A DNA stretch of 64,000 nucleotides. It comes from Patescibacteria group bacterium. GTDB taxonomy: Bacteria > Patescibacteriota > Minisyncoccia > Minisyncoccales > RBG-13-36-15. The position numbers and the translations under genes are program-made. Every line of letters starts with the position of its first letter. Positions within the stretch are counted from its first letter, which is position 1. The notes beneath the pieces are model-generated. The model did no database searches. It worked only from the letters and a program-made list of their open reading frames with translations, and was not told the DNA's origin. Of this stretch, positions 1 through 64,000 are shown one piece after another. Location of the stretch: positions 8,474 through 72,473 of the forward strand of contig JAHCSE010000004.1 of NCBI GenBank assembly GCA_018609195.1, in the 5' to 3' direction.

Positions 1-2
1 AT

Positions 3-290
3 TTTGTTCTCATCTTTAATCAACATCAAACTAATTCCGATTTCTTTACTTTTTTAGAAGAAATCACTCATCCGAATGTCGTATTCTCTCAATTTAATTT
101 AACTAAACCTTCCCTTTTGCTTTCAGGAACAGCGGAAAACTTTGTAGTTTTAGGTCAGCAACTTTTAATTTTTCAAAAAAATTCTAAAATCTCAAAGACT
201 AATTTATCTACAATTTCATTAGGAAAAGAGGGAGAAGTTGAATTTACCTTTACCCTCTCTCTTTCGCCAGAAATTTTTGAATTTAAATAA
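3..290 (+). CDS. 3' part of a PilN-like pilus assembly gene (start lies left of the window)
   Basis: Frame 3 is open from the window edge to TAA at 288-290 (FVLIFNQ...GTAENFVVLGQQLLIFQKNSKISKTNLSTISL...EFK*). It directly abuts the pilO-like gene. Assignment rests on position and general pattern, not on a diagnostic motif. Confidence 0.4.
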   Translation, partial: FVLIFNQHQTNSDFFTFLEEITHPNVVFSQFNLTKPSLLLSGTAENFVVLGQQLLIFQKNSKISKTNLSTISLGKEGEVEFTFTLSLSPEIFEFK

Positions 291-809
291 ATGTCTAGAA
301 CTTTAATCACTGCGATTTGCCTGGGTTTAACTCTTATTTTGGGAATATTTTTCCTTTGGCCAAAATACCAGAGTTTTAAAAACCTCCAACTCCAACTTAA
401 AAATAAAGAAATTGAGTTTAGATATCAAGATGAATATTATCAAGAATTATTTTCCCTTTCAGAGAAATTAAAAGAATTTGAAACAGAGCTTTCAAATATT
501 GATTCAGCTTTACCCTCTAACCTTTCTTTGCCTTCTTTGTATAATTTCCTTCAAAAAACATCTTCAGAAAATGGATTGATTTTAAACAGTATAGGTTCTT
601 TTTCCCTTTCTCGCCTGCCTGAAAGAACAAATATTCAGTTAATCTCAATACCTATTGAAGTTTCAGGATCTTACCCTTCCCTTAAAAATTTCTTGAAGGC
701 TTTGGAAAAATCGACAAGAATAATTGAAGTTGATGGTATTTCTTTCTCCTCTCCTGAAGAGAGGGAACTATTTGGATTCAAATTAGGAGTTAAAACCCAT
801 TCTTACTAA
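291..809 (+). CDS. PilO-like type IV pilus assembly protein
   Basis: 172 aa. N-terminal TM helix (ITAICLGLTLILGIFFLW), then a coiled-coil segment and an alpha/beta C-terminal domain. Sits upstream of pilB in a pilus locus. Confidence 0.55.
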   Translation: MSRTLITAICLGLTLILGIFFLWPKYQSFKNLQLQLKNKEIEFRYQDEYYQELFSLSEKLKEFETELSNIDSALPSNLSLPSLYNFLQKTSSENGLILNSIGSFSLSRLPERTNIQLISIPIEVSGSYPSLKNFLKALEKSTRIIEVDGISFSSPEERELFGFKLGVKTHSY

Positions 810-814
810 ATTCA

Positions 815-1078
815 ATGGCAATTTTTACTTTGGGAGGAGAAAAACAAAAATATTTAACTTGGATTTTTCTAATTTTAGTTCTACTTTTAATAGTTTGGTT
901 TGGCAGAGGTTTTTTCATAAAACCTTCCCCTCCTCCCCCTCCATTACCTCAACCAAAGAAAGTAGAAATAAATTTTGAAGCATTGAAAAATCCTCTATTG
1001 AAAGATCTTAATCCTTTTGAAGAAATCCCCATTTTTGAAGAAGAAATTGGCAGAGAAAATCCCTTTTTAACTTTTTAA
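815..1078 (+). CDS. small membrane protein with proline-rich linker (unknown function, pilus locus)
   Basis: 87 aa with one TM helix (LTWIFLILVLLLIVWF) followed by PSPPPPPLPQP. Tightly packed between the pilO-like gene and pilB. Confidence 0.45.
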   Translation: MAIFTLGGEKQKYLTWIFLILVLLLIVWFGRGFFIKPSPPPPPLPQPKKVEINFEALKNPLLKDLNPFEEIPIFEEEIGRENPFLTF

Positions 1079-1105
1079 AAATTAAAAATGTAAAAATTTA
1101 AAAAT

Positions 1106-2836
1106 ATGTCAAGCTTAGTTCAAACTTTACTTAAAAAAGGAATCTTAGATAAGGAAAAGGCAACCTCTCTAGAGTTTGAAGTTAAAAGTTCAGGGAAAAA
1201 AGAGGAAGAGGTAATTTTAGAGAAGGAAATAGTTAATGAAAAATTTTTGTTTAATTTAAAAAGTGAGAGTCTTAAGATTCCTTTAAAAGAAGTTGACATT
1301 GAAGGAATTCCCCTCACTGTTTTAGAGTTAATTCCTGAGGAATCAGCCAGATATTATAAAATAATTCCTTTGGCGAAAAAAGATAATGTTTTAGAAGTGG
1401 GAATGGTCTATCCTGAAGATTTGGTTGCCCAGGAGGCTTTAAAATTTTTAGCTAGGCAAAGCAAATTTCCCTATCAGGTTTCTCTCATTACCCCTAGTAC
1501 TTTTGATAAACTCTGGAGGAAATACCGAACTTTAAGGGGAGAGGTGACAAAAGCTCTGGAAGAATTGAGGGCTGAACTGGAAATAGAAAGGGTTGAAGCT
1601 AAACCAATGAAGTTAGCTGAGCTGGAAAGGGTAGTTGAGGAAGCCCCCGTTACCAAGATTGTGGCGGTAATAACAAGGCATGCCGTTGAAGGAAAGGCCT
1701 CTGATATTCATATTGAACCCTTAAGGGAAAAATCAAGAGTCAGATTCAGGGTGGATGGAATTTTGCATTCCAGCCTCTTTTTACCTCTGAGAATTCATCC
1801 AGCGGTTGTGGCTCGGGTGAAAATTCTTTCTGATATGAGATTGGATGAAACCAGGGTTCCTCAAGATGGCAGATTCTCAACGAAAATAGGAGGGAAAGAT
1901 ATTGATTTTCGAGTTTCAACCTATCCTACCACCTTAGGGGAAAAAGTAGCAATTAGAATTTTAGATCCCAGTGAAGGATTGAAAGATATTGAAGAATTGG
2001 GGCTGGTTGGTAGAAATTTGAGCGTAGTGAGAGAAGCTCTTAAAAAAGCCTATGGGTTAATTTTCGTTACCGGTCCAACCGGTTGTGGAAAGACTACTAC
2101 CCTATATGCGATGTTATCCCGATTAAACAAAGAGGAAGTGAATATTTTAACTATTGAAGATCCAGTGGAATATTTCTTAGAAGGGGTAAATCAATCTCAA
2201 ATTAGACCAGAGATTGGCTACGATTTCGCCTCAGGTATGCGTCACATGGTAAGGCAAGACCCAGATATTATTATGGTAGGAGAAGTTCGGGATCCAGACA
2301 CAGCAGCTTTGGCCATCCATGCTACCTTAACTGGGCATGTGGTATTATCTACCTTGCACACTACCAATGCCCTAGCAGTAATTCCCAGATTGATTGAAAT
2401 GGGTGTTGAACCTTATTTAGTTCCTCCTACTGTTAATATTGTAATAGCCCAGAGATTGCTCAGGCTTTTATGTCCTGAATGCAAAAAGAAGGTCAGGCCC
2501 AAAGAAGAAATTAAAGCTCTGATTTTAAAAGAAATAGATTTTTTACCCCAAGCTATTAAAAAAGATGTAAAACTTCCAAAACCCTTTGTCATTTACGAAG
2601 GGAAAGGTTGCAAAAAATGTAATCAGCAAGGTTTAATTGGGAGAACCGCTATTTTTGAAGTCTTGAAGATGACCGATGAATTAGCTGATATTGTTATGCG
2701 AGAACCCTCAGAAGCTAGGATTCGAGAAGAGGCTCATCGCCAGAGAATGATTACTATGAAACAAGATGGAATTTTAAAGGTTTTAGAAGGGATAATACCA
2801 ATTGAGGAAGTTTTAAGAGTAGCTGAGGAAAAGTAG
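1106..2836 (+). CDS. pilB: type IV pilus assembly ATPase PilB (GspE family)
   Basis: 576 aa. Walker A GPTGCGKTT, Asp box DPDIIMVGEVRD, His box LTGHVVLSTLHT, tetracysteine CPEC...CKKC. Confidence 0.9.
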   Translation: MSSLVQTLLKKGILDKEKATSLEFEVKSSGKKEEEVILEKEIVNEKFLFNLKSESLKIPLKEVDIEGIPLTVLELIPEESARYYKIIPLAKKDNVLEVGMVYPEDLVAQEALKFLARQSKFPYQVSLITPSTFDKLWRKYRTLRGEVTKALEELRAELEIERVEAKPMKLAELERVVEEAPVTKIVAVITRHAVEGKASDIHIEPLREKSRVRFRVDGILHSSLFLPLRIHPAVVARVKILSDMRLDETRVPQDGRFSTKIGGKDIDFRVSTYPTTLGEKVAIRILDPSEGLKDIEELGLVGRNLSVVREALKKAYGLIFVTGPTGCGKTTTLYAMLSRLNKEEVNILTIEDPVEYFLEGVNQSQIRPEIGYDFASGMRHMVRQDPDIIMVGEVRDPDTAALAIHATLTGHVVLSTLHTTNALAVIPRLIEMGVEPYLVPPTVNIVIAQRLLRLLCPECKKKVRPKEEIKALILKEIDFLPQAIKKDVKLPKPFVIYEGKGCKKCNQQGLIGRTAIFEVLKMTDELADIVMREPSEARIREEAHRQRMITMKQDGILKVLEGIIPIEEVLRVAEEK

Positions 2837-2932
2837 TAGCTTGGGACTGGTAGCTGGTAGTTAGGGAATAGTTTTAATCTACAAGAAATCAATACCAAAA
2901 CTACTAGCTATCAACTACTAACTATAAAATTT

Positions 2933-3298
2933 ATGAAAACTATTTTATTAGTTGAAGATGATCCTTTCCTGACCGATCTTTATACTACCAGGTTAAAGGC
3001 AGCTGATTTCGAAATAGAAGTTGCTCTTACTGGTAAAGAAGGATTGGAAAAATTGAAAGAGCGGAAACCCGACCTTTTAGTTTTAGATATCGTTTTACCG
3101 ACTATTGATGGTTGGGAAATCCTTCAAGAACTTAGGAAAGATGAAAGATTTAATGATTTGAAAATCGTTGTTCTTTCTAATCTTGATCAAAAAGAAGATA
3201 TTAAGAGAGCCTTTGATTTTGAGGTGATGAAATATTTAATTAAAGCCCACTATACTCCAACCGAAGTAGTAGAGGAGATAAAGAAAATCTTAAAATAA
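2933..3298 (+). CDS. single-domain response regulator (receiver only)
   Basis: 121 aa. LLVEDD acidic pocket, phospho-acceptor context LLVLDIVLP, conserved K in MKYLIKA. No output domain. Confidence 0.85.
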   Translation: MKTILLVEDDPFLTDLYTTRLKAADFEIEVALTGKEGLEKLKERKPDLLVLDIVLPTIDGWEILQELRKDERFNDLKIVVLSNLDQKEDIKRAFDFEVMKYLIKAHYTPTEVVEEIKKILK

Positions 3299-3301
3299 AA
3301 T

Positions 3302-4369
3302 ATGGATTATTCTTCCCAACTAAAAAAATTACTCTCGCTGACTATTCAAGCTGATGCGTCTGATTTGCATATCTCAGTTGGCCATCCGCCCGTCTTGCGA
3401 ATTACCGGGAGATTAGTTCCTCTTTTAAAAGAAAAGAAAATTGTAGGAGAAGATTCTCAGGGTTTAGCTTTTGCTTTAATGACAGAAGATCAAAAATCAC
3501 GATTTTTAAAAGAAAAAGAAATTGATTTTTCCTATAGTTTTGAAAATCGGGTCCGATTCCGAATAAATATTTTTCATCAAAGTTCAGAAATTTCTATTGC
3601 CTGTAGATTGATACCAGCGAAAATTAGAACTATTGATGAACTAAACCTTCCTCCAATTTTGCATAATTTTACTAGACCTTCTCAGGGATTTATATTAATA
3701 ACTGGTCCTTCCAGTCATGGGAAGTCCACCACTTTAGCTGCACTTATTGATGAAATAAATCATACCAGAACAGATCATATAATTACCATTGAAGATCCTA
3801 TTGAATATGTATTTAAAGATGATAGATCGATTGTTGACCAGAGAGAACTCTATCAAGATACCTTATCTTTTGCGAGAGCTTTGAGATCCACTTTCAGAGA
3901 AGATCCAGACGTAATAATGGTTGGGGAAATGAGAGATCCTGAGACGATGGCAATAGCCATTACCGCTGCTGAAACCGGCCACTTAGTTTTTGCCACTTTA
4001 CATACTAACTCAGCCGGTCAGACCATTCATCGAATTGTTGACTCCTTTGCTTCTGGGCAACAAAATCAAGTTAGAGCTCAGTTATCTGCTTCTTTATTAG
4101 GCGTGATTTCTCAGAGGTTAATCCCTAGAACGAAGGGAGGATTGATTCCAGCTTGCGAAATGCTGATTAATACTCCAGCTGTTGCCAATTTAATTCGGGA
4201 AAATAAAATTCATGAAATTCCTTTAGTGATTGAAACTTCATTAGAAATAGGAATGATTTCCCTTAATCGCTCACTTGCCAGTCTGGTTAAGGGAAAAGAA
4301 ATTTCTTTTGATAATGCCTTACGTTATTCTTTAAATCCAGCTGAATTAAGAACTCTGGTCAGGAAATAG
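3302..4369 (+). CDS. pilT: twitching-motility retraction ATPase PilT
   Basis: 355 aa. Walker A GPSSHGKST, DPDVIMVGEMRD, TGHLVFATLHT. Size and lack of an N-terminal GspE domain are typical of PilT. Confidence 0.9.
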   Translation: MDYSSQLKKLLSLTIQADASDLHISVGHPPVLRITGRLVPLLKEKKIVGEDSQGLAFALMTEDQKSRFLKEKEIDFSYSFENRVRFRINIFHQSSEISIACRLIPAKIRTIDELNLPPILHNFTRPSQGFILITGPSSHGKSTTLAALIDEINHTRTDHIITIEDPIEYVFKDDRSIVDQRELYQDTLSFARALRSTFREDPDVIMVGEMRDPETMAIAITAAETGHLVFATLHTNSAGQTIHRIVDSFASGQQNQVRAQLSASLLGVISQRLIPRTKGGLIPACEMLINTPAVANLIRENKIHEIPLVIETSLEIGMISLNRSLASLVKGKEISFDNALRYSLNPAELRTLVRK

Positions 4370-4370
4370 T

Positions 4371-5585
4371 ATGAAATTTAATTATCAAGCGAGAACCAAG
4401 ACCGGAGATATTCAATCAGGAGTGGTAGAAGCTTCCAGTCAGGAAGGGGCTTTGACTATTTTGCAAAGGTATGGTCTGTATGTCACAATTTTGGAAGAAA
4501 TTAAACCTTCTCCACTCTTTGTAAAAAGAATAAGAATATTTGAGAGAGTTTCGAGGAGAGATCGGGCGATGTTTGCCAGACAACTCTCCATTATGTTTAA
4601 ATCAAAGGTTTCTTTAGTGGAGGCTTTACGAGTTTTAGTTGCCCAGACTCCAAGCCCTTTTTTTCGAGAAAAAATTTTAAAAATTGCTGGTGAGGTAGAA
4701 GGAGGATCTCCTTTATCTAAGGCTTTATCTCGCTTCCCGAATATTTTTTCTGGCTTTTTTGTGGCTATGGTTAAATCAGGAGAAACGGCTGGAAAATTAT
4801 CTGAAGCCTTAGAATATTTAGCTGACCATTTGGAACGAGAGCATCACTTTTACTCTCGGGTCTGGGGAGCAATGCTCTATCCTGTTATGGTAATAGTGGT
4901 AATGCTTGGAGTAGTTTTGGTAATGATTCTTTTTGTCTTCCCGCAAATAGCTCAAATTGTCGAAGAAACTGGGGTGGAGCCTCCTCTCATTACCAAAATA
5001 ACCTTTGGAGTGATTAATTTTATAAGGAAATGGATAATAGCTATAGTTTTAGCTTTAATTACTGCTGTTTTATTTCTTTTTCAGTATCTAAAAACCAAGG
5101 AAGGAAAGGAAGTTCTTTCCAAATTTTCTTTGAAAACCCCTATAATTAAAAATCTTTTACAAATGATTTATCTTTCTCGTTTTGCTGAAAACCTCTCCAC
5201 TTTATTTGCAGGAGGAGTACCCATTGCCCAGGCCCTGGAGGTTTCTGGGGAAGTAGTAGGGAGCGAAGTTTACAAAAAAATTATTTTAGAAATGAGAGAT
5301 GAAGTAAGAAAAGGAGGAACCATAAGTTCTGTTTTGCAAAGATATCCTGAAGCTTTCCCTCCGGTCTTTACCCAAATGACCTTAGTTGGAGAAAGAACCG
5401 GAACTTTAGATCAGACCTTACTCCATTTGGTAAGTTTTTATCAAAAAGAAGTGGAGAGAAATTTAGAGAATATCTTGACTCTCTTGGTACCTTTCACCAT
5501 TGTTTTTTTAGGGATTATTGTCGGGGGCTTAGTAGGTTCAGTTATCCTTACTCTCTATCAAGTAGTGGGCGAATTGGGCGTTTAA
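4371..5585 (+). CDS. pilC: type IV pilus platform protein PilC (GspF family)
   Basis: 404 aa polytopic membrane protein with the duplicated GspF-type cytoplasmic domain. Follows pilT with a 1-nt gap. Confidence 0.88.
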   Translation: MKFNYQARTKTGDIQSGVVEASSQEGALTILQRYGLYVTILEEIKPSPLFVKRIRIFERVSRRDRAMFARQLSIMFKSKVSLVEALRVLVAQTPSPFFREKILKIAGEVEGGSPLSKALSRFPNIFSGFFVAMVKSGETAGKLSEALEYLADHLEREHHFYSRVWGAMLYPVMVIVVMLGVVLVMILFVFPQIAQIVEETGVEPPLITKITFGVINFIRKWIIAIVLALITAVLFLFQYLKTKEGKEVLSKFSLKTPIIKNLLQMIYLSRFAENLSTLFAGGVPIAQALEVSGEVVGSEVYKKIILEMRDEVRKGGTISSVLQRYPEAFPPVFTQMTLVGERTGTLDQTLLHLVSFYQKEVERNLENILTLLVPFTIVFLGIIVGGLVGSVILTLYQVVGELGV

Positions 5586-5623
5586 GTTTTCCACAGTTTA
5601 ATGTAATGGAAATATGCTATAAT
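5586..5623 (+). promoter_or_regulatory. pilin promoter region: conserved box GTTTTCCACAG plus GCTATAAT -10
   Basis: GTTTTCCACAG at 5586-5596 and TATAAT at 5618-5623. The same two blocks, with nearly identical spacing, recur at 59088-59124 upstream of the other major pilin. Confidence 0.45.
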
Positions 5624-5683
5624 AAATAAAATAGAAATAACAAAGGTCGAGCAAAGTAAATTTTAAGATTAAAAATTAACAAA

Positions 5684-6193
5684 ATGATTCAAATTTTTAG
5701 CAAAAAAAGAGGGGAAAAAGGTTTTACCTTGATTGAATTGTTAGTGGTTATTGCCATCATTGGAATTTTAGCTGGAATTGTCTTGGTGGCTTTGGGTGGA
5801 GCGAGAAGTCAGGCCAAAGACGCCCGAATTATTGCTGCGATGGCTCAAATGCGGACCCAAGCTGAGATTTTCCAAATTGACGTTGCTAGTTACGCTGGCT
5901 TTGTCTGTGGTGCAGTTGCTGGTAGTGCTAATCCGCCAGAGATGGAAGGCATCTGTGTAGATGTTAATCTCCAAAATGGTACTCTTGGTGGGCGACCGGT
6001 AGTGATGGAAGATGGCACTAGTTATTGTGCCTATGCCGTTTTGGCCACATCAGGTTCTCCTGCAGACAAATGGTATTGTGTAGATTCTACTGGAGTGGCA
6101 GGTACTACCGCAATTGATCCTGGAGCTACTGTCGTTGGTGCTAGTAATGACTGTACTGGCGCAATAGCAACTAACGATTTCGTATGTCCATAG
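5684..6193 (+). CDS. type IV (major) pilin
   Basis: 169 aa. Class III signal and N-methylation motif KGFTLIELLVVIAIIGILAGIVL. Cys pairs in the C-terminal globular part. Confidence 0.85.
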   Translation: MIQIFSKKRGEKGFTLIELLVVIAIIGILAGIVLVALGGARSQAKDARIIAAMAQMRTQAEIFQIDVASYAGFVCGAVAGSANPPEMEGICVDVNLQNGTLGGRPVVMEDGTSYCAYAVLATSGSPADKWYCVDSTGVAGTTAIDPGATVVGASNDCTGAIATNDFVCP

Positions 6194-6288
6194 AGAATGA
6201 GTGTTAAGTCTATTTTTGACTATTCTGGCTCGAGTAAAAAAGGAAGTTTCTCAAAAATAAAAATAGGCCGACATTTCTTTCCCGCAAC

Positions 6289-6319
6289 CAACCCGCCTCT
6301 CCGGCGGGTTGATTTTTTT
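6289..6319 (+). terminator. rho-independent terminator after pilin 1
   Basis: CAACCCGCC-tctcc-GGCGGGTTG followed by a T7 run. Confidence 0.8.
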
Positions 6320-6400
6320 ATATTCCTAATTTTTCATTTTTAGAGTATCATATAAAAAAAGAAGTTATTTAACTTTCGGAGATCCAATCTCGGAAAATTA

Positions 6401-7063
6401 ATGTTACAAATTTTCATTAAAAAGCGCCAAGGGTTTACTCTGATTGAAATTATGGTCGTCATTGCTGTCATTGCTATTTTAGCTGGCATTGTGTTGGTGG
6501 CTTTCGGTCCAGCCAGAAAGCAGGCCAAAGATTCCAGGATTGAGAGCGATATGAATCAGCTTCAGAATTTTGCTGAAAATCTTTATTTGGAGGAGGGAAA
6601 TTATGATAATGTAGATCCTGTTCTTTCTCCTGAAATTGCTGCTCTGGAAAGTGATATTATTGCCCAACAAGGAAGTTCGCCAGGGTTAATAATTGAAAAA
6701 CCCTCATCTCCACCTCCAGCTGATCAATATTGCGTCTATGCTTCTTTAAATAGCTTTAACAATTGTGTTGATCCGGGGCCTGCTTCTGAGTTTTTCTGTG
6801 TTGATTCTTGGGGTACAGCGAAAAAGGTGGGTACTCCCCCAGATGTCCACTGCTTTCCCAACTTTCTCTGTGTCGCCTATTTTGATTTTAATGGGGACGG
6901 AGCAATAACAATAGATGAAATAGAACAAGGCCTTGTTCTCACTCCTTCATGGAACTGTTGTGGTACGGGTGTTCCATGCGATCCTAAACTAGATCTTAAT
7001 AATGATGGATGCGTAAATCTAATAGATTTCCTTCAAGTTAAGGGTAAACTATGTACTACTTAG
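6401..7063 (+). CDS. type IV pilin with C-terminal dockerin-like (paired Ca-binding loop) module
   Basis: 220 aa. N-terminal QGFTLIEIMVVIAVIAILAGIVL. The C-terminus carries two DxNxDGxxxxxD loops (DFNGDGAITIDE, DLNNDGCVNLID). Confidence 0.8.
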   Translation: MLQIFIKKRQGFTLIEIMVVIAVIAILAGIVLVAFGPARKQAKDSRIESDMNQLQNFAENLYLEEGNYDNVDPVLSPEIAALESDIIAQQGSSPGLIIEKPSSPPPADQYCVYASLNSFNNCVDPGPASEFFCVDSWGTAKKVGTPPDVHCFPNFLCVAYFDFNGDGAITIDEIEQGLVLTPSWNCCGTGVPCDPKLDLNNDGCVNLIDFLQVKGKLCTT

Positions 7064-7145
7064 CTACAGCGATTATTGAAATCTTTAATTCGACACAGGG
7101 AAAGAAACCCTGTATTTTATTTTCTAAATTAAATATAATTAAAAA

Positions 7146-7940
7146 ATGATTCTATTTTATTTCATTGTTTTTCCTTTCGGCTTGGCAGTAGGTTCTTTTT
7201 TGAATTCAATAATTTATCGCATCCAGACTGGCGAGGGTTTTTTATTTCAAAGATCCTATTGCCCCCATTGTAAAAAAATTCTCAGCTGGCAAGATTTAAT
7301 TCCCCTTTTGAGTTTTTTATTTTTAAAAGGAAAATGCAGCTATTGCCAAGAGAAAATCTCCTATCAGTATCCGTTAGTAGAGCTATCTACAGGGTTTTTA
7401 TTTGTCTTCACGGTTTATAAATTTTCTCCTTTAACCTTGGGAGATTTTTTAGCTATTAGTTATTGGCTATTAGCTATTAGCTTCTTAATTGTAATTTTTG
7501 TTTTTGATCTAAAATATTACATCATTCCAGATAAAATAATTTATCCAGCTATTTTTGTATCTGGTATCTGGTATCTGGTATCTGGTATTTTTTTTAACAT
7601 CTATACAAAATACGAGATACTAAATACGATATACGCTGCTTTCGGAGCCTCCACCTTTTTCTTATTTATTGTCTTGATCTCCCACGGAAAGTGGATGGGC
7701 TGGGGCGATCCTAAATTAGCTTTTTTTATGGGCCTGCTTCTTGGATTTCCAAATATTTTAACTGCCCTCTTTTTAGCTTTCTTTATCGGAGCTATAATAG
7801 GAATAGGATTGATAATTTTTGGAAAGAAAACCTTAAAGTCAGAGATACCTTTTGGCCCCTTTTTAGTGACCGGAACCCTTCTTTCTTTATTTTTTGGCGA
7901 GGAAATTCTAAACTTGTATTTAAAATTTTTTACAATTTAA
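7146..7940 (+). CDS. pilD: prepilin peptidase PilD (A24 family)
   Basis: 264 aa polytopic protein. N-terminal Cys pairs CPHCKK / CSYCQE. Aspartyl motifs FDLKYYIIPD and GWGDPKL. Confidence 0.85.
   Translation: MILFYFIVFPFGLAVGSFLNSIIYRIQTGEGFLFQRSYCPHCKKILSWQDLIPLLSFLFLKGKCSYCQEKISYQYPLVELSTGFLFVFTVYKFSPLTLGDFLAISYWLLAISFLIVIFVFDLKYYIIPDKIIYPAIFVSGIWYLVSGIFFNIYTKYEILNTIYAAFGASTFFLFIVLISHGKWMGWGDPKLAFFMGLLLGFPNILTALFLAFFIGAIIGIGLIIFGKKTLKSEIPFGPFLVTGTLLSLFFGEEILNLYLKFFTI
7557..7588 (+). repeat. heptanucleotide tandem repeat (GTATCTG)x4 plus partial unit, inside pilD
   Basis: Read directly: gtatctg gtatctg gtatctg gtatctg gtat. The unit length is not a multiple of 3. Confidence 0.9.
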
Positions 7941-7943
7941 AAA

Positions 7944-8492
7944 ATGGAAAAACAATATTCTAAAAAATCATTTACTATTATTGAACTAATCGTCGTTATA
8001 AGTATTATCATTATTATCTCAGGAATAGTTTTGGTTAATTATGGGGCAGGCCAAAAGCAACTTAATCTTCAAAGGTCAACTTCCAAATTAGCTCAGGATA
8101 TCAGAAGAGTCCAAGAAATGACAATGTCAGCGAAAGAATGTACTCATCCTACGGTATGCCCCGCAGGAGGGGTTCCTCCGGGAGGATACGGTATTTATTT
8201 TAACAAAGACGTAAAAGACAGTTATATTATTTATGCTGACATTAGTTCTCCGAATGAACAGCGGAATCCGGGAGGAGAAGAGGATATCGAAACTATTTCT
8301 TTGGGAAAAGAGGTGGAAATTGACTCCGTTACTCCCCCTAAAGCGAGTATAAATTTTAAGCCTCCTGATCCAATAGTAAGACTAAAAAATGAAGCCGGTA
8401 TTAATCAATCAAATGTAACAATAATTTTAAGAGCTGATTCCAACACTAAAACCATTCAAGTCAATAAAGTTGGCCGAATTGATATAGACTAA
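7944..8492 (+). CDS. minor pilin / pseudopilin (FimT/GspH-like position)
   Basis: 182 aa. N-terminal KSFTIIELIVVISIIIIISGIVL prepilin-type motif. Confidence 0.7.
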   Translation: MEKQYSKKSFTIIELIVVISIIIIISGIVLVNYGAGQKQLNLQRSTSKLAQDIRRVQEMTMSAKECTHPTVCPAGGVPPGGYGIYFNKDVKDSYIIYADISSPNEQRNPGGEEDIETISLGKEVEIDSVTPPKASINFKPPDPIVRLKNEAGINQSNVTIILRADSNTKTIQVNKVGRIDID

Positions 8493-8561
8493 AAATCATC
8501 TGAACATATAAACATGTAAACATCTAAACATGTTAAAATGCTAAAATGTTTAAATGTTAAA

Positions 8562-9056
8562 ATGAACAAAAAGGGCTTCACCCTTTTAGAAGTTATTGTC
8601 GCTATTTTTTTAGTTACCGTGGGGATTTCCGGTGTTTTTCTTTTAATTACCAGAACGATCGGCATAATATCCCTTTCTTTTTCCCAGCTTACAGCTGCTT
8701 ACTTAACCCAGGAAGGGATTGAAATTGTCAGAAACGTCAGAGATACAAATTGGTTAGATCCTCTCAATCCTTCTTGGGATGATGGGTTATCGGCCGGAAA
8801 TTGGGAGGCTGATTATACCACTCCGACTTTAAATGATACTTATGATGGTGATTTGTTAAATATTGATGGAGATGGTTTTTATAGTTATTCTCCTGGCACT
8901 CCAACTAAATTTAAAAGAAGAATCACTATTGTACCAGAAGATATAGATTTAGATGGAATAAACGATATTTTAAAGGTTACTGTTTTAGTTGAATGGCAAG
9001 AAAAAGGGAAAATCCATTCCCATACTGCCCAGGAAAATTTGTATAACTGGAAATAA
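8562..9056 (+). CDS. minor pilin (PilV-like)
   Basis: ORF track starts at 8538, but MNKKGFTLLEVIVAIFLVTVGISGVF begins at ATG 8562. The upstream codons lie in a word-repeat spacer. Confidence 0.7.
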   Translation: MNKKGFTLLEVIVAIFLVTVGISGVFLLITRTIGIISLSFSQLTAAYLTQEGIEIVRNVRDTNWLDPLNPSWDDGLSAGNWEADYTTPTLNDTYDGDLLNIDGDGFYSYSPGTPTKFKRRITIVPEDIDLDGINDILKVTVLVEWQEKGKIHSHTAQENLYNWK

Positions 9057-9083
9057 AATAATATTTAATTGTTAATAGTATAA

Positions 9084-9662
9084 ATGAATAAAAGCAAAGC
9101 TTTTACACTAATCGAAATGCTTGTTGCGGTAACCATTTTTTCCTTGGTTATTGGCTCAGCGAGCGGTCTTTTGATTTCAGCCATTAGGTCTCAGACTAAG
9201 GCTTTGGCCTCTCAGAAGATTTTGGACGAAACAAGTTTTGTAATGGAATATATGAGCAGAGCTTTAAGAATGGCGAAGAAGGAATTAAATTGTCCAGGTG
9301 TTGATTGTTGTCTTATTGATAATGGAAATGGTTATAATTACGAGAATCCAGGATTGGATACCACCAGAATAAAATTTATAAGATTTATAGGTACTCAAGA
9401 TGTCTGTCAAGAATTTCGCTTAAACAGCGTCAGTGATCAGTTAGAGGAATATAGAGATGGTATCTTTTTTGGAGAGTTAACTTCCGATGGGCTGGAAGTA
9501 TCTTCTCTCCAATTTAATCTTATAGGAGTAGCTCAACCTCCAACAGATGATCTTCAGCCGAGAGTCACTATCTCAATGAAAATAAAAAAGGCAGGAGTAG
9601 CAAAGCCAGAAATTAAAATACAGACCACCATTTCCCAGAGAAACTTGGATGTGCAACAATAA
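9084..9662 (+). CDS. minor pilin (PilW-like)
   Basis: 192 aa. N-terminal KAFTLIEMLVAVTIFSLVIGSASGLL. Confidence 0.7.
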   Translation: MNKSKAFTLIEMLVAVTIFSLVIGSASGLLISAIRSQTKALASQKILDETSFVMEYMSRALRMAKKELNCPGVDCCLIDNGNGYNYENPGLDTTRIKFIRFIGTQDVCQEFRLNSVSDQLEEYRDGIFFGELTSDGLEVSSLQFNLIGVAQPPTDDLQPRVTISMKIKKAGVAKPEIKIQTTISQRNLDVQQ

Positions 9663-9741
9663 AAACTAAACCAATAGAACAATGCAACAATGTAACAACG
9701 TAAAGTTGCGTGGCAACCACGTTGCTTTACGCAATAAAACA

Positions 9742-10095
9742 ATGCAACGTGGTATTGCTCTCTATTTAGCTCTTATTGTTATGTTTATTTTACTTGGCAT
9801 TGGCTTGGGAATAAGTACTATTTTAATTGGTCAAATTAAGATAATTAGAGGAGTAGGTAATTCAGTCGTTGCTTTTTATGCTGCCGATACCGGAGTCGAA
9901 AGAGTTTTATATGCGATTCGAAAAGAAGGATATTGTTCTCCTCCTCCTTTATTACCCGTTCAACCTTTTATAGATGTTGCTTTAGGCAATGGTGCGACTT
10001 ATACAGTGACTATTACTGCTTGTAATGGCGCTACAACTATTGATTCAAAAGGAACCTATCAAGAAACTCGTCGAGCAATAGAGATTACCTACTAA
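9742..10095 (+). CDS. PilX-like minor pilin
   Basis: ORF track starts at 9682. The likely start is ATG 9742 (MQRGIALYLALIVMFILLGIGLGIST), because the upstream part is a palindromic spacer. Last gene of the minor-pilin block. Confidence 0.55.
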   Translation: MQRGIALYLALIVMFILLGIGLGISTILIGQIKIIRGVGNSVVAFYAADTGVERVLYAIRKEGYCSPPPLLPVQPFIDVALGNGATYTVTITACNGATTIDSKGTYQETRRAIEITY

Positions 10096-10132
10096 AATAG
10101 CTTAACCTGAGATACAAAGGACTAAAAATTTT

Positions 10133-10157
10133 CGGAGGCCGATCTCCGATTTTTTTT
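10133..10157 (+). terminator. rho-independent terminator ending T4P locus 1
   Basis: CGGAG-gccgat-CTCCG followed by a T8 run. Confidence 0.7.
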
Positions 10158-10184
10158 GAGTATAATTGAATCCTCGGCTATAAT
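10156..10184 (+). promoter_or_regulatory. candidate sigma70-type promoter for ligA leader
   Basis: TTGAGT (10156-10161), 17 nt, TATAAT (10179-10184). Confidence 0.4.
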
Positions 10185-10188
10185 TAAA

Positions 10189-10330
10189 AGAGAACATAGG
10201 CCTCGTTACACTCGGCACTATGTTCTTTAGACACCCACGGTTTCTAACGTTTTCGTCCCTCGTTTCACTCAGGACGAAAGCCTGTTTTCCTACACGGAGA
10301 GATACCCAATCTCCCCGACCCCCTCTGTGC
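10189..10330 (+). repeat. structured repeat family, copy A (ligA leader)
   Basis: Contains TTAGACACC-CAC-GGTTTCTAA, hairpin TTCGTCC/GGACGAA, GAAAGCCTGTTTTCCTACACGG, hairpin GGAGAT-accca-ATCTCC and CCGACCCCC. The blocks are in the same order as in copies B-D. Confidence 0.8.
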
Positions 10331-10364
10331 TGTATCGAAATTATTGAAATTCCGATACAAAAAT

Positions 10365-12488
10365 ATGACAAAATCCGAAGCCAAAAAGAGGATTGAGAGA
10401 TTAAAAAAGCTAATCAATCACCATCGCTATCTCTATCACGTTTTGGATAAACAGGAGATTTCTCCTTCAGCTTTAGATTCTCTCAAAAAGGAGCTCTTTG
10501 ATTTGGAGCAAGAATATCCAGAATTTATTACCCTTGATTCTCCTACCCAGAGAATTGGGGGAGAACCCTTGGAAAAATTTAAGAAAGTGAGACACCTTAC
10601 TCCGATGTTATCTTTCAATGATGCTTTCTCTGAAAAAGATATGACCGATTGGCAAGATCGAATTTCAAAACTTTTAACTGATAAAGAGCAGCAAAAAATT
10701 GATTTTTTTTGTGAGTTAAAAATTGATGGGTTAGCTATTGAATTGATTTACAATAATGGAATTTTAAAAACAGGTTCAACGCGAGGAGATGGGATAATTG
10801 GGGAGGATGTCACTCAGAATCTAAAAACCATAGAGGCCATTCCTTTAAGACTAAGAGAAAAAGATGAAATTTTAAAAGATCTAAAAAAACTTAATCTTTC
10901 CCAAACTACCCGCCAGAGGCGAGGCTCGCCAGGGGCGGCCAACTACCAATTACCAGCTACTATTGTCGTCCGGGGAGAGATTTTTATTTCAAAAAAAGAA
11001 TTTGAGAAGTTAAATAAGGAAAGAAAAAAAGGGGGATTGACGCTCTATGCCAATCCAAGAAATGTGGCAGCAGGCTCGATTCGACAATTGGATCCGAAAG
11101 TGACCACTAAAAGGCATCTTGACTCGATTACTTATGATTTAGTTTCAGATCTTGGCCAGAAAACTCATGAGGAAGAACACCAGATTTTAAAAACCCTTGG
11201 ATTCAAGATCAACCTCCATAATAAATATTACAAAAATCTATCAGAAGTTTTTAAATTTCATAAATTTTGGCAAAAAGAGAGGGGAAATATTCCCTATGAG
11301 ATTGATGGGATAGTAGTTATGGTTAATCCAAATCAAATTTTTGAAAAATTAGGAGTGGTGGGAAAAGCTCCCCGGGGGGCAATAGCTTTCAAATTTGCCC
11401 TAAAACAGGCCACCACGAAAATTGAAGATATCAAAGTTCAGATTGGGAGGACTGGGGCTTTGACTCCAGTTGCTTATTTAAAACCTGTGAAAGTGGGAGG
11501 GGTGACTATTTCAAGAGCTACTTTGCACAATGAAGATGAAATAAAAAGACTGGGCGTGAAAATTGGCGATACCGTCATTGTAGGTCGGGCGGGGGACGTC
11601 ATTCCAGATATTATCAAAGTCTTGCCCGAATTAAGAACAGGCAGAGAAGAGGCCTTTCAAATGCCAAGAAAATGCCCAGCTTGTGGCAAAAAAGTGGTAA
11701 AACCTGAGGGGGAGGTGATGTCTCGCTGTGAAAATCCTAAATGCTTTGCCCAGCTGAGAAGATATTTTTACCATTTCATTTCAAAGGGGGCTTTTGATAT
11801 CGTTGGCCTTGGCCCAAAAATTATTGATAAATTAATTGATGCAGGATTAGCTTCAGATCCAGCCGACCTCTTTAAATTAGAAATAGGAGATATTTTGCCC
11901 TTGGAAAGCCTGCCCCGTAGGAAGCCGAAGGCTTTCATTCGGGGATTTGCTGAAAAATCAGCTCAAAATTTAATTTCAGCTATTCAATCACGGAAAAAAA
12001 TTACGCTATCTAAATTAATTTATGTTTTGGGAATTAGAAATGTTGGGGAAGAGACCGCGATAGATTTAGCTCAGCACTTCAAGAATTTAGAAAATTTAAA
12101 AAAGGCAAGGGTTGAGAATTTAGAGAGAGTAAAAGATATTGGTCCTGTCGTAGCCGAATCAATTTATGACTGGTTTCATCAAAAAAGAAATTTGCAATTT
12201 CTAAAGAAGTTGGAGGAAGCAGAAGTAAGAATAGAGAAACCTGAGGTGAAAGCGAAGAAGTTAAAACTTAAAGGATTGACTTTTGTTTTCACTGGCATCC
12301 TGGAGAGCATCACCAGAGATGAAGCGAAAGAAAAAATCAGAGAATTGGGAGGAAAAGTTTCTGAATCAGTATCCAAAAAGACGAATTATGTTATTTTCGG
12401 CAAAGAACCGGGATCGAAATATGAAAAGGCAAAAAAACTAAGCCTCAAGACAATAGGGGAACAGGAATTTCTAAAAATGATTAAATAG
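10365..12488 (+). CDS. ligA: NAD-dependent DNA ligase LigA
   Basis: Adenylation motif CELKIDGLA, Zn finger CPACG...C...C, HhH region, C-terminal BRCT (LTFVFTGIL...). The ORF track starts at TTG 10344 inside a hairpin; ATG 10365 (MTKSEAKKRI) is preferred. Confidence 0.92.
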   Translation: MTKSEAKKRIERLKKLINHHRYLYHVLDKQEISPSALDSLKKELFDLEQEYPEFITLDSPTQRIGGEPLEKFKKVRHLTPMLSFNDAFSEKDMTDWQDRISKLLTDKEQQKIDFFCELKIDGLAIELIYNNGILKTGSTRGDGIIGEDVTQNLKTIEAIPLRLREKDEILKDLKKLNLSQTTRQRRGSPGAANYQLPATIVVRGEIFISKKEFEKLNKERKKGGLTLYANPRNVAAGSIRQLDPKVTTKRHLDSITYDLVSDLGQKTHEEEHQILKTLGFKINLHNKYYKNLSEVFKFHKFWQKERGNIPYEIDGIVVMVNPNQIFEKLGVVGKAPRGAIAFKFALKQATTKIEDIKVQIGRTGALTPVAYLKPVKVGGVTISRATLHNEDEIKRLGVKIGDTVIVGRAGDVIPDIIKVLPELRTGREEAFQMPRKCPACGKKVVKPEGEVMSRCENPKCFAQLRRYFYHFISKGAFDIVGLGPKIIDKLIDAGLASDPADLFKLEIGDILPLESLPRRKPKAFIRGFAEKSAQNLISAIQSRKKITLSKLIYVLGIRNVGEETAIDLAQHFKNLENLKKARVENLERVKDIGPVVAESIYDWFHQKRNLQFLKKLEEAEVRIEKPEVKAKKLKLKGLTFVFTGILESITRDEAKEKIRELGGKVSESVSKKTNYVIFGKEPGSKYEKAKKLSLKTIGEQEFLKMIK
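10911..10940 (+). repeat. GC-rich palindromic mini-insertion in ligA (encodes RQRRGSPGAA)
   Basis: cgccagaggcgaggctcgccaggggcggcc. Its reverse complement shares an exact 22-mer, GCCGCCCCTGGCGAGCCTCGCC, with 34564-34585 in ychF. Confidence 0.8.
11904..11944 (+). repeat. second GC-rich palindromic mini-insertion in ligA
   Basis: GAAAGCC...GGCTTTC and CCCCG...CGGGG nested stems. Encodes SLPRRKPKAFIR just before the conserved GFAEKSAQNL. Confidence 0.65.
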
Positions 12489-12502
12489 TTACAATTGTAG
12501 CT

Positions 12503-13594
12503 ATGGCATCTATTATTGCTCACTTTAAAAAATTAGATTGGATAATTATTTTTTCTGTCCTGCTGCTGGTTGCCATTGGTCTTTTATCAATATATAGCTC
12601 CTCCCTATCTGGAGATTTTTTGAATTTTAAAAAACAGATTATTTTTTTAGGAATAGGCTTATTCATCCTGGTTTTATTTAGTTTTTTTGATTGGAGAGTG
12701 TTCAGAGATAATCCCTATTTAATTTTAGTTCTCTATTTTTTTTCTTTATTGGCTTTAGTCGGTCTATTTTTTTTAGCTCCAGAAATTAGAGGGGTGAAGA
12801 GCTGGTACAGATTGGGTCCTCTGGCTTTTGATCCAATAGAATTTACCAAAATTATTTTGATTATTCTGTTAGCTAAATTTTTTTCAATGAGGCATATCGA
12901 AATGTATCGTGTAGTGCATATTCTCCTTTCTGGAATGTATGTTTTCTTACCAGCTACCTTAATTTTTTTCCAGCCAAATTTTGGGTCGGCCCTCATCTTA
13001 ATTATTTTTTGGATAGCTATTTTAATTATTTCTGGGATAAAAACTCGCCATTTTTTAATTTTAATTATTTTGGGATTACTATCTCTAATTTTGATTTGGT
13101 CATTTTTATTAAAAGATTATCAACAAGAGAGAATTATTAGTTTTCTCCAACCTCAGATTGAACCTTTAGGAATTGGCTGGAGTCAGAAACAAGCTCAAAT
13201 TGCTATAGGAACAGGTGGAATTTTTGGTCAGGGAATTGGCCAGGGTTCTCAAACTCAATATGGGTTTTTAACTGTTCCCCAGACTGATTTTATTTTTTCT
13301 GCCATTGCTGAAGAAATGGGATTTTTTGGGGTTACAATTTTATTAATCCTTTTTTCTATTTTAATCTGGCGGATTTTTAAAATTGCCCTTTTAGCTAAAA
13401 CCAATTTCTCCCGGCTTTTTGCTGTGGGATTCGCCACCCTTTTAATTTCTCAGGCTTTCATCCACATTGGAATGAATTTAGGGCTTTTGCCCATTATCGG
13501 TATATCCTTGCCCTTGGTTAGTTATGGAGGATCGGGTTTGATTGCTACTTTTATCGGATTAGGGATATTGCAAAGCATCAGAACTAAAGCCTGA
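12503..13594 (+). CDS. SEDS-family peptidoglycan polymerase (FtsW/RodA)
   Basis: 363 aa, about 10 TM helices. C-terminal LPLVSYGGSGLIA motif typical of FtsW/RodA/SpoVE. Confidence 0.85.
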   Translation: MASIIAHFKKLDWIIIFSVLLLVAIGLLSIYSSSLSGDFLNFKKQIIFLGIGLFILVLFSFFDWRVFRDNPYLILVLYFFSLLALVGLFFLAPEIRGVKSWYRLGPLAFDPIEFTKIILIILLAKFFSMRHIEMYRVVHILLSGMYVFLPATLIFFQPNFGSALILIIFWIAILIISGIKTRHFLILIILGLLSLILIWSFLLKDYQQERIISFLQPQIEPLGIGWSQKQAQIAIGTGGIFGQGIGQGSQTQYGFLTVPQTDFIFSAIAEEMGFFGVTILLILFSILIWRIFKIALLAKTNFSRLFAVGFATLLISQAFIHIGMNLGLLPIIGISLPLVSYGGSGLIATFIGLGILQSIRTKA

Positions 13595-13860
13595 CAGCCA
13601 AAAGCCTGAAAGCTAAACAGCCTAGGGCCGTTAATATTACTGAGGGAAGCAGGAGGCGAACAATAAAAAATTGGAAACACTTTTATCTGATAACCGATAC
13701 TTCCTTTTAAGTTATGAATTGGGCTATATCATTAAAAAAGAGGTAACTAACTAACCAAGTTAGGGAAATAGGTAAAATGTTTTTTGGACTAAGCCGAGGA
13801 CTGTAAGGCTGGAGGCTGTAGGGCTGAGAGGCTGGCAAAGAGTTTTCCCCAGTCTCAGTC

Positions 13861-13889
13861 TTGACAAAGGTATTGGATATCCGATAATA
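13861..13889 (+). promoter_or_regulatory. candidate sigma70-type promoter
   Basis: TTGACA (13861-13866), 16-17 nt, GATAAT/ATAATA (13883-13889). Confidence 0.4.
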
Positions 13890-13921
13890 AAAAAAGCTGA
13901 GGAATAATCTCAGCTGGCTCT

Positions 13922-14036
13922 AAAAAAAAACATGCCTCTTCGGCATGTCCGCCGATGAGGCGGAAAATAAAGAAGGCCCATAAAATCAGGCCGAAATCTT
14001 GGGAGAATTCAAAGCCGATTTTTCTTTGAGCCTTCT
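13922..14036 (-). ncRNA. candidate small RNA (about 115 nt), unclassified
   Basis: Minus-strand promoter TTGACA (14070-14065), 16 nt, TAAAAT (14048-14043). Internal hairpins, including CCGCC-tcatc-GGCGG. Terminator CATGCC-gaagag-GCATG plus U9 (13947-13922). A second hairpin plus U7 lies at 13914-13889. Confidence 0.4.
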
Positions 14037-14064
14037 CACTTGATTTTACTCAACCAAAAATTTT

Positions 14065-14149
14065 TGTCAAGCCCTCCTAACTTTTTGGACCAGAGCCCCT
14101 GGCTCTCGATTGGACGAAAGCCAGTCCAAAAAGTTTGGAGGGCAAGCCC
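14065..14149. repeat. hairpin element IR1 (arms GCCCTCC.AACTTTTTGGAC / GTCCAAAAAGTTTGGAGGGC)
   Basis: Arms at 14065-14090 and 14124-14149 match 21/22 as an inverted repeat. The left end carries TTGACA on the minus strand. Confidence 0.85.
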
Positions 14150-14185
14150 TTATCTCCCAAATTTTTGGGCTATGGATAACTAGAT

Positions 14186-14473
14186 ATGCATTATGTTTAT
14201 GCTATCCAGGGTAAGAAAAATAAAAAGATATATATTGGTTATACCAACGATTTGCGAAAAAGATTTAAAATGCATAATTTAGGAAAAGTATTTTCTACTC
14301 AACCATATAAACCATTTGATTTGATATATTACGAGGCTTATCGAAATAAAAATGACGCTGTAGAAAGAGAAAAATTTCTTAAATCTGGTTGGGGAAAGAA
14401 TTATATGAAGCGAATCCTTAAACATTATTTTGCTGCCCAAAAATTTGGGAGGGCAAGTCCGCCCAAATTTTGA
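14186..14473 (+). CDS. small GIY-YIG nuclease-superfamily protein
   Basis: 95 aa. N-terminal YVYAIQGKKNKKIYIGYTNDLRKRFKMHN (GIY...YIG, conserved R). The last 13 codons are read from a repeat arm. Confidence 0.8.
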   Translation: MHYVYAIQGKKNKKIYIGYTNDLRKRFKMHNLGKVFSTQPYKPFDLIYYEAYRNKNDAVEREKFLKSGWGKNYMKRILKHYFAAQKFGRASPPKF

Positions 14474-14500
14474 GAAACAAAACTTGGGAGGGCAAGCCCT
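14436..14500. repeat. two tandem half-copies of the IR arm (TTGGGAGGGCAAG[T/C]CC)
   Basis: ccaaaaatttgggagggcaagtcc (14436-14460) and caaaacttgggagggcaagccc (14478-14500). Confidence 0.8.
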
Positions 14501-14526
14501 AAAGTTTAATTTTTAGGATAACTTCA

Positions 14527-17379
14527 ATGAATAATAAAGAAGAATCAAAATATATTTCTCTTCAGGAAGCTACAAAATACTGTTCCTATTCTCAGGATTA
14601 TTTATCTTTGCTGGCGAGAACCGGAAAATTGAAGTCAGTAAAGATTGGCAGGAATTGGGTGACTACCAAAGAATGGATTGAGGAATATATAGAAAGAGTG
14701 AAAGAGTTTAATAATTATAATCGGTTACCCAAAAAGAATCTCATCAGGGTTGAAGTTAAATTCGAGGAAGAGGAAATCTCAGAAAGTCCGTCCCCATTAT
14801 CTGAGTCTTCAGAGGACACTTCACCTTTTCAAGAGTTGCCAAAAGTTAGACAACCAGAGCAAGCCCCCCTCCTTATTTTAGCTTTTGCCCTGGTTTTTGT
14901 TTTACTGATAGCTGCCGGAATTTTTGGTAAAGAGAATTTCAAAAATGCTTTTCAACAGATCGATCCTTATGTAACAGCAATTAATCAAGAAGTTGATGAA
15001 GGAATTGTCCAAGGATGGAAAGGGATTCAGAAAGGGGTTCAGGGGATTGGTGGAGCTGGAGATTTTGTTTTTGAAGGGGCAGCTAAATCTTTTGAAGAAA
15101 GTTTTGTTACGGTCTCTAGGGATGCTTATCAATTCTCCCGGGAAGCTGTTTCCATGTTTGGAGAAATTACGGTTCTCGGTTCAGTAGGGGCTAATCAATT
15201 AGCTGAGGTTTCTCAGGAAATTCCAAAATCAATTTTGGAATCGATAAAAAACATTGGCCAATCAATAGGCCAAGGAACAAAAAATATGGCCTCTGGTATT
15301 AGTTCTCGGCTCTCAGGTTTGGCTCAATTCGTCAGCCAGCTTTTCAAAAGAGAAACACTGGTTAAAGTAGAAAAAGAAGTAATACCCGAAGAGTTAGAAA
15401 AAGAAATTGCTAAATTGGCAGATGAGATTGGAAAATTAAAACTGAGAGGATTTCCAGAAAAAGGTCCTCAAGGTCCTCAAGGTTCGCCTGGACCTCCTGG
15501 TCCTCAAGGTCTCTCCGGGCCTCAGGGCCCCACTGGTCCTCAAGGTCCCTCGGGCCCTCCAGGACCCTCTGGGCCTCAAGGAGTGGCAACTCTAGCTGCA
15601 CGTTTTGCAAATTTAAGCACCAATACCGTTTCCATCGGAGGTAATTTTGATTCTCTCAACATAGGAAGAGGGAATCTTACCGTTGATTCAGCTGGAAGTC
15701 TTACTACCTCAGGTTCTCTTACTGTTTCAGGAACAATTACAGAAGGAGGAACCTCCCTAACCTCCAAATATATTGGTATTCCCTCAGGCTCTACTCAGGG
15801 AGATGTTCTCTATTACAGTGGGGCTGCTTGGGCAAGATTAGCAGCAGGGAGCTCTGGCCAATTTTTACAAACCCAAGGTTCCGGAGCTAATCCTGTTTGG
15901 GCAACAGTAACTTCTGGTTCTACTCTCTGGACAGACGGAGGCACTGTAACTTATCTAACCGCAATCTCTGATGATCTGGCCCTGGGAGGAACTGATTCCA
16001 CTGCTCCCTTCTTCATGGATGTTTCAACTGGGAGCCTGGCACTCACTGGTTCTCTCACCGGAACCGTCCTCAACTTAACTGGTCTCACCAACCAGATTGT
16101 TTTAGATTCAGACGGAACAAACACTGGAACCTTAACCATGGCTTCTCTTTCTGCTTCAAGAACCTGGACCTTACCTAATGCTACCGGCACTGTGATCACC
16201 GCAGGAAACCTCACTGATATCACTTCTGTTACCGGGTTAAACACCCAAAATGCCCTCCAACTTGGTCCCTTCGGTTCCTCAGCAGGAAACACAGGAGAGA
16301 TCAGGTTCTTAGAACTTGCTGCCAGTGGTACTAACTATGTAGGATTTAAAGCTCCTGATGCCATTACCACCAATGTAATTTGGACTCTTCCTGCAGCAGA
16401 TGGCACAGCAGATCAGGTCTTATCCACTAATAGTTCAGGAGTTCTCTCCTGGGCTACTGCCGGAGGTCTCTTTACTGATGGCGGAACCACCACCTATCTG
16501 ACCTCAACCACTGATGATTTAGCCCTTGGAGGCACAGATTCCACTGCTCCCTTCTTCATGGATGTTTCAACTGGGAATTTGACTCTCACAGGTGATCTTG
16601 CTGTCAACGGTGGGGATATTACTTCAACTGGCGCACTTACAATCACGCCTGGAGCTGGAACCAACTTCAATATTGCTCTTTCAACCACTGGAGATTTTGC
16701 CGTCAACACCAATCAACTCTTTGTTGATACCTCAACCGGCCGCGTCGGCATCGGGACGGCGAGTCCAGCCTTCAAACTTGATGTGTTAGGCAGTATCAGA
16801 GCCTCGGACGCCTTTCTGTTCTTCGACGGCTCCACTCAAGCTATGGCAAGCACTCCCAGTGGATTTTCCTGGCGTGTCACTACAGCTTCCTTCCTCCAGT
16901 TATTTAACGTAGCAGGAGAGGAAACAAATCCCCGAGGCGTTTTCTTCAAGCCTGACGGAACAAAGATGTATATTATAGGACTTATTGGTGATGATGTCAA
17001 TGAATATAACTTGTCAACTCCCTGGGATGTCTCAACTGCTTCGTTCCTCCAGTTATTTAGCGTATCAGGAGAGGAAACAGTCCCTACAGGCGTTTTCTTC
17101 AAGCCAGACGGAACAAAGATGTATGTTATAGGGTCTACTGGTGATGACGTCAATGAATATAACTTATCAACTCCCTGGGATGTCTTAACAGCTTCGTTCA
17201 ACCAGTTATTTAGCGTGGCAGGAGAGGAAACAGTCCCTACAGGCCTCTTCTTCAAGCCAGACGGAACAAAGATGTATGTTATAGGGCAAAGTGGTGTTGA
17301 TGTCAATGAATATAACTTATCAACTCCCTGGAATGTCTTAACAGCTTCGTTCCTCCAGTTATTTAGCGTATTAGGATAG
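14527..17379 (+). CDS. giant surface-fibre protein, N-terminal part (HTH, TM, collagen-like, tail-fibre-like repeats, 51-aa repeats); ends at in-frame TAG
   Basis: 950 codons. N-terminal excisionase-type HTH ([46 protein letters not shown]), TM helix [22 protein letters not shown], 13 G-X-Y triplets, repeated [16 protein letters not shown] blocks. Confidence 0.85.
15463..15579 (+). repeat. collagen-like G-X-Y tract (13 triplets)
   Basis: [39 protein letters not shown], read in the gene frame. Confidence 0.9.
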
Positions 17380-17634
17380 GAAATAGTCCCTACAGGCGTT
17401 TTCTTCAAGCCAGACGGAACAAAGATGTATGTTATAGGGACTGCTGGTGATGAGGTCAATGAATATAACTTATCAACTCCCTGGGATGTCTTAACTGCTT
17501 CGTTCAACCAGTTATTTAGCGTGGCAGGAGAGGACACAGCCCCTACAGGCGTTTTCTTCAAGCCAGACGGAACAAAGATGTATGTTATAGGAGATAATGA
17601 TGATGATGTCAATGAATATGACTTAGGCCTTATC
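16870..17634 (+). repeat. five tandem 153-nt (51-codon) repeats inside the giant gene
   Basis: Units start at 16870, 17023, 17176, 17329 and 17482. Consensus W[DN][43 protein letters not shown]. Confidence 0.9.
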
Positions 17635-19395
17635 ATAGAAGGCAACGTCGGCATTGGGACGACGGGGCCGGGGTCCAAATTAGATGTTACTACCAACTCT
17701 CTGGGCATTACCCAGACTAATACTTCTGGCCTGGCTCTGGTCAATACCACTGCTGCTGCAGCTGGGTTGCAGCAGATATCCCCAGCTCTAAGGTGGAGAG
17801 GGTTTGGCTGGAAAACCGGTGGTCCTAACCCTGCTAGTCAGTCAGTCGACTTTAGATCTTTCGTGAGGCCAATTCAAGGAGCAGCCGCTCCCACGGGTGG
17901 ATTAGATTTTCAAAGCAGTATTAATGGTGGAGCTTACAGTGACTTGTTGACGATTTTAAGCACGGGCAACGTCGGCATCGGGACGGCGAGTCCTATAAAA
18001 AAACTCTCAGTCGCCGGTAAATTTTATTCACACAAAGACGCTGATATCACAGCCAGAAATTACCTCACTGATAATTCCTGGGTCTCCAGAACTTCAGCCG
18101 CTGACAATAGTTGGTTTGCCATAACCTGGTCTCCGGAGCTTGGCCTGTTCGCCGCCGTAGCTGACTCCGGCACAGACAACCGGGTCATGACCTCTCCAGA
18201 CGGCATTACCTGGACAATCAGAACTTCAGCCGCTGACAATGATTGGCTTGGCATAACCTGGTCTCCGGAGCTTGGCCTGTTCGCCGCCGTAGCTGCCACT
18301 GGCACAGGCAACAGGGTCATGACCTCGGTCAGCTCAAAATTGTCGCCTATGGTGAGCGTAGTAGCTGCTACGGACGACCGCGAAACTTTGTGTATAGCTA
18401 TCGGTGGCGGTGTTGTTACTAGAGATGCCGCAGGCAATGACTGCGACATTTCCTCTGCACGCTTCAAATATAATATTGAGGAACTTGATATTAACGGCAT
18501 TGACATCGTGAATTCTTTTAAACCTTCGTCCTTTATTAAAAATTCTGATAAGACAAACAGAATACAATGGGGATTTATTGCTGAAAATATTGCGGTAAGC
18601 AACCCACACCTTGCTTTGTATGACGAAGATGGTCTTCCGTATTCAATATCAAAGTATGGAATTATGGCGGTACTCGCCAAATCCATTCAAGAAATCTCCC
18701 AGCGCATAGATCTAACAGAAGAAAGCTTGGCATTCTTACAGCCTGACAGCCAACAGCCAGAAGGAGATTCTTTACTTGATGGTTTTGTTCAAAAAATAAA
18801 ACAAGCCTTAGCTTCCCTGGGGCTCGTAATTGAAAATGGAATTTTACAGGTTCAGAAATTAGTCGCAGGTGTTATAGAGACCGAAAATTTGAAAGTGGGA
18901 AGCCCAGAGAAGCCAACTGGCGTTACTCTCTATGATGAGGTGAGTGGTCAGTCATATTGTATTAAGATACGAAACGGGCAGATGGTAAGTTATGAGGGAG
19001 AATGCCAAGCAGGAAACCCTTCTGACCAAGCACTAACTGAAGAGCCGCCGGTTGAACAATCACCAGTAGAGCCATCTTCTACCGAACCACCTCCCACTGA
19101 GCCCCCGGTAGAGCCATCTCCAGCTGAGGAACCTTCAGGAGAACAACCCCCCACTGAAGAGCCTACGATTGAAGAACCACCAGCTGGACAAGAACCTCTG
19201 GTTGAAGAACCGCCAATAGGGGAGCCTCCATTAGAAGAACCACTTGCTGGAGAATCACCACCTACTGAGGAGCCACCAATTGAGGAACCACCTCCTTTAG
19301 AAGAACCACCAGCTGAGGAGGAACCTCCAGCTGAGGAACCCATAGTTGAAGAACCAGTTGTTGAGGAACCTGTTCTGGAGGAGCCAGCTGAATAA
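17425..19395 (+). CDS. giant surface-fibre protein, C-terminal part (same frame as 14527..17379; frame open from 17380)
   Basis: 656 codons. Contains VGIGT..P..KL.V tail-fibre motifs, two BNR/Asp-box-containing repeats (SPDGITW), an S74-type intramolecular chaperone signature (SSARFKYNIEEL...WGFIAENI) and a P/E-rich tail. Confidence 0.8.
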   Translation: MYVIGTAGDEVNEYNLSTPWDVLTASFNQLFSVAGEDTAPTGVFFKPDGTKMYVIGDNDDDVNEYDLGLIIEGNVGIGTTGPGSKLDVTTNSLGITQTNTSGLALVNTTAAAAGLQQISPALRWRGFGWKTGGPNPASQSVDFRSFVRPIQGAAAPTGGLDFQSSINGGAYSDLLTILSTGNVGIGTASPIKKLSVAGKFYSHKDADITARNYLTDNSWVSRTSAADNSWFAITWSPELGLFAAVADSGTDNRVMTSPDGITWTIRTSAADNDWLGITWSPELGLFAAVAATGTGNRVMTSVSSKLSPMVSVVAATDDRETLCIAIGGGVVTRDAAGNDCDISSARFKYNIEELDINGIDIVNSFKPSSFIKNSDKTNRIQWGFIAENIAVSNPHLALYDEDGLPYSISKYGIMAVLAKSIQEISQRIDLTEESLAFLQPDSQQPEGDSLLDGFVQKIKQALASLGLVIENGILQVQKLVAGVIETENLKVGSPEKPTGVTLYDEVSGQSYCIKIRNGQMVSYEGECQAGNPSDQALTEEPPVEQSPVEPSSTEPPPTEPPVEPSPAEEPSGEQPPTEEPTIEEPPAGQEPLVEEPPIGEPPLEEPLAGESPPTEEPPIEEPPPLEEPPAEEEPPAEEPIVEEPVVEEPVLEEPAE

Positions 19396-19437
19396 TCAAC
19401 TGAAGAACCAGTAAACGAATAATCTTGATCACGAAAT

Positions 19438-19465
19438 TTGACGCTTTTTTCAAAAAGATTATAAT
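19438..19465 (+). promoter_or_regulatory. promoter of the TA operon with internal palindrome
   Basis: TTGACG (19438-19443), 16 nt, TATAAT (19460-19465). The spacer contains the palindrome CTTTTTtcAAAAAG. ATG follows 8 nt after the -10. Confidence 0.55.
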
Positions 19466-19473
19466 ACAACTAT

Positions 19474-19698
19474 ATGGGGAAAATTATTACTATTCCAAAA
19501 GAATTAATTAAAAAGGGCGAATTAGTGATTATACCTCGGAAAGAATATGAGGCAATTTTGCGTGTTTTAAGGAAAAAAGCCAGAACCCAACTCAATAAGG
19601 ATCTTAAAGAGGCCCTAAAAGAGGTTAAACGAGGAAAGCTTATTGGACCCTTTGAGAACGTTAAAGATTTAATAAAATCCCTGAATAGCAAGAAATAA
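19474..19698 (+). CDS. putative antitoxin
   Basis: 74 aa basic protein, 6 nt upstream of a RelE/ParE-like toxin gene. Typical type II TA arrangement. Confidence 0.55.
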   Translation: MGKIITIPKELIKKGELVIIPRKEYEAILRVLRKKARTQLNKDLKEALKEVKRGKLIGPFENVKDLIKSLNSKK

Positions 19699-19704
19699 GA
19701 TTTA

Positions 19705-19950
19705 ATGAAGATTCTTTACGCTCCCCATTTTGAGAGAAGCTATAAATTTCTTCCCAAGGAAATTAAAAGAAAATTTAGAAAACAAGTTAATTATCTTCTG
19801 CAGAATCTACGTCATCCTTCGTTGCGGACTAAAAAGTATAATGAAAGACACGACATTTGGCAGGCCCGAGTAAATAGAAATTACCGTTTCTATTTTTTAA
19901 TTAGGGGCGATATTTATATTTTGTTAGATATTAAATTACATCCAGAATAA
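19705..19950 (+). CDS. RelE/ParE-superfamily toxin
   Basis: 81 aa. Pattern F.R.YK.LPKEIK...I..L...P...SLR.KK......IWQARVNRNYRFYF.I.GD.I.LLDI..H is typical of RelE/ParE-type toxins. Confidence 0.7.
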   Translation: MKILYAPHFERSYKFLPKEIKRKFRKQVNYLLQNLRHPSLRTKKYNERHDIWQARVNRNYRFYFLIRGDIYILLDIKLHPE

Positions 19951-19977
19951 TAAATTTTCTCTCAAACAAAAACACAA

Positions 19978-20181
19978 ATGAGTAGACTCTCACACTGTGA
20001 CTATCGCAGATGTAAAAGAAAGGCTTATGTTGAAGCCTATCCAAAACGAACCCCTACTTGGCCGCATCTTTGCAAAAAACATTTTGAGCAAGAAAAGAAA
20101 AATCTAAAATTTTGGAGTTTTGTTGATGAAAATTTGATTTATGATAATTTTTTATCAGTGATTGAGAAAATTGAGAAGTGA
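19978..20181 (+). CDS. small Cys/His protein, unknown function
   Basis: 67 aa with CDYRRC...HLCKKH, a possible zinc site. No other recognisable features. Confidence 0.35.
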   Translation: MSRLSHCDYRRCKRKAYVEAYPKRTPTWPHLCKKHFEQEKKNLKFWSFVDENLIYDNFLSVIEKIEK

Positions 20182-20332
20182 TATAATACGTGTAGTGGGA
20201 AAGAATGTCTCGCGGTCACCTTTAATAAGGATATCTGGGAGTTATCAATAAAAGTCTTCAAATTTATCTCCTGGCGCTCAAAACGCATCTAATCCGGAGC
20301 TAAACAGGAAAAATAGATTAAGCTCATTTTTT

Positions 20333-22519
20333 ATGCGCGAGCAATTGATTAATATTTTCTCCAAAATTATTGAGTGGGGAGTAATTCTCTTAGTTTTTTT
20401 ATTACCTTTGTTTTTTTTACCAATAACCACTGAGGCTTTTGAATTTCCCAAACAGTTATTAATTGTCTTTTTTATCAGTATTTTAGCCATTCTCTGGGCG
20501 ATCAAGATGATTCTGAAAGGACAGGTTAAGATTTTACATAGTCCTCTGACAATACCTATTCTCACTTTTTTTGGTCTTTTCTTTCTTTCAACAATCTTTT
20601 CCATCCATCGCTTTTCCTCAATGTTCGGTTCCTATCCCAGGTTTCATGACGGCTTCGTTAGCCTTTTTATTTATCTTTTTACTTTTTTCCTCGTAGCTTC
20701 TAACATCAGAGAAAAAAAACAGATTGTTAAAGTTTTAACCTCTCTCAGCTTTTCCGGGGTGTTAATTGCCATTTTTGGAATTTTGAATTTTTTTGATTTT
20801 TATCTCCTGGGTTCTTACCTGAGAAATCCTTTGCTTACTCCAGCTGGCTTTGCCGATAGAGCTGTTTTCTTTTTAGCGATTTTGTTCCCCATTGTATATT
20901 TTGTCTTTTTGTTTGAAAAGAGCAAAATTTCCCAGATTTTAGCAGCTTTGGCCAGCATCCTTTTCCTTTTTTACATTTCTTTGATTTCGCATTCGGCAGC
21001 AGTGGGAGCTGTCTTTTTAGTTTTTCTTTTACCTTTTCTCTTTACTCGTTTTCAGTTTTCGAAAACCATTACAATTAAAACTGCGATTATTTTTTTCATT
21101 TTCCTTTTGCTTTTGGTTATCAATAATGTTGGATTTATTAAGTCTCAAATTCCTTTTCTTAAAGACAAAGCTTTTCAACATGAATTGAGAATGGATGCGA
21201 ATACGGCCTGGGCAATTACTACAGGTGGATTTCAGAATCTAAAGATTTTAGCTCTGGGTTCAGGGCCTGGGACCTATATCTTTGACTTTACGAGCTTTAA
21301 ACCAGTAAGATTTAACCAAACCTCTGTTTGGGATCTTCGTTTTGAAAAATCTTCTAATGAATATTTCCAAATTATCTCAACTTTAGGAATTTTAGCTTTC
21401 TTCGCCTTTATTTGGATTTTGTTCAGATTTCTAAAAATGGCTAAGGAAGCATGGAAAAAAGCAGTTTCTGAAGAAAGAGTAGAGAAGAATTTAGCTTTTG
21501 GGTTGTTCTCTTCTCTTTTTGTATTTACCTTTATTATTTTATTTACTTCCTCTTTCACCGTAATTTACTTTACATTTTGGTTATTTTTAGGACTGGCTGG
21601 ATCTGTTTCTCGGCTTATTAATTTGGCCGGAGTAAGGGAGGTTGAGCTATCTTTAGCCACCATTCAGGTTCAAAGGATAACTGAAGGGAAGAGAGAGATT
21701 ATGCCTTGGTTAATAGGTTTAATTACCTTTCTGGTTTTAGTTCCTTTGCTCTGGCAGGAAGCTAAAATCTTCCGGGCCGAACTTCAATTTACCAGAGCCC
21801 AGAAAGAGCAGCTCAAAGAAAGGCCGGATCCTAATTTAATTTTAGAATCTTTAGTGAGAGCCAGAAATATAATGCCAAATAATGATAGCTATCGGAGGTC
21901 TCTCTCCTCTACCTCTCTTAATTTTGTCATTTTGGCTCAACAACAAGAATTATTATCAGAGGAAGGAAAGCAGCAGCTTTTACAGACAGCCGTCATTGAG
22001 GGAGAATTGGCAGTTCGCTTAGCCCCCCATAATATTTTCAATTGGGAAAATCTCCAGAGAGTTTACAGTTCAGTTACTCTTGAAAATCAAGATGATTTAT
22101 TAATAAACAATGTCTTCCCCCAAGAGATTTTCCTTGATCCTTTAAATCCCAGACATCGAAATGATTTGGGGTGGGCCTATCTTAACTTAAGAAATGATAC
22201 GGAGCTAGCGAAGAGAAACTTCCAAGATGCTATTTCCTTGAAACCAGATTTTGCCGATGCCCACTATAGTTTAGCCAGAGTGTATCGAGAGGAAGGGAAA
22301 AAAGGAAGAGCTTTACAAGAATACGGACAGACCCTCAATTTTCTTTCTGGGCAGATCTCCTCTCTGGAATCTGTGGCTTCATTGAGGGCAGATTTACAAA
22401 GAATTGTTAATCAGTTAAGGCAATTTGACGAGCAAGTTAAAAAAGAGAAAGAGGAACTTGAGAAAGAAATTGAAAAAGAGAAAACGCCACCCCTAGTTGA
22501 GGAAGAAGAAAAGGAATAG
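20333..22519 (+). CDS. O-antigen-ligase-like polytopic membrane protein with C-terminal TPR repeats
   Basis: 728 aa. More than 10 hydrophobic helices over the first roughly 480 aa, then TPR-like repeats (AYLNLRNDTELAKRNFQDAISLKPDFADAHYSLARVYREEGKKGRALQEY). Confidence 0.65.
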   Translation: MREQLINIFSKIIEWGVILLVFLLPLFFLPITTEAFEFPKQLLIVFFISILAILWAIKMILKGQVKILHSPLTIPILTFFGLFFLSTIFSIHRFSSMFGSYPRFHDGFVSLFIYLFTFFLVASNIREKKQIVKVLTSLSFSGVLIAIFGILNFFDFYLLGSYLRNPLLTPAGFADRAVFFLAILFPIVYFVFLFEKSKISQILAALASILFLFYISLISHSAAVGAVFLVFLLPFLFTRFQFSKTITIKTAIIFFIFLLLLVINNVGFIKSQIPFLKDKAFQHELRMDANTAWAITTGGFQNLKILALGSGPGTYIFDFTSFKPVRFNQTSVWDLRFEKSSNEYFQIISTLGILAFFAFIWILFRFLKMAKEAWKKAVSEERVEKNLAFGLFSSLFVFTFIILFTSSFTVIYFTFWLFLGLAGSVSRLINLAGVREVELSLATIQVQRITEGKREIMPWLIGLITFLVLVPLLWQEAKIFRAELQFTRAQKEQLKERPDPNLILESLVRARNIMPNNDSYRRSLSSTSLNFVILAQQQELLSEEGKQQLLQTAVIEGELAVRLAPHNIFNWENLQRVYSSVTLENQDDLLINNVFPQEIFLDPLNPRHRNDLGWAYLNLRNDTELAKRNFQDAISLKPDFADAHYSLARVYREEGKKGRALQEYGQTLNFLSGQISSLESVASLRADLQRIVNQLRQFDEQVKKEKEELEKEIEKEKTPPLVEEEEKE

Positions 22520-22537
22520 CATCTTTAATACTCTCTA

Positions 22538-22622
22538 GGGACTTGCCCTCCCAAATTTTTGGACTGCTTTTGCTAAATCTGAAACCCTTGGTTCCGGTCC
22601 AAAAACTTGGGAGGGCTTGACA
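22538..22622. repeat. hairpin element IR2 (inverted orientation relative to IR1)
   Basis: Arms gggacttgccctcccaaatttttggac (22538-22564) and gtccaaaaacttgggagggcttgaca (22597-22622). The reverse complement of the right arm matches the IR1 left arm 23/26. Confidence 0.85.
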
Positions 22623-22644
22623 AAATTTTCTAAGGGATTAAAGT
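22617..22644 (+). promoter_or_regulatory. candidate promoter carried by IR2, pointing at rpoB
   Basis: TTGACA (22617-22622), 16 nt, TAAAGT (22639-22644). Parallels the minus-strand TTGACA-16-TAAAAT of IR1. Confidence 0.4.
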
Positions 22645-22712
22645 AAAAATAGATTTTCTGGCCCGGATATTTTGATATTTGAATTTCTGCAATTAAATCT
22701 TTAGAGATTTTG

Positions 22713-22746
22713 CCCTAATAAAAAGAGTCTAATTAGGGATTTTTTG
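22713..22746 (+). terminator. terminator-like hairpin (possible attenuator) just upstream of the rpoB start
   Basis: CCCTAAT-aaaaagagtcta-ATTAGGG followed by aTTTTTTg. Ends 7 nt before ATG 22753. Confidence 0.45.
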
Positions 22747-22752
22747 TATTTT

Positions 22753-25700
22753 ATGGAGATTAAAATAAAAAATTTCGGGAAATCAAAAATTTCTCTCTTC
22801 CCTTCTTATCTATTAGAAACCCAGAAGGAAAGTTGGAAAATATTTTGGGAGAGAGATTTAAAAGAGCTCTTTTCTGAGATTTCTCCAATTAGAGATTATA
22901 CTAAAAAGGAGTTAGAGCTTTGGTTTTTGGATTATAAATTAGATCAGCCAAGATACAAATCAGATTTTGAAGCAAAACAGAACAATGATTCTTATGAAGC
23001 TCCATTAAGAGCGAAGACTAAATTAGTTAATCTCAAAACAAAAGAGATCAAAGAGCAAGAGGTTTTTTTAACTGATTTCCCCTTAATGACTGACAGGGGA
23101 ACTTTTATTGTAAATGGAGTAGAACGAGTGGTCATTTCCCAATTAATTCGCTCTCCCGGGGTATTTTTTACCAGCCAGTTAATTTCGGGCAAAAATTATT
23201 TTGGAGCAAAAATTATCCCCAATCGGGGAGCCTGGCTAGAATTTGAAACAGAAGGCTCAGGTTTAATTGGAGTGAAAATTGATAGAAAAAGAAAGTTACC
23301 AGTAACCACTCTTTTGAGGGCTCTGGGAATTGATAAAGACGCTCAAATAATTGATCTGTTTCAGGATGTAGATCGGGACCCAGAATTAAGTTTTATCAAA
23401 GAAACCTTACAGCGAGATCTAACTCACAACCAGGCTGAAGCTTTGGTTGAAATCTATAAGAGATTAAGGCCAGGAGATTTGGTTACCCCAGAAACTGCCA
23501 GAGAATTAATTGAAAATATGTTCTTTAATTTTGAAAGGTATGATTTGTCGAAAGTGGGAAGATGGAGAATGGGGCAAAGACTTCCAAAGTTAGAAGAAAA
23601 AACAAGAAGGGGAAAGCCGGTTTTAAAGAAAAAAGAAAAAATTAGAGGACATTCGGCTGAGGGCATTCGACAAGCTCACCGCCCTGAGTTTACCGAAGGG
23701 CTCAGTCGAAGCCTAGGAAATCCAGGAGAGGAGGGAATTTCAATAGAGGATAGAGTGTTGAAACCAGAGGATATTGTGGAAACCTTGAGAGAAATCATTA
23801 AGCTTAATAATACTGCTGAAGCTAAACCTGATCAAATTGATCATTTAGGTTCACGAAGGGTGAGAGTTCTTTCTGAGTTTTTACAAAATAGATTGAGAGT
23901 GGGATTAATGAGAATGGAAAGGATAATCAAAGATCGAATGTCAACCTTAGATTTAGCTACCTTGGCTCCAGTGCAGCTCATCAATCCACGGCCATTTATG
24001 GCAGTTGTAAAAGAGTTCTTCACCAACAGTCAGATTGCCCAATTTATGGATAATGAGAATCCTTTAGCGGAATTGGAGCACAAAAGAAGGTTATCAGCTA
24101 CAGGTCCAGGGGGCTTAACTAGAGAAAGGGCAGGTTTTGAGGTCAGAGATGTTCAGCCTTCCCATTATGGGAGAATTTGCCCCATTCAGACTCCTGAAGG
24201 CCCAAACATCGGTTTAGTGGGCCATTTAGCTTCTTTTGCCAAAATTAATCCCTATGGATTTTTGGAAGCCCCTTATTTTAAGGTGGAAAAGGGGAAAGTT
24301 ACTTCTGAAATTCGATATCTGAATGCCTATGAAGAAGAAAAATATAATATTGTTCCTGCTGGAATCTCAATTGGTGAAAAAGGAGATATTTTAGAACCAA
24401 AAGTTGAAGCCAGAATTAAAGGAGAGCCAGGCCAGATCGAAAAAGAAAAGATTGATTTTATTGATGTTTCTTCTACACAATCAATTTCCGTTGCCACTTC
24501 TCTTATCCCCTTTTTACAAAATGATGATGCCAATCGAGCTTTGATGGGTTCTAATATGCAGCGACAAGCCGTTCCTTTAATTAATCCTGAAATACCTTTT
24601 GTGTGCACTGGAATGGAGGAGAAAGTTGCCCAAGATTCTGGGCAGGAAATAGTGTCTGAAGGAGAGGGGCAGGTTGAAGAAGTAGATGGAGAAAAGATTA
24701 CTGTTTTATATAAAACTCCAAAGAAAAATCGTAAAACCTATCAATTAAAGACTTTCTTTAGAACCAATCAATATACCTGTTTCCATCAAAGGGCAATAGT
24801 TAAAAAAGGGAGAATGGTTAAGAAAGGAGAGATTTTAGCAGATGGAGCAGCGATTTCCAGAGGGTACTTGGCTTTAGGCAAAAATATTTTAGTTGCCTTT
24901 TTACCTTGGCGGGGAGGGAATTTTGAAGATGCTATTTTAATCTCCGAAAGATTGGTCAAAGATGATATCTTTACCTCAATTCATATTGACGACTTTAGTT
25001 GTGATATTAGAGAAACAAAGTTGGGACCTGAAATCACCACCGCTGATATTCCCAATGTGGGGGAGGAAAGATTGAAAGATCTTGATGAGGAAGGGATCGT
25101 TAGAATTGGGGCAGAGGTTGAACCTAATGATATTTTGGTTGGAAAAATTTCTCCCAAAGGTGAGACGGATTTGACGGCTGAAGAGAGATTACTTCGGGCA
25201 ATTTTTGGGGAAAAGGCGAGGGAGGTCAAGGATACTTCTTTACGAATGGAACATGGGAAAAAAGGAAGAGTAACTGAGGTTAAAATTTGGGAGAGAGAAA
25301 AAGGGGTGAAATTGGAGCCGGGAGTAATAAAAAGAATCCAGGTTGAAGTAGCTGAGATTCGAAAAATCCAAGCCGGTGATAAATTGACGGGGCGCCACGG
25401 AAATAAAGGAGTAGTTTCTAAAGTTTTACCTGATGAAGAAATGCCATTTTTAGAAGATGGAACTCCAGTAGACATTATCTTAAATCCTCTAAGTGTTGTC
25501 TCCAGAATGAATGTTGGTCAGGTCTTAGAGACTCATCTGGGATTGGCAGCTAAGAAACTGGGGTATATTGCTATCTCTCCGGCTTTAGCTGGAGCTACTG
25601 AGGAAGATATCAAAGAAGAGCTAAAAACAGCTTCTCTTTCTGAGGATGGTAAATTTACTCTCTATGATGGAAGATCTGGGGAGCCTTTTGAGGAGAAAAT

Positions 25701-26112
25701 TACAGTTGGGTATATTTACATGATGAAATTAATCCATATGGTGACAGATAAAATCCATATGCGCTCCATTGGTCCTTATTCTTTAATTACCCAGCAACCT
25801 TTGGGAGGGAAAGCCCAGTTTGGAGGACAGAGATTTGGAGAAATGGAAGTCTGGGCTTTAGAAGGGCATGGAGCTGCCAGTACTCTTCAGGAAATGTTGA
25901 CTATTAAATCTGATGATGTTCCAGGAAGAGCCGCTACCTATGAAGCAATCTTGAAAGGAGAACTAATAAAACCTCCCAGTCTGCCCGCTTCCTTTAATTT
26001 ACTAATCAGTGAATTAAAATCCCTTGGATTAAATGTAGAAGTGAAGGAGAAACCACCGCAAGAAAAATCCGAAATTCGAAATCCTAAATTCGAAACAAAT
26101 CCTAAATTATAA
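22753..26112 (+). CDS. rpoB: DNA-directed RNA polymerase subunit beta
   Basis: Conserved blocks include FMDNENPLAELEHKRRLSATGPGGL, GDKLTGRHGNKGVVS and QRFGEMEVWALE. ATG 22753 is preferred over TTG 22744. Confidence 0.95.
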   Translation: MEIKIKNFGKSKISLFPSYLLETQKESWKIFWERDLKELFSEISPIRDYTKKELELWFLDYKLDQPRYKSDFEAKQNNDSYEAPLRAKTKLVNLKTKEIKEQEVFLTDFPLMTDRGTFIVNGVERVVISQLIRSPGVFFTSQLISGKNYFGAKIIPNRGAWLEFETEGSGLIGVKIDRKRKLPVTTLLRALGIDKDAQIIDLFQDVDRDPELSFIKETLQRDLTHNQAEALVEIYKRLRPGDLVTPETARELIENMFFNFERYDLSKVGRWRMGQRLPKLEEKTRRGKPVLKKKEKIRGHSAEGIRQAHRPEFTEGLSRSLGNPGEEGISIEDRVLKPEDIVETLREIIKLNNTAEAKPDQIDHLGSRRVRVLSEFLQNRLRVGLMRMERIIKDRMSTLDLATLAPVQLINPRPFMAVVKEFFTNSQIAQFMDNENPLAELEHKRRLSATGPGGLTRERAGFEVRDVQPSHYGRICPIQTPEGPNIGLVGHLASFAKINPYGFLEAPYFKVEKGKVTSEIRYLNAYEEEKYNIVPAGISIGEKGDILEPKVEARIKGEPGQIEKEKIDFIDVSSTQSISVATSLIPFLQNDDANRALMGSNMQRQAVPLINPEIPFVCTGMEEKVAQDSGQEIVSEGEGQVEEVDGEKITVLYKTPKKNRKTYQLKTFFRTNQYTCFHQRAIVKKGRMVKKGEILADGAAISRGYLALGKNILVAFLPWRGGNFEDAILISERLVKDDIFTSIHIDDFSCDIRETKLGPEITTADIPNVGEERLKDLDEEGIVRIGAEVEPNDILVGKISPKGETDLTAEERLLRAIFGEKAREVKDTSLRMEHGKKGRVTEVKIWEREKGVKLEPGVIKRIQVEVAEIRKIQAGDKLTGRHGNKGVVSKVLPDEEMPFLEDGTPVDIILNPLSVVSRMNVGQVLETHLGLAAKKLGYIAISPALAGATEEDIKEELKTASLSEDGKFTLYDGRSGEPFEEKITVGYIYMMKLIHMVTDKIHMRSIGPYSLITQQPLGGKAQFGGQRFGEMEVWALEGHGAASTLQEMLTIKSDDVPGRAATYEAILKGELIKPPSLPASFNLLISELKSLGLNVEVKEKPPQEKSEIRNPKFETNPKL
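23651..23716 (+). repeat. GC-rich mini-insertion in rpoB (encodes about SAEGIRQAHRPEFTEGLSRSLG)
   Basis: Locally GC-rich with TTCGAC...GTCGAA pairing. Shares the 15-mer CATTCGACAAGCTCA (23664-23678) with the intergenic palindrome at 59149-59163. Confidence 0.7.
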
Positions 26113-26192
26113 TGTTCCAAACGTGTTTGGGATTTGGAAAATTAGAAAATTCGAATTTGTTTAGGATTTAGATATTAGAATTTAGAATTTTA
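26066..26192. repeat. AT-rich word-palindrome element, copy 1 (rpoB 3' end to rpoC start)
   Basis: Left words aaatccgaaattcgaaatcctaaattcgaaacaaatcctaaa, centre CCAAAC-gt-GTTTGG, right words ttcgaatttgtttaggatttagatattagaatttagaa. Homologous to 60556-60684. Confidence 0.8.
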
Positions 26193-26196
26193 AATT

Positions 26197-29100
26197 ATGC
26201 GTGTAGCTGACCTTGAATCAATAAAAATAAAATTAGCATCCCCAGAAGAAATTTTGTCTTGGTCAAAAGGGGAGGTGACAAAACCTGAGACCATTAATTA
26301 CCGAACCCAGAGGTCAGAAAAGGATGGTTTATTTGATGAGAAAATCTTCGGACCCGTAAAAGATTATGAATGTTATTGTGGGAAGTATCGAAGGATTCGT
26401 TACAAAGGAATAATCTGTGATCGCTGTGGAGTGGAGGTGACAAAGTCTCAAGTGAGAAGAGAAAGGATGGGTCATATAAAATTAGCAGCTCCAGCTTCTC
26501 ATATTTGGTTTTTACGGGGGGTTCCTTCCAGAATAGGAATGGTTTTGGGTATTCCAATGCTCCAACTAGAAAGAGTGATTTATTTTGCAGCCTATATTAT
26601 TACTAAAGTTAACAGAGAAAAAAGGAAGGAAGTTTTACAAGAAATTGAAAGAGAGTACAAACAAAAATTAAGAAGTTTAAAATCTGAGACAAAAAAGAAA
26701 AAATCTTCTTCGACAGACTCCCGCTCCAAAGGAACGAAGCTCGCCTCTCGTGAGGCGGCAGGACGAGTTCCTTCTTTGGAATCAAGAACTCAAGCTCTTC
26801 AGACAGCTAAAGAGAAAGCGAGAGGGGAAGTTTTAGGGTTAGATATCCTAAAAACTCTTTCTGAGGTAGATTATCATAATCTCTCTCTAAAATATGGAGA
26901 AATTTTTGAAGCAGGAACGGGAGCTGAAGTTTTAAGGAAGATCTTTGAAGAGATTGATCTGGCAAAGACCATAGATCCGCTAAAAAAAGAAGCCAAAGAG
27001 GCTTCTTCCCTCAATCAAAGGAAAATTTTAAGAAGATTGCAGTTTCTCCGGGAAATGCTAAAAGCCAAAATTCGACCAGAATGGATGTTTTTAACAATTT
27101 TACCAATTTTACCTCCTGATTTGAGACCTATGGTTCAATTAGATGGGGGAAGATATGCCTCTTCTGATTTAAATGATCTTTATCGCAGGGTGATTAACAG
27201 AAATAACCGGCTCAAATATTTACTAGAAGTTAAAGCTCCTGAGGTTATTGTTAGAAATGAAAAAAGAATGCTGCAAGAAGCAGTTGATGCCTTAATTGAT
27301 AACAGTATGCGAAAAGGGACCACTACCCTAGCTACCACCGGGGGAAGGAGGCTTTTGAAATCGTTAGCTGATATGCTCAAAGGGAAACAAGGGAGATTTA
27401 GGCAGAATCTTTTAGGAAAGAGAGTAGATTATTCTGGAAGATCGGTAATTGTGGTAGGGCCTGAATTGAAATTTAATCAAGTAGGTCTTCCGAAGAAAAT
27501 GGCCCTGGAATTATTCAAACCCATGGTCATTCAAAAAATCTTAGCAAAGGAATTAGCTTATAATGTTCGGGGAGCCTCAAGGTTAATTGAACAAGAAACT
27601 GATGAGGTTTGGGAGAGTTTAGAAGAGGTGGTTAAGGATAAATTGGTCTTGCTCAACCGAGCTCCAACCTTACATCGATTGGGTATTCAGGCTTTCCAAC
27701 CAATCTTAATTGAAGGAGAGGCAATGAGAGTTCACCCTTTAGTTTGTAAGGCCTTTAATGCCGATTTTGATGGCGACCAGATGGCAGTGTATTTACCCCT
27801 ATCTAAAGAAGCTCAAAAGGAAGCTAAAGAGATAATGTTATCAAGTCTTAATTTGTTAAAACCTGCTACCGGTACTCCCATTGTTTCCCCGGAGCAAGAT
27901 ATTGTTTTGGGTTGCTATTGGGTAACTAAAATTAAAGACTACACCGTTCCTGGAGCAATGGGGGAGGGAAAAGTCTTTGGATCTCAAGGTGAAGCTATTT
28001 TAGCCTATGACACAGGCATTATTGATTTGAGAGAAAAAATTAAGGTCAGACTACAATCCATCCACCCACGCACCACCTCCGGTCAGCCCGAAAAATCGGG
28101 AATGATTATAGAAACCTCGGTGGGGAGAATTCTTTTTAACCAAACCTTACCTCTTGAGCTCCCGTTTATTAATGAAGAAATCAATGGAAAGAAGCTAGAG
28201 AAGATAGTGGGTTTGATAATTGGCAAAATAGGGATTGATCTGACCCACATATATTTAGATAAAATTAAAAATTTAGGATTTGAAATGTCTACCAAATCAG
28301 GTATTTCTTGGGGAATGACAGATTTAATTACCCCTCCAGGGAAAGGGAAAATAATTAAAGACGCAGAGAAAGAGATTGAAGTAATAGATAAACATTATAA
28401 AAAAGGGTTATTATCAAGAGATGAAAAAAGAATTCAGGCTATTGAAGTTTGGCAGAGAGCAAAATTAGAAATTGAAAAATTAGTTCCCAAAACTTTGCCT
28501 GAATTGGGGCCAGTGCATTATATTATTTCTTCTGGGGCTAGGGGGTCCTGGGTACAGACTGTGCAGATGGCTGGGATGAAAGGATTGGTGATTAATCCCT
28601 CAGGTCAGATTATTGAGCTACCGGTTAAGAATTCTTACAAGGAAGGATTTAGTATTTTGGAATATTTTATTTCTACCCATGGAGCAAGGAAAGGTACAGC
28701 AGATACCGCCTTGAGAACTTCAACTGCGGGGTATCTGACTCGAAGACTAGTTGACGTTGCTCATGAAATGATAATTAGTGAAGAAGATTGCCGAGATAAA
28801 AAGGGAATGACGATTTTTAGAGAAGATGCTACAGATCTTGGTCAAAATCTCCTTTTTAAGATTTTGGGAAGAATATCTTTACAAAATATAACAGCCAAAC
28901 AGCCAGGCGCAAAAGTTGTAAAGCTAAAGGTTAGAAGGCTGATTGTGAAAGAAGGAGAAATCATCGATTGGGATAAGGCAGATCTCATCTCAAAAGCTGC
29001 AATTGAAAAATTACAAGTTCGCTCTCCTCTTAGTTGCAAAAGTTTACAAGGAATTTGTCAAAAGTGTTATGGTTGGGACTTAGGCTTAAATCAGCTCATT

Positions 29101-29931
29101 AAATTAGGAGAAGCGGTAGGAGTGGTGGCAGCCCAGGCCATTGGAGAACCTGGTACCCAGTTGACGATGAGAACTTTCCATATGGGAGGGGTAGCGGGGG
29201 AAGGAGATATTACTTTAGGATTGCCTCGGGTGGAAGAGATTTTTGAAGCAAGACCTCCGAGTTTGGAAGCTCCGATTTCAGTTGCTGAAGGGAAGGTAAT
29301 TGATATTACTCCAGAAAGAGTGTTGAGAATAAAAATAAAAAATAACCTCCGTGAACTGCGGTTGAAGAAGAAAAAGAATGCAATTTTAGATTATAAAATT
29401 GCGGATAGACAGGCGATATTAGTTAAAAAAGGGGAGGAGGTGAAAAAGGGTCAAACTCTAGCTGAGGGTAATTTAAATTTAAAAGAATTATATAAATTGA
29501 CGGGGGATCACAACACTCAGAGATATATTATTAAAGAGATTCAAAAAATCTATGTTTCTCAAGGAGCAGTTATTCACGATAAACACCTGGAAGTGATAAT
29601 TCGACAGATGTTTTCTCGATTGAGGATTTTAGATCCAGGAGCCACAGATTTTACTGCCGGAGAAATTTTAGGGAAAGCAAAGGTTCTTCAAGAGAACCTC
29701 CGATTAAAAAAAGAGAAAAAAAGAATAATTTCTTTTCAACCAATTCTATTAGGAATTTCTAAGGTAGCTCTGACGACTGATTCATTTTTATCTGCAGCAT
29801 CTTTCCAGGAAACTTCCCGAGTTTTGATTAAAGCTGCAATGGAAGGAAAATCTGATCAATTAAAGGGATTGAAAGAGAATGTTATAATAGGAAAGCTAAT
29901 CCCAGCTGGAACTGGTTTTAAAAAACAGTAG
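26197..29931 (+). CDS. rpoC: DNA-directed RNA polymerase subunit beta'
   Basis: Zn-binding CYCGKYRRIRYKGIICDRCGVEV, catalytic NADFDGDQMAV, trigger-loop and bridge-helix regions. Confidence 0.95.
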   Translation: MRVADLESIKIKLASPEEILSWSKGEVTKPETINYRTQRSEKDGLFDEKIFGPVKDYECYCGKYRRIRYKGIICDRCGVEVTKSQVRRERMGHIKLAAPASHIWFLRGVPSRIGMVLGIPMLQLERVIYFAAYIITKVNREKRKEVLQEIEREYKQKLRSLKSETKKKKSSSTDSRSKGTKLASREAAGRVPSLESRTQALQTAKEKARGEVLGLDILKTLSEVDYHNLSLKYGEIFEAGTGAEVLRKIFEEIDLAKTIDPLKKEAKEASSLNQRKILRRLQFLREMLKAKIRPEWMFLTILPILPPDLRPMVQLDGGRYASSDLNDLYRRVINRNNRLKYLLEVKAPEVIVRNEKRMLQEAVDALIDNSMRKGTTTLATTGGRRLLKSLADMLKGKQGRFRQNLLGKRVDYSGRSVIVVGPELKFNQVGLPKKMALELFKPMVIQKILAKELAYNVRGASRLIEQETDEVWESLEEVVKDKLVLLNRAPTLHRLGIQAFQPILIEGEAMRVHPLVCKAFNADFDGDQMAVYLPLSKEAQKEAKEIMLSSLNLLKPATGTPIVSPEQDIVLGCYWVTKIKDYTVPGAMGEGKVFGSQGEAILAYDTGIIDLREKIKVRLQSIHPRTTSGQPEKSGMIIETSVGRILFNQTLPLELPFINEEINGKKLEKIVGLIIGKIGIDLTHIYLDKIKNLGFEMSTKSGISWGMTDLITPPGKGKIIKDAEKEIEVIDKHYKKGLLSRDEKRIQAIEVWQRAKLEIEKLVPKTLPELGPVHYIISSGARGSWVQTVQMAGMKGLVINPSGQIIELPVKNSYKEGFSILEYFISTHGARKGTADTALRTSTAGYLTRRLVDVAHEMIISEEDCRDKKGMTIFREDATDLGQNLLFKILGRISLQNITAKQPGAKVVKLKVRRLIVKEGEIIDWDKADLISKAAIEKLQVRSPLSCKSLQGICQKCYGWDLGLNQLIKLGEAVGVVAAQAIGEPGTQLTMRTFHMGGVAGEGDITLGLPRVEEIFEARPPSLEAPISVAEGKVIDITPERVLRIKIKNNLRELRLKKKKNAILDYKIADRQAILVKKGEEVKKGQTLAEGNLNLKELYKLTGDHNTQRYIIKEIQKIYVSQGAVIHDKHLEVIIRQMFSRLRILDPGATDFTAGEILGKAKVLQENLRLKKEKKRIISFQPILLGISKVALTTDSFLSAASFQETSRVLIKAAMEGKSDQLKGLKENVIIGKLIPAGTGFKKQ
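26725..26780 (+). repeat. GC-rich palindromic mini-insertion in rpoC
   Basis: TCCAAAGGAAC...GTTCCttcTTTGGA outer stem with CGCCTC-tcgt-GAGGCG inner hairpin. Encodes part of SRSKGTKLASREAAGRVPSLES. Confidence 0.7.
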
Positions 29932-29980
29932 TTTGTATCTGGTAGTTGGTAGGTTAGGATTCAAACTACAAAAAGCAGAA

Positions 29981-32053
29981 GTGGCCAAGAATAAAAGACC
30001 AAAAAACTTAAAAAAAAATCCGGAAGATAAAAAAAATTATTCTCCCTTTTCAGACCAGATAAGATCTCGAATTTTTAGTGTTTTATTTCTCGCTTTTTCT
30101 TTAATTCTGATTTTGAGCTTTTTTGAAAAGGCTGGAATAGGAGGGGAATTTTTACTTAGATTTTTTGGTTTTTTAATTGGGAAAACCACTCTTTTGATTC
30201 CTTTCGTCTTCCTCTTTTTAGCCCTTTTATTTCTTAAAAAAGAATATCGGAAAATATATTTTTTGGGAGCAGCCCTTTTTATTTTAGGAATTGCTGGTTT
30301 TTTATCTTTTTTCAATCAAGAGGCGCAACTAGGAGGGAGCTTAGGATATCTTATAGCCTGGCCTGTATCTTCGCTTTTTGGTTTTTGGGTCAGCCAGATT
30401 ATTTTTTCAGCTTTAATTCTAATCGGAATTTTAATTTTATTTCAATCTTTTTTAATAAGAAGAGAAAAAGAAACTGAAATTAAGAAACCCTCTTTCATAA
30501 AAAAAATTTTTGCCCCCCGTTTTAAAGTTAAAGAAATCCCTCCAGCGACAAAAGAGAAAGAAATTTCTCCAGAGGAAGAAAAGAGTCCTCCGGTGGTGCC
30601 TTTTGAATTGAAGCGCATATCGATTGAAAAAGAACAAAAAGCCTCCTATCTTCTTCCTCCTCTTAATTTGCTGAATGCTGATTCTGGAACTCCAACTTCA
30701 GGGGATATTAAAAATAACTTAGCTATTATCAAAAAAACTTTGCAAAATTTTGGAATTCCAGTTGAAATGAGTGAAGTTCATGTTGGTCCTACTGTTACCC
30801 AATATACTTTAAAACCAGCTGAAGGAGTAAAATTGTCAAAAATTGTCAATCTGGGCAATGATTTGGCGCTGTCCTTAGCCTCTCATCCTATCCGGATTGA
30901 AGCTCCCATCCCTGGCAAGGCTTTGGTGGGAGTTGAAGTACCAAATAAAGTGAGAGCACAAGTTCGAATGAGAAACTTGATAGCTCATCCCGATTTTCAA
31001 AATTCAGTTTCAAATTTGACTTTTGCTTTAGGAAGAGATGTGGCAGGAAGAATGGTCTTTGCAGATTTGGCTAGGATGCCTCACCTTTTGGTAGCAGGTT
31101 CTACTGGCACCGGTAAGACTATTTGTTTGAATAGTTTAATTATTTCCCTTTTGTATCAGAATTCTTCAGAAACTTTGAAATTCATTTTAATTGATCCGAA
31201 AAGAGTAGAATTCCCAGTTTACAATCCTCTTCCCCATCTTTTGACTCCAGTAATATTTGATGTAAACAACACGGTCTTGGTCCTAAAGTGGTTAATAAAT
31301 GAAATGGAAAGAAGATTTGAAGTTTTTTCAGCTAAAAACACCAGAGATATTATCAGCTACAATCAAGTAGTAAAAGAAGAAGGTTCTCCTTTACTTCCGT
31401 ACATTGTTTTGATTATTGATGAATTGGCAGATTTAATGGCAGCTAAGGGGAGAGAGATTGAAGCAGAAATTGTCAGATTAGCCCAGATGGCAAGAGCCGT
31501 AGGAATTCATTTAGTGGTAGCCACTCAGAGGCCTTCGGTTGAGGTTGTGACCGGTTTAATTAAAGCGAACATTACTTCTCGAATTGCCTTCCAGGTGGCT
31601 AGCCAAGTTGATTCGAGAACAGTTTTGGATATGGCAGGAGCTGAGAAACTATTGGGTTTAGGAGATCTTCTCTATACTTCTGCTGAGACAGCTAAACCAA
31701 AAAGGGTTCAGGCAGCCTATATTTCAGAGAAAGAGGTCAAAAAAGTGGTAAATGATCTAAAATCAAAAGGACTTGAGACTCAGAAAATAGAATTTGATGA
31801 GTTGGAGAAGAGCGTTGAGAAAAGTTTCAAAGAAGAACTCGAATTTTTCGGTACTGAGGACCCCTTATATGAAACGGCAAAGAGAGTGGTTAGAGAGGCC
31901 AAAAAGGCATCTGCCTCTCTTTTACAACGAAGATTAAGAATAGGGTATGCCCGAGCAGCCAGATTAATAGATATATTAGAAGATAGGGGGGTGGTAGGAC
32001 CAGGAGAAGGAGCAAAACCAAGGGAGGTGTATATTGAGAGTGAGGAGGAGTAA
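29981..32053 (+). CDS. ftsK: DNA translocase FtsK/SpoIIIE
   Basis: N-terminal TM helices, Walker A GSTGTGKT, Walker B LIIDELADL, C-terminal gamma winged helix (ASASLLQRRLRIGYARAARLIDILEDRGVVG). GTG 29981 is preferred over TTG 29933, which lies in a hairpin. Confidence 0.9.
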   Translation: MAKNKRPKNLKKNPEDKKNYSPFSDQIRSRIFSVLFLAFSLILILSFFEKAGIGGEFLLRFFGFLIGKTTLLIPFVFLFLALLFLKKEYRKIYFLGAALFILGIAGFLSFFNQEAQLGGSLGYLIAWPVSSLFGFWVSQIIFSALILIGILILFQSFLIRREKETEIKKPSFIKKIFAPRFKVKEIPPATKEKEISPEEEKSPPVVPFELKRISIEKEQKASYLLPPLNLLNADSGTPTSGDIKNNLAIIKKTLQNFGIPVEMSEVHVGPTVTQYTLKPAEGVKLSKIVNLGNDLALSLASHPIRIEAPIPGKALVGVEVPNKVRAQVRMRNLIAHPDFQNSVSNLTFALGRDVAGRMVFADLARMPHLLVAGSTGTGKTICLNSLIISLLYQNSSETLKFILIDPKRVEFPVYNPLPHLLTPVIFDVNNTVLVLKWLINEMERRFEVFSAKNTRDIISYNQVVKEEGSPLLPYIVLIIDELADLMAAKGREIEAEIVRLAQMARAVGIHLVVATQRPSVEVVTGLIKANITSRIAFQVASQVDSRTVLDMAGAEKLLGLGDLLYTSAETAKPKRVQAAYISEKEVKKVVNDLKSKGLETQKIEFDELEKSVEKSFKEELEFFGTEDPLYETAKRVVREAKKASASLLQRRLRIGYARAARLIDILEDRGVVGPGEGAKPREVYIESEEE

Positions 32054-32136
32054 TCGCTCGGCAACAAAGTTTTAAATGCGAAGAGATTTAGAAAGGTTAT
32101 TTTAAAGACTTATTGACTCGCTTACTTTATATTTTA

Positions 32137-32164
32137 TTGACATTATTTTCAAAAGGAATATTAT
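32137..32164 (+). promoter_or_regulatory. candidate recA promoter (leaderless geometry)
   Basis: TTGACA (32137-32142), 16 nt, TATTAT (32159-32164). ATG at 32173, 8 nt after the -10. Confidence 0.45.
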
Positions 32165-32172
32165 AAAAAAGT

Positions 32173-33168
32173 ATGGCAAAGAAGAAAGAACAAAAAATCG
32201 AAAAAAAGGATTTGGAAGAGGCAGTGGAGGAAATCAAGCAGCGATTTGGGGAAGGAGCGATTATGAAATTAAAGGAAGTGAGGGCAGTTGATATTGATGT
32301 CATTCCTACCGGTTCCATGTCTCTTGATTTAATCTTAGGCGTAGGAGGGGTTCCTCGAGGCAGGGTAATTGAAATTTATGGCCCTGAGATGACAGGAAAA
32401 ACAACTTTGGCTCTTCATATTTTGGCTGAAGTTCAAAAAAAAGGGGGGATTGGTGCTTTTATTGATGCGGAACATGCCCTAGACCCTGATTATGCTAGGA
32501 AAATTGGAGTTAATGTTGACGATCTTTTAATTTCTCAGCCGGATTCTGGGGAGCAGGCTTTACAAATTGTGGAGACCTTAGTTAGATCCGGTCAAGTTGA
32601 TGCTATTGTTATTGATTCGGTGGCAGCACTAGCTCCTAAAGCAGAAATTGCCGGTGAAATGGGAGAATTTCAGATCGGGCTTCAGGCTCGATTGATGTCT
32701 TCCGCTTTGAGAAAGCTTTCCGGTATTGTTGCCAAAACAAAGACGTCAATTATCTTTTTGAATCAAACCAGAATGAAAATAGGAGTTCGTTTTGGCAATC
32801 CAGAGACTACTCCCGGAGGTTTGGCCCTTAAATTTTACGCCTCAGTGAGAATTGATTTGAGACGGATAGCCCAGATCAAATCTGGTGATGAAATTGTGGG
32901 ATCCAGAATTAAAGCAAAAATTGTAAAGAGTAAGGTAGCGGCCCCTTTCAAGACTGCTGAATTTGATATTTACTATAACGAAGGAATTTCCTATTTTGGC
33001 GATATTTTAAATTTAGCTTTGAAACAAGAGATTGTTAAAAGATCTGGTAGTTGGTTTCAATATGAAAATACAAAATTGGGCCAAGGAATGGAAGCAAGTA
33101 AAAATTTTTTAAAAGAGAATCCAGAAATAGGGGAGAAGATAAAACAGGTAATTATATCTAGTAGCTAG
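32173..33168 (+). CDS. recA: recombinase RecA
   Basis: 331 aa. Walker [14 protein letters not shown]1/L2 loop regions, [23 protein letters not shown]. Confidence 0.95.
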
Positions 33169-33207
33169 ACGATTTTTTTAGTTAGAGTTAAATAACTTAT
33201 TAAATAT

Positions 33208-33238
33208 ACAAAAACTGCTTTTAAAAGCAGTTTTTGTT
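33208..33238. terminator. bidirectional terminator between convergent recA and rpsR
   Basis: ACAAAAACTGC-ttttaaaa-GCAGTTTTTGT, A/T-flanked on both sides. Confidence 0.75.
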
Positions 33239-33293
33239 GTCTTTATTTCTTAAATGCCCACTGTTTTCACACACAGCAAGCTACCCAAACTAC

Positions 33294-33491
33294 TTATTTA
33301 GTAATATATGGAAGTAATCCAAGATAACGAGCCCTCTTTATTGCTCGAGCTAATTTTCTTTGATGAAAAGAACAGACCCCAGTTCTTTTTTTAGCTCTAA
33401 TTTTAGCTAAACCGGAAATAAATCTTCCTAAAAGTCTCGTATCTTTGAAATCGATTTCCTCTATACTCTTTTGGCAAAAATAACACTCCAT
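33294..33491 (-). CDS. rpsR: 30S ribosomal protein S18
   Basis: CYFCQKSIEEIDFKD...FISGLAKIRAKKRTGVCSFHQRKLARAIKRARYLGLLPY. ATG 33491 (MECYFC) is preferred; the track start at 33542 extends into a palindromic spacer. Confidence 0.85.
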   Translation of the reverse strand: MECYFCQKSIEEIDFKDTRLLGRFISGLAKIRAKKRTGVCSFHQRKLARAIKRARYLGLLPYITK

Positions 33492-33612
33492 CCTTCGCTC
33501 CTCCCTTCGCTCGGAGCTACGGATGGCAAGCCATCCTTTCAATCCTTATAGCTCTTTACTTTATAAGGAGCGAAGGATGTCCTCCGTAGTTTTAGCGAAG
33601 GAGGGCAGATAA
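33491..33612. repeat. GC-rich palindromic element in the ssb-rpsR spacer
   Basis: TCCTTCGCTCC / GGAGCGAAGGA, CCCTTCGCT / AGCGAAGGAGGG, CTACGGA / TCCGTAG, and hairpin GGATGG-caag-CCATCC. Shares CCTTCGCTCG with 62281-62290. Confidence 0.7.
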
Positions 33613-33616
33613 TATT

Positions 33617-34075
<459 letters not shown>

Positions 34076-34462
34076 TTATTCCCCTAATATTTCTTCGATT
34101 TTTTTCTCTATCTCCTCTAAAGCTACTTTTTCTTCTTTTTTTATTTTTGGTATTTTTGGCAACTCCATTTTTCTTGGTAGTTTTTTAGTTAAAATAAGGG
34201 AGCGGAGAATTTGATCATCAGAATCGATTTTTTTTGTTAGGTTTTCTATTTTTTCAGGTTCAAAATAAAAATTTAGACTGGTTAAGGAACCTTCAGACTC
34301 TTTTTTAATTTGATAAGCCAATTTTCTCCTTTTGGGATTTTTAATCTCGTCTAAAATTCCCCCCCCCTTTTTTATCAAATCAATTATCGTTTCTGAAAAT
34401 TCTTGTGCCTCCATTGTAGTTAATTTTGGAGAAATGAAATAAACAAGTTCGTAAAATTTCAT
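34076..34462 (-). CDS. rpsF: 30S ribosomal protein S6
   Basis: MKFYELVYFISP... is a typical S6 N-terminus. ATG 34462 is preferred, which avoids overlap with ychF. rpsF-ssb-rpsR order. Confidence 0.8.
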   Translation of the reverse strand: MKFYELVYFISPKLTTMEAQEFSETIIDLIKKGGGILDEIKNPKRRKLAYQIKKESEGSLTSLNFYFEPEKIENLTKKIDSDDQILRSLILTKKLPRKMELPKIPKIKKEEKVALEEIEKKIEEILGE

Positions 34463-34472
34463 CTTTGTAAAA

Positions 34473-35540
34473 TTATATCTTAAACTCAATTACATCCCCG
34501 TCTTCCACAACATGATCTTTCCCTACTATTTTTAGCCATCCCAGTTCCCGGGTTCTTGGCCAAGCCGCCCCTGGCGAGCCTCGCCCTTCGAGGCGGGAAC
34601 CCGCCTCTATTAATTTGTCCCAACTAATTACTTCAGCCTTTATGAATTTTCCCTCAAAGTCAGAATGGACTTTTCCCCCTGCTTCTGGGGCCCTGCTTCC
34701 TTTCATTACAGTCCAAGCTCTTGTTTCTTTTCCCCCAGCTATCGTATAAAAAGTAATGAGGTCAAGAATATCGTAGCATTTTAAAATAAGCTGGTCAAGG
34801 GAACTTGAAATTTCAAGCTCTTTTAATTCTGAAGGATTTAATTCAGAGATTTCCTCTTCTATTTTGAGATTAAGGGGAATGAAATTTTCTCCTTTAAATT
34901 CAACATTCTTTTGATTAATATTTAAGACCAACACTTTTGGTTTTGCAGTTAAAAATTGGTATTCTTGAATTTCTGATTTTTCTTCTTCGGTTAAATCAAG
35001 ATCTGCAATTAACTTTCCTTCAGATACCGAAGCTTTAATTTTTTCGAAGATACCGATTTTTTTTAAAGCAATTTTACTTGAGGATTTGGCATCTTTTTCA
35101 AGTTTTTTTATTAAATTTTCTAATGTTTCTAAATCCTTCATTAAAAGTTCAACCTTTATTATCTCAATTTCTTTTTCTGGATTAATCTCTCCAAGAACAT
35201 TTTCAACTTCAGGATCGTTAAAGGTTCTCACCACCTCTAAAATGGCATCACAATTTCTGATATGGGCCAAAAATTGATTTCCTAGACCCTCTCCTTTGTG
35301 AGCTCCTTTCACTAAACCTGCAATATCAATAAATTCAATAACAGTGGGAGTGACCTTCTCCGGTTTAATAATTTCAGCAATTTTTTCTAATCTTTCATCA
35401 GGGACAATAACTACTCCAACATTAGGATGGATAGTAGTGAAAGGGTAGGCAGCAATATCAATTTTCTTTTTGGTTAAAGCTTTAAATAAAGTTGATTTGC
35501 CGACATTAGGTAAACCGACAATACCTATTGAAAAACTCAT
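34473..35540 (-). CDS. ychF: ribosome-binding ATPase YchF
   Basis: 355 aa. G1 GLPNVGKSTLFKALT, DIAGLVKGAHKGEGLGNQFL, C-terminal TGS-like VVEDGDVIEFKI. Confidence 0.9.
   Translation of the reverse strand: MSFSIGIVGLPNVGKSTLFKALTKKKIDIAAYPFTTIHPNVGVVIVPDERLEKIAEIIKPEKVTPTVIEFIDIAGLVKGAHKGEGLGNQFLAHIRNCDAILEVVRTFNDPEVENVLGEINPEKEIEIIKVELLMKDLETLENLIKKLEKDAKSSSKIALKKIGIFEKIKASVSEGKLIADLDLTEEEKSEIQEYQFLTAKPKVLVLNINQKNVEFKGENFIPLNLKIEEEISELNPSELKELEISSSLDQLILKCYDILDLITFYTIAGGKETRAWTVMKGSRAPEAGGKVHSDFEGKFIKAEVISWDKLIEAGSRLEGRGSPGAAWPRTRELGWLKIVGKDHVVEDGDVIEFKI
34548..34604 (-). repeat. GC-rich nested-palindrome mini-insertion in ychF (57 nt, encodes about RLEGRGSPGAAWPRTRE)
   Basis: CGGGTTC...GAACCCG, TTGGCCAA, CCGCC...GGCGG, GGCGAG-c-CTCGCC. 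Contains the exact 22-mer shared with ligA. Confidence 0.8.
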
Positions 35541-35604
35541 AATAAAACATTATATTAAATTTAGACAACAGTCAATTGTTATATTAAAATTTTAATTACC
35601 TAAG

Positions 35605-36378
35605 ATGAAAAACTTAGAGGATATAACCAGAGAAGAATTGGAAGCAATAAAAATTGTTACTTTTGATATTGATGGTGTGATTATACCAACTGGCACAGAG
35701 TTAAGAGAAAATTTGGACGGTACTGAGTTATATATGAAATCCAAGCAGTTATCAGCAAGGTTTATAGAGAACCTAAAAAAACTTAAAAAATATGTGAGAT
35801 TAAACTTTTCTTCAGGTAGAAATATCTTATATCTGAAAAGTTTGGTCAATGAAATTTTTGACCAAGAAATTATTCTGCAGGCCGAGAACGGAAACTTAAC
35901 TTGGTTTGAAGGCAGCATTATTCACCCCACTTATCCTACCAGCTATTTTAATAAATTAAGGGATATAAAAGAAAGAGTTAAGTCGATGATGGCTGTTGAT
36001 AAACGAATAAGAGGTTTTGAGCCGAAAATGTTTATTTTGACCGTCCATTGTGATCAAATGAGAGAAATACCGGATTTAGTGAAAGAGATGGATATAGAGA
36101 ACGATTTGTATTGTCTCTGGACTAACGAAGGTTATGATATAGGTAGTAAAAATATGAGTAAAGGGAAGGGAATTCTCAATTTAGCCGAGTATCTTAATAT
36201 CGACCCCAAACATATTATGACTACCGGAAATAATTATAATGACAAAGAAATGCTTGAGATTGGTAAGGGGGTTTCGGTGGAACCGGATCGAGTTCAAGCA
36301 GAATATTTTATTGAGCATAAACCAGAACAGTTAGGAGGTGAATTATTAGCAGAATTTTTACTTAAATATTATACCTAA
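35605..36378 (+). CDS. HAD-superfamily hydrolase (Cof/IIB-like)
   Basis: 257 aa. Motif I FDIDGVI, C-terminal GNNYNDKEML (motif IV). Confidence 0.7.
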   Translation: MKNLEDITREELEAIKIVTFDIDGVIIPTGTELRENLDGTELYMKSKQLSARFIENLKKLKKYVRLNFSSGRNILYLKSLVNEIFDQEIILQAENGNLTWFEGSIIHPTYPTSYFNKLRDIKERVKSMMAVDKRIRGFEPKMFILTVHCDQMREIPDLVKEMDIENDLYCLWTNEGYDIGSKNMSKGKGILNLAEYLNIDPKHIMTTGNNYNDKEMLEIGKGVSVEPDRVQAEYFIEHKPEQLGGELLAEFLLKYYT

Positions 36379-37352
36379 ACGAGACCCATTTTTTTTCTGA
36401 CTCCAATCATTGTTGAGGCAGCTAAAATCTTTGCTCTTTTTGTCCCTTGATTTAAAATTTCTTCCACATAGACTTCTCTGGCGAGAAGTTCTTTTCTTTT
36501 ACGTCTGAAGGGTTCCAAAGAATTTATTAAAACTTTGGCCAAAGATCTTTTAAAATCTTCGTAACCTCGTCCCTTAAAATCCTTTTCCAATTTTTTTATT
36601 GATTTGCCAGAAAATAAAGAATAAATAGTTAAAAGATTGGATATTCCGGGTTTTTTCTGAGGATCATACTTTATTTGTTTTCCTGGGTCGGTAACTGCCG
36701 TCATTACTTTCTTTTTAATTTCATCTGGTTCATCAAAGAGGGAAATATAAGACTTGGGACCCAAGGTTTTTGACATTTTCTTTTTCGGATTATTCAGAGC
36801 CATGATTTTAGCTCCTATTTTGGGGATTTGACTTTTCGGTTCAACAAAAACCTTTCCAAACCTTTGATTAAATTTTCTGGCAATGGTTCTGGCTAACTCC
36901 ACATGCTGTAATTGATCTTTTCCTACCGGCACAATATCTGTTTGATAAAGCAAGATATCAGCTGTCTGTAAAATTGGATAATTCAAAAGGCCAGCATTGA
37001 TCATTCTTTTAAATTGTTTAGACTTTTCTTTATATTGGGTCATCCTGAGGAGATCTCCTACTGGGCAGACAGTACCCAGTAACCAGCAAAGTTCGGTATG
37101 TTCTTTTATTTGAGATTGCACAAACAAAATTGATTTTTCAGGATCGATTCCAGCTGCCAAGTATGCAATGGCAGTGTCAAAAATATTTTTTTTCAATTCC
37201 TCCGGCTGATAAGGAATGGTGATCGCATGCAGGTCAACGATAACAAAAACACATTCAGCTTTTTTCTGAAGTTCTACCCAATGCTTAATCGCCCCTAGAT
37301 AGTTTCCGATATGAATTGCCCCAGTTGGTTGAATACCACTAAAAACGCGCAT
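36375..37352 (-). CDS. trpS: tryptophan--tRNA ligase
   Basis: 325 aa. GIQPTGAIHIGNYLG (HIGH-type) and KMSKT. Confidence 0.9.
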   Translation of the reverse strand: MRVFSGIQPTGAIHIGNYLGAIKHWVELQKKAECVFVIVDLHAITIPYQPEELKKNIFDTAIAYLAAGIDPEKSILFVQSQIKEHTELCWLLGTVCPVGDLLRMTQYKEKSKQFKRMINAGLLNYPILQTADILLYQTDIVPVGKDQLQHVELARTIARKFNQRFGKVFVEPKSQIPKIGAKIMALNNPKKKMSKTLGPKSYISLFDEPDEIKKKVMTAVTDPGKQIKYDPQKKPGISNLLTIYSLFSGKSIKKLEKDFKGRGYEDFKRSLAKVLINSLEPFRRKRKELLAREVYVEEILNQGTKRAKILAASTMIGVRKKMGLV

Positions 37353-37355
37353 AAT

Positions 37356-39038
37356 TTACACTTCAATCACTACTGGTAATATCATTGGTCTTCTTTGGGT
37401 CTTGGTATATAAGAATTGGCCGATTTTGTTTTTAATTTCATCTTTCACATAAGTCCAATTCACGGCTCCTCCTGAACCTGCTGCCCGGTTGACAATTTGT
37501 ATTACCTTTTTTCTAGTCTCTTTGAGAAGTTCTTTTGATTCTCTAAGGTAGACAAAACCTCTGGAAATTATATCTGGGGAACCCTTCACCTTTCCTAATT
37601 GTCTATCTACTACCGCAACAATAACAAACATCCCATCTTTCGCTAAAGTAGTCCGGTCCCTCAAAACCACCTCTCCTACATCTCCAATCCCAAGCCCATC
37701 TACCATTACATAATGGGCAGGAACAGGTATTTTCTCAACAAAAATTCTGTTTGGGCTTACGTTCGCGATCTGACCGTTTTCAATGACCGCAATATTTCTT
37801 TCAGGAATCCCGACATTTTCGGCTATCGCGGCATGATTGACCAACATTGAATATTGGCCATGAATTGGCAAAAAGAATTTTGGCCTTAAAATTTTAATAA
37901 TTTGTTTTAGCTCCTCTTGTTGAGCATGGCCACTGGCGTGAATATCCATCATCCGGTAATGGAAGACCTGAGCTCTCTGTCGATAAAGTTCATCTTTTAC
38001 AATTTGGACAGTCCTTTCATTCCCGGGAATTACTGAAGAAGAAAAGATTACCGTGTCCCCCTTTTTCAGTCTTATAAATGGGTGTTCTCTATTGGCAATT
38101 CTCATCAAAACCGCACGCCCTTCTCCCTGCGCTCCCGTACAGAGTACAGTAATATTTGAATCAGGATAGTTTTGGATATCTTTTGCCTTAATCAAGGTGC
38201 CCTTCTGGGCTTTAATATAACCCATGGCCTTACAGATTTCTACATTCGTTTTCATGGAATAGCCATCAACTATTACCTTCCTTCCATATTTTTCTGATAA
38301 AGCAATAATTTGTTGAATTCTGTTAATAAGAGAAGCAAAGGTGGCAGCAATAATTCTGCCCTTCGAGGCCCTAAAAATTTCATCCAAATTTTCTAAGATA
38401 GTCTTTTCAGAAAGAGAATGGCCTTCGTTTTCTGCACCGGTGGAGTCTGACATCAAAAGCAAAATTTTTCTTGAGCCCATTTCCCCCAATTTTTGAAAAT
38501 CAGTTGGTAAATCATTTACTGGCGAAGAATCAAATTTAAAATCGGAAGTATGGATTACATTTCCCACAGGAGTTTTGATAAAAAGGCCAAGATTATCGGT
38601 AATATTGTGGTTTTGGCGGAAAAATTCAATCTGAAAGGGGCCAAGTTGAATTTTACTGCCATCCTTGACCAATGTTATATTGAGCTTGGGTTGTAAAGAG
38701 AAATCTTCCTGTCTTTTTAAAATAATTCCTCGAGTGAGCCGAGACCCATAAATTGGGGGATTACCAAGACTCCTAATAAAATAGGGAATAGCCCCAATGT
38801 GATCGTAATGGCCATGGGTAAAGACTATTCCTAAAATATTTTTTTCTTTTCCCTTTAGATAAGAAATATTGGGGACAATATAATCCACCCCTGGCATGTC
38901 TTCTTCTGGTAATCTGAATCCCATATCAATGATTAAAATCGTCCTTCCATACTCAAGGAGCATCATATTTCTTCCAACTTCACCAAGACCTCCCAAAGGA
39001 ATAATCCTGAGATTTAATTGTTTTTTATATTTTTTCAT
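37356..39038 (-). CDS. rnj: ribonuclease J
   Basis: 560 aa. Metallo-beta-lactamase HGHYDHIG, beta-CASP, C-terminal domain. Confidence 0.88.
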   Translation of the reverse strand: MKKYKKQLNLRIIPLGGLGEVGRNMMLLEYGRTILIIDMGFRLPEEDMPGVDYIVPNISYLKGKEKNILGIVFTHGHYDHIGAIPYFIRSLGNPPIYGSRLTRGIILKRQEDFSLQPKLNITLVKDGSKIQLGPFQIEFFRQNHNITDNLGLFIKTPVGNVIHTSDFKFDSSPVNDLPTDFQKLGEMGSRKILLLMSDSTGAENEGHSLSEKTILENLDEIFRASKGRIIAATFASLINRIQQIIALSEKYGRKVIVDGYSMKTNVEICKAMGYIKAQKGTLIKAKDIQNYPDSNITVLCTGAQGEGRAVLMRIANREHPFIRLKKGDTVIFSSSVIPGNERTVQIVKDELYRQRAQVFHYRMMDIHASGHAQQEELKQIIKILRPKFFLPIHGQYSMLVNHAAIAENVGIPERNIAVIENGQIANVSPNRIFVEKIPVPAHYVMVDGLGIGDVGEVVLRDRTTLAKDGMFVIVAVVDRQLGKVKGSPDIISRGFVYLRESKELLKETRKKVIQIVNRAAGSGGAVNWTYVKDEIKNKIGQFLYTKTQRRPMILPVVIEV

Positions 39039-39052
39039 AGTAAAACTTTTAG

Positions 39053-39136
39053 TGCCCCCGGCTGGACTCGAACCAGCACGACTTTTAAGTCCTTGGTTCC
39101 TGAAACCAAGGCGTCTTCCAATTCCGCCACGGGGGC
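39053..39136 (-). tRNA. tRNA-Leu (anticodon CAG)
   Basis: Hand-folded: acceptor GCCCCCG/CGGGGGC, anticodon arm TTGGT-TTCAGGA-ACCAA, long variable arm GACTT-aa-AAGTC, T arm GCTGG-TTCGAGT-CCAGC, discriminator A. CCA is not encoded. Confidence 0.9.
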
Positions 39137-39144
39137 AAATTGGG

Positions 39145-39173
39145 TTGACAAAAAATTACGGAATTGTTATATT
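39145..39173 (+). promoter_or_regulatory. near-consensus promoter of the candidate sRNA
   Basis: TTGACA (39145-39150), 17 nt, TATATT (39168-39173). Confidence 0.55.
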
Positions 39174-39179
39174 ATTATT

Positions 39180-39377
39180 TAGTACCTTCCTGGGCGGGTT
39201 GTCCCGAGGTATACCGGTCGCTGCTGAAGATGAAGAGCCAACTACTTAGAGGCCATTCCATTGTGAGTGGGGGTGGTTCTTCCTCTGCTAGACTGTAGCA
39301 ATCCGGTCCGGCAATATACCATCTGGGCAACCCGTCCTCCAGCGCCTTCAAGTTCCAGCTAAGGCTGGAACTTTTTG
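39180..39377 (+). ncRNA. candidate sRNA of about 200 nt with rod-like fold (unclassified; 6S-like shape only)
   Basis: 13-bp closing helix GGGCGGGUUGUCC (39192-39204) / GGGCAACCCGUCC (39325-39337). Further paired blocks GGUAUA/UAUACC, CCGG/CCGG, GAAGAGCCA/UGGUUCUUC. Terminator AGTTCCAGC-taag-GCTGGAACT plus T5 (39351-39376). Confidence 0.45.
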
Positions 39378-39425
39378 CTTTCGGCTAGCCTCTTCTTTTT
39401 TATTTCCACACTCGCTTGGTCTTAA

Positions 39426-39607
39426 TGTACCAATTCGTCGCTCGCCCTCATCCAGCCTTACGGCTGGCCCGAGCACATAAATTATGTGCTCGGTTCGGGC
39501 TCGCTCCCCAGACACCCTCGGTTTCTGGCGTTCGTCGCTTCGCTCCTCACTGTTTTCCTACACGGGAAAACACCCAGTTTTCCCGACCCCTTTCTGAAGA
39601 ATGGTAC
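39426..39607 (+). repeat. structured repeat family, copy B
   Basis: 5' domain with hairpins CCAGCCTTACGGCTGG and CGAGCACATAA-at-TTATGTGCTCG. Then CCAGACACC-ctc-GGTTTCTGG, CTGTTTTCCTACACGG, GGGAAAAC-accca-GTTTTCCC and CCGACCCC. Ends pair as TGTACCA / TGGTACA. Confidence 0.85.
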
Positions 39608-39615
39608 AGACAAAG

Positions 39616-41634
39616 CTATTTCCATGCTCGCTTTGTCTTGATGTACCATTCTTCAATTCCGATAAATCTTTTTGAGGGGTCAGCGATTACTCCTTCTTCT
39701 ATTCCTTTGATTTCTCTGGATACAGGATAAAGATAATTAGGGGTGTATAAAAAGACAGCTGGGACATCAGTAATTAAAATTTCCTGGAACCTTTCATATT
39801 TTTCTCTTCTTTCTTCCTCATCAAAAATCTTTCGAGCTTCCTCTAAAATTTTATCCACCTCTCTATTTTCATAAAGTGCCAGATTCAATCCAGGGTCTTT
39901 TTTTTGAGAAGAATGCCAAAAAGGATAAGGATCCGCTATTAAACCTGTTACTTTGCCAAAGAGCAAAATTTCATAATTTCTTGATTCTAAGTAATCTTGC
40001 CGAAAAGTTGAAAGATCAAATTTTTTAATTTCAAGATCTACTCCTAATTTTTTCCATTGCTCCTTTAAGATGTCTGCTACCTGGGAAAGTTCCTCTTGAT
40101 CAACGGTAACTAAAGAAAGCTTTAAAATTAAGCGTTCCTCTGGAGCCTCAATACAAATTTCATTAAGTTTAGCCCGCGTCGTTTTACTCACTATCCCTGT
40201 TCCTGCTGTAAAACCCCAGGGGTCTAAAATATCTTCGGCATATTTTTCTTGAAATCTGATTACCGCCCCTTTCGTTTTTTGGCCAAAATAACCTGTAATT
40301 TGACCTTCAGGATAAATCTGGAAGTCTTTGGCTAGACAGGCCTGTAATTCTCTAACCTCTCCCCCCTGAGATCCAGATTTAAGGTCTAATGTAAAGAGAG
40401 AGGCTATTGCTTTTTTAAGAATTTTTTCCCTTTGACCATCTTGATCTTCATCCTTCCAGTTAGCTGCTTCTAAAATCTCTATTCCTTTTTCTAAATTAAA
40501 TGGGTAGATATTGAGAGGAGGAGAAAAAGCTGAGATTTCAGGAAGAAGAGGGGAATGAATTATTCTCCCTTCGTTAAAAAGGACCTCTTTAATAATCTCC
40601 TCTTTGTCAGTTCCATAATTTAAGGCTTTTCTTACCTCTTTTTCAGCTAAGATCTTTGAATTTTTGAGATTGAAAGAGAGATCAAAGTATCTTGGGAAAG
40701 AGAGTTTATGAATCTTAAATTCCTCTCGATTTAAACTTTGGGCAGATTTCGGCGATATTACTGATGCTCCTTTTATTTCTTTTTTTTCTAAGGCCTCAAT
40801 AAGATCTTTTTCTTCTTCAAAGAAATGGAAGGTAATTTCCCTAAGAAAAGGTTTTTTCCCGAAATAATTAGGATTTCTAACTACGGTTAAAGATTGAATA
40901 TACCCTAATTTATTTTTAGTTAAATTCTTAAATTGAAAGGGACCTGTACCAACTGGTTGAAGATTAAGAATGGCTAAAGGAAAATTCTGGGGAGGAATAT
41001 CTTGCCAGATATGTTTTGGCAAAACCTTCAGGGTTAAAGTTTCTAAGAAAGGAGGATAAGGATTTTTTAATTTGAAGCGAACTCTTAAGTCGGAAACTTT
41101 CTCAACTGTAACGCCGAGAAGAGAAGCGCGGATGGAACTTTTGTAATCTGGATCTTGAATTGTCTTTATAGTAAATAAAACATCTTCTGCCGAGAAAGGT
41201 TCCCCATCTGAAAAATAAACATTATCTCTCAAAAAAATTTCATATACTTTTCCCTCATCAGTAATTTTATATTCTTTAGCTAAGTCAGGAATTATTTCTC
41301 CTTCTCCATTGTATTTTAACAAGCCAGAGAATAAAAGCTCAGTTAAATCCCTGTCTACATCAGATGATGTCGCATAGATTGGATTGATAAATTGGGGTCT
41401 GCCAATTACGCCCTCCGTATACACTCCTCCTGGGGCTGGTTGAATTTTGGTATTTTGAAAATAAAAATTTAAAATCAAAAAGAGACCAGACGAAAACGCT
41501 AAAAAAAATAAGATAGAAAAAGCAATTTTCTCTTCTTTTTTAAAGACTTTTAGAGCCTGTCTCCACTGAGAAAAACTTGGGAATTTTCTTAGTTCTTGAA
41601 AAGCCAATTTAATTTTTCTTAATTGAAAAACCAT
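39616..41634 (-). CDS. family-5 (OppA/DppA-like) substrate-binding protein with embedded peptidoglycan-binding domain
   Basis: 672 aa with an N-terminal TM anchor and SBP_bac_5-like body. An insert at about 40180-40392 matches the PG_binding_1 pattern (GGEVRELQACLAK...GYFGQKTKGAVIRFQEKY...TRAKLNEI). Confidence 0.75.
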   Translation of the reverse strand: MVFQLRKIKLAFQELRKFPSFSQWRQALKVFKKEEKIAFSILFFLAFSSGLFLILNFYFQNTKIQPAPGGVYTEGVIGRPQFINPIYATSSDVDRDLTELLFSGLLKYNGEGEIIPDLAKEYKITDEGKVYEIFLRDNVYFSDGEPFSAEDVLFTIKTIQDPDYKSSIRASLLGVTVEKVSDLRVRFKLKNPYPPFLETLTLKVLPKHIWQDIPPQNFPLAILNLQPVGTGPFQFKNLTKNKLGYIQSLTVVRNPNYFGKKPFLREITFHFFEEEKDLIEALEKKEIKGASVISPKSAQSLNREEFKIHKLSFPRYFDLSFNLKNSKILAEKEVRKALNYGTDKEEIIKEVLFNEGRIIHSPLLPEISAFSPPLNIYPFNLEKGIEILEAANWKDEDQDGQREKILKKAIASLFTLDLKSGSQGGEVRELQACLAKDFQIYPEGQITGYFGQKTKGAVIRFQEKYAEDILDPWGFTAGTGIVSKTTRAKLNEICIEAPEERLILKLSLVTVDQEELSQVADILKEQWKKLGVDLEIKKFDLSTFRQDYLESRNYEILLFGKVTGLIADPYPFWHSSQKKDPGLNLALYENREVDKILEEARKIFDEEERREKYERFQEILITDVPAVFLYTPNYLYPVSREIKGIEEGVIADPSKRFIGIEEWYIKTKRAWK

Positions 41635-41642
41635 CTAAGCCT

Positions 41643-41861
41643 TTAGAAAATAAGATTTAAAAGAGCTAAGGTAATAAAAAGAGCTCCTAAAATTACTGAT
41701 CCCCAAAAAATTTTTTTTTGGATTCCTCGTCTTGTTCCATAAAATCCTCCTCCTCCCCCACCAAAAGCTGATCCCAACGCCGTTCCTCTTTGTTGCAATA
41801 AAATAAAGACAATTAACAAAATAGCAACAATAATTTGGGCAAGGATCAAAAATTTTTCCAT
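41643..41861 (-). CDS. secG: preprotein translocase subunit SecG
   Basis: 72 aa. Two TM helices flanking LLQQRGTALGSAFGGGGGGFYGTRRG, the glycine-rich loop typical of SecG. Confidence 0.8.
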   Translation of the reverse strand: MEKFLILAQIIVAILLIVFILLQQRGTALGSAFGGGGGGFYGTRRGIQKKIFWGSVILGALFITLALLNLIF

Positions 41862-41864
41862 ATT

Positions 41865-42263
41865 TTATTTACGAGCTCTTTGAAATTTAGGAAAGAAAAT
41901 TGAGACCAAAATACTAGTTCCCAAAACCAAAAGAGTGGTCAAAAAAAGGGGTAATAATCCTTCGATTTTCAGTTCCGGGAAAATAATATCTACCAGTAAA
42001 ATCATTCCTACATTAATGACTAAACTAAAAAGGCCAAAAGTTAGAAACCAAAGGGGGAGAGTAATAAATTTTAAAATAGGTTTTAAAAAAAAATTCAAAA
42101 GACCAAGAATAATCCCTGCTAAAAACAGAATTTGAATTTCTCCTTCAAATTCTACCCCAGAGACAAATTGAATAGCTAAGAAAAGACCTAAGATACCAGC
42201 AATTATTTGCAAAAGAAGTCCTCTCACACCACTTAGAATAGCTAAAATTAAAAAAGAAGTCAA
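41865..42263 (-). CDS. four-TM membrane protein (holin-4/YvlD-like family)
   Basis: 132 aa, four hydrophobic helices. The pattern ...FLKPILKFITLPLWFLTFGLFSLVINVGMILLVD... resembles the PF04020-type family; this was not verified. Confidence 0.5.
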   Translation of the reverse strand: MTSFLILAILSGVRGLLLQIIAGILGLFLAIQFVSGVEFEGEIQILFLAGIILGLLNFFLKPILKFITLPLWFLTFGLFSLVINVGMILLVDIIFPELKIEGLLPLFLTTLLVLGTSILVSIFFPKFQRARK

Positions 42264-42272
42264 TTGAACGGC

Positions 42273-43628
42273 TTAATACCCAATCAAGGCCTTCCTTCTT
42301 AGTTTTCTATGGTAGCTTATTGCAAAACGGTGGGCTTCATCTCTCAGTTGTAAAATGAGATTGAAAATTGGGCGAGAAAGAATTTTTAGTAAAATGGGCT
42401 TCTTTCTGTTTTCTACATAAAGCTCATTTTTTCTCTTAGCTAAAGCTAAGACGCTGATTTTTGCTGATTTTAAGACTGATTTTCGCTGATATTTCTTAAG
42501 AACCTGTAAAGCTGCATTTAATTGGGCCTTGCCGCCATCAATTAACATTACATCTGGAAAAGGCCATTCAATATGCCTGAGCCTTCTTGATAAAATTTCT
42601 TTGAGCATTGCAATATCATTGGGTTTCTCCTCAATTTTTATTTTAAATTTCCGATAAAAATTTTTATCTGGCATGCCTTTTACAAATGTAACCATTGAAC
42701 CAGTAGCTTGTTTCCCTTGAATATTAGAGACATCATAGGCTTCAATTCGGGAAATTTGTTTCTTTGTTTTGAGAAGATTTTGCAGGATTTTTTGAATATC
42801 AGACCAATCTTTTTCTGGCATCAATTTTTCTTCCTTAAATATTTTAGCATGAGCAAAGACATTTTCCAAAGCTCTTATTTGATCTCTTATTTTAGCTGCC
42901 TTTTCAAAATCTTGGACTGAGCTTAAAAATTTCATTTCTTTTTTGAGGGTTCTTAAAACCGATTTTCTTTTCCCCTTCAAAACACTGATTACATATTTGA
43001 TATTTTTCCTGTATTCTTTTATATCAGGATCAGGCCCCGGACAAAGCCCTAAATTGCAATAAACACAGGGAGTTTTCGTGTGCGTTTTTGAGGTGTAGTA
43101 AGGGAAAACTCTCCTGAGAAATCGTAAAGTAAGCTTCAGCGGTCTCCCTATAACAAAAGGACCAATATAAATAGCTTTTGGGCTTGCCCGCCTAGTCCCG
43201 CCTCTTTTGGAAAGGGGCGGGATTTGGGTGGGTTGATGAGTGATAAAAATTCTTGGTAAATTTTCCTTTGTAATACCAATGTAAAAAAATTTTTTGTCAT
43301 CCCGCCAGATGACATTATATTTTGGCTGGTATTTTTTAATTAAATTTGCCTCTAAAATTAAAGCCTCAATTTCTGAGTCAGTTTTGAGGTATCCTACTTT
43401 TTGGACAAGATTTAAGAAAAGATTATCTCGAAAGCCTGGGTGTTGAAAATGATTCTTCACCCTTTCTCGGATATTTGAGGCCTTCCCAATATATAAGAAC
43501 CTTGACTTCGTCAAGAACCTTGAATGCTCCGCATTTAAAAATTCTCTACCTTGCTTAAAGGCATAAACCCCAGGACTTTTTGGCAAAATTTTAATGTTAT
43601 TTTTTGTGATGAATTTAAATTTCTCCAT
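42273..43628 (-). CDS. uvrC: excinuclease ABC subunit C (short form without C-terminal HhH2)
   Basis: 451 aa. GIY-YIG N-terminus (PGVYAF...LYIGKASNIRERVKNHF), UVR motif QDFEKAAKIRDQIRALENV, endonuclease domain ending RDEAHRFAISYHRKLR. Confidence 0.88.
   Translation of the reverse strand: MEKFKFITKNNIKILPKSPGVYAFKQGREFLNAEHSRFLTKSRFLYIGKASNIRERVKNHFQHPGFRDNLFLNLVQKVGYLKTDSEIEALILEANLIKKYQPKYNVIWRDDKKFFYIGITKENLPRIFITHQPTQIPPLSKRGGTRRASPKAIYIGPFVIGRPLKLTLRFLRRVFPYYTSKTHTKTPCVYCNLGLCPGPDPDIKEYRKNIKYVISVLKGKRKSVLRTLKKEMKFLSSVQDFEKAAKIRDQIRALENVFAHAKIFKEEKLMPEKDWSDIQKILQNLLKTKKQISRIEAYDVSNIQGKQATGSMVTFVKGMPDKNFYRKFKIKIEEKPNDIAMLKEILSRRLRHIEWPFPDVMLIDGGKAQLNAALQVLKKYQRKSVLKSAKISVLALAKRKNELYVENRKKPILLKILSRPIFNLILQLRDEAHRFAISYHRKLRRKALIGY
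43180..43232 (-). repeat. GC-rich palindromic mini-insertion in uvrC
   Basis: Plus-strand gggcttgcccgcctagtCCCGCCtcttttggaaagGGCGGGatttgggtgggt. Encodes about PPLSKRGGTRRASPK. Confidence 0.65.
43495..43523 (-). repeat. 18-nt-period direct duplication inside the GIY-YIG motif of uvrC
   Basis: AAGAACCTTGA cttcgtc AAGAACCTTGA on the plus strand, with palindrome CTTGAC-ttc-GTCAAG. Protein reads SRFLTKSRFL. Confidence 0.7.
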
Positions 43629-43729
43629 AACACAAGTATTATAGTAAAAAATTCTCGATTATTCAATTCTTCGCCCACTCTCTTTCAAAAAGCTGTTTTT
43701 CTATAAAACTTCTGGTTATAATTAGTATA

Positions 43730-44593
43730 ATGCAAACTTTTAATTTCAATATAATATTGCAGGCTGGAATTGTCATCTTGCTTTTCTTCACAATTATGAG
43801 CCTTTATGGTTTTTTTATTGCGATCCGACCATCCAAAATTCATTCCTCTTTGACTCCGGCTAATTTTGATTTGGATTTCGAAAGCTTGACCATAAAGACA
43901 GCAGATAAAGTTGAGCTGAAAGGATGGCTTATCTCAAACCAAAATTCAGACAAAATTATCATTGCTCTTCACGGGTATCCTGCAGATAAAGGTAATATTC
44001 TTCCTGCGCTTTTGTTTCTCCAGGAAGATTTTAACCTCCTCTTTTTTGATTTTCGCTACCTGGGAGAAAGCAGCGGGTTTTACACTACTATAGGGGCAAA
44101 GGAGGTGAATGATCTTTTAGCTGCACTTTCGTTTGCAAAAGAGCGAGGTTTTAAAAAAATTGGGGTGTGGGGATTCTCTATGGGGGGAGCGGTAGCCTTA
44201 ATGACCGCCCATAAAACCTCAGATATCAATGCCATTGTAGCTGATTCAAGCTATGCAGCGCTTTCCTTGCTTTTAACTGAACCTTATCGTAATTTCGCTT
44301 TCTTTAAATATCCCTTGGCATTTTTCACGCGCCTTTGGCCCAGAATATTTCTTGGAATATCTATTACTGAAGCCTCCCCTGTCAAAAAAATAAAAGGGAT
44401 AAAAATCCCCATTTTGCTCATCCATTCCCCAGAGGATGAAGTTATTCCTTTCTCGCATGCTCTTTTATTAAAAGAAGCGCTTAAGGATAATCCCAGGGCT
44501 GAATTTTGGTTTGAGGAGGGAGCTTTACACGGGGAAATCAAAAAAGAATACCAAGAACGCATCAGAGAATTTTTCCAAAAAAATCTCCAATGA
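43730..44593 (+). CDS. alpha/beta-fold hydrolase with N-terminal membrane anchor
   Basis: 287 aa. Nucleophile elbow GFSMGG, HG oxyanion motif ALHGYP, C-terminal Asp/His region. Confidence 0.75.
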   Translation: MQTFNFNIILQAGIVILLFFTIMSLYGFFIAIRPSKIHSSLTPANFDLDFESLTIKTADKVELKGWLISNQNSDKIIIALHGYPADKGNILPALLFLQEDFNLLFFDFRYLGESSGFYTTIGAKEVNDLLAALSFAKERGFKKIGVWGFSMGGAVALMTAHKTSDINAIVADSSYAALSLLLTEPYRNFAFFKYPLAFFTRLWPRIFLGISITEASPVKKIKGIKIPILLIHSPEDEVIPFSHALLLKEALKDNPRAEFWFEEGALHGEIKKEYQERIREFFQKNLQ

Positions 44594-44644
44594 ATTTTAT
44601 AAACACATTAACTTTCTCCTTGTCGCAATGAGTAAAGCTTATTT

Positions 44645-44755
44645 TTATTTCTCACAAGTGCATTCTTCTGCCTTTTTTCCGCATCCTGAACAGGCATCAT
44701 CTTTAATTTCTCCTCCGCATTTATTACATGGTGTGCAGCCGCAAACTTGACACAT
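44645..44755 (-). CDS. 36-codon cysteine-rich small ORF (9 Cys), below the ORF-track cutoff
   Basis: Hand-translated: MCQVCGCTPCNKCGGEIKDDACSGCGKKAEECTCEK*. Lies 52 nt downstream of, and co-oriented with, the TrxR-like gene. No clear Shine-Dalgarno. Confidence 0.4.
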   Translation of the reverse strand: MCQVCGCTPCNKCGGEIKDDACSGCGKKAEECTCEK

Positions 44756-44807
44756 AATTTTTTTACATTTTTAATTAGTTATAAGAAACGACCTTTCCAA
44801 CTTTACT

Positions 44808-45725
44808 TTATGTTTGATCTGCGTATTGTTCAAGACCTTTTAACTTTTTAATAATGGAAATGGCTGCATTACAGCCCTCTCCTGCGTCTTTTGCAATCTG
44901 GGGGTTACCCCCAGTGGCGCCTCCTGCAGCATATACACCTTCTACCTTAGTGAAACTATCCTGATTAATGACAATAAATCCATCTTTTAAAGGAAGTTTG
45001 AGTTTTTCAGCAAAGGTTAAAGAAGGTGTCACCCCCAATGCTAAAAAAATTCCATCGAGGATTAGATTTTCACCATCGCTGGTCTCGGCCGCCTCCACAT
45101 TTTTTTTGCCTAAAACTTTCACAATTTTTTTCTCTTCAAGCTTTATTCCTTTTTCTCTTAGGTTCTTTTTTATATGTTCTGAAAATTTCCAAGGCCTCTT
45201 TTGGGAGAAAATAACGACACCCTTCGTAAAAGAAGTGAGTTCTAATGCTTCCTCAGCTGCATGATTCCCTTCCCCAATTACTGCGACTTTCTTGTCTTTG
45301 TAGAGAAAACCATCACATACGACACAAGTATGCACTCCTTTTCCTAAAAACTCTTTTTCTCCCTCAATTCCAGCCATAGTAGGAGCAGCTCCATTTGCAA
45401 TAATGATTGTTTTTCCGAAATATTCTTTACCCTCACCAGTTTTCATCTGAAAATCACCCTCTTTTTTTACTATATCTATAACCTCTTCCCGGAGAAGTTC
45501 TCCTCCATACCTTCTCATTTGCTCAACTGAATTTTCAAGAAGTGATAAACCTGTCGGCTCTCCTAAAATTCCAAAAATATTGCCGATTCTTTTTCCAAAA
45601 GCTAAATCTGATTCTTCTGGTTTTCCAATCACCAGAGTCTTTATTTGAGCTCTTGTCAAAAAGAGAGCAGCTTGCAATCCAGCCGGTCCCGCCCCAATAA
45701 TGATGGTATCAAAATTTTTGTTCAC
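44808..45725 (-). CDS. thioredoxin-reductase-like FAD/NAD(P) oxidoreductase
   Basis: 305 aa. GAGPAG FAD motif, redox pair CVVCDG (canonical TrxR has CATCDG), second dinucleotide fold VAVIGEGNHAAEEA. Confidence 0.8.
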   Translation of the reverse strand: MNKNFDTIIIGAGPAGLQAALFLTRAQIKTLVIGKPEESDLAFGKRIGNIFGILGEPTGLSLLENSVEQMRRYGGELLREEVIDIVKKEGDFQMKTGEGKEYFGKTIIIANGAAPTMAGIEGEKEFLGKGVHTCVVCDGFLYKDKKVAVIGEGNHAAEEALELTSFTKGVVIFSQKRPWKFSEHIKKNLREKGIKLEEKKIVKVLGKKNVEAAETSDGENLILDGIFLALGVTPSLTFAEKLKLPLKDGFIVINQDSFTKVEGVYAAGGATGGNPQIAKDAGEGCNAAISIIKKLKGLEQYADQT

Positions 45726-45805
45726 CTCATCTTTATAATAATCTCAAAAAAATAAAGGGTCAAACTAGCTTTTCTAGTGGTAAGACTTTAATCTCACCGC
45801 TTTTA

Positions 45806-45834
45806 TTGATTTTTTTGAAAATTTAATATATAAT
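45806..45834 (+). promoter_or_regulatory. candidate promoter for the uvrA leader
   Basis: TTGATT (45806-45811), 17 nt, TATAAT (45829-45834). Confidence 0.5.
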
Positions 45835-45840
45835 GGGAAA

Positions 45841-46047
45841 CTCAATATGCCTGAGTCGCGGCACGCGACACTTACCTTCGGCAAGTGCGCTATCACCGCT
45901 CCTTAGAAACCCACGGTTTCTAAGTATCACCCCAAATTCGCTTGCGCTAGAATTTGGGGACCCCGATTTTGGCGAAAGCCTGTTTTCCTTCACGGGAAAA
46001 CGCCCACTGTTCACACACAGCCCAGTTTTCCCGACCCCTTTCTCATT
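45841..46047 (+). repeat. structured repeat family, copy C (uvrA leader)
   Basis: Hairpins GTCGCG-gca-CGCGAC and CACTTACC-ttcg-GCAAGTG. Then TTAGAAACC-cac-GGTTTCTAA, CCCCAAATTC...GAATTTGGGG, GAAAGCCTGTTTTCCTTCACGG, GGGAAAAC-(23-nt loop)-GTTTTCCC and CCGACCCC. Confidence 0.85.
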
Positions 46048-46056
46048 TTCATTAAC

Positions 46057-48963
46057 ATGAAAAATAATTACATAAAAATTAGGGGAGCCAAAGTTCATAA
46101 CCTAAAGAATATTGATATTGATATTCCCAAAAATAAAATGGTGGTAATTACCGGGATTTCAGGATCTGGAAAGAGTTCTTTAGCTTTTGATACTTTGTAT
46201 GCAGAAGGCCAGCGCCGATATGTGGAAAGTTTATCTGCTTATGCCCGTCAATTTTTAGGTGTGATGGACAAACCGGATGTCGAAAGGATTGAGGGAATTT
46301 CTCCTGCTATTTCCATTGATCAGAGAAAGGCAGCCCATAACCCAAGATCGACAGTGGGTACCATTACTGAAATTTACGACTATTTAAGGTTATTATTTGC
46401 CAAAATTGGGAAGCCTCATTGCCCAAAATGTAAAAAGCCAGTTTCCAAACAGACCATTGATCAGATTACAGAGCAAATTTTAAAATTACCTAAAAAAACA
46501 GAGATTACAATTTTGGGACCAGTCATTCGGGGCAGAAAGGGAGAGCATCGGGGAATATTAGAAGAAATTCAAAGAGGAGGATTTGTGAGGGTGAGGATTG
46601 ATGGAATTTTATATCGGATTGAGGAAGCGCTAGAGCGAATTTTAGAGCGCAAGAAAAAACACAATATTGAAGTAGTGGTGGATCGAGTGGTGATTGAAAA
46701 AAATCTGGAACGGGCTCGTCTCGTTGATTCGATGGAGACTGCCCTAAAATTAGGAAAAGGCATAGCGATTGTTGGAGTTGTTGGAAATGTCCAATCAGCC
46801 TCCAACCCTGTTTTAAATATTCATCATCAACAGAGGAAACTAACCAACAAAGGAAAGCGATCAAACATCTCAGACATTATATTCAGCGAGCATTTTACCT
46901 GTGAAGAATGTCGAATTTCTCTACCTGAGTTAGAGCCGAGACTCTTTTCTTTTAATTCCCCCTACGGAGCTTGTCCGGCCTGTCAAGGATTGGGGGAGAA
47001 ATTGGAAGTTGACCCAAAATTAGTCATTCCCAATAAAAACTTAACCATAACTGAAGGAGCAATTCGTCCTTGGATGAGAGCCTCTCATAAATTAGGCCGC
47101 CAGAGTTATTTCTGGTGGCAGTTATCTGATTTATCTGAGAGAAGAAATTTTTCCTTATCCATCCCAGTTAAAAATTTATCCAAAAAGATTACCGATGTTA
47201 TTTTATATGGCGATGAGGAGTTTGAAGGAGTTGTTCCTTCCCTGGAAAGAAGATATCGCGAGACTGAATCAGAATATACCAGAGAAGAAATTGAGCAATA
47301 CATGATTGAAAAAAAGTGTGAAGCTTGCCAAGGAAAGAGATTAAAGCCCGAAGTGCTATCTGTAACCATAACTGGGAAATCAATTGATGATTTAGTCTCA
47401 ATAAGTGTAGATAGATTAAAGGAGTTTTTTGAAAAATTAATAAAAAATCGAGGAAATCTGTCCTCGAGTTTTAAAATTGCTGCCCCTATTATCAAAGAAC
47501 TTATCAATCGTTTGCAATTTTTGATTGATGTCGGTTTAAATTACTTAACTATTGATCGAAAGGCAGGGACTTTAGCGGGTGGTGAGGAGCAAAGAATAAG
47601 GTTAGCTACTCAAATTGGCTCAAAACTGACAGGGGTATTATACATTTTGGATGAACCCTCAGTTGGCCTCCATGCTAGAGATCAAGGAAGATTAATTGAA
47701 ACTTTAAAAAAATTGAGAGATTTGGGAAACACCATTGTGGTGGTAGAACATGATCCCCAGACAATTAAAGCTGCAGATTGGATAATCGATATAGGGCCTG
47801 GGGCAGGGGAACAAGGAGGAAAAATAACTTTTGAGGGTACACCAAAAGCACTTCTCAAGGCTCACACTTTAACTGGTGAGTATCTGGCAGGTAAAAAGAA
47901 AGTGGAAATCAAAGCTTCCCAGTCATCTGTCTCTAGTCAGACAAGTACAAAAAGCTCAGATCGGAAGGAGCTTATTATCAAGGGGGCAACAGAGCACAAT
48001 TTAAAAAATATCGATGTGAAAATTCCTTTAGGTAAATTTGTTTGTATTACCGGAGTTTCGGGATCTGGAAAAAGTTCTTTAATGAATGATATTTTAGCCC
48101 GGGCCCTTCTTCAAAAATTTTACAATAGCAAAGAAGGACCAGGAAGACACAAAGATATTTTAGGTTGGGAAAATTTAAACAAGATAGTTTTGGTTGACCA
48201 ATCACCAATCGGCAGAACTCCGAGATCTAATCCAGCTACCTACACAGGAGCTTTTTCTTACATGAGAGATCTTTTTTCTAAAACCAGGGAAGCCAGAATT
48301 AGGGGGTATCTGCCAGGTAGGTTTTCTTTTAATGTCAAAGGAGGAAGATGTGAGGCCTGTGAAGGTCAAGGAGTGAAAAAAATTGAGATGTATTTTTTAC
48401 CAGATGTCTATGTTGAATGTAAAGAATGCAAGGGGAAAAGATTTAATAAAGAAACTCTATCCATTGAATATAAAGGAAAAAATATTTCAGAGGTTTTAAC
48501 AATGACAGTTAAGGAAGCTCTTGATTTTTTCAAAGCAATTCCTGGTCTTTTCCAAAAATTAAAAACTTTAGATGAAGTTGGTTTAGGTTACGTTCAGCTT
48601 GGTCAACCTGCTCCTTCTCTTTCTGGAGGAGAGGCTCAGAGGGTAAAATTATCCACTGAGCTTTCCAGAAAGGCAACTGGAAAAACTTTATATATTTTAG
48701 ATGAGCCCACCACTGGTTTGCATTTTGACGATATTAAAAAACTTTTAAGGGTTTTAAGAGAATTAGTAGACCGAGGAAATACAGTTTTGATAATTGAACA
48801 CAATTTAGATGTAATCAAGAATACTGATTGGATAGTTGATCTGGGGCCAGAAGGCGGTGAGGAAGGAGGATACATTGTTACCGAAGGTGAACCTTTTGCG
48901 ATAATCAAAAATAAAAAAAGTTATACTGGAAAATATCTCAAACCAGTGTTGAGAAAAACTTGA
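46057..48963 (+). CDS. uvrA: excinuclease ABC subunit A
   Basis: 968 aa. Two ABC modules (GISGSGKSS, GVSGSGKSS; LSGGE signatures) and zinc-finger Cys clusters. Confidence 0.95.
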   Translation: MKNNYIKIRGAKVHNLKNIDIDIPKNKMVVITGISGSGKSSLAFDTLYAEGQRRYVESLSAYARQFLGVMDKPDVERIEGISPAISIDQRKAAHNPRSTVGTITEIYDYLRLLFAKIGKPHCPKCKKPVSKQTIDQITEQILKLPKKTEITILGPVIRGRKGEHRGILEEIQRGGFVRVRIDGILYRIEEALERILERKKKHNIEVVVDRVVIEKNLERARLVDSMETALKLGKGIAIVGVVGNVQSASNPVLNIHHQQRKLTNKGKRSNISDIIFSEHFTCEECRISLPELEPRLFSFNSPYGACPACQGLGEKLEVDPKLVIPNKNLTITEGAIRPWMRASHKLGRQSYFWWQLSDLSERRNFSLSIPVKNLSKKITDVILYGDEEFEGVVPSLERRYRETESEYTREEIEQYMIEKKCEACQGKRLKPEVLSVTITGKSIDDLVSISVDRLKEFFEKLIKNRGNLSSSFKIAAPIIKELINRLQFLIDVGLNYLTIDRKAGTLAGGEEQRIRLATQIGSKLTGVLYILDEPSVGLHARDQGRLIETLKKLRDLGNTIVVVEHDPQTIKAADWIIDIGPGAGEQGGKITFEGTPKALLKAHTLTGEYLAGKKKVEIKASQSSVSSQTSTKSSDRKELIIKGATEHNLKNIDVKIPLGKFVCITGVSGSGKSSLMNDILARALLQKFYNSKEGPGRHKDILGWENLNKIVLVDQSPIGRTPRSNPATYTGAFSYMRDLFSKTREARIRGYLPGRFSFNVKGGRCEACEGQGVKKIEMYFLPDVYVECKECKGKRFNKETLSIEYKGKNISEVLTMTVKEALDFFKAIPGLFQKLKTLDEVGLGYVQLGQPAPSLSGGEAQRVKLSTELSRKATGKTLYILDEPTTGLHFDDIKKLLRVLRELVDRGNTVLIIEHNLDVIKNTDWIVDLGPEGGEEGGYIVTEGEPFAIIKNKKSYTGKYLKPVLRKT

Positions 48964-48987
48964 CAAAGTTTTTGCAGAAGCTAATAT
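48960..48987 (+). promoter_or_regulatory. groESL promoter
   Basis: TTGACA (48960-48965, overlapping the uvrA stop), 16 nt, TAATAT (48982-48987). Confidence 0.6.
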
Positions 48988-48998
48988 GAAAAATAGAA

Positions 48999-49025
48999 TT
49001 AGCACTCAAACGCTTTGTTTGCTAA
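48999..49025 (+). promoter_or_regulatory. CIRCE-like operator (HrcA site)
   Basis: TTAGCACTC-N9-GTTTGCTAA versus consensus TTAGCACTC-N9-GAGTGCTAA. The left half is perfect and the right half matches 7/9. Confidence 0.7.
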
Positions 49026-49035
49026 AATGGCGATT

Positions 49036-49326
49036 ATGAAAATTAAACCTCTCTCTGATCATATTTTAATTGAGCCAATGAAACGGGAGGAGAAAACTAA
49101 GACGGGGATTTTGTTACCAGAAACTGCTGAAAAAGATAAGCCAGAACAAGGGAAGGTGGTGGCTGTGGGACCAGGGAGGAAGACTTCCTCAGGTAAAGTT
49201 ATTCCTTTAGAAGTAAAAGAAGGGGATATTGTTTTATTTACAAAATATGGACCAAATGAAATAAAAATTGATGATAAGGAATATTTAGTTGCTAAAGAAG
49301 AAGATATATTAGCGATCCTCGAATAG
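49036..49326 (+). CDS. groES: co-chaperonin GroES
   Basis: MKIKPLSDHILIEP...GKVVAVGPG.... The track start at 49015 lies inside the CIRCE site. ATG 49027 and ATG 49036 are both possible. Confidence 0.9.
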   Translation: MKIKPLSDHILIEPMKREEKTKTGILLPETAEKDKPEQGKVVAVGPGRKTSSGKVIPLEVKEGDIVLFTKYGPNEIKIDDKEYLVAKEEDILAILE

Positions 49327-49327
49327 C

Positions 49328-51153
<1,826 letters not shown>

Positions 51154-51174
51154 AACTAGATCTTAGTAAATTTG

Positions 51175-51212
51175 CCAAAGCCTGGGAAAAACCCGGGCTT
51201 TGTTGTTTTTTA
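51175..51212 (+). terminator. rho-independent terminator after groEL
   Basis: CAAAGCCtGGG-aaaaa-CCCgGGCTTTG followed by ttgTTTTTT. Confidence 0.8.
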
Positions 51213-51235
51213 TATTTTCAGTTATAATAAATTTA

Positions 51236-51994
51236 ATGGAAAAAAATAATCGGAGAAAAACCGAATCTCCAATTAATATTTATGCAAAGAGGCCAAAAAT
51301 CTCAGAAGTAATTTCAGTAGTGGCTCATCAATTGAGACATCCTATTTCAGTTATCAAAAACTATCTCGAGGCTTTAATTTCACAAGATTTTGGAAAAATA
51401 AATCAAAAGCAAGAAGAATATCTTCAAGATGCGTTGTATAATGTCAAAAGGATGGCAGAACATGTTGATCATCTTTTAGATGTTTCCAGAGTTGAGGAAG
51501 GAAATTATGCACTGAAATTGAAACCTCTTTCTTTAGAAGAGATTACTAAACCTGTAATTAAGGATCTGGCTTTATGGATTGAGGCTTCAAATTGCGAAAT
51601 TTCCTTTAAGAAATCAACTGAGGTTTTACCCAAAGTTTTAGCCGATCCTATAAAAACTCGCGAAGTAGTAGAGAATCTAATCACCAATACTATTAAATAT
51701 AAAAAAGCAGGGAGGGGGAAAATAGAAATATCTTTGGAAAAGAAAGGTAATCAAATTTTATTCAGCTGCAAAGATAATGGAATTGGCATTCCCCGAGAAG
51801 ATTTTAAAAAAGTTTTTACTAAATTCTATAGGTCCGAAGAAGCAATGGAAATGGATCCCTCAGGATTTGGCTTAGGTTTATACTTAAACAGAGCTATCAT
51901 TGAATTATCCGGTGGTAAAATTTGGTTTTCCAAAAACAAAGATTTTGGAATGATATTCTATTTCACTTTACCTATTGCGAAAAAAGAGACTTAA
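51236..51994 (+). CDS. soluble histidine kinase without sensor or TM region
   Basis: H-box VVAHQLRHPISV about 35 residues from ATG 51236. N box ENLITNTIKY, G boxes DNGIGI and GFGLGLYL. TTGTTG-17-TATAAT (51200-51228) places the ATG 7 nt after the -10. Confidence 0.8.
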   Translation: MEKNNRRKTESPINIYAKRPKISEVISVVAHQLRHPISVIKNYLEALISQDFGKINQKQEEYLQDALYNVKRMAEHVDHLLDVSRVEEGNYALKLKPLSLEEITKPVIKDLALWIEASNCEISFKKSTEVLPKVLADPIKTREVVENLITNTIKYKKAGRGKIEISLEKKGNQILFSCKDNGIGIPREDFKKVFTKFYRSEEAMEMDPSGFGLGLYLNRAIIELSGGKIWFSKNKDFGMIFYFTLPIAKKET

Positions 51995-51999
51995 TTAAT

Positions 52000-52389
52000 A
52001 TGCCTGAAGAAAAAATAAAAATTTTAATGATTGAGGAGGATCGTTTTTTGAGAAAAATTTATCGGGACAAATTATCTCGGTTAGGTTTTGATTTTTTGGA
52101 GGCAACCAATGGAGAGGAGGGTTTGAATAAAGTAATAGCTGAGAAACCAGATTTGGTACTATTGGACTTAATTTTACCCAGGAAAAACGGCTTCGATGTT
52201 TTAATTGATATGAAAAGCAACAAAAATACTGAAAACATTCCAGTAATTATTCTTTCAAATTTAGGCCAAGAGTCTGATATTGAGAGAGGACTTTCCCTGG
52301 GCGCAGAAGATTACTTAGTCAAAACCGATGTTAGTTTATCTAAAGTGGTAGATAAAGTAAAAGAACAGCTAGTAAAAATGAAAACTTAA
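52000..52389 (+). CDS. single-domain response regulator (receiver only)
   Basis: Start at ATG 52000 (MPEEKIKILMIEED). Acceptor context LVLLDLILP, conserved K in DYLVKT. No output domain. Confidence 0.85.
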   Translation: MPEEKIKILMIEEDRFLRKIYRDKLSRLGFDFLEATNGEEGLNKVIAEKPDLVLLDLILPRKNGFDVLIDMKSNKNTENIPVIILSNLGQESDIERGLSLGAEDYLVKTDVSLSKVVDKVKEQLVKMKT

Positions 52390-52401
52390 AATTAATTTTT
52401 A

Positions 52402-54093
52402 ATGGAAATTACTGGAAAAATTTTAAAAAAAATTTTCGTTGATTCAGGTTTAATTAACCAAAAAAAATTTTCTTTAGCAAAAAAAATAGCGAAGGAGCGA
52501 AAAGAGTCTCTGACAAACGTAATTTTAGATCAAAGATTAATTTCTGATGAAGAGTTAGGCCAGTTAATTGCAGATTATCTCGGCTTCCCTTTTGTAAATT
52601 TGAGAAAAATAGAAATCAATCGCGAAATTTTAACTATCTTACCCGAAATTGTGGCTAAAAAACAGGAAATTATTATCTTTGATAGAAACCAAAAAGGAAT
52701 AAAAGTAGCATTTCGCCAACCCGAAAATTTAGAGATTAGAGAATTTATTGAAAGGAAAACAGGGGATAAGGTAATCCCTTACTATGCCACTAAAAGAGAT
52801 ATTCAAGAATCCTTAAAATATTACCGCAAAGAGATAAAAACGGAATTTGAAGAAATTATTAAAAAGTCCCTTGAAGAACTCAAAAAAACCCATAAAAGAC
52901 CTACGGATGAACCCTTGCCGATAATTAAGGCTATGGATTTAATTTTACATTATGGCTACGACAATAAAGCTTCTGACATCCATATTGAACCTTATAAGAA
53001 CGAAACCGTGTTGAGATATCGGATCGATGGAGTTTTACACGATGTATTAACTTTACCTAAAATTCTTCATGATTTTTTAGTTTCGAGGATTAAGATTCTA
53101 TCTAAACTTCGAATTGATATTCATGATGCCGCCCAAGATGGCCATTTTTCATTTCAAGTTCCCTCAGAGAAAGTCGATGTAAGGGTTTCTGTTGTTCCTA
53201 TTGAAGAGGGAGAAAAAGTAGTGTTGAGGCTTCTTTCAGAAAGAGCAAGAAGGTTTGAGTTGAAAGATTTAGGCTTGGAATTAAATGAACTAAAAATTAT
53301 TAGGAAAAATATAAAAAAACCTTGGGGGATGATTTTAGTTTCAGGGCCTACTGGTTGCGGTAAAACAACTACGTTATATGCCATTTTGAAAATTTTGAAT
53401 GTGAGAGAAGTTAATATTTGTACTATTGAAGATCCAATTGAATATGATATTGAAGGAATAAGTCAGATTCAGGCCAATCCTAAAACAGGATTGAATTTTT
53501 CCAAAGGCCTTAGAGCAATAATTCGCCAGGACCCCGATATTATTATGGTGGGTGAAATCAGAGATGAGGAAACTGCTGCATTAGCCGTAAATTCGGCAAT
53601 GACCGGGCACCAAGTTTTATCTACCTTTCACGCTACCGATTCTTCCACCACTTTACCCAGGCTTTTAGATATGAAAATTGAACCTTTTTTACTTTCAACC
53701 TCCTTAATCTTAGTTATTGCCCAAAGACTCGTGAGAAAAATTTGTCCAAAGTGTATTGAAAGTTATGAAATTTCTTTTGCCAGGTTATCTCAGTTTTTAG
53801 GTAAAGATTTGGCCGTAAAATTTCCCAGAACAAAAGAAAATAAAATTCGCCTTTTCCGGGGAAAGGGATGCCCGCTTTGCCAGAAAACAGGATATTTGGG
53901 AAGAACAGGAATTTTCGAGGCTTTAGAAATAAAAGACCCGATTAAAAAGCTAATTATGGAAAAAGCTAATGCTTCTCAGATCAGGGCCAAAACTCAAAGG
54001 CTGGGAATGAGAACAATGGTTGAAGATGGTCTCAATAAAGTTGAAAGAGGGATTACTGCTCTGGAAGAGGTTTTAAGAGCAGCCCAAGAATAA
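52402..54093 (+). CDS. second PilB/GspE-family assembly ATPase
   Basis: 563 aa. Walker A GPTGCGKTT, DPDIIMVGEIRD, MTGHQVLSTFHA, CPKC...CPLC. Confidence 0.9.
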   Translation: MEITGKILKKIFVDSGLINQKKFSLAKKIAKERKESLTNVILDQRLISDEELGQLIADYLGFPFVNLRKIEINREILTILPEIVAKKQEIIIFDRNQKGIKVAFRQPENLEIREFIERKTGDKVIPYYATKRDIQESLKYYRKEIKTEFEEIIKKSLEELKKTHKRPTDEPLPIIKAMDLILHYGYDNKASDIHIEPYKNETVLRYRIDGVLHDVLTLPKILHDFLVSRIKILSKLRIDIHDAAQDGHFSFQVPSEKVDVRVSVVPIEEGEKVVLRLLSERARRFELKDLGLELNELKIIRKNIKKPWGMILVSGPTGCGKTTTLYAILKILNVREVNICTIEDPIEYDIEGISQIQANPKTGLNFSKGLRAIIRQDPDIIMVGEIRDEETAALAVNSAMTGHQVLSTFHATDSSTTLPRLLDMKIEPFLLSTSLILVIAQRLVRKICPKCIESYEISFARLSQFLGKDLAVKFPRTKENKIRLFRGKGCPLCQKTGYLGRTGIFEALEIKDPIKKLIMEKANASQIRAKTQRLGMRTMVEDGLNKVERGITALEEVLRAAQE

Positions 54094-54123
54094 AAATCTA
54101 AAAAACTAAAAAGTTTTTAAATC

Positions 54124-55179
54124 ATGGGGGTTTCTTTAAAAGAAAAAATGTTTTTTGCTGAACATTTATCCTTAATGATTAAAGGAGGGATTCCAATATC
54201 TGAGGCTTTGGAAATTTTAAAGTCCGAAGCTAAATCTAGAGGACTGAAAAGGGCTTTAAACGATATTTTAAAAAGAGTTTTGGAAGGGGAGAGATTAGAG
54301 AAGAGTTTTGAAAAGCATCCTCGAATTTTTGATAGATTTTTCAGAAATATAGTTCGGGTAGGAGAAGAATCAGGAACCTTAGAAGAGAATTTACGATATT
54401 TGGCTTCGCAAATTCAGAAGGACTATGAGTTAAAAAGAAAAGTGGTAGGGGCTTTACTCTATCCTCTCTTAGTCCTTGTTTTAGCTACTGTCATTATTTC
54501 GGTAGTCACCTTTTTTGTTATACCAAAGATAACTCCCCTTTTTCAGGCTCTGCCGCAAGCGGAGGCGGGGCTACCCTTCGCTACGGAAATTTTAATTTCC
54601 CTTTCCTCTTTTTTAAAACAGTTTTGGTTTTTAATAATCGCAGCTTTTATTTTCTTTGTCGTAATTTTTAAAATTTTGCAGAAAATAAGATTTATTAAAT
54701 TTTATTTTGATAAAATAAGCCTTTCTTTACCGTTTTTTGGTCAAATGTATAAAAATCTCGCGCTATCCAGGTTTTCTCGAAATCTATATACACTTTTGGG
54801 GAGTGGAATGCCAATTTTGGAAGCTCTGGAAATTTGCGCAGATTCGCTTCCAAATGAAATTCACAAAAGGAATGTAATGAAAGTGAGAGCAGGAGTAGAA
54901 AGGGGAGAAAAGATAAGTTCTGGTCTCAGAAAAAATCCCCAAAATTTCCCTCCGATTTTCTCAGAAATGGTCTTGGTAGGAGAGAAAACAGGTTCCCTAG
55001 AAGAAAGCCTTCTGTATCTCGCTGAATTTTATGAAAAAGAATTTGATACTACAATAAAAAATCTCTCGGGGTTGTTGGAACCTGTATTATTAATATTCGT
55101 TGGAATTTTTGTTGCCTTTGTGGCTTTCGCTATCATCACCCCAATTTATCAATTTACCTCTGGCCTCCGTATTCGTTAA
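54124..55179 (+). CDS. second PilC/GspF-family platform protein
   Basis: 351 aa. Duplicated GspF-type domains and 3 TM helices. Shorter N-terminus than the locus-1 PilC. Confidence 0.85.
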   Translation: MGVSLKEKMFFAEHLSLMIKGGIPISEALEILKSEAKSRGLKRALNDILKRVLEGERLEKSFEKHPRIFDRFFRNIVRVGEESGTLEENLRYLASQIQKDYELKRKVVGALLYPLLVLVLATVIISVVTFFVIPKITPLFQALPQAEAGLPFATEILISLSSFLKQFWFLIIAAFIFFVVIFKILQKIRFIKFYFDKISLSLPFFGQMYKNLALSRFSRNLYTLLGSGMPILEALEICADSLPNEIHKRNVMKVRAGVERGEKISSGLRKNPQNFPPIFSEMVLVGEKTGSLEESLLYLAEFYEKEFDTTIKNLSGLLEPVLLIFVGIFVAFVAFAIITPIYQFTSGLRIR

Positions 55180-55202
55180 ATAAGCATTAGAGGAGATTTT
55201 TT

Positions 55203-55637
55203 ATGGAAAAAGGGTTTACTTTAATCGAAGTCTTACTTGTAGTGGGAGTTTTGGCGATTTTACTTACTCTAGCTATACCCGTTACCATAGATTTTTACAA
55301 AAGCCAGCAACTCGATACTCATACTCAAGGAATTATTCAGACTCTCAGAAGAGCTCAACTAAAGGCAATGTCAATAGAAGAAGATTCAAGTTTTGGAGTT
55401 TTTTTGACGAATGATAACTATATCCTTTTTAGAGGAAATTCTTTTGCTACTCGTGATGCGGCTTTTGATGAAATTTTTGATTTACCAGTGGTTATCACAG
55501 TTCAAGATTCCCCAAAAGACGTTGTTTTTTCAAAATTTGAGGGAAAGCCGAATGCCATAGGTAGCATTATACTAAGTAACGATGGCTTAATTCAAGTGAT
55601 AAATATTAATGAGATAGGGAGAATAAATTTAGAATAA
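55203..55637 (+). CDS. minor pilin / pseudopilin (GspH/FimT-like)
   Basis: 144 aa. MEKGFTLIEVLLVVGVLAILLTLAIP. Confidence 0.7.
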   Translation: MEKGFTLIEVLLVVGVLAILLTLAIPVTIDFYKSQQLDTHTQGIIQTLRRAQLKAMSIEEDSSFGVFLTNDNYILFRGNSFATRDAAFDEIFDLPVVITVQDSPKDVVFSKFEGKPNAIGSIILSNDGLIQVININEIGRINLE

Positions 55638-55639
55638 CA

Positions 55640-56485
55640 ATGAATAGGGGGCAGTCTTTAATTGAATTATTGGTTGCGATTGGAATTTTTGTCATAGTAG
55701 TGAGCGTTTTGATTTTTTTAATTCTTAATAGCTATGTCACCGGCCGCTTGGCTTCAGAAATAACTATAGCCAATTTTTTTGCCGAAGAGGGATTGGAGGC
55801 AGCAAGATCAATTAGAGATAGAAATTTCGCTGGCCTCACAAATGGAAATCATGGGTTAATAATTTCTGGAGGAAATTGGCAATTTTCTGGCCAATCTGGG
55901 GTAATTGATGGAAAATTTACCAGAGCTATCAAGGTAGACGAGATTGATCCTAATCGAAAAAAAATAACCTCTCAGGTCACTTGGCAATTTACTGAAGCAA
56001 GGCCCCAGGAAATTACATTGGTTACCTATCTAACCAATTGGCAAATAGGTTTAGAAATCCGAAAACCCACTGTCTTTACTGATATAGCGAAAGCTACCAC
56101 TGATCCTACTAATGCCTTTGATTACCCTGACGGAGTCACCTTTGCGACTACTGACTACGGAGCAATTTCCGATCCTTCGATCACCTTCCATACCTGGGAA
56201 ACACCAACTCAGACTTATAATAGTTTAGTTCTCAAATATCGTTATCATGTAGATTCAGCTACTGATGATACCTATGCTGTTGCCTATTCAACAGATTCAG
56301 GTTTGAATTGGGTTGACTTAATTTCCCCAACTTCAGTTGGAGCTAGGGATACCACTATTTTAGTTGATCTTTCTCCTTCTCAAGATTTATCCTTCCTGCA
56401 AGTAAAAATCTATACAACAAAGATGAAGAAGCCTGATAAGAGAAACCTTTATACGAGAGATATCTGGACTGAAGGCAATTTTTAA
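55640..56485 (+). CDS. minor pilin with extra C-terminal domain (shared with next gene)
   Basis: 281 aa. NRGQSLIELLVAIGIFVIVVSVLIF. A C-terminal region of about 140 aa is homologous to the C-terminus of 56491..57441. Confidence 0.65.
   Translation: MNRGQSLIELLVAIGIFVIVVSVLIFLILNSYVTGRLASEITIANFFAEEGLEAARSIRDRNFAGLTNGNHGLIISGGNWQFSGQSGVIDGKFTRAIKVDEIDPNRKKITSQVTWQFTEARPQEITLVTYLTNWQIGLEIRKPTVFTDIAKATTDPTNAFDYPDGVTFATTDYGAISDPSITFHTWETPTQTYNSLVLKYRYHVDSATDDTYAVAYSTDSGLNWVDLISPTSVGARDTTILVDLSPSQDLSFLQVKIYTTKMKKPDKRNLYTRDIWTEGNF
56180..56336 (+). repeat. 157-nt near-identical segment, copy 1 (pairs with 57136-57292)
   Basis: atcaccttccata...ccccaacttcag aligns with only a handful of mismatches to the neighbouring gene, while the flanks are much more diverged. 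Confidence 0.85.
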
Positions 56486-56490
56486 TTTTT

Positions 56491-57441
56491 ATGAAGGGAT
56501 TCACCTTGGTTGAATTTATAATTTATATTACCATTTTAACGACAATTTTGGTTTCAATAACTGGATTTTTATGGCTCGTTGTTTTAGGCAATATTAAAGA
56601 GACTTCCTACCAAGAAATTCAGCAAAATGGTCGTTTTGCCATGACAAAAATAACTCAGGAAATAAAAAAAGCCACAGGGGTAAATCACCCTCTTCCTGGA
56701 AATCCCCCTTCTGATTCTCTTTCCCTATTTATAGCCGATCCTAATTTGAATCCAACTATATTTGATGTCGTTGATGGAAAATTAAGAATTACTCAAGGAA
56801 CTAATACTCCTTTTGAGCTAACTTCTGATCAGGTAATAGTGAGCAATCTCCAATTTACCAATCTTTCTTATTCTGATACTCCAGGAATAATTCGAATAGA
56901 AATGACTGTCGATCATGTCAATCCTGGCAATAGAGGGGAATATCAGGCTTCAATTGATTTAACTTCAAGTATATCTTTAGTTCCAGGAGGAGCAGTTACT
57001 CCTCCTTTTGAAATCCTGAGGCCAACTGCCTTTAATGATGTAGCGAGAAGAACTACTAATCCAGAATTAGCCTTCGATGAACCTAATGGAACTACTTTTG
57101 CCACTACTCAATACGGAGGTAAAGCCGACCCTTCTATCACCTTCCATACTTGGGAAACACCAACTCAGACTTATAATAGTTTAGTTCTCAAATATCGTTA
57201 TCATGCAGATTCAGCTACTGATGATACCTATGCTGTTGCCTATTCAACAGATTCAGGTTTAAATTGGGTTGACTTAGTTTCCCCAACTTCAGCGGGAGTA
57301 TCAGATACGACTGTTTCTGCTATCCTTTCTCTTGCTCAGGACTTATCTCAACTCCGAGTCAAAATCCATACTCGCCAGACCAAAGGTCCAGATAACAAAA
57401 ATCTTTATACCAGAGATATTTGGACAGAGGGCACCTTCTAA
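56491..57441 (+). CDS. minor pilin with extra C-terminal domain
   Basis: 316 aa. MKGFTLVEFIIYITILTTILVSITGF. C-terminal domain DPSITFHTWETPTQTYNSLVLKYRYH.DSATDDTYAVAYSTDSGLNWVDL. Confidence 0.65.
   Translation: MKGFTLVEFIIYITILTTILVSITGFLWLVVLGNIKETSYQEIQQNGRFAMTKITQEIKKATGVNHPLPGNPPSDSLSLFIADPNLNPTIFDVVDGKLRITQGTNTPFELTSDQVIVSNLQFTNLSYSDTPGIIRIEMTVDHVNPGNRGEYQASIDLTSSISLVPGGAVTPPFEILRPTAFNDVARRTTNPELAFDEPNGTTFATTQYGGKADPSITFHTWETPTQTYNSLVLKYRYHADSATDDTYAVAYSTDSGLNWVDLVSPTSAGVSDTTVSAILSLAQDLSQLRVKIHTRQTKGPDNKNLYTRDIWTEGTF
57136..57292 (+). repeat. 157-nt near-identical segment, copy 2
   Basis: See 56180-56336. Confidence 0.85.
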
Positions 57442-57458
57442 TAAATGAAAAATTTAAA

Positions 57459-57926
57459 ATGAAAAATGAAAAATTAAAATCCTTTGGCCCTCAGTCTTTC
57501 AGATTCAGACTTCAGAAAGGTCTTACCCATCCAAATTTTGCGAAGCAAAACTCGGATGGGTTTATTGCCCTAATAACTATTTTAATAATTTTGGGTGCGG
57601 TTTTGTTAATTAGTTTGGGAATTTCTCAGCGTTCCTTTGGTGAAATTCAGATGAGTTTACAAAAATCACAGTCCTCCCAGGCATTTTATTTAGCCAATCT
57701 TTGTGCGGAAGATGCTTTAATGAAATTGAAAGAAGATAGTAATTATTTAGGGAATGAGACTATTACTATTGGAGAGGAATCTTGTCAGATTTTACCAATT
57801 GAAGGCCAATGGACAGTTAAAGTTTCAGCCAATTTTCAAAATCAAATAAGAAAAATAAAAATCGTTATCAGCCAAGTTAATCCAAAAATGATTATTGGTT
57901 CTTGGCAAGAGGTACCTGATTTTTAA
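57459..57926 (+). CDS. PilX-like protein with repeat-encoded N-terminal extension (start uncertain)
   Basis: Hydrophobic segment GFIALITILIILGAVLLISLGIS. The only in-frame starts (TTG 57420, ATG 57459) lie upstream of a word-repeat and of the 37-nt palindrome at 57525-57561. Confidence 0.45.
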   Translation: MKNEKLKSFGPQSFRFRLQKGLTHPNFAKQNSDGFIALITILIILGAVLLISLGISQRSFGEIQMSLQKSQSSQAFYLANLCAEDALMKLKEDSNYLGNETITIGEESCQILPIEGQWTVKVSANFQNQIRKIKIVISQVNPKMIIGSWQEVPDF

Positions 57927-57928
57927 AA

Positions 57929-59017
57929 ATGTTTAATTTTTTTAAAAAACCAACTTTTGGATTAGATATTTCAGATTACTCTATTGAGATAATTTCTTTG
58001 GAAGGAACGGTTGAAAAACCTAGACTTTCGGCTTTGGGAAGAGAAATCTTAGAGCCAGGGATTGTTGAGGATGGTAAGATTCTTGAAAAGGAGAAGCTGG
58101 AAGTTATTCTCAGGGCCTTATTAGAAAAACTCAAATTTGGTAAAATCAAGACAAAGAAATTAATTTTTGCTCTGCCTGAGTCAAAAACTTTTCTTCATTT
58201 TTTTGAGTTGCCCGAAGTTTTGGAAAAAGAAAGAATTGAGAAAGAAATCAAATTACAGGCTATGCACACTTTCCCTTTTCCCTTGAAAGAGCTCTATTTT
58301 GATTTTAAAGTGGGAGACAAAGAAGTTCTTTTAGTAGCTGCCCAAAAAGATATAGTTGATGATTATTTGGAAGTATTTAAAAATGTAGAAATCCAACCAA
58401 TAGCCCTGGAAATTGAATCAATAAGTTTGGCTCGATCTCTCATCGGAAATCAGAAGGAAACTATTTTAATTGCTGATATCGGTGCTCGAACAACCAATTT
58501 TAGCCTTTTTGACCAAAATCGTCTCAGGCTTAGTATTTCAATTAATATTGCTGGAGATAGATTTAACCAGGCCTTAATGGAAAAATCAAATATTTCCTTC
58601 CAAGAGGCTGAAAATCTTAAAAAAGAAATTGGCCTTGATCCAGAGAAAAAAGAGGGAAAGGTTTTTTTAATCTTACAGAAAGAGATTCAGGAGATAATAG
58701 CCGAAATTAAAAAAATTGCGGATTATTTTCAAAATAAAACTGGGAAAAAGATTGAAAAAGTAATTTTGGCTGGGGGGTCAGCTATCCTTCATCATCTCCC
58801 GGAATATTTGGCTGAAAATTTGGAAAAACCAGTTTCAATTGGCGACCCCTGGGAAAAAATAAATATCGATATTTTAAAAGAGAAAGAATATTTTGAGAAA
58901 GCTTTAGAAATTAACCCAATTTTATATGCCACAGTCATTGGTTCTACCCTGCGGGGATTAACAAAAGAACCAGAAAAAGCGGGAATAAATTTGTTGCCAA
59001 GAGAGAGAAAATTTTGA
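57929..59017 (+). CDS. pilM: type IV pilus assembly protein PilM (actin-like ATPase fold)
   Basis: 362 aa. GLDISDYSIEII, IADIGARTTNFSLF, ILAGGSA phosphate and adenosine motifs of the PilM/FtsA-like family. Confidence 0.85.
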   Translation: MFNFFKKPTFGLDISDYSIEIISLEGTVEKPRLSALGREILEPGIVEDGKILEKEKLEVILRALLEKLKFGKIKTKKLIFALPESKTFLHFFELPEVLEKERIEKEIKLQAMHTFPFPLKELYFDFKVGDKEVLLVAAQKDIVDDYLEVFKNVEIQPIALEIESISLARSLIGNQKETILIADIGARTTNFSLFDQNRLRLSISINIAGDRFNQALMEKSNISFQEAENLKKEIGLDPEKKEGKVFLILQKEIQEIIAEIKKIADYFQNKTGKKIEKVILAGGSAILHHLPEYLAENLEKPVSIGDPWEKINIDILKEKEYFEKALEINPILYATVIGSTLRGLTKEPEKAGINLLPRERKF

Positions 59018-59087
59018 AATTTGAGCTTAATAAAATGGAAAATGTATTAAAATCTAAAAATTATAAGTCGACTTTAAACATCACTTA

Positions 59088-59124
59088 GTTTTCCACAGGA
59101 CTTTAATTTAGGAGTTGCTATAAT
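59088..59124 (+). promoter_or_regulatory. pilin promoter region (same boxes as 5586-5623)
   Basis: GTTTTCCACAG (59088-59098) and GCTATAAT, with TATAAT at 59119-59124. Confidence 0.45.
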
Positions 59125-59145
59125 AAAATAAAAACAGAAAGGTCG

Positions 59146-59193
59146 ACCCATTCGACAAGCTCAGGGTCGATGCTGAGCTAGTCGAAGCATCGA
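59146..59193. repeat. GC-rich palindrome inserted in the pilin 5' leader
   Basis: TTCGACaAGCTCAG-ggtcgatg-CTGAGCTaGTCGAA, flanked by TCGA at 59143-59146 and 59190-59193. Absent from the paralogous leader at 5640-5683. Confidence 0.75.
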
Positions 59194-59223
59194 ATTTAAA
59201 TCTTACATTCAATAAAAACCAAA

Positions 59224-59712
59224 ATGAAAATTTCCAGTAAAAAGAAAGGCTTCACCTTGATCGAACTTTTGATTGTCATTGGAATTATAGCAGTCTTAGT
59301 TGCAATAGCTATTGTAGCAATTAACCCTGCTCGACAATTTGCCAAAACCAACAATGCCGTACGCTTTGCAGATGTTAATACTACCTTGAATGCTGTTTCC
59401 CAGAATGTTGTGGACGGGAGAGGAATCTGGACTTGTCCTGAGGTCCTTCCTACAACAGCTGAACCAATAAAAGCAGATGATGCAGATCCACTTACTGACG
59501 AAGCCGATATTTGTGATTGTCTTGTCCCAACATATATTGGCTCCATGCCTTCAGATCCCACCGCTGGTGTTGCACCAACTACGCCGCCTTGTACTGGCTA
59601 TGATACTGGTTACACTATTTCCCAAGATGCCACTACGGGCCGAGTGACTATCGTTGCTCCCAGTGCTCAGTCAGAAAACGGAGCTGCTCCAATAATTTCA
59701 GTTACCCGCTAA
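59224..59712 (+). CDS. type IV (major) pilin, locus 2
   Basis: 162 aa. KKGFTLIELLIVIGIIAVLVAIAIVAINP. Confidence 0.85.
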   Translation: MKISSKKKGFTLIELLIVIGIIAVLVAIAIVAINPARQFAKTNNAVRFADVNTTLNAVSQNVVDGRGIWTCPEVLPTTAEPIKADDADPLTDEADICDCLVPTYIGSMPSDPTAGVAPTTPPCTGYDTGYTISQDATTGRVTIVAPSAQSENGAAPIISVTR

Positions 59713-59781
59713 AGTATTCTTCCAATAAAACTAAAAAAGTCCTTCAAAATAGGGAAAGCCCTTCTCGATATAGTTTTTCCA

Positions 59782-59806
59782 AAGCGGCGGCTTTGCCGCC
59801 GCTTTT
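59782..59806 (+). terminator. rho-independent terminator after pilin
   Basis: AAGCGGCGG-ctttg-CCGCCGCTT followed by TTTT. Confidence 0.8.
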
Positions 59807-59808
59807 AG

Positions 59809-59836
59809 TTGAAAAAAATTTTAAAGAATCTATAAT
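59809..59836 (+). promoter_or_regulatory. candidate lemA promoter
   Basis: TTGAAA (59809-59814), 16 nt, TATAAT (59831-59836). Confidence 0.5.
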
Positions 59837-59929
59837 AGAAGTAATTCTACCTTAAACGTGGACAGTGGGGCTGTGGTAGATAATAAGTAAAAGGTCGATT
59901 AAATATTTCTTAATAATAATTACAAAATT

Positions 59930-60559
59930 GTGGAAGCAATTTTTACGATCCTTATTGCCTTAACCATTATTGTTTTGTGGGTAAGCGGCCTTTTTGGGAA
60001 AATTAGTTGGGCGATTAATTTACCGGTAATCGGCCTTTTGTTAATCTTTTGGCTTGTTTTTCTTTATAATACCTTGGTTAAATTAAGAACGAGAGTGAGG
60101 GAAGCTTGGGCAGATATTGATGTCCAGTTGAAAAGGAGATATAACTTAATCCCAAATTTAGTTGAGACGGCCAAGGGGTATGCTGCCCATGAAAAAGAGG
60201 TTTTTGAAAAAGTTACGGAAGCTAGAACTAAAGCAATGGGAGCTCAAACCCCAGCTGAGCATACGAAAGCAGAAAATATGTTAACAGGCGCTCTTAAGAC
60301 CCTCTTTGCCGTTTCTGAAAATTATCCTCAATTGCGAGCTTCAGAGAATTTTTTGGAACTACAAAGAGAACTCCGTGATACCGAAGATAAAGTTCAAGCT
60401 GCCAGGAGATTTTATAACAGTAATGTCCGTGAATACAATATCAAAATTCAAAGCTTACCAGATAAAGTAATTGCCAGCCTTTTTAGATTCAAAAGAGAAG
60501 AATTTTTTGAACTAGAAGAGGAAACAGCAGCCAGAGAATCAGTCAAGGTCAAATTCTAA
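59930..60559 (+). CDS. lemA: LemA family protein
   Basis: 209 aa, GTG start. [47 protein letters not shown] is typical of LemA. Confidence 0.85.
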
Positions 60560-60684
60560 ATCCGAAATTCTAAATTCTAAACAAATTCCAAATTCGAAAT
60601 CACAAATTCTAAACCGTTTGAGATTTGGGAAATTGGGGTTTAGATATTGTTTAGGATTTCGTGCTTAGGATTTAGGATTTTAGG
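60556..60684. repeat. AT-rich word-palindrome element, copy 2 (lemA-htpX spacer)
   Basis: Shares AAATCCGAAATT, TTTAGATATT and GTTTAGGATTT with copy 1 at 26066-26192. Confidence 0.8.
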
Positions 60685-60689
60685 AGGCT

Positions 60690-61586
60690 ATGCCGACGTT
60701 ATATACTCACGCTGAATCAAATATCCGGAAAACCTGGCTTTATTTAACTTTCTTTTTTCTTTTTATTATTGCCTTAGGTTGGCTGATTTCTTATTTTTTA
60801 CAAACTTCATTAATTTTGTGGATAGCTGTTGTTTTAAGCATTCTAATGAGTTTTTTCAGCTATTGGTATTCTGATAAGATTGTTTTGGCAATGGCAAAAG
60901 CAAAACCTATTCAAAAGAAAGATAATCCTGAACTCTATCGAATCGTTGAGAATCTTTCAATCACTGCTGGCCTTCCCCTTCCAAAAATTTATATAATTAA
61001 TGAGGACCAGCCTAATGCCTTCGCTACCGGAAGAAATCCAAAGAAAGCTGTGGTGGTTGTAACTCGGGGATTACTGGAAAGATTAGAAAGAGTGGAACTT
61101 GAAGGAGTTATATCTCATGAATTATCCCATATTGGAAACAAAGACATCTTACTTTCAACGATTATTGTAGTTTTGGTGGGAATGGTAGTTATTATGACTG
61201 ACTTTTTCTTTCGAATTAGTTTTTGGGGAGGAATTGGCGGAAGAAATCGCCAGGGTGGTGGAGTTGTGATTCTGATTGCTTTGGCTCTGGCAATTTTAGC
61301 TCCGCTTTTTGCTATCTTGATTAAATTGGCAATTTCCAGAAAAAGAGAGTTTTTAGCTGATGCTTCAGGAGCTCTTTTGACAAGATACCCAGAAGGTTTG
61401 GCCAGAGCTTTGGAAAAAATTTCTCAAGATCCCAGACCTTTAAAAGTGGCTAACGATGCCACTGCCCATTTATATTTTGCTAATCCCTTTCGGGGAAGAG
61501 AAAAAACCTTCTGGCTCCACAAACTTTTTATGACCCATCCTCCGGTTGAAGAGAGAATTAAAGCCCTTCAGGGGTTAAAAATCTAA
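60690..61586 (+). CDS. htpX: zinc metalloprotease HtpX (M48)
   Basis: 298 aa. HELSHIGN zinc motif, 4 TM helices, AGGAGG Shine-Dalgarno upstream. Confidence 0.9.
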   Translation: MPTLYTHAESNIRKTWLYLTFFFLFIIALGWLISYFLQTSLILWIAVVLSILMSFFSYWYSDKIVLAMAKAKPIQKKDNPELYRIVENLSITAGLPLPKIYIINEDQPNAFATGRNPKKAVVVVTRGLLERLERVELEGVISHELSHIGNKDILLSTIIVVLVGMVVIMTDFFFRISFWGGIGGRNRQGGGVVILIALALAILAPLFAILIKLAISRKREFLADASGALLTRYPEGLARALEKISQDPRPLKVANDATAHLYFANPFRGREKTFWLHKLFMTHPPVEERIKALQGLKI

Positions 61587-61620
61587 AAACTTAAAAATTA
61601 TTTTTAGATTTTTAATTTTT
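61581..61620 (+). terminator. AT-rich terminator hairpin after htpX
   Basis: ATCTAAAAA-cttaaaaatta-TTTTTAGAT followed by ttttaattttt. Confidence 0.55.
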
Positions 61621-61632
61621 TAAATTTTTATT

Positions 61633-62163
61633 GTGCTTTGCCCTTCTTGTAAAATTAATTTAGAAAAAGCCATTTTCTATGGAGTGGAAGTTGATTACTG
61701 TCCAAAATGCCTTGGAATTTTTTTTGAAGAGGAAGAACTCAGATTAGCTAAAGATGAAAAAGATAAGAATTTAACGTGGCTAGATATTGATCTTTGGAAA
61801 GAAAGGGAAAAATTTAAAATTTCTCGGAATCAGAAACTTTGTCCTTTTGATAGATTACCTTTGTATGAAGTGAATTATGGTGAATCCGGTATAAAAATTG
61901 ATCTCTGTAGTTTATGCCTTGGGATTTGGCTGGATCGAGGAGAATTTAAAAAAATTATTGAATACCTGAAACAAAGAAAAGACTACGAAATTTTTAATAA
62001 TTTTATTAAAAAAATAGCTGAGGAATTTTGGGAGATTTTTGTGGGGCCTGAACCCTTAAGAGAAGAAATTTTAGATTTTCTGAAAGTTTTAAAGTTATTA
62101 AGTTATAAATTTGCTGCCCAGCATCCTTTCATTTTTCAGATGATTTCCAGATTGCCAAGATAG
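61633..62163 (+). CDS. double zinc-ribbon protein (TFIIB-type zf pattern)
   Basis: 176 aa, GTG start. Two CPxC...CPKC/CSLC ribbons, each followed by G[IV][FW][FL][DE]..E. Confidence 0.6.
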   Translation: MLCPSCKINLEKAIFYGVEVDYCPKCLGIFFEEEELRLAKDEKDKNLTWLDIDLWKEREKFKISRNQKLCPFDRLPLYEVNYGESGIKIDLCSLCLGIWLDRGEFKKIIEYLKQRKDYEIFNNFIKKIAEEFWEIFVGPEPLREEILDFLKVLKLLSYKFAAQHPFIFQMISRLPR

Positions 62164-62194
62164 ATCCTCCTTACTTGAGACTTTAAAAAACAAG

Positions 62195-62279
62195 GGAGGG
62201 GTGCGCCGAATGGTAAGGCACTGGTTTGGAGAACCAGCGGGAAGAAATTCCCTTGCAGGTTCGAATCCTGTCCCCTCCG
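62195..62279 (+). tRNA. tRNA-Ser (anticodon GGA)
   Basis: Hand-folded: acceptor GGAGGGG/CCCCTCC, anticodon arm CTGGT-TTGGAGA-ACCAG, long variable arm GGGAA-gaa-ATTCCC, T arm GCAGG-TTCGAAT-CCTGT, discriminator G. Confidence 0.9.
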
Positions 62280-62341
62280 CCTTCGCTCGCTGAAGCTTTA
62301 GCGAAGACGAGCTTCGCCTGATAGTTAAATCAAGGAAAAAT

Positions 62342-62770
62342 ATGGATAAACCATTACCTAAAATCGGAGTGGGTATTATTGTAAGGAATGGTGATAAGAT
62401 TCTGTTGCAAAAACGCATCGGGTCTCATGGAGAGAATACATGGTCGTTGCCAGGCGGTCATCTTGAATGGAATGAAACATTAGAAGATTGTGCATGTCGT
62501 GAGGTGCGCGAAGAAACAGGAGTTGAAGTTGGAGAAATAGAATTTTATGCTATTACCAATGATATAATGAAAGAAGAGAACAGGCATTACATTACGATAT
62601 TTCTAGAGGCCAAATACCTTAAGGGTGAGCCACAAATTATGGAAAACCATCGGATGAAAGAAATTGGGTGGTTTAAAGCTAATGATTTACCAAACCCATT
62701 ATTCCTTCCTTTAAAAAATCTGGTGGAAGGCAAAAGCTACCCCGTCAAACAATGGGGAGGAAAGATTTAA
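62342..62770 (+). CDS. Nudix hydrolase (MutT-like)
   Basis: 142 aa. Nudix box GGHLEWNETLEDCACREVREETGV. Confidence 0.85.
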   Translation: MDKPLPKIGVGIIVRNGDKILLQKRIGSHGENTWSLPGGHLEWNETLEDCACREVREETGVEVGEIEFYAITNDIMKEENRHYITIFLEAKYLKGEPQIMENHRMKEIGWFKANDLPNPLFLPLKNLVEGKSYPVKQWGGKI

Positions 62771-62805
62771 GAGTTCAATCTTGATCTTTCGCCAGAGGCC
62801 ATTTT

Positions 62806-63675
62806 ATGCCTATTAATTTCCAAAACATTCTTCAAAATTTAACTCCCTGGTTTTTATCTCATGGGGTAAAAATAATTTTAATTTTAATTGGAGCCTGGCT
62901 CATAAATCGAATTGCTAAAATTTTTATTGCGAAATTAGTTAAAAGTTTTGTCGGGCAAACCTATAAAATTAGAGATGGGCAAGCTTTAGAAAAAAGATCA
63001 AAAACCTTAACAGGAGTTTTAGGGGGAGCGGTAGGCGTAATCATCTGGATAATGGCAGGATTGATGATTATTTCTGAGCTTGGGGTAAATATTGGCCCCC
63101 TTTTAGCTTTAGCTGGAGTGGCAGGATTAGCTTTTGGTTTTGGAGGTCAATATTTAATTCGAGATTTAATCTCAGGTTTGTTTATTATTGTAGAAGATCA
63201 ATACCGAGTAGGAGATGTGGCTTGCGTGGCAGATACCTGCGGACTGGTGGAAGATATAAATTTAAGAAGAACTATTTTGAGAGATTTAGATGGTATAGTC
63301 CATCATGTTCCAAATGGTGAAATAAAAAAAGCCTCTAATTTGTCGAAAGGATTTTCCAGGGTTAATTTAAATGTTGGGATAGCCTATGGTTCAGATCTGG
63401 AAAAGGTGATTAAAGTGGTTAACAAAGTGGGGCAGGGATTGGCTGAAGATCCTCAATGGAAAAAAGATATTTTAAAACCTCCTCAATTTTTGAGAGTAGA
63501 TGATTTTGCAGATTCAGCCATTATCATCAAAATTTTGGGTGATACGAAACCCTTAAGGCAGTGGGATGTAACCGGGGAGCTCAGAAAAAGAATAAAAATT
63601 GCCTTTGATAAAGAAGGAATTGAAATTCCATTTCCGCAAATTACAGTCTGGCCGAGAGGAAAATGGGAAAAATAA
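62806..63675 (+). CDS. small-conductance mechanosensitive channel (MscS family)
   Basis: 289 aa. 3 TM helices, pore helix GLAFGFGGQYLIRDLISGLFII, beta domain YRVGD. Confidence 0.85.
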   Translation: MPINFQNILQNLTPWFLSHGVKIILILIGAWLINRIAKIFIAKLVKSFVGQTYKIRDGQALEKRSKTLTGVLGGAVGVIIWIMAGLMIISELGVNIGPLLALAGVAGLAFGFGGQYLIRDLISGLFIIVEDQYRVGDVACVADTCGLVEDINLRRTILRDLDGIVHHVPNGEIKKASNLSKGFSRVNLNVGIAYGSDLEKVIKVVNKVGQGLAEDPQWKKDILKPPQFLRVDDFADSAIIIKILGDTKPLRQWDVTGELRKRIKIAFDKEGIEIPFPQITVWPRGKWEK

Positions 63676-63681
63676 AGGAGT

Positions 63682-64000
63682 GTGAAAACAATTTCAAAGA
63701 TTAAAAAGCAACTACTGGAAGAAATAGAAAGCTTAAAAGATGAAAGGGGATTGATTCAAGCCGGTCTCCCTCGTTATGACCGGTTTTTTGGTCGTGATTC
63801 TCTTATAACTTCTTGGCAGCTTTTACCTATTCAACCTGACATCTGTCGTCAGACCTTAAAAACCTTAGCTTTCCTTCAAGGAAAGAAAATCGATAAGCAA
63901 AGTGAAGAAGAACCAGGCAAGATAATTCACGAAACTCACTGGAAATTAAAATGGAATCCAGACCTTACGAAGGTACCCTTTCCTTATTATGCTTCGGTCG
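63682..64000 (+). CDS. 5' part of an amylo-alpha-1,6-glucosidase / glycogen-debranching-like gene (runs off the window)
   Basis: GTG 63682 preceded by AAGGAG. Open to the window end. FFGRDSLITSWQLL...EEPGKIIHE resembles the N-terminal region of bacterial GDE-type enzymes (from memory, unverified). Confidence 0.5.
   Translation, partial: MKTISKIKKQLLEEIESLKDERGLIQAGLPRYDRFFGRDSLITSWQLLPIQPDICRQTLKTLAFLQGKKIDKQSEEEPGKIIHETHWKLKWNPDLTKVPFPYYASV

Follow-up and report, generated by a model that had tools for sequence, protein, structure and literature searches.

Results

GC-rich hairpins within ligA and ychF

The window analyzed in this study, a 64-kb stretch of DNA, carries ligA, encoding NAD-dependent DNA ligase (10344-12488, plus strand), and ychF, encoding a ribosome-binding ATPase (34473-35540, minus strand). 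Each of these genes hosts one copy of a short GC-rich element. The copy in ligA (10909-10939, plus strand) is built as CCCGCC-AGA-GGCGAGGCTCGCC-AGG-GGCGG followed by a terminal C, and positions 10909-10940 read CCCGCCAGAGGCGAGGCTCGCCAGGGGCGGCC. The copy in ychF (34564-34597) lies on the minus strand and has the structure CCCGCC-TCGAAG-GGCGAGGCTCGCC-AGG-GGCGG, also with a terminal C. The spacer after CCCGCC is 3 nt long in ligA and 6 nt long in ychF.

The initial annotation of this DNA pointed to a 22-mer shared by both genes and translated as RGSPGAA in each of them. We detected this 22-mer, GCCGCCCCTGGCGAGCCTCGCC, exactly at 10918-10939 (minus strand) and 34564-34585 (plus strand). There were two occurrences in the window, even with three mismatches allowed, and none in 100 dinucleotide-preserving shuffles. 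Translations of both ORFs, which read ...TTRQRRGSPGAANY... across the block in LigA and ...EGRGSPGAAWP... across that in YchF, confirmed that orientation and frame relative to each gene are the same. The extent of the shared block could be refined: it is longer than the 22-mer, with CCCGCC present on the 5' side of both copies, and the units comprise 30 nt in ligA (10909-10938) and 33 nt in ychF (34565-34597).

The nested stems noticed at the same time are real. As RNA the element folds, at -17.5 kcal/mol, into a nested hairpin in which an outer stem of 5 bp is separated by a 3x3 internal loop from an inner stem of 5 bp that is capped by a 3-nt loop. The z-score of its folding energy against shuffles was only -1.3, a modest value because any equally GC-rich sequence folds well. 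In ychF the native codons GAG GCG GG (E A G; 34600-34607, minus strand) are complementary to the insert's initial 8 nt, CCCGCCTC, and form with them an alternative 7-bp hairpin in the minimum-free-energy fold of 34558-34612 (minus strand). Two other GC-rich islands of the window were rejected as members of the family: the one at 8158-8182 is ordinary pilin-like sequence, and the one at 54546-54576 amounts to a length difference of at most 3-5 aa from paralogous PilC.

Insertion of the element in the host genes

The net insert in ligA corresponds to RQRRGSPGAA, residues 190-199 of the 714-aa ORF, and is missing from all 119 other close homologues of LigA. At the DNA level the nearest empty gene (L155) reads TAT A|CC AAG where the filled one reads ACT A[30 nt]CC AAC, the filled gene having gained precisely 30 nt. 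In ychF the insert adds 11 residues, RLEGRGSPGAA, directly after the conserved EAGS. No insert of any kind was present at this site in 118 of the 119 other close homologues, 118 of 120 sequences read EAGS-W, and the comparison with YchF of T. thermophilus (2dby) leaves an 11-residue gap. Similarly, a segment of a Melainabacteria RecG that carries two copies of the element is absent from 49/49 orthologues. Judged by these alignments, both copies in the window are real insertions relative to orthologues.

Equivalent residues in other organisms were limited to a few YchF genes of other Patescibacteria, which are filled at the same codon with the same DNA element; this finding supports insertion. 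Four lineages carry the insert at this codon without being monophyletic: the closest homologues of the window YchF (72% identity) are empty, while the filled YchF P0178 is 67% identical. To account for such a pattern, one has to invoke target specificity, allele transfer or precise loss. A 13-nt core is intact in all four YchF copies, while the spacers have diverged and even the frame has changed; in copy L071 the core is shifted by 1 nt, which is compensated in the second spacer. Elsewhere, in TrmD (L019), the CCCGCC arm of a partial copy is supplied by the native codons for YTRP, and the copy in CysRS (L061) sits where the native GGACGG|CCCGGA resembles the end-to-start junction of the element.

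The initial annotation had asked whether the inserts fall in surface loops, and in LigA the model agrees with such a placement. The insert lies within the adenylation domain, where residues 160-163 of E. coli LigA align, in a coil with pLDDT<50 (residues 186-200) between a confidently modelled helix (173-182) and strand (206-214), which marks a permissive site. The AlphaFold model of YchF was unusable for this purpose (mean pLDDT 47). A surface-loop position in its C-terminal domain is suggested solely by variation in length among solved homologues at this site.

The hairpin family in genomes and metagenomes

The core 21-mer was present at 29 loci in species-representative genomes. Approximately 24 of them belonged to AT-rich MAGs and also had CCCGCC+N3 on the 5' side; the five loci in contigs of 56-71% GC were without it and were used as chance controls. 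With a relaxed pattern, the scan of metagenomes matched at least 120 stretches. Together, the genome and metagenome scans yielded at least 146 unique copies, and 124 of those listed were in contigs below 55% GC. The two blocks of the window are thus members of a family and not a match confined to two sites. The median GC content of copy-bearing contigs was 0.42, and that of the window 0.37. Hosts of the copies in AT-rich contigs were Patescibacteria and Melainabacteria, and identical 24-nt stems were observed in both phyla. Most copies were private to single lineages, with unrelated host genes and positions.

Neither the 21-mer nor the relaxed pattern matched any viral contig of IMG/VR. PLSDB plasmids contained no element; the one match, in a GC-rich replicon, was partial and due to chance. 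Rfam, including its CRISPR-DR families, gave no match on the element when its region was searched at E<=10, and the whole window at gathering score returned only two tRNAs. Searching the literature by sequence string, peptide and concept, we found no description of the hairpin family for these phyla, as the initial annotation had supposed, and it is apparently undescribed so far.

The consensus unit, C-CCGCC-N3-GGCGAG-G-CTCGCC-N3-GGCGG-C, adds 30 nt net to its site; variants with longer spacers comprise 33-36 nt. Loops vary among copies while stems are constant. Both DNA-pattern scans required intact stems, so the conservation of stems is largely an ascertainment effect. The YchF copy of P0178, the only one found independently of the DNA pattern, kept CCCGCC and the 13-nt core, and its 3' arm has decayed. 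A fuzzy search of 1 Mb of loci added only about six copies, whose stems had 1-2 mismatches; this number does not suffice for a covariation test. Nested and tandem copies exist as well. The same genomes also carry hairpins of related architecture whose inner stem differs but is compensated (GGCGGA/TCCGCC). The 3' loop AGG, present in both copies of the window, is rare (3% of unbiased copies among the matches listed), which points to kinship of these two copies within the genome.

Coding context and translation

Among the matches listed in contigs below 55% GC, 90 of 124 copies (approximately 73%) were inside open frames of at least 150 aa and only 10 were clearly non-coding. The frequency of the element in coding DNA is close to that predicted from coding density. 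All 90 coding copies listed were 30, 33 or 36 nt long, although the spacer pairs varied individually: (3,3), (6,3), (5,4), (4,5), (7,2) and (9,3). Length sums that would break the frame were observed only outside clear ORFs (4/34 among the matches listed; Fisher p=0.005). These lengths indicate that the element is translated through. As far as sequence can tell, the copies retained in genes always have a length divisible by 3, contain no stop codon and are translated as 10-12 extra residues at tolerant positions. Removal at the RNA level, for example as an intron of the bulge-helix-bulge type, was rejected, since the bulges are opposed and not staggered and the frame is kept in all coding copies.

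Coding copies were oriented both ways (51 sense and 39 antisense among the matches listed), and three reading frames are used, giving PxxGEARQGR, RQRRGSPxAA and PPxARLAxGG. Because this DNA is translated in three different frames and from either strand, it is the DNA (or RNA) hairpin that is conserved and copied, not the peptide. RGSPGAA is present in both LigA and YchF, but its sharing is incidental.

Boundaries and flanking sequences

A C directly follows GGCGG in 119 of 121 copies (98%) among the matches listed. In position-frequency tables of 10 nt on each side we observed only a preference for T at -1 and C at +1, with no GTAG/CGTC tags or their complements. The downstream consensus is C-A-(A/G), without a T-run behind the hairpin. 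Target duplications of at least 2 bp were not found, and the empty sites of ligA and ychF share at most 1-2 nt with the element ends.

Identical heptamers flanked 17 of 120 copies (approximately 14%) among the matches listed, compared with 0.9% in controls. The units bracketing copies include CATGCCT, CAATCCT, CAATTTC and CACGCTT, occur also in Melainabacteria, and the same heptamer travels with the hairpin to different loci of one genome. A 7-bp target-site duplication was rejected, as the gains are exactly 30 nt (ligA) and 33 nt (ychF) and the heptamer moves with the hairpin. Short tandemly repeated repetitive (STRR) sequences of cyanobacteria are tandem heptamers, and these copies, lying exactly between tandem heptamers, resemble them by description; STRRs are not known to flank a conserved hairpin or to occur within ORFs. 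The flanking heptamers are not explained by a simple model of 30-nt insertion.

Comparison with known elements

The initial annotation compared the element in concept to Rickettsia palindromic elements (RPE), and our results support a small palindromic element tolerated in frame within ORFs. Like RPE and intragenic REPs, it is a short palindrome that occurs in intergenic DNA as well as in frame within apparently functional ORFs; the hosts include housekeeping and DNA-repair genes, and the inserts are presumed to occupy permissive loops. RPE-1 is roughly 100-150 bp long, whereas the element described here has 30-33 nt and resides in Patescibacteria and Melainabacteria; we liken it to RPE in concept and do not file it as one. 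Intragenic REPs have been documented in several species, with DNA ligase named as a host for Opitutus terrae (Di Nocera et al. 2013; PMC3733652).

With REPs and REPINs, which are imperfect GC-rich palindromes of 20-40 nt in many copies, our family shares size and multiplicity. However, REPs are mostly extragenic and bear a GTAG/CGTC tetranucleotide, while our element is mostly intragenic among the matches listed and has no such tag. REP-RAYT systems are described as largely vertically inherited, in contrast to the same stems in two phyla here. The resemblance to REP/REPIN-RAYT systems and IS200/IS605 elements extends to a single imperfect GC-rich hairpin as the mobile unit, lack of target-site duplication, insertion beside a short target and expected non-autonomy. 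RAYTs are typically single copy. Here, no RAYT/TnpA was found in the 20 window ORFs or near copies in the 8-kb loci, the sequence outside the hairpin has no conserved tetranucleotide serving as guide or target, and inverted dimers, typical of REPINs, are not the rule.

GC clusters of yeast mitochondria such as GC42 have conserved stems and variable loops, merge, and are transferred via flanking homology; one of them is in frame within the protein gene var1/rps3, and no transposase is known for them (PMC4478555). Together with double-hairpin and repetitive hairpin elements of other mitochondria, they are hairpins of 30-50 nt, rich in GC, within genomes of very high AT content. Merging, nesting and tandem copies, sporadic presence at homologous sites and very short or absent flanking repeats are further likenesses. 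In contrast, GC clusters belong to an organelle and not to a bacterial chromosome, GC42 is mostly intergenic, and AG/ACT repeats flank the clusters, whereas our element shares at most a single C with its target and mostly lies inside genes; the sequences are unrelated and the comparison is one of analogy. We would read our element as a selfish mini-hairpin of REP/RPE type, conceptually nearest to these clusters.

Other classes were rejected. MITEs have 50-500 bp, terminal inverted repeats derived from an IS, and target-site duplication; here the unit is 30-33 nt, at most 1-2 nt are shared and no parent IS was found. An intrinsic terminator does not agree with the absence of a downstream T-run and the location of most copies inside ORFs. 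DNA uptake sequences (DUS/USS) are species-specific and occur about once per kb, while we observed 2 copies in 64 kb and a motif that spans phyla. CRISPR repeats form regular arrays with unique spacers between them, which does not agree with solitary copies and no Rfam CRISPR-DR match.

Discussion

The best overall explanation, which we consider probable as a whole, is a widespread family of tiny GC-rich hairpins that is inserted, translated through and presumably mobilized in trans. As parts of the same probable explanation, this large family would colonize AT-rich genomes of uncultivated bacteria in at least two phyla, and the ligA and ychF blocks would be copies from one of its sub-lineages. 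We infer mobility from the patchy distribution and not from direct observation; no insertion/excision polymorphism was seen between near-identical strains. Transposase-like Pfam domains were absent from the 20 scanned ORFs of the window, which fell into pilus, two-component, UvrA, chaperonin and similar families, and when all ORFs of the 8-kb genome loci were compared with one another, no protein family recurred near copies. The element would be selfish and non-autonomous, and a structure-specific enzyme may copy or move it in trans, acting on the extruded or single-stranded hairpin. Such an enzyme could resemble HUH/Y1 transposases of RAYT or IS200/IS605 type, which insert beside a short target without duplication; this type agrees with a net gain of precisely 30 nt in which one C is common to element and target. 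After insertion, spacer loops might drift to A-rich, hydrophilic codons on the coding strand while stems stay intact.

Host recombination or repair could act without a dedicated transposase, by template switching or break repair from an ectopic copy via GC-rich microhomology and, between genomes, by DNA uptake and homologous recombination through conserved flanking gene sequence, as proposed for yeast GC clusters. The YchF codon filled outside any one clade, in P0178 but not in the closer homologues, would agree with this, as would the native codons borrowed in TrmD, the junction-like site in CysRS, the nested and tandem copies and the lack of a linked transposase in the 8-kb genome loci. The window is also full of type IV pilus genes, of a kind able to serve DNA uptake, and GC42 provides a precedent with its conserved stems, variable loops, mergers and flanking-homology transfer (PMC4478555). 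However, the flanking genes of carriers are only about 70% identical, a poor substrate for homologous recombination, and the 1-2 nt in common between empty sites and element ends offer little microhomology. The constant boundary C and the fixed 30-nt quantum resemble enzymatic cutting more than sloppy templated repair, and we regard recombination by the host as unlikely.

Positive selection of a functional cis-element, namely an RNA or DNA structure for a conserved host factor, an mRNA stabilizer or a translational pause site, would attribute the identity of stems across phyla to function and not to recent mobility. The identical 24-nt stems, the 13-nt core intact in 4/4 YchF copies despite diverged spacers and a changed frame, and the compensated inner-stem variant within the same genomes speak for it. 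We nevertheless consider it improbable, more so than host recombination: host genes and positions are unrelated, copies are mostly lineage-private and stand in both orientations relative to transcription, their density is low (2 per 64 kb), Rfam gave no match, the missing T-run leaves no terminator, and the conservation of stems comes largely from the search patterns. That the blocks are an assembly or adapter artefact, or ordinary conserved residues of LigA and YchF, is effectively refuted. All sources are short-read metagenome assemblies, and nothing else favours an artefact, whereas the identical YchF protein, insert included, was recovered on contigs of four independent assemblies made with different pipelines (ENA, two JGI samples and Logan); LigA with its insert is likewise present in four sources. 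Moreover, all coding copies are in frame and their spacers differ, and native residues do not agree with the absence of the insert from 119/119 LigA and 118/120 YchF homologues and from solved structures.

The explanation by a trans-mobilized hairpin family could be extended to a more far-reaching one, which we put forward tentatively and think doubtful when all its parts are taken together. The 29-31-nt hairpin would then possibly be the smallest mobile DNA in bacteria, moving by a non-RAYT mechanism, crossing phyla and inserting mainly into coding sequence by 30-nt quanta. Transfer between Patescibacteria and Melainabacteria might take place in shared groundwater and sediment habitats, perhaps aided by DNA uptake, and the hairpin with several sister hairpin families might be a general engine of short protein-loop insertions in reduced genomes.

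In summary, protein-coding palindromes were already known from Rickettsia and intragenic REPs from several further species (PMC3733652). Our results show that in-frame palindromes are widespread among Melainabacteria and the Candidate Phyla Radiation, where the unit is far smaller and lies mostly inside genes. The element accounts for some of the odd loops rich in Arg/Gly/Pro/Ala that proteins of these organisms display, and annotators and structure predictors should be cautious, as such loops are parasitic DNA and not lineage-specific functional motifs. It is also a natural marker for permissive insertion sites in essential enzymes, among them LigA, YchF, GAPDH, TrmD, several tRNA synthetases, RecG and QueA. 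That two phyla share these stems, although no transposase was found, raises the concrete question by what route very short DNA travels inside tiny genomes and from one to another, which is testable with existing metagenome time series and strain-resolved data.

Two copies of a GC-rich hairpin are inserted in ligA and ychF

We analyzed a short GC-rich palindrome carried by two genes of the window. The window has a GC content of 37% and, judging by its gene content and nearest homologues, comes from a Parcubacteria/Nealsonbacteria-like member of Patescibacteria. In this AT-rich DNA the + strand at 10909-10940 reads CCCGCCAGAGGCGAGGCTCGCCAGGGGCGGCC. The 22-mer GCCGCCCCTGGCGAGCCTCGCC has exactly two sites in the window, 10918-10939 (-) and 34564-34585 (+), with no additional site at up to 3 mismatches and 0 in 100 shuffles. 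The first site lies in ligA, encoding NAD-dependent DNA ligase (10344-12488, +; top PDB match E. coli LigA, E = 6e-162), and the second in ychF (34473-35540, -). ORF translations agreed with the initial annotation that both copies have the same orientation and frame relative to their genes and that both proteins contain RGSPGAA. The 22-nt block is indeed common to both genes; its extent had been underestimated, as the similarity is longer and includes a 5' CCCGCC. In coding sense both copies are built as CCCGCC - spacer - GGCGAGGCTCGCC - AGG - GGCGG - C. The unit is 30 nt long in ligA, with AGA as its spacer, and 33 nt in ychF, with TCGAAG. It is predicted to fold into an outer stem of 5 bp, an internal loop of 3x3, an inner stem of 5 bp and a loop of 3 nt. 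We excluded an assembly artefact, since the identical YchF protein with the insert was present on contigs of four independent assemblies (one contig of 750 kb) and the window LigA protein was likewise found in several sources.

Compared with E. coli LigA, the window LigA is longer by approximately 28 residues in the interval from E. coli position 160 to 163. When the 120 closest homologues were aligned, most of these residues fell in an AT-encoded, clade-wide segment (REKEEVIKDLEKEG LKE IAENIKK KGLK); RQRRGSPGAA was the sole part private to the window and was missing in 119/119 others. The nearest empty site (homologue P0004, locus L155) reads CTT AAT TTT TCA CCC TAT A/CC AAG TAC CAG, and the filled one CTT AAT CTT TCC CAA ACT A[CC CGC ... 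GCG G]CC AAC TAC CAA. The net gain is exactly 30 nt, and the junction ambiguity relative to L155 is CC alone. For YchF, T. thermophilus EAG-----------GWARAKERGW aligns with window EAGSRLEGRGSPGAAWPRTRELGW, and EAGS-W without insert was found in 118/120 sequences. The element is therefore an insertion in both genes, as had been proposed.

Whether the inserts fall in loops could be examined for LigA in an AlphaFold model (mean pLDDT 74.9), where residues 186-200, containing the insert, form a coil with pLDDT <50 flanked by helix 173-182 and strand 206-214. The YchF model was of too low quality for use, and for this protein the assignment to a loop is based on solved homologues, which differ in length at the insert position.

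The hairpin belongs to a dispersed family

We scanned genomes, one per species, with the 21-mer GGCGAGGCTCGCCAGGGGCGG and obtained 29 loci, approximately 24 of them in AT-rich MAGs. Every one of the latter had CCCGCC and three bases directly 5' of the 21-mer, though the query did not demand it. Five matches in contigs of 56-71% GC, without the 5' CCCGCC, represent chance controls. The relaxed pattern CCCGCC N1-9 core N1-5 GGCGG, with the 13-nt core GGCGAG-G-CTCGCC, detected at least 120 stretches in JGI metagenomes. The family thus extends beyond the window, as initially anticipated. Neither pattern matched any of 2.9 million viral contigs, and plasmids gave no match of substance.

Carriers within Patescibacteria were Paceibacterota, Moranii-, Portnoy-, Staskawicz-, Uhr-, Davies- and Curtissbacteria, and Saccharibacteria. 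Three Melainabacteria MAGs were also among carriers, one labelled Caenarcanales, a Melainabacteria order. At locus L022 the host gene is recG, whose nearest named homologues come from Melainabacteria, Gastranaerophilales and Vampirovibrio, which verifies one carrier outside Patescibacteria. Its RecG segment of ~55 residues with two copies is missing in 49/49 aligned orthologues. Other carrier MAGs are putatively Gammaproteobacteria or Chlamydiae by label alone. One MAG labelled 'uncultured Gammaproteobacteria' (L009, CAYRKM010000001.1, 835 kb, GC 0.38) carries the element; the label looks doubtful and we did not count it as evidence of a third phylum.

We collected at least 146 unique copies; contigs with a GC content below 55% carry at least 124 of these. 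Among 152 tabulated copies the length was 30 nt in 93, 33 nt in 47, 36 nt in 5 and other in 7. The base 3' of GGCGG was C in 119/121 copies, so the conserved unit is 31 nt against a net gain of 30, one C being common to the target. The 3' loop AGG occurs in 3% of unbiased metagenome copies, yet it is present in both window copies, which places them in one sub-lineage and is consistent with copying inside this genome lineage.

Copies are translated through and keep the frame

Among the matches listed, 90 of 124 copies in contigs below 55% GC lay in open frames of 150 aa or more and 10 were clearly non-coding, roughly the coding-density expectation for indiscriminate insertion. All 90 coding copies listed were multiples of three. 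Individual spacer pairs varied: (3,3), (6,3), (5,4), (4,5), (7,2) and (9,3). Spacer sums of 7, 8 or 10 were seen in 4/34 copies without a clear ORF and in none of the coding ones (Fisher p = 0.005). Three sense frames were used (PxxGEARQGR, xRQRRGSPxAA, PPxARLAxGG), and the opposite strand as well; by an apex-base convention 51 of the listed coding copies were sense and 39 antisense. None of the six frames of the element contains a stop codon. As all frames and strands are used, stops are absent and the frame is kept, the copies are translated through, the peptide is incidental and the nucleic-acid hairpin is the conserved entity. RGSPGAA is common to LigA and YchF, as noted initially, without being the general product of the family.

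Loop triplets were purine-rich on the coding strand, whichever the element orientation. We attribute this to AT pressure together with selection for hydrophilic loop codons, an account which does not fully cover mirror loop sets such as GAA/AAG and CTT/TTC (five copies each). Putative hosts recognized by eye from flanking peptides include GAPDH, TrmD, Mur ligase, ROK kinase, RadA, SSB, QueA, CysRS, ThrRS, LeuRS, GluRS, an EndoIII-like glycosylase and RecG, the last also by homologue search.

The same YchF site is filled in four genes

Four YchF genes carried an insert after the identical Ser codon: RLEGRGSPGAA in the window, RPDGRGSPGAA in Curtissbacteria (L030), RPEGEARHMAA at L071 and RPVKLGEARHEGTA in P0178, which was located through protein similarity only. 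GGT TCC CGC C and the 13-nt core were retained in 4/4, and the spacers differed. At L071 the core is displaced by 1 base and the second spacer restores the frame; the 3' arm of the P0178 copy is degenerate and reads GGGACGG. The filled genes are not mutual closest relatives, as the best homologues of the window YchF (72% identity) are empty and filled P0178 is 67% identical. Such scatter requires that the element prefers this site, that it is lost precisely, or that recombination via conserved flanks transfers the filled allele; for yeast GC clusters the last of these has been put forward (PMC4478555).

Flanking heptamers and composite units

The 7 nt on either side of the 30-nt unit matched at ≥6/7 positions in 17/120 copies (0.9% in mismatched-pair controls), among them the ligA copy (CAAACTA and CCAACTA). 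We ruled out target duplication, because gains at resolved sites are exactly 30 and 33 nt, the hairpin often lies within a longer tandem heptamer array, and a given pair of heptamer and loop variant is found again at other loci within a genome. The Melainabacteria MAG nzgw193 pairs CATGCCT with GAA/AGG loops and CAATCCT with GGA/AGG; at L101, CACGCTT accompanies ACA/TTC in three copies in an EndoIII-like gene and QueA. In some lineages, therefore, the copied unit is a larger composite in which the hairpin has heptamers on both sides. Nested (..TCCGCC T CCCGCC..GGCGG CT GGCGGA..) and tandem copies were also present.

Tandem heptamers (CAGGAGA, CATGCCT; CACGCTT) are translated in frame with the hairpin at L022 1340-1545 (the Melainabacteria RecG) and L101 300-2250. 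These composite inserts of ~58-165 nt are missing from orthologues, with the same heptamer at several loci per genome. The window itself has long AT-rich imperfect palindromes of heptamer/octamer arrays (AAATTCG AAATCCT AAATTCT ... and complement) in the rpoB-rpoC spacer (26064-26192) and downstream of a LemA gene (60550-60682). They resemble the heptamer arrays flanking the GC hairpin in other genomes; the hairpin is absent in both.

Sister hairpins and other repeats

Sister hairpin families occur in the same genomes. LigA has a second, unrelated polymorphic in-frame insert, PLE[SLPRRKPKAFIRG]FAEKSAQ (11907-11945, +), where most orthologues have PLER-FAEKSAQ. Its DNA, GAAAGCCTGCCCCGTAGGAAGCCGAAGGCTTTCATTCGGGGA, has stems GAAAGCC/GGCTTTC and CCCCG/CGGGG. 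The insert is sporadic at this site (among the first 45 sequences of the alignment, ~10 have it), and model residues 522-533 are coil with pLDDT <50. Other Parcubacteria LigA orthologues, at L158 (P0015), L159 (P0065) and L160 (P0070), carry GC-rich hairpins that are in frame, private and from other families, with folding energies of -27 to -55 kcal/mol; examples are one of 36 nt, CCCGCCCGCCTTGCTTCGCAAGGCGAAGCGGGCGGG (PARLASQGEAGG), another of 36 nt encoding APSRPAQRGSGG, and a further insert of 90 nt. Hairpins with the CCGCC/GGCGG outer stem and different inner stems recur in the loci. Decoration of housekeeping proteins by mini-hairpins looks general in the Parcubacteria group.

The DNA of the second LigA insert resembles part of an intergenic repeat of ~110-200 nt, present in four copies in both orientations (10224-10322, 39434-39590, 45897-46020, 49368-49520). 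One copy precedes ligA, one is near tRNA-Leu, one precedes uvrA and one separates groES from groEL. The copies have in common the blocks TTAGAAACCGTGGGTTTCTAA, which is a palindrome in its own right, GAAAGCCTGTTTTCCTACACGGGGAAAC and CCCCGACCCC; the repeat had no Rfam match. In uvrC (42273-43628, -) an intragenic GC-rich hairpin at 43188-43220, CCGCCTAGTCCCGCCTCTTTTGGAAAGGGGCGG, encodes part of ...PTQIPPLSKRGGTRRASPKAIYIGPF... in UvrC; its arms are CCGCC/GGCGG as in the element and its interior is different. Two large ORFs at 14527-19395 contain collagen-like GPQ 9-nt repeats (15454-15581), a 153-nt tandem repeat x4 (16868-17626) and PxEEP repeats (19024-19360). The second has a Peptidase_S74 (endosialidase chaperone) domain, and both are probably surface or fibre proteins.

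Possible origin of the family

The observation of the initial annotation was confirmed, and its interpretation as a palindromic element is supported. In its behaviour the element is comparable to Rickettsia palindromic elements and to intragenic REPs from the catalogue of Di Nocera et al. (PMC3733652). Yeast mitochondrial palindromic GC clusters (PMC4478555) resemble it more closely. It does not belong to REPs, as the tags GTAG/CGTC are absent at the element and its location is not predominantly extragenic; size and duplication separate it from MITEs.

The hairpin is probably a selfish, non-autonomous unit copied or moved in trans. Single-strand, structure-guided transposition of HUH/Y1 type would fit better than classical cut-and-paste, because the gain is exactly +30 nt with a single shared C, strand-asymmetric ends and no duplication; no HUH/Y1-type enzyme was found among 20 ORFs of the window or adjoining copies in the genome loci. 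The main rival is spread through host repair and recombination, which is favoured by a partial TrmD copy borrowing a native CCCGCC, by junction resemblance in CysRS, by nesting and merging of copies and by the recurrent YchF site. It is also possible, though unlikely, that the hairpin is a functional structure.

Searches by sequence string, peptide and concept in openly accessible literature did not retrieve any account of such elements from Patescibacteria or Melainabacteria. In summary, these results indicate a real, apparently undescribed family of mini-palindromes that decorates proteins in at least two phyla.

Follow-up and report, generated by a model that had tools for sequence, protein, structure and literature searches.

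The window analysed here, 64 kb of Patescibacteria DNA, holds a long gene in the order pilins-ligA-rodA-this gene-TPR-rpoB-rpoC. Read through one in-frame TAG, it specifies 1622 residues that run from an excisionase-type helix-turn-helix (HTH) through a single transmembrane (TM) helix into a long fibre containing a Peptidase_S74 domain. A promoter with palindromic sites and a small GIY-YIG gene lie upstream. The features are listed in Table 1.

Table 1. Features of the fibre gene and its upstream region (window coordinates)
Feature	Position	Strand	Basis or remark
Operator-like site O1, TATCTGATAACCGATA	13684..13699	.	two overlapping one-mismatch TATCSGATA copies; same format as O2
Sigma-70-like promoter TTGACA-16-GATAAT with site O2	13861..13888	+	
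GIY-YIG ORF (95 aa)	14186..14473	+	inserted between conserved promoter and HTH gene; separate from fibre gene
ORF1 (950 aa)	14527..17379	+	closes at in-frame TAG; identical to database protein P0125
Excisionase-type winged HTH, predicted cytoplasmic (aa 9-57)	14551..14697	+	Pfam HTH_17 (sub-threshold), AF2, Foldseek, family HMM
Single TM helix (aa 113-135), signal anchor, N-terminus predicted inside	14863..14931	+	hydrophobicity, AF2, positive-inside rule
Predicted extracellular stalk (aa 136-312), heptad-like segment at its end	14932..15462	+	conserved in short-form relatives
Collagen triple-helix segment, 13 G-X-Y triplets	15463..15579	+	Pfam Collagen
Fibre segment 1, Gly/Thr/Ser-rich, internally duplicated (16-aa block, two copies)	15580..16881	+	
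Five tandem 51-aa (153-bp) repeats, propeller-blade type	16882..17646	+	TRF
In-frame TAG, codon 951	17377..17379	+	within 51-aa repeat copy 4
Frame continuation past stop	17380..19395	+	671 open codons
Fibre segment 2, two NVGIGT..P..KL.V motifs	17647..18087	+	
Two 44-aa repeats	18088..18351	+	one Asp-box, SPDGITW, at aa 1223
Peptidase_S74 / intramolecular chaperone domain	18451..18738	+	Pfam; S1309 and K1314 in SSARFK
Conserved C-terminal module, LGLVIENG ... KVGSPEKPTG.TLYDE.SG.SYCIKIRNGQMVSYEGEC	18796..19005	+	common to P0133, P0159, P0254
Pro/Glu-rich low-complexity tail (~129 aa)	19006..19392	+	

The initial annotation joined 950 and 656 codons into one reading; the two ORFs do share a frame, but the TAG that separates them had been overlooked. 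ORF1 runs from the HTH, by way of the TM helix, stalk, collagen and fibre segment 1, to a point 3.2 copies into the 51-aa repeats. The downstream ORF, listed from an ATG at 17425, lacks an export signal. TAG terminates 12 of the 52 ORFs in the window, including ligA and rpoC, and is therefore a genuine stop codon in this genome, so that this organism may fail to make the full-length protein. The remaining repeat copies have GAG at the equivalent position, and the TAG is one of three changes to T clustered within 15 nt (TCAGGAGAGGAAACA to TTAGGATAGGAAATA) of a single 153-bp copy, the copies being 88% identical. These substitutions, together with the presence of only the 950-aa product in the database, lend real but lesser plausibility to the reading that the gene became a pseudogene through recent inactivation, or that the TAG reflects an error of consensus or assembly within near-identical repeats, the deposited sequence in either case not encoding the full protein. 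Against simple decay, the 671 codons after the stop are still open and conserved, with 50-63% identity to the relative P0133, which means that inactivation was very recent or that the stop is an error or a polymorphism.

P0133 is an intact 1518-aa positional orthologue with the same layout and identical gene order, and its alignment (62.6% identity) runs straight across the stop position. The fusion is therefore not an assembly chimera, a concern raised with the original description, and it recurs intact in P0159 (1434 aa) and P0254 (2823 aa, with two HTHs ahead of S74).

The HTH proposed at residues ~8-55 was recovered at 9-57. Pfam HTH_17 scores 20.9-24.6 bits (E 3e-5 to 4e-4), below its gathering score of 27, while a family HMM gives 104.7 bits. 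The AF2 model (pLDDT ~96 over aa 10-60) has a β-α-α-β-β-α fold whose best Foldseek matches are the excisionases RdfS, Pukovnik Xis and GIsul2 Xis, plus BldC; it superposes on Pukovnik Xis with an rmsd of 1.6 Å over 48 columns. Residues S22, Q23, Y25, R31, K34, K39, R42, N43 and W44 of the recognition helix and wing, several of them basic, are invariant or nearly so. The single TM helix also stood: aa 113-135 is the sole TM-grade segment (Kyte-Doolittle 3.15, next best 1.33), and AF2 places a helix at aa 113-141. An N-terminus inside the cell, as the annotation required of its HTH, is favoured because the family obeys the positive-inside rule, with a mean of 2.96 K+R on the N-side of the helix and 1.99 on the C-side among relatives (N greater than C in 48, smaller in 11); the window protein's own flanks are charge-neutral (2 versus 2). 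The 312-aa N-terminal region comprising HTH, TM helix and stalk finds 42-48% identity over 92-93% of its length in P0001-P0004.

The segments that follow would form the ectodomain of a single-pass, N-in, C-out fibre, probably trimeric, of an ultra-small Patescibacteria (Parcubacteria/Nealsonbacteria-like) cell. They comprise collagen, β-rich fibre segments, the propeller-blade repeats (five), the 44-aa repeats (two) and an S74 chaperone. The annotated composition largely held. The 13 collagen triplets lie exactly where they had been placed, are uninterrupted and score 28.2 against a gathering score of 27.2. Tail-fibre-type blocks are present as two 16-aa copies and three VGIGT motifs, and fibre segment 1 falls partly inside the 62.6%-identical block common to P0133. 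All five 51-aa repeats were found (TRF: 4.9 copies, 88% identity). The term propeller rests on an SGL match that is sub-threshold in the window protein (20.8 versus 26.3) and on SGL/lactonase matches in homologues. Only one of the two 44-aa repeats carries the Asp-box ascribed to both, and no BNR Pfam model matches the protein.

The S74 signature is secure: Peptidase_S74 reaches 32.8 bits (gathering score 22), beginning at SSARFK, with GFIAE at aa 1349-1353 and S..R.K and GF.A as invariant residues. Profile matches include the tail fibres 8jov (4e-10) and 6f45 (1e-8), the T5 LTF 8hqz (6e-5) and MYRF 7dc3 (4e-3), while the AF2 model of this region (pLDDT 51.5) is too low to use. About 220 residues follow S74, made up of a Cys-flanked module and the predicted Pro/Glu tail, in which E and P account for 79 of the final 132 residues.

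These ectodomain cassettes are, by sequence, of types also found in phage receptor-binding proteins. Phage tail fibres share with the window protein the NVGIGT..P..KL motif, collagen segments and PHROGs tail-fibre matches. In K1F endosialidase, the T5 L-shaped fibre and the S16 long tail fibre, a trimeric fibre is followed by S74, as is proposed here. The 44-aa repeats are 50-55% identical to repeats of jumbo-phage proteins and of a phage 'GTA host specificity protein', and the S74 region is also matched in phage. GC3 is raised in mid-gene, reaching 0.515 over 17647-18450 (fibre segment 2 and the 44-aa repeats) against 0.29-0.35 in the genome; this step, with cassette replacement relative to P0133, points to a mosaic origin. 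It is nevertheless very improbable, and largely refuted, that the locus is itself a tail-fibre gene of a prophage or tailocin, or that an HTH gene and a phage fibre gene were joined here as a chimera. No phage structural, integrase or terminase genes lie nearby, the flanks being ligA, rodA, rpoB and rpoC; the same fusion occupies the same chromosomal position in another genome; and in many relatives the HTH and TM helix run on into the fibre without a break. Unlike a phage fibre, moreover, this one would be anchored N-terminally in a membrane rather than on a baseplate, is encoded among housekeeping genes, and continues beyond S74.

The suggestion that this design has no bacterial counterpart was overstated. 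The HTH-TM head is common to thousands of Patescibacteria proteins, and ToxR and CadC are known membrane-tethered DNA-binding proteins. At least 571 loci in species-representative genomes encode the head, and a separate library holds 2751 protein clusters with it at E ≤ 1e-3 (946 at E ≤ 1e-10), with members of up to 6890 aa. A single hydrophobic segment follows the HTH by 35-170 aa in 71 of 75 HTH ORFs. Behind the head stand ectodomains of 120 aa to more than 6000 aa that carry LVIVD, FG-GAP, a 70-aa C-terminal domain or none recognised, and some relatives have two or three tandem HTHs. These sequences suggest a large Patescibacteria family in which constant HTH(s), TM helix and helical stalk are retained while the ectodomain is swapped freely between species. 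The family and its design, though common in Patescibacteria, are apparently undescribed; we found no description.

The upstream DNA indicates what the HTH may do. The sole exact TATCCGATA of the window, at 13878-13886, overlaps the -10 of the upstream promoter and is accompanied by TATTGGATA at 13871 within site O2. Five of the 15 window sites with at most one mismatch to the palindrome fall in 13552-13886. The promoter-plus-palindrome arrangement is kept in the positional orthologue L082, where the GIY-YIG ORF (Pfam GIY-YIG E 6.7e-17, TTGGGAGGGCAAGCCC repeats on its flanks) is missing from the corresponding position. In the window, promoter and palindrome stand 640 nt 5' of the ATG, with this ORF and a hairpin-rich element intervening, which ties the promoter less closely to the gene than is the case in most relatives.

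Among relatives, 58 of 83 HTH-TM genes have motif A (the one with its exact window copy at 13878) or motif B in the 300 nt preceding them, versus 7 of 309 control ORFs, a comparison whose significance overstates independence since the loci are phylogenetically related. The usual layout is CCGATA-n-TTATCCACA, ~10 nt, TTGACA, N17 and the -10, with motif A at or after the -10. The Fic-HTH proteins P0080, P0085, P0087, P0099 and P0107 have an HTH 63-75% identical to that of the window protein and TATC(C/G)GATA at the gene start, yet they are soluble, their HTH lies C-terminal to Fic, and they have neither TM helix nor ectodomain. Motif A lies within 70 nt of the ATG in all five of these independent loci, and three of them contain the pair TATCGGATA-N15-TATCCGATA with unrelated spacers. 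When searched in reverse by the DNA pair alone, 67 of 120 metagenome loci encode this HTH subtype within 1.5 kb, and in ~8 further loci a contig end truncates a Fic gene. Genes with this HTH subtype, membrane proteins and unrelated Fic-HTH proteins alike, are thus preceded by a TATC(C/G)GATA palindrome, which is a new finding.

Since the subtype co-occurs with this motif beside its own genes in three architectures, this HTH very probably does bind DNA, most likely at TATC(C/G)GATA-type palindromes. Because the palindrome precedes genes of the subtype, and the window's exact copy overlaps the -10 upstream of its own gene, the HTH is probably a sequence-specific autoregulator, and this overlap implies that the protein would repress its own transcription. 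The upstream sites could instead be occupied by a different factor, for example DnaA at the TTATCCACA box or a soluble paralogue. Taken as a whole, the locus is probably a chromosomal gene for a membrane-anchored fibre, interrupted by one TAG, whose HTH acts at its own promoter. The protein would exert repression while still in the membrane, combining a ToxR-like topology with the logic of an autoregulator.

ToxR, TcpP and CadC, whose winged helix is of the OmpR type and whose periplasmic sensor domains are small, bind promoter DNA while membrane-anchored. The window protein resembles them in layout, with a DNA-binding domain predicted in the cytoplasm at its N-terminus, a single TM helix and a C-terminal extracytoplasmic domain. 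It differs in its excisionase/MerR-type HTH_17, its ~1490-aa fibre of phage-like modules and its apparent target, its own promoter. It is thus a variant, apparently undescribed, of a membrane-tethered regulator fused to a fibre that looks like an adhesin and may serve as one.

If fibre engagement, tension or oligomerisation outside altered DNA binding inside, surface contact would act on gene regulation directly, beyond simple autoregulation. Such contact sensing would agree with the topology and with an HTH that probably binds DNA, the trimerising elements (collagen, S74) would cluster three HTHs, and paired or overlapping operators and tandem HTHs in some relatives are consistent with it. 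We consider it unlikely, however. The same head precedes ectodomains of all kinds and sizes, including ones of 120-300 aa with no obvious sensor. The motif seldom occurs other than upstream of the HTH genes themselves, which favours autoregulation over a regulon. No signalling element (protease site, PAS/HAMP domain) was found in the protein, and S74 cleavage could not signal inward.

This last point separates the protein from MYRF, a transcription factor of eukaryotes that is associated with membranes, to which it had been compared. In both, a TM segment is combined with a DNA-binding domain and with an S74-type domain whose dyad Ser and Lys are five residues apart (S1309/K1314 here), and the MYRF GxIAQ/E trimerisation motif resembles the window GFIAE (PMC3742440). 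MYRF has its self-cleaving domain after the DNA-binding domain and ahead of the TM segment, so that both domains share one side of the membrane and cleavage frees the DNA-binding domain (PMC3742440). The window S74 is predicted to lie across the membrane from the HTH, ~1170 residues beyond the TM helix, and cleavage there cannot free it, so the analogy does not carry over. S74 would instead nucleate trimer folding outside the cell, as in tail fibres, and then cut itself at Ser1309, shedding only the C-terminal ~310 aa.

The family is also genomically linked to rodA: 55 of 85 family genes lie directly 3' of it (within 1 kb), and the SEDS protein is identified as RodA by its score. The layout of HTH, single TM helix and extracytoplasmic domain is also that of RodZ, whose HTH, of the Xre type, binds MreB and which has a DUF4115 domain. 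The HTH might by analogy be a conserved cytoplasmic domain that docks surface proteins to the RodA/MreB elongation machinery, with a different regulator at the motifs, and the conserved PPENLP linear motif, which 17 of 77 relatives have in their cytoplasmic linker, would suit such a role. This seems a rather remote prospect. The fold is of the excisionase/MerR and not the Xre type, DUF4115 is absent from the window protein, the near-invariant recognition surface is partly basic, and the motif tracks the HTH even without rodA and with a Fic partner that lacks a TM helix.

Behind this probably autoregulatory head, the fibre recalls by analogy Scl1/Scl2, BclA and the class A scavenger receptors, in which surface collagen adjoins a coiled-coil or trimerising element; none of them is known to have a cytoplasmic domain that binds DNA. 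Sortase anchors the Scl proteins at the C-terminus, and SR-A and MARCO have a type II layout of cytoplasmic N-terminus, TM helix, coiled coil, collagen and distal domain.

The joining of a helix-turn-helix (HTH) domain, a single transmembrane (TM) helix and a long fibre in one gene is real and recurrent. The initial annotation had proposed a survey of related genomes for this fusion, and three intact relatives carry it. The window gene has an ordinary chromosomal setting, with type IV minor pilins, ligA, a RodA-like SEDS gene, the fibre gene itself, a multi-TM TPR protein, rpoB and rpoC, and its positional orthologue P0133 (1518 aa, Patescibacteria) lies in exactly the same gene order. P0133 consists of an HTH, a TM helix, a stalk, a fibre, six uninterrupted 51-aa repeats, a C-terminal module and a Pro/Glu tail, and shares 62.6% identity with the window protein in an alignment that runs straight over the window's stop. 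Relative to P0133, the window gene has replaced cassettes, namely the collagen segment and residues ~1070–1395 (fibre 2, the 44-aa repeats and the Peptidase_S74, or S74, domain), and this replacement agrees with the raised GC3 over fibre 2 and the 44-aa repeats (0.515 vs 0.29–0.35 in the genome). At a different locus, P0159 (1434 aa) combines HTH, TM helix, collagen, fibre and repeats. P0254 (2823 aa) independently joins a pair of HTHs and a TM helix to a giant fibre and S74, and ends in the same C-terminal module and a Pro-rich tail.

The window protein resembles phage tail fibres in its ectodomain, the part beyond the TM helix. An origin as a prophage or phage virion tail fibre was nevertheless rejected on context, the neighbours being ligA, rodA, GIY-YIG, TPR, rpoB and rpoC, and a phage structural module is also countered by the presence of the gene at the same position in another genome, at the P0133 locus. 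Patescibacteria (loci L001–L082) strongly conserve a gene order in which prepilin peptidase and type IV minor pilin genes are followed by ligA, rodA, the HTH-TM gene, the multi-TM TPR gene, rpoB and rpoC. At that one fixed position the ectodomain varies from ~60 to 2300 residues across species. Two adjacent window ORFs of 74 and 81 aa look, by size and sequence, like an antitoxin and RelE/ParE-like toxin pair; neither has a match in Pfam or NCBIfam.

Features of the window, with residue numbers of the window protein
Feature	Window position (strand)	Residues	Remark
Genes all on one strand	291–33168
Conserved gene order	7146–29931
Leader compared with Rfam	13595–14530
Second composite site	13684–13699
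Exact TATC(C/G)GATA	13878–13886		overlaps −10 of TTGACA-16-GATAAT
Candidate small RNA	13925–14036 (minus)
Promoter-like sequence of candidate small RNA	14070–14043
TTGGGAGGGCAAGCCC copy	14134–14149		flanks GIY-YIG ORF
GIY-YIG ORF	14186–14473		95 aa
TTGGGAGGGCAAGCCC copy	14445–14460		flanks GIY-YIG ORF
TTGGGAGGGCAAGCCC copy	14484–14499		flanks GIY-YIG ORF
HTH-TM-fibre gene	14527–19395 (+)		950 + 656 codons
HTH		9–57
FQELPKV		100–107
TM helix		113–135
Collagen triplets	15463–15579	313–351	13 G-X-Y
153-bp tandem repeat	16882–17646		five copies, 88% identity
In-frame TAG	17377–17379		in repeat copy 4
Asp-box		1223
S74		1309–1355
Ser-Lys dyad		S1309/K1314	SSARFK
GFIAE		1349–1353
S74 to C-terminus, as modelled	18334–19011
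C-terminal module	18796–19005
Putative antitoxin ORF	19474–19698		74 aa
Putative toxin ORF	19705–19950		81 aa
TTGGGAGGGCAAGCCC copy	22539–22554 (minus)

The excisionase-type HTH and the one TM helix of the initial annotation both held up. Pfam HTH_17 (PF12728) stays below its gathering score of 27 on the window protein (20.9 bits over the whole ORF, 24.6 bits when limited to the 142-aa N-terminus) and matches 16 of 36 relatives, with a best E-value of 3.5e-11. An AF2 model built on the 36 relatives has a pLDDT of ~96 over the HTH and predicts a beta-alpha-alpha-beta-beta-alpha winged helix (E9-11, H12-15, H23-32, E38-40, E43-47, H48-64). Its best PDB matches are the excisionases RdfS, Pukovnik Xis (rmsd 1.6 Å over 48 aa, probability 1.0) and GIsul2 Xis, plus BldC; phmmer with the HTH sequence against PDB sequences returned nothing meaningful. 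By its modelled fold, the window HTH is a member of the excisionase-type winged HTH superfamily (MerR superfamily). Exactly one TM-grade segment is found in the window protein. Around this segment the relatives have a mean of 2.96 K+R on the N-side vs 1.99 on the C-side (N>C in 48 cases, N<C in 11), and this family-level positive-inside pattern points to N-in/C-out insertion with the TM helix as signal anchor. Between HTH and TM helix, 17 of 77 loci carry the linear motif PPENLP[IV]E, of which the window protein has only FQELPKV; the motif suggests a conserved partner in the cytoplasm.

The HTH-TM head belongs to a large family. A scan of species-representative genomes gave at least 571 loci with the head, the best 80 of which are essentially all from Patescibacteria (e.g., Nealsonbacteria, Parcubacteria and Wildermuthbacteria), with a few MAGs labelled as other phyla. 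In an exhaustive HMMER search the clusters numbered 2751 at E≤1e-3 and 946 at E≤1e-10, with members of 4310, 4384 and 6890 aa among them. Among the best 80 loci, 71 of 75 HTH ORFs encode a single strongly hydrophobic segment 35–170 aa past the HTH; 55 of 85 HTH ORFs follow rodA at a distance of no more than 1 kb. The ectodomains are a ~70-aa conserved C-terminal domain in short forms, LVIVD or FG-GAP propellers, or unrecognised sequence of up to 2451 aa. NCBIfam has no model for the head, and no paper on the head family or its upstream motif was found in the open-access literature, which leaves absence unproven. The design is very common in Patescibacteria and apparently undescribed. The short forms measure 230–560 aa (P0001–P0009, P0068 and more than 20 loci, e.g., L001, L014, L025 and L067), and their C-terminal domain, EGLVVIPSTEKDEE..SGIITPVF..YLYILVP, has no Pfam match and is absent from the window protein.

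The window gene was initially read as one continuous frame. Its two ORFs do share a frame; they are separated by a single TAG, so that continuity does not hold. Other copies of the tandem repeat have GAG at this position, and copy 4 has three clustered changes to T inside 15 nt. TAG is not a sense codon here because it terminates 12 of the 52 window ORFs, ligA and rpoC among them, and recoding was rejected. Since the frame stays open for 671 codons past the stop and retains 50–63% identity to the intact P0133, the interruption must have arisen very recently, unless it is a consensus or assembly error within the repeat. It may block synthesis of the full window protein. Exact look-up of ORF1 on contigs returned nothing on record, and ORF2 has no entry in the protein collection.

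Several modules of the ectodomain were likewise borne out. The unbroken, Pro-rich collagen triplets lie exactly where they had been placed and pass the Pfam threshold (PF01391, 28.2 vs gathering score 27.2). The S74-type chaperone signature scores 32.8 bits with PF13884 (gathering score 22), and its dyad, with residues five apart, and the GFIAE motif are invariant in alignment A2; MYRF and endosialidase have a Ser-Lys dyad of the same spacing and a GVIAQ motif (PMC3742440). The window protein is a member of both S74 and Collagen. A homology search with the S74 region gave 3 matches only, and phmmer with this region against PDB sequences found nothing meaningful; a six-sequence subfamily profile was required, and it matched the tail fibres 8jov (4e-10), 6f45 (1e-8) and 8hqz (6e-5) and the ICA domain of MYRF, 7dc3 (4e-3). 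An AF2 monomer of the segment from S74 to the C-terminus, built on 8 sequences, was unusable (pLDDT 51.5). The five 51-aa repeats are present, and their copy number varies (4, 5 or 6); the name 'propeller' rests on a sub-threshold SGL score (20.8 bits vs gathering score 26.3) and on the PF08450/PF10282 annotation of close repeat homologues. An Asp-box had been assigned to two repeats; only one occurs, the second 44-aa repeat lacks it, and the BNR Pfam model has no match in the protein at E≤1. The two 44-aa repeats share 50–55% identity with repeats in jumbo-phage proteins and a phage 'GTA host specificity protein', and the S74 part resembles the C-termini of tail-fibre, hyaluronidase and neck-appendage proteins. 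In this gene, cell-surface fibres and phage receptor-binding proteins use a common pool of modules (collagen, S74, host-specificity repeats). Several large Patescibacteria surface proteins (P0133, P0159, P0254) terminate in the C-terminal module, LGL.IENG...GSP.KP.G.T.YDE..G..YC.KI..GQ.VS..G.C, and a Pro-rich tail after it, with or without an S74 in front.

Two 9-mers dominate the 150–400 nt upstream of HTH-TM genes: the palindrome TATC(C/G)GATA (motif A) and TTATCCACA (motif B). There they reach densities of 1.91 and 1.29 per kb, against 0.10 and 0.023 per kb in the remainder of these loci. Of 83 HTH-TM genes, 58 have A or B in the 300 nt upstream, vs 7 of 309 other ORFs (Fisher p ~3e-41, which overstates independence because the loci are related), and the motifs are present with or without an adjoining rodA. 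In the common layout a CCGATA half-site and B lie ~10 nt upstream of a TTGACA −35, and A takes an operator-like position within the spacer, across the −10 or immediately past it. The single exact A of the 64-kb window has such a position, an arrangement kept at the P0133 locus, and the window has a second composite site. The same HTH subtype, at 63–75% identity to the window HTH, forms the C-terminus of soluble Fic proteins, and all 5 independent Fic-HTH loci have A no more than 70 nt from the start codon; three of them carry the pair TATCGGATA-N15-TATCCGATA, whose spacers are unrelated. A reverse search of metagenomes that used only this DNA pair, without protein information, returned 120 loci, 67 of which have the HTH subtype within 1.5 kb, and ~8 further loci are Fic genes cut by the contig end. 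An association of this kind is what comparative analysis usually shows for an autoregulatory transcription factor, and it points to the HTH as the binder; binding of these sites by some other protein is possible.

Motif B is a single copy in this layout (HTH-TM genes in L003–L075), often right after the half-site. Its sequence is identical to the textbook DnaA-box consensus, and either DnaA or the HTH may bind it. An oriC was rejected for these boxes, which usually number one per locus beside the −35; the location of all genes from 291 to 33168 on one strand, with positive GC skew on both sides, also counts against it.

In the proposed mechanism, which takes the HTH as the binder, the protein would trimerise through a heptad-like segment, the collagen helix and S74. 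Autocleavage at S1309 outside the cell would shed the C-terminal ~310 aa, and the distal modules would serve adhesion or receptor binding. Clustered cytoplasmic HTHs would bind TATCSGATA at their own promoter and give negative feedback from the membrane. In MYRF, S74 lies between the DNA-binding domain and the TM helix, on the same side, and cleavage frees the DNA-binding part (PMC3742440). A comparable self-release is excluded by geometry because S74 lies across the membrane from the HTH, ~1170 residues past the single TM helix. The predicted topology is that of ToxR/CadC-type regulators, with a cytoplasmic N-terminal DNA-binding domain, a single TM helix and an extracytoplasmic C-terminus. 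ToxR-like regulators, however, have an OmpR/PhoB-type winged helix, whereas the window protein has an excisionase/MerR-type fold and no Trans_reg_C Pfam match; it is a member of neither the ToxR/CadC-type nor the phage tail fibre family. Homology to RodZ was rejected, as the window HTH fold is excisionase-type and that of RodZ Xre-type; neither HTH_25 nor DUF4115 matches the window protein or the short-form C-terminal domain.

Patescibacteria (Candidate Phyla Radiation, CPR) are mostly uncultured epibionts, and both their host attachment and their gene regulation with very few recognisable regulators are poorly understood. A speculative reading, which we regard as rather unlikely, is that they have widespread, undescribed 'self-reporting' surface proteins. 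An adhesin or fibre of up to several thousand residues would carry a cytoplasmic, sequence-specific HTH that sits on TATC(C/G)GATA operators at its own gene, and inside the gene in some members. The locus would be tethered to the membrane, and expression would be tuned to the amount of protein inserted, oligomerised or engaged outside. Such one-polypeptide feedback, possibly contact-sensing, would suit very small cells, in which the membrane is within reach of the whole nucleoid. If the autoregulatory role proposed above for the HTH is correct, a large share of big Patescibacteria surface proteins have a built-in autoregulatory head with a simple, searchable operator, providing a metagenome marker for candidate host-attachment proteins, a directly testable protein-DNA pair (60-aa domain and 9-bp site) and a case, beyond the ToxR family, of gene control by a membrane-tethered protein.

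Clusters of 2–4 copies of TATCCGATA also occur inside HTH-TM coding regions, at ~+1160 to +1320 nt in L032, L033, L045, L060 and L061 and at ~+2340 nt in L070. They encode a repeated LSD[I/T/M] peptide in 5 of the 6 loci; L070 reads ISDN/VSDI. DNA-level constraint is suggested because the LSD[I/T/M] codons are always tTA-TCC-GAT-A, although these AT-rich genomes seldom use TCC, and the clusters are possibly intragenic operators.

The window has two weak points for this mechanism: the TAG described above, and the leader, in which 640 nt with a GIY-YIG ORF and a structured element separate the promoter from the ATG. The structured element is a candidate small RNA with a 66-nt hairpin and two terminator-like hairpins (MFE −46.4 kcal/mol, z −5.2); a plus-strand 5' leader (z −4.4) is the possible alternative. 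About 110 nt are conserved at 83% upstream of related genes at L081 and L082. Rfam has no credible family for the leader, this element included, and nhmmer with the conserved part found nothing past the two close relatives. The GIY-YIG ORF, which separates the conserved promoter from the HTH gene, is missing in the positional orthologue. GGATAACT occurs on both sides of it, and TTGGGAGGGCAAGCCC at ≤3 mismatches has 7 matches in the window vs 0.47 expected; the ORF and its repeats look like a small mobile cassette inserted into the leader.

Follow-up and report, generated by a model that had tools for sequence, protein, structure and literature searches.

The inlA gene of Listeria monocytogenes, which encodes internalin A, occurs naturally in premature-stop alleles that are truncated. 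TAG codons can also be read as sense: some phages recode TAG to glutamine by way of a suppressor tRNA, and the insertion of pyrrolysine is another use of the same codon. Phase-variable contingency loci work by slippage in short repeats of surface-protein genes. The intramolecular chaperone of phage tail spikes and fibres (Peptidase_S74, endosialidase type) drives trimer folding and is then cleaved off, and a YVTN-type beta-propeller has been described in a surface-layer protein of Methanosarcina mazei (PDB 1L0Q). Here we describe a giant gene on a bacterial chromosome that can be compared with each of these, and whose reading frame is broken by a single TAG codon within a tandem array of propeller-like repeats.

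The window, by which we mean the whole 64-kb stretch of DNA that was analysed (positions 1-64000), is a piece of bacterial chromosome with 37% GC, and its nearest named relatives are Patescibacteria (CPR) metagenome-assembled genomes. The gene order around the locus is ligA, ftsW/rodA, a small GIY-YIG open reading frame (ORF), the giant gene, a gene for a TPR protein, rpoB, rpoC and ftsK. All of the features described below are on the forward strand, with the exception of one candidate antisense gene. A literature search on giant surface proteins of the CPR returned nothing relevant.

Two ORFs, 14527..17379 and 17425..19395, make up the giant gene. The initial annotation had placed them in one frame with TAG at 17377-17379 as the sole interruption, and both the ORF list and the translation agree: the frame 14527-19395 comprises 1622 codons with one stop only, at codon 951. 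The 5' part (14527..17379) has 950 codons followed by TAG and runs from a helix-turn-helix (HTH)-like N-terminus through blades 1-3.4 of the repeat array; the 3' part (17380..19395) continues in frame for 671 sense codons and a TAA, with its first ATG at 17425.

The predicted protein begins with an HTH_17-like segment (14551-14697), followed by a single hydrophobic helix (amino acids 113-134; 14863-14928) and a collagen-like Gly-X-Y stretch (15460-15582) that scores above the Pfam cut-off. A beta-rich fibre region, or shaft, lies between the collagen-like stretch and five tandem units of 153 nt (51 amino acids) at 16870..17634, which resemble YVTN-type beta-propeller blades. Downstream of these are a tandem array of 132-nt (44-aa) units that share the motif SPDGITWT (18087..18326; 1.8 copies in the window), a Peptidase_S74 domain (18448..18588) and a C-terminal tail (19015..19383) that is rich in proline and glutamate and of low complexity. 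The Peptidase_S74 matches (Pfam PF13884; 32.8 and 31.2 bits against a gathering cut-off of 22) fall near the C-terminus, downstream of the stop, and the giant protein also contains repeated 'NVGIGT' motifs. We take it to be a surface fibre that is anchored in the membrane and probably trimeric.

Tandem Repeats Finder places the 153-nt array at 16882-17625 (4.9 copies, 88% matches); in the register of the initial annotation the five units start at 16870, 17023, 17176, 17329 and 17482. The 51-aa repeats match the propeller chain 1L0Q_A with an E-value of 1.3e-15 over 223 residues, and the whole protein scores 32.9 bits against the Pfam SGL model (cut-off 26.3). A single-sequence AlphaFold model of the blades of an orthologue, made without an alignment, has low confidence (pLDDT 58); all of its Foldseek matches are beta-propellers, with TM-scores of about 0.3 or lower. 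The repeats may form a propeller of the YVTN type, for which this low-confidence model is weak support. A candidate antisense gene at 16836..17750 found no support and looks like a by-product of the repeat.

The stop codon lies in unit 4 (17329..17481), whose nearest neighbour is unit 2 (144/153 identical). Locally the sequence reads gta tta gga TAG gaa ata gtc, and units 1, 2, 3 and 5 all have GAG (Glu) where unit 4 has TAG, as the initial annotation had it; the context of position 17377 is GCGTATTAGGA[G/T]AGGAAATAGTCC. Translation of unit 4 shows that both the 153-nt repeat and the protein motif carry on unaltered past the TAG, and this continuation is far above chance expectation. Nowhere else in the window are two open stretches of 150 codons or more parted by a single stop inside one gene. 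Two further pairs of same-frame ORFs are adjacent separate genes, one encoding a prepilin peptidase and a pseudopilin, the other RNase J and a class I (Trp/Tyr-type) tRNA synthetase; no other within-gene in-frame stops were found in the 64 kb.

Other assemblies of the same strain were reached through the neighbours of the giant gene. The protein collection lacks the intact products of 1842 and 1798 aa, which a homology search had missed for that reason; the metagenome_contigs collection gave no match to a degenerate DNA pattern of the site, and a scan of the genome_contigs collection covered the orthologue locus L001 and more distant relatives. Three of the same-strain assemblies have GAG at the site with flanks identical to those in the window: ERZ25043468 NODE_3 (334,505 bp), with a product of 1842 aa; JGI 3300010931, with a product of 1798 aa; and ERZ23500256 scaffold_1, in which the frame is open to the end of the contig. 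In a fourth, a 750-kb contig of JGI 3300032105, the site is known from the gene call only, which is a single product of 1842 aa. The comparison with sister genomes that had been proposed as a check thus places TAG in one assembly, where translation stops after 950 aa. The neighbouring FtsW and TPR proteins are recorded from more than one contig, one of them of 750 kb, and the 950-aa product from one contig only.

Over the whole window, positions 1-64000 are 100% identical to ERZ25043468 NODE_3 save for the T/G difference at 17377 and the 132-nt array, and 17377 is the only substitution between the two over all 64 kb. JGI 3300010931 differs from the window by single bases at 25220 and 62483, so that real single-base differences occur among these assemblies at a density similar to that represented by 17377. 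Because the other assemblies of the strain read GAG or keep the gene intact, the T at 17377 is derived and private to this assembly, and the ancestral base is G.

The same comparison bears on the state of the gene beyond the stop. Decay of the downstream frame, which would have marked a plain pseudogene, is absent: the 3' part is identical base for base to the intact alleles outside the 132-nt array (the downstream 2 kb), and relative to the intact alleles of 1798-1842 aa the disruption consists of one stop, with no further disabling lesion downstream. The gene is at most a nascent pseudogene, not a decaying one.

More distant relatives agree in keeping the gene whole. P0002 (1518 aa), the orthologue at the syntenic locus L001 (gene order ligA-ftsW-gene-TPR-rpoB), has uninterrupted blades, as does P0003 (1434 aa), probably a paralogue from the genome of the window's own strain, and in no relative examined is the gene split as it is here. 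The residue that corresponds to the TAG is glutamine in P0002 and P0003 (CAA or CAG in L001) and glutamate in a third relative.

Three further changes clustered within 12 nt of the stop had also been pointed out. The count needs correcting, as there are four such changes within 15 nt relative to the consensus used in the initial annotation. Comparison of the units shows that only two of the changes near the stop, C>T at 17372 and C>T at 17384, are private to unit 4; the gta codon is common to units 1, 2 and 4, and the first T of tta to units 2 and 4. All of the changes, the neighbouring TTA and ATA included, are present in the intact GAG alleles, in which unit 4 reads SVLGEEIVPTG. Since alleles without the stop carry them as well, these changes are not linked to it, and a connection between the stop and the adjacent TTA/ATA changes can be ruled out; they are older, fixed differences, and the cluster is a red herring.

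The 132-nt array is the other point at which the assemblies disagree, with 1.8 copies in the window, 6.8 in ERZ25043468 and 5.8 in JGI 3300010931, and the proteins differ in length by 5 x 44 and 4 x 44 aa exactly. The array in the window consists of unit 1 and a chimera of units 2 and 7, with the chimera junction inside 96 nt (18199-18294) that are identical in the two units. Contigs from other assemblers end either within this array or at an internal duplication that precedes it. We regard the array in this assembly, with two copies against six to seven elsewhere, as probably a repeat collapse, although a true homologous deletion that shortened the array is possible. As this assembly lacks four to five copies of the 44-aa repeat, the true length of the gene would be about 1800-1842 aa, not 1622.

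The reading that we favour, and hold somewhat likelier than all others together, is that the stop is a real and very recent nonsense allele, a G>T change of GAG to TAG that turns Glu951 into an amber codon without any programmed role. A nonsense mutation of very recent date was among the explanations offered at the outset, and it fits a sole substitution in 64 kb with an undecayed frame downstream. The population from which this assembly was sampled would have acquired the G>T change at 17377 very recently. Translation would then end at codon 951 and give a membrane-anchored product of 950 aa that breaks off in blade 4, without the final 1.6 blades, the 44-aa repeats or the Peptidase_S74 chaperone. 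This truncated product is presumed to be non-functional because the C-terminal chaperone for trimer folding is lost, and the TAG allele is most likely a loss-of-function allele in a nascent pseudogene.

We infer that the T would be borne out by the reads and is no error of the consensus. The chief alternative is the reverse: the organism would have GAG, and the T would be an artefact of assembly, consensus or library, arising from low local coverage, from a damaged or PCR-duplicated template, or from a minority read path kept in a repeat-rich region. We consider this a serious but less probable account. It draws on the intact gene in four same-strain assemblies, verified as GAG in three, and on the restriction of the TAG allele and its truncated product to one assembly and one contig. 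The probable collapse of the 132-nt array some 700 nt downstream, in the same assembly, indicates that the assembler had trouble in this gene, inside which other assemblers' contigs break too. G>T is moreover the classic library artefact of oxidative damage. Errors escape selection, and among random substitutions in the gene 4.1% create a stop (14% of those that are G>T). That the one difference in 64 kb should be a nonsense change is a little unexpected under every model, and, with purifying selection at work, less to be expected of a real variant than of an error.

Against an artefact stands the accuracy of the remainder of the window. Measured against the other assemblies, the window shows no error elsewhere in its 64 kb, and the lack of any other base difference over this length argues for a high-accuracy consensus; a contig of 91 kb would also imply a coverage at which random consensus errors are rare. 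Nor can the T have come from mixing of units during assembly, as no other unit carries a T at this column, and gene conversion or a chimera between units is rejected as its source on the same grounds.

A more eventful version of the real-allele reading is that the T allele became the majority in one population because loss of this attachment-type fibre was beneficial, for instance as an escape from a phage or a host response that recognises it, while glutamine read-through might still let a trickle of full-length protein be made; we think this unlikely. Quite unlikely, too, is that the site is an adaptive on/off variant, in which fibre loss is selected, for example as an escape from phage or host defence, and the two alleles coexist. 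The initial annotation had raised an on/off population variant of a surface fibre, and the part that holds is that both states do occur among near-identical genomes, in a gene for a large, repeat-rich surface protein of variable copy number, a type that is often variable in this way. The part that does not is a mechanism for switching. The 153-nt period is all that the site shows, with neither a hypermutable tract nor an invertible element, and no homopolymer or short tandem tract was found around 17377; reversion of a transversion is too slow to be useful, and the off state was seen once, with no evidence of selection.

Very little can be said for programmed read-through, suppression, recoding or pyrrolysine insertion, by which the full-length protein would still be made, and we judge it very improbable. 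A lone in-frame TAG with a perfectly kept downstream frame speaks for it; near-cognate decoding of UAG commonly inserts glutamine, which orthologues have at this position of the blade, and a leaky product would probably work. However, TAG is a normal terminator in this genome, with no sign of sense decoding. Among 50 long ORFs in the window, 33 end in TAA, 13 (26%) in TAG and 4 in TGA, and the homologues of ligA and rpoC, both conserved, are among those that end in TAG. An in-frame TAG occurs in no other gene of the window, and even the other assemblies of the strain do not share the stop. The window encodes only tRNA-Leu(CAG) and tRNA-Ser(GGA), the two tRNAs being all that an Rfam scan returned, and four more tRNAs lie in about 9 kb of extra flank taken from other assemblies; none of them has a CUA anticodon, so that no such tRNA was found in the roughly 73 kb covered of a genome of about 750 kb in all. 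Translational read-through, likewise suggested at the outset, is therefore unsupported, given that TAG is a common terminator and the stop is absent from four same-strain assemblies and from the orthologues. An altered genetic code is rejected, given the frequent termination at TAG and the single gene affected. Least likely of all is a functional split into a 950-aa N-terminal part and a 656-aa part that restarts at the ATG at 17425, 46 nt past the stop, for this ATG encodes the Met of TKMYVIG, a blade motif that recurs in each of the five units, and it lacks a distinct ribosome-binding site; a protein restarted there would start in mid-blade without a membrane anchor, and no relative is split.

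Whether the T is a private nonsense substitution, as we favour, or a consensus error, it carries little biological weight, being confined to one assembly. Its practical value is as a warning for annotation: ORFs 14527..17379 and 17425..19395 are one gene, disrupted in this record. Should the T allele be at high frequency in the reads, the locus would be a small instance of a giant CPR surface protein that varies by loss of function; should an advantage of fibre loss be true, an uncultured, episymbiotic Patescibacteria bacterium would have lost a giant surface protein through a natural knock-out.

Set beside the systems described above, the encoded protein resembles the tail spikes and fibres of phages in its Peptidase_S74 domain near the C-terminus, its collagen-like stretch and its 'NVGIGT' motifs, but it differs from them in being encoded on a chromosome between ftsW and rpoB, with an HTH-like domain and a membrane helix and no phage context. 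The 51-aa repeats match the Methanosarcina mazei surface-layer propeller in sequence; here, however, there are five blades, 88% identical in DNA and set inside a fibre, and the number of blades and the closure of the ring are putative.

As for the stop itself, the gene shares with contingency loci the occurrence of a surface-protein gene in an on state and an off state, whereas the change is a point transversion in a 153-nt unit with no slippery repeat or invertible element. It shares with TAG reassignment and suppression an in-frame TAG in a long, otherwise intact, fibre-like ORF; unlike in those systems, TAG is here a frequent terminator, one gene is hit, the stop is absent elsewhere in the strain and no suppressor tRNA was found in the roughly 73 kb. 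Terminator use, the number of genes affected and conservation, the features that define reassignment or programmed read-through, do not support either. The closest likeness is to the inlA alleles: in both, a one-base nonsense change truncates a large surface protein among near-identical strains and leaves the rest of the gene intact, although the inlA alleles are confirmed in isolates, are recurrent and have measured phenotypes, and the present one comes from one metagenome assembly. The stop in the giant gene behaves like an ordinary premature-stop allele, of a kind already known in bacterial surface-protein genes.

A 132-nt tandem array encoding a 44-aa unit with the motif SPDGITWT lies within the giant surface-fibre gene at positions 18087–18326. 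The window carries 1.8 copies of this unit, whereas two loci from other assemblies of the same strain carry 6.8 (L071:7095–7994) and 5.8 (L072:7227–7994), and the array junction in the window falls within 96 nt that are common to units 2 and 7. The low copy number in the window is probably the product of assembly collapse, and the true length of the giant gene product is probably 1798–1842 aa. Apart from position 17377, single-base differences among the assemblies were found only at 25220 and 62483, at each of which the window has G and JGI 3300010931 has A; with so few differences, this strain is close to clonal from one sample to the next.

A 304-aa ORF on the minus strand (16836–17750) spans the 153-nt array of the giant gene. 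We found no support for it as a real gene, and it probably arises as a side effect of the composition of the 153-nt repeats.

Directly upstream of the giant gene is a 95-aa GIY-YIG ORF (14186–14473), enclosed by the two arms of a perfect 17-nt inverted repeat (14154–14170 and 14435–14451) and also flanked by three copies of the 24-nt direct repeat CCAAAAAGTTTGGAGGGCAAGCCC. The ORF together with its repeats (14126–14499) looks like a small mobile cassette. The 590-nt spacer that separates it from ftsW contains short tandem repeats of 15–16 nt at 13586–13615 and 13796–13834, and no Rfam match was found within this spacer. Type IV pilus-like genes form two separate clusters, at 291–10095 and 52402–59712, the first of them approximately 4.5 kb upstream of the fibre gene; between them, the clusters encode PilB/MshE-type ATPases, a PilT-like ATPase, PilC, PilM, PilO, a prepilin peptidase, and several N-methyl pseudopilins.

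The same genome probably encodes a paralogous giant fibre protein, P0003, which is 1434 aa long, is 52% identical to the giant fibre protein, and has four blades of the 51-aa repeat, with no Peptidase_S74 region; its ENA contig, at 309,949 bp, matches ERZ23500256 scaffold_1 (locus L076) in length. This YVTN-like blade repeat, part of whose motif is NEY.LSTPW, also occurs in giant proteins from very distantly related lineages (loci L002–L070, from a scan of genome contigs)—Pelagibacter isolates and single-cell genomes, Nanoarchaeota, Omnitrophota, Absconditabacterales, and Cyclobacteriaceae—and this distribution suggests that it is a widely shared surface-protein module.
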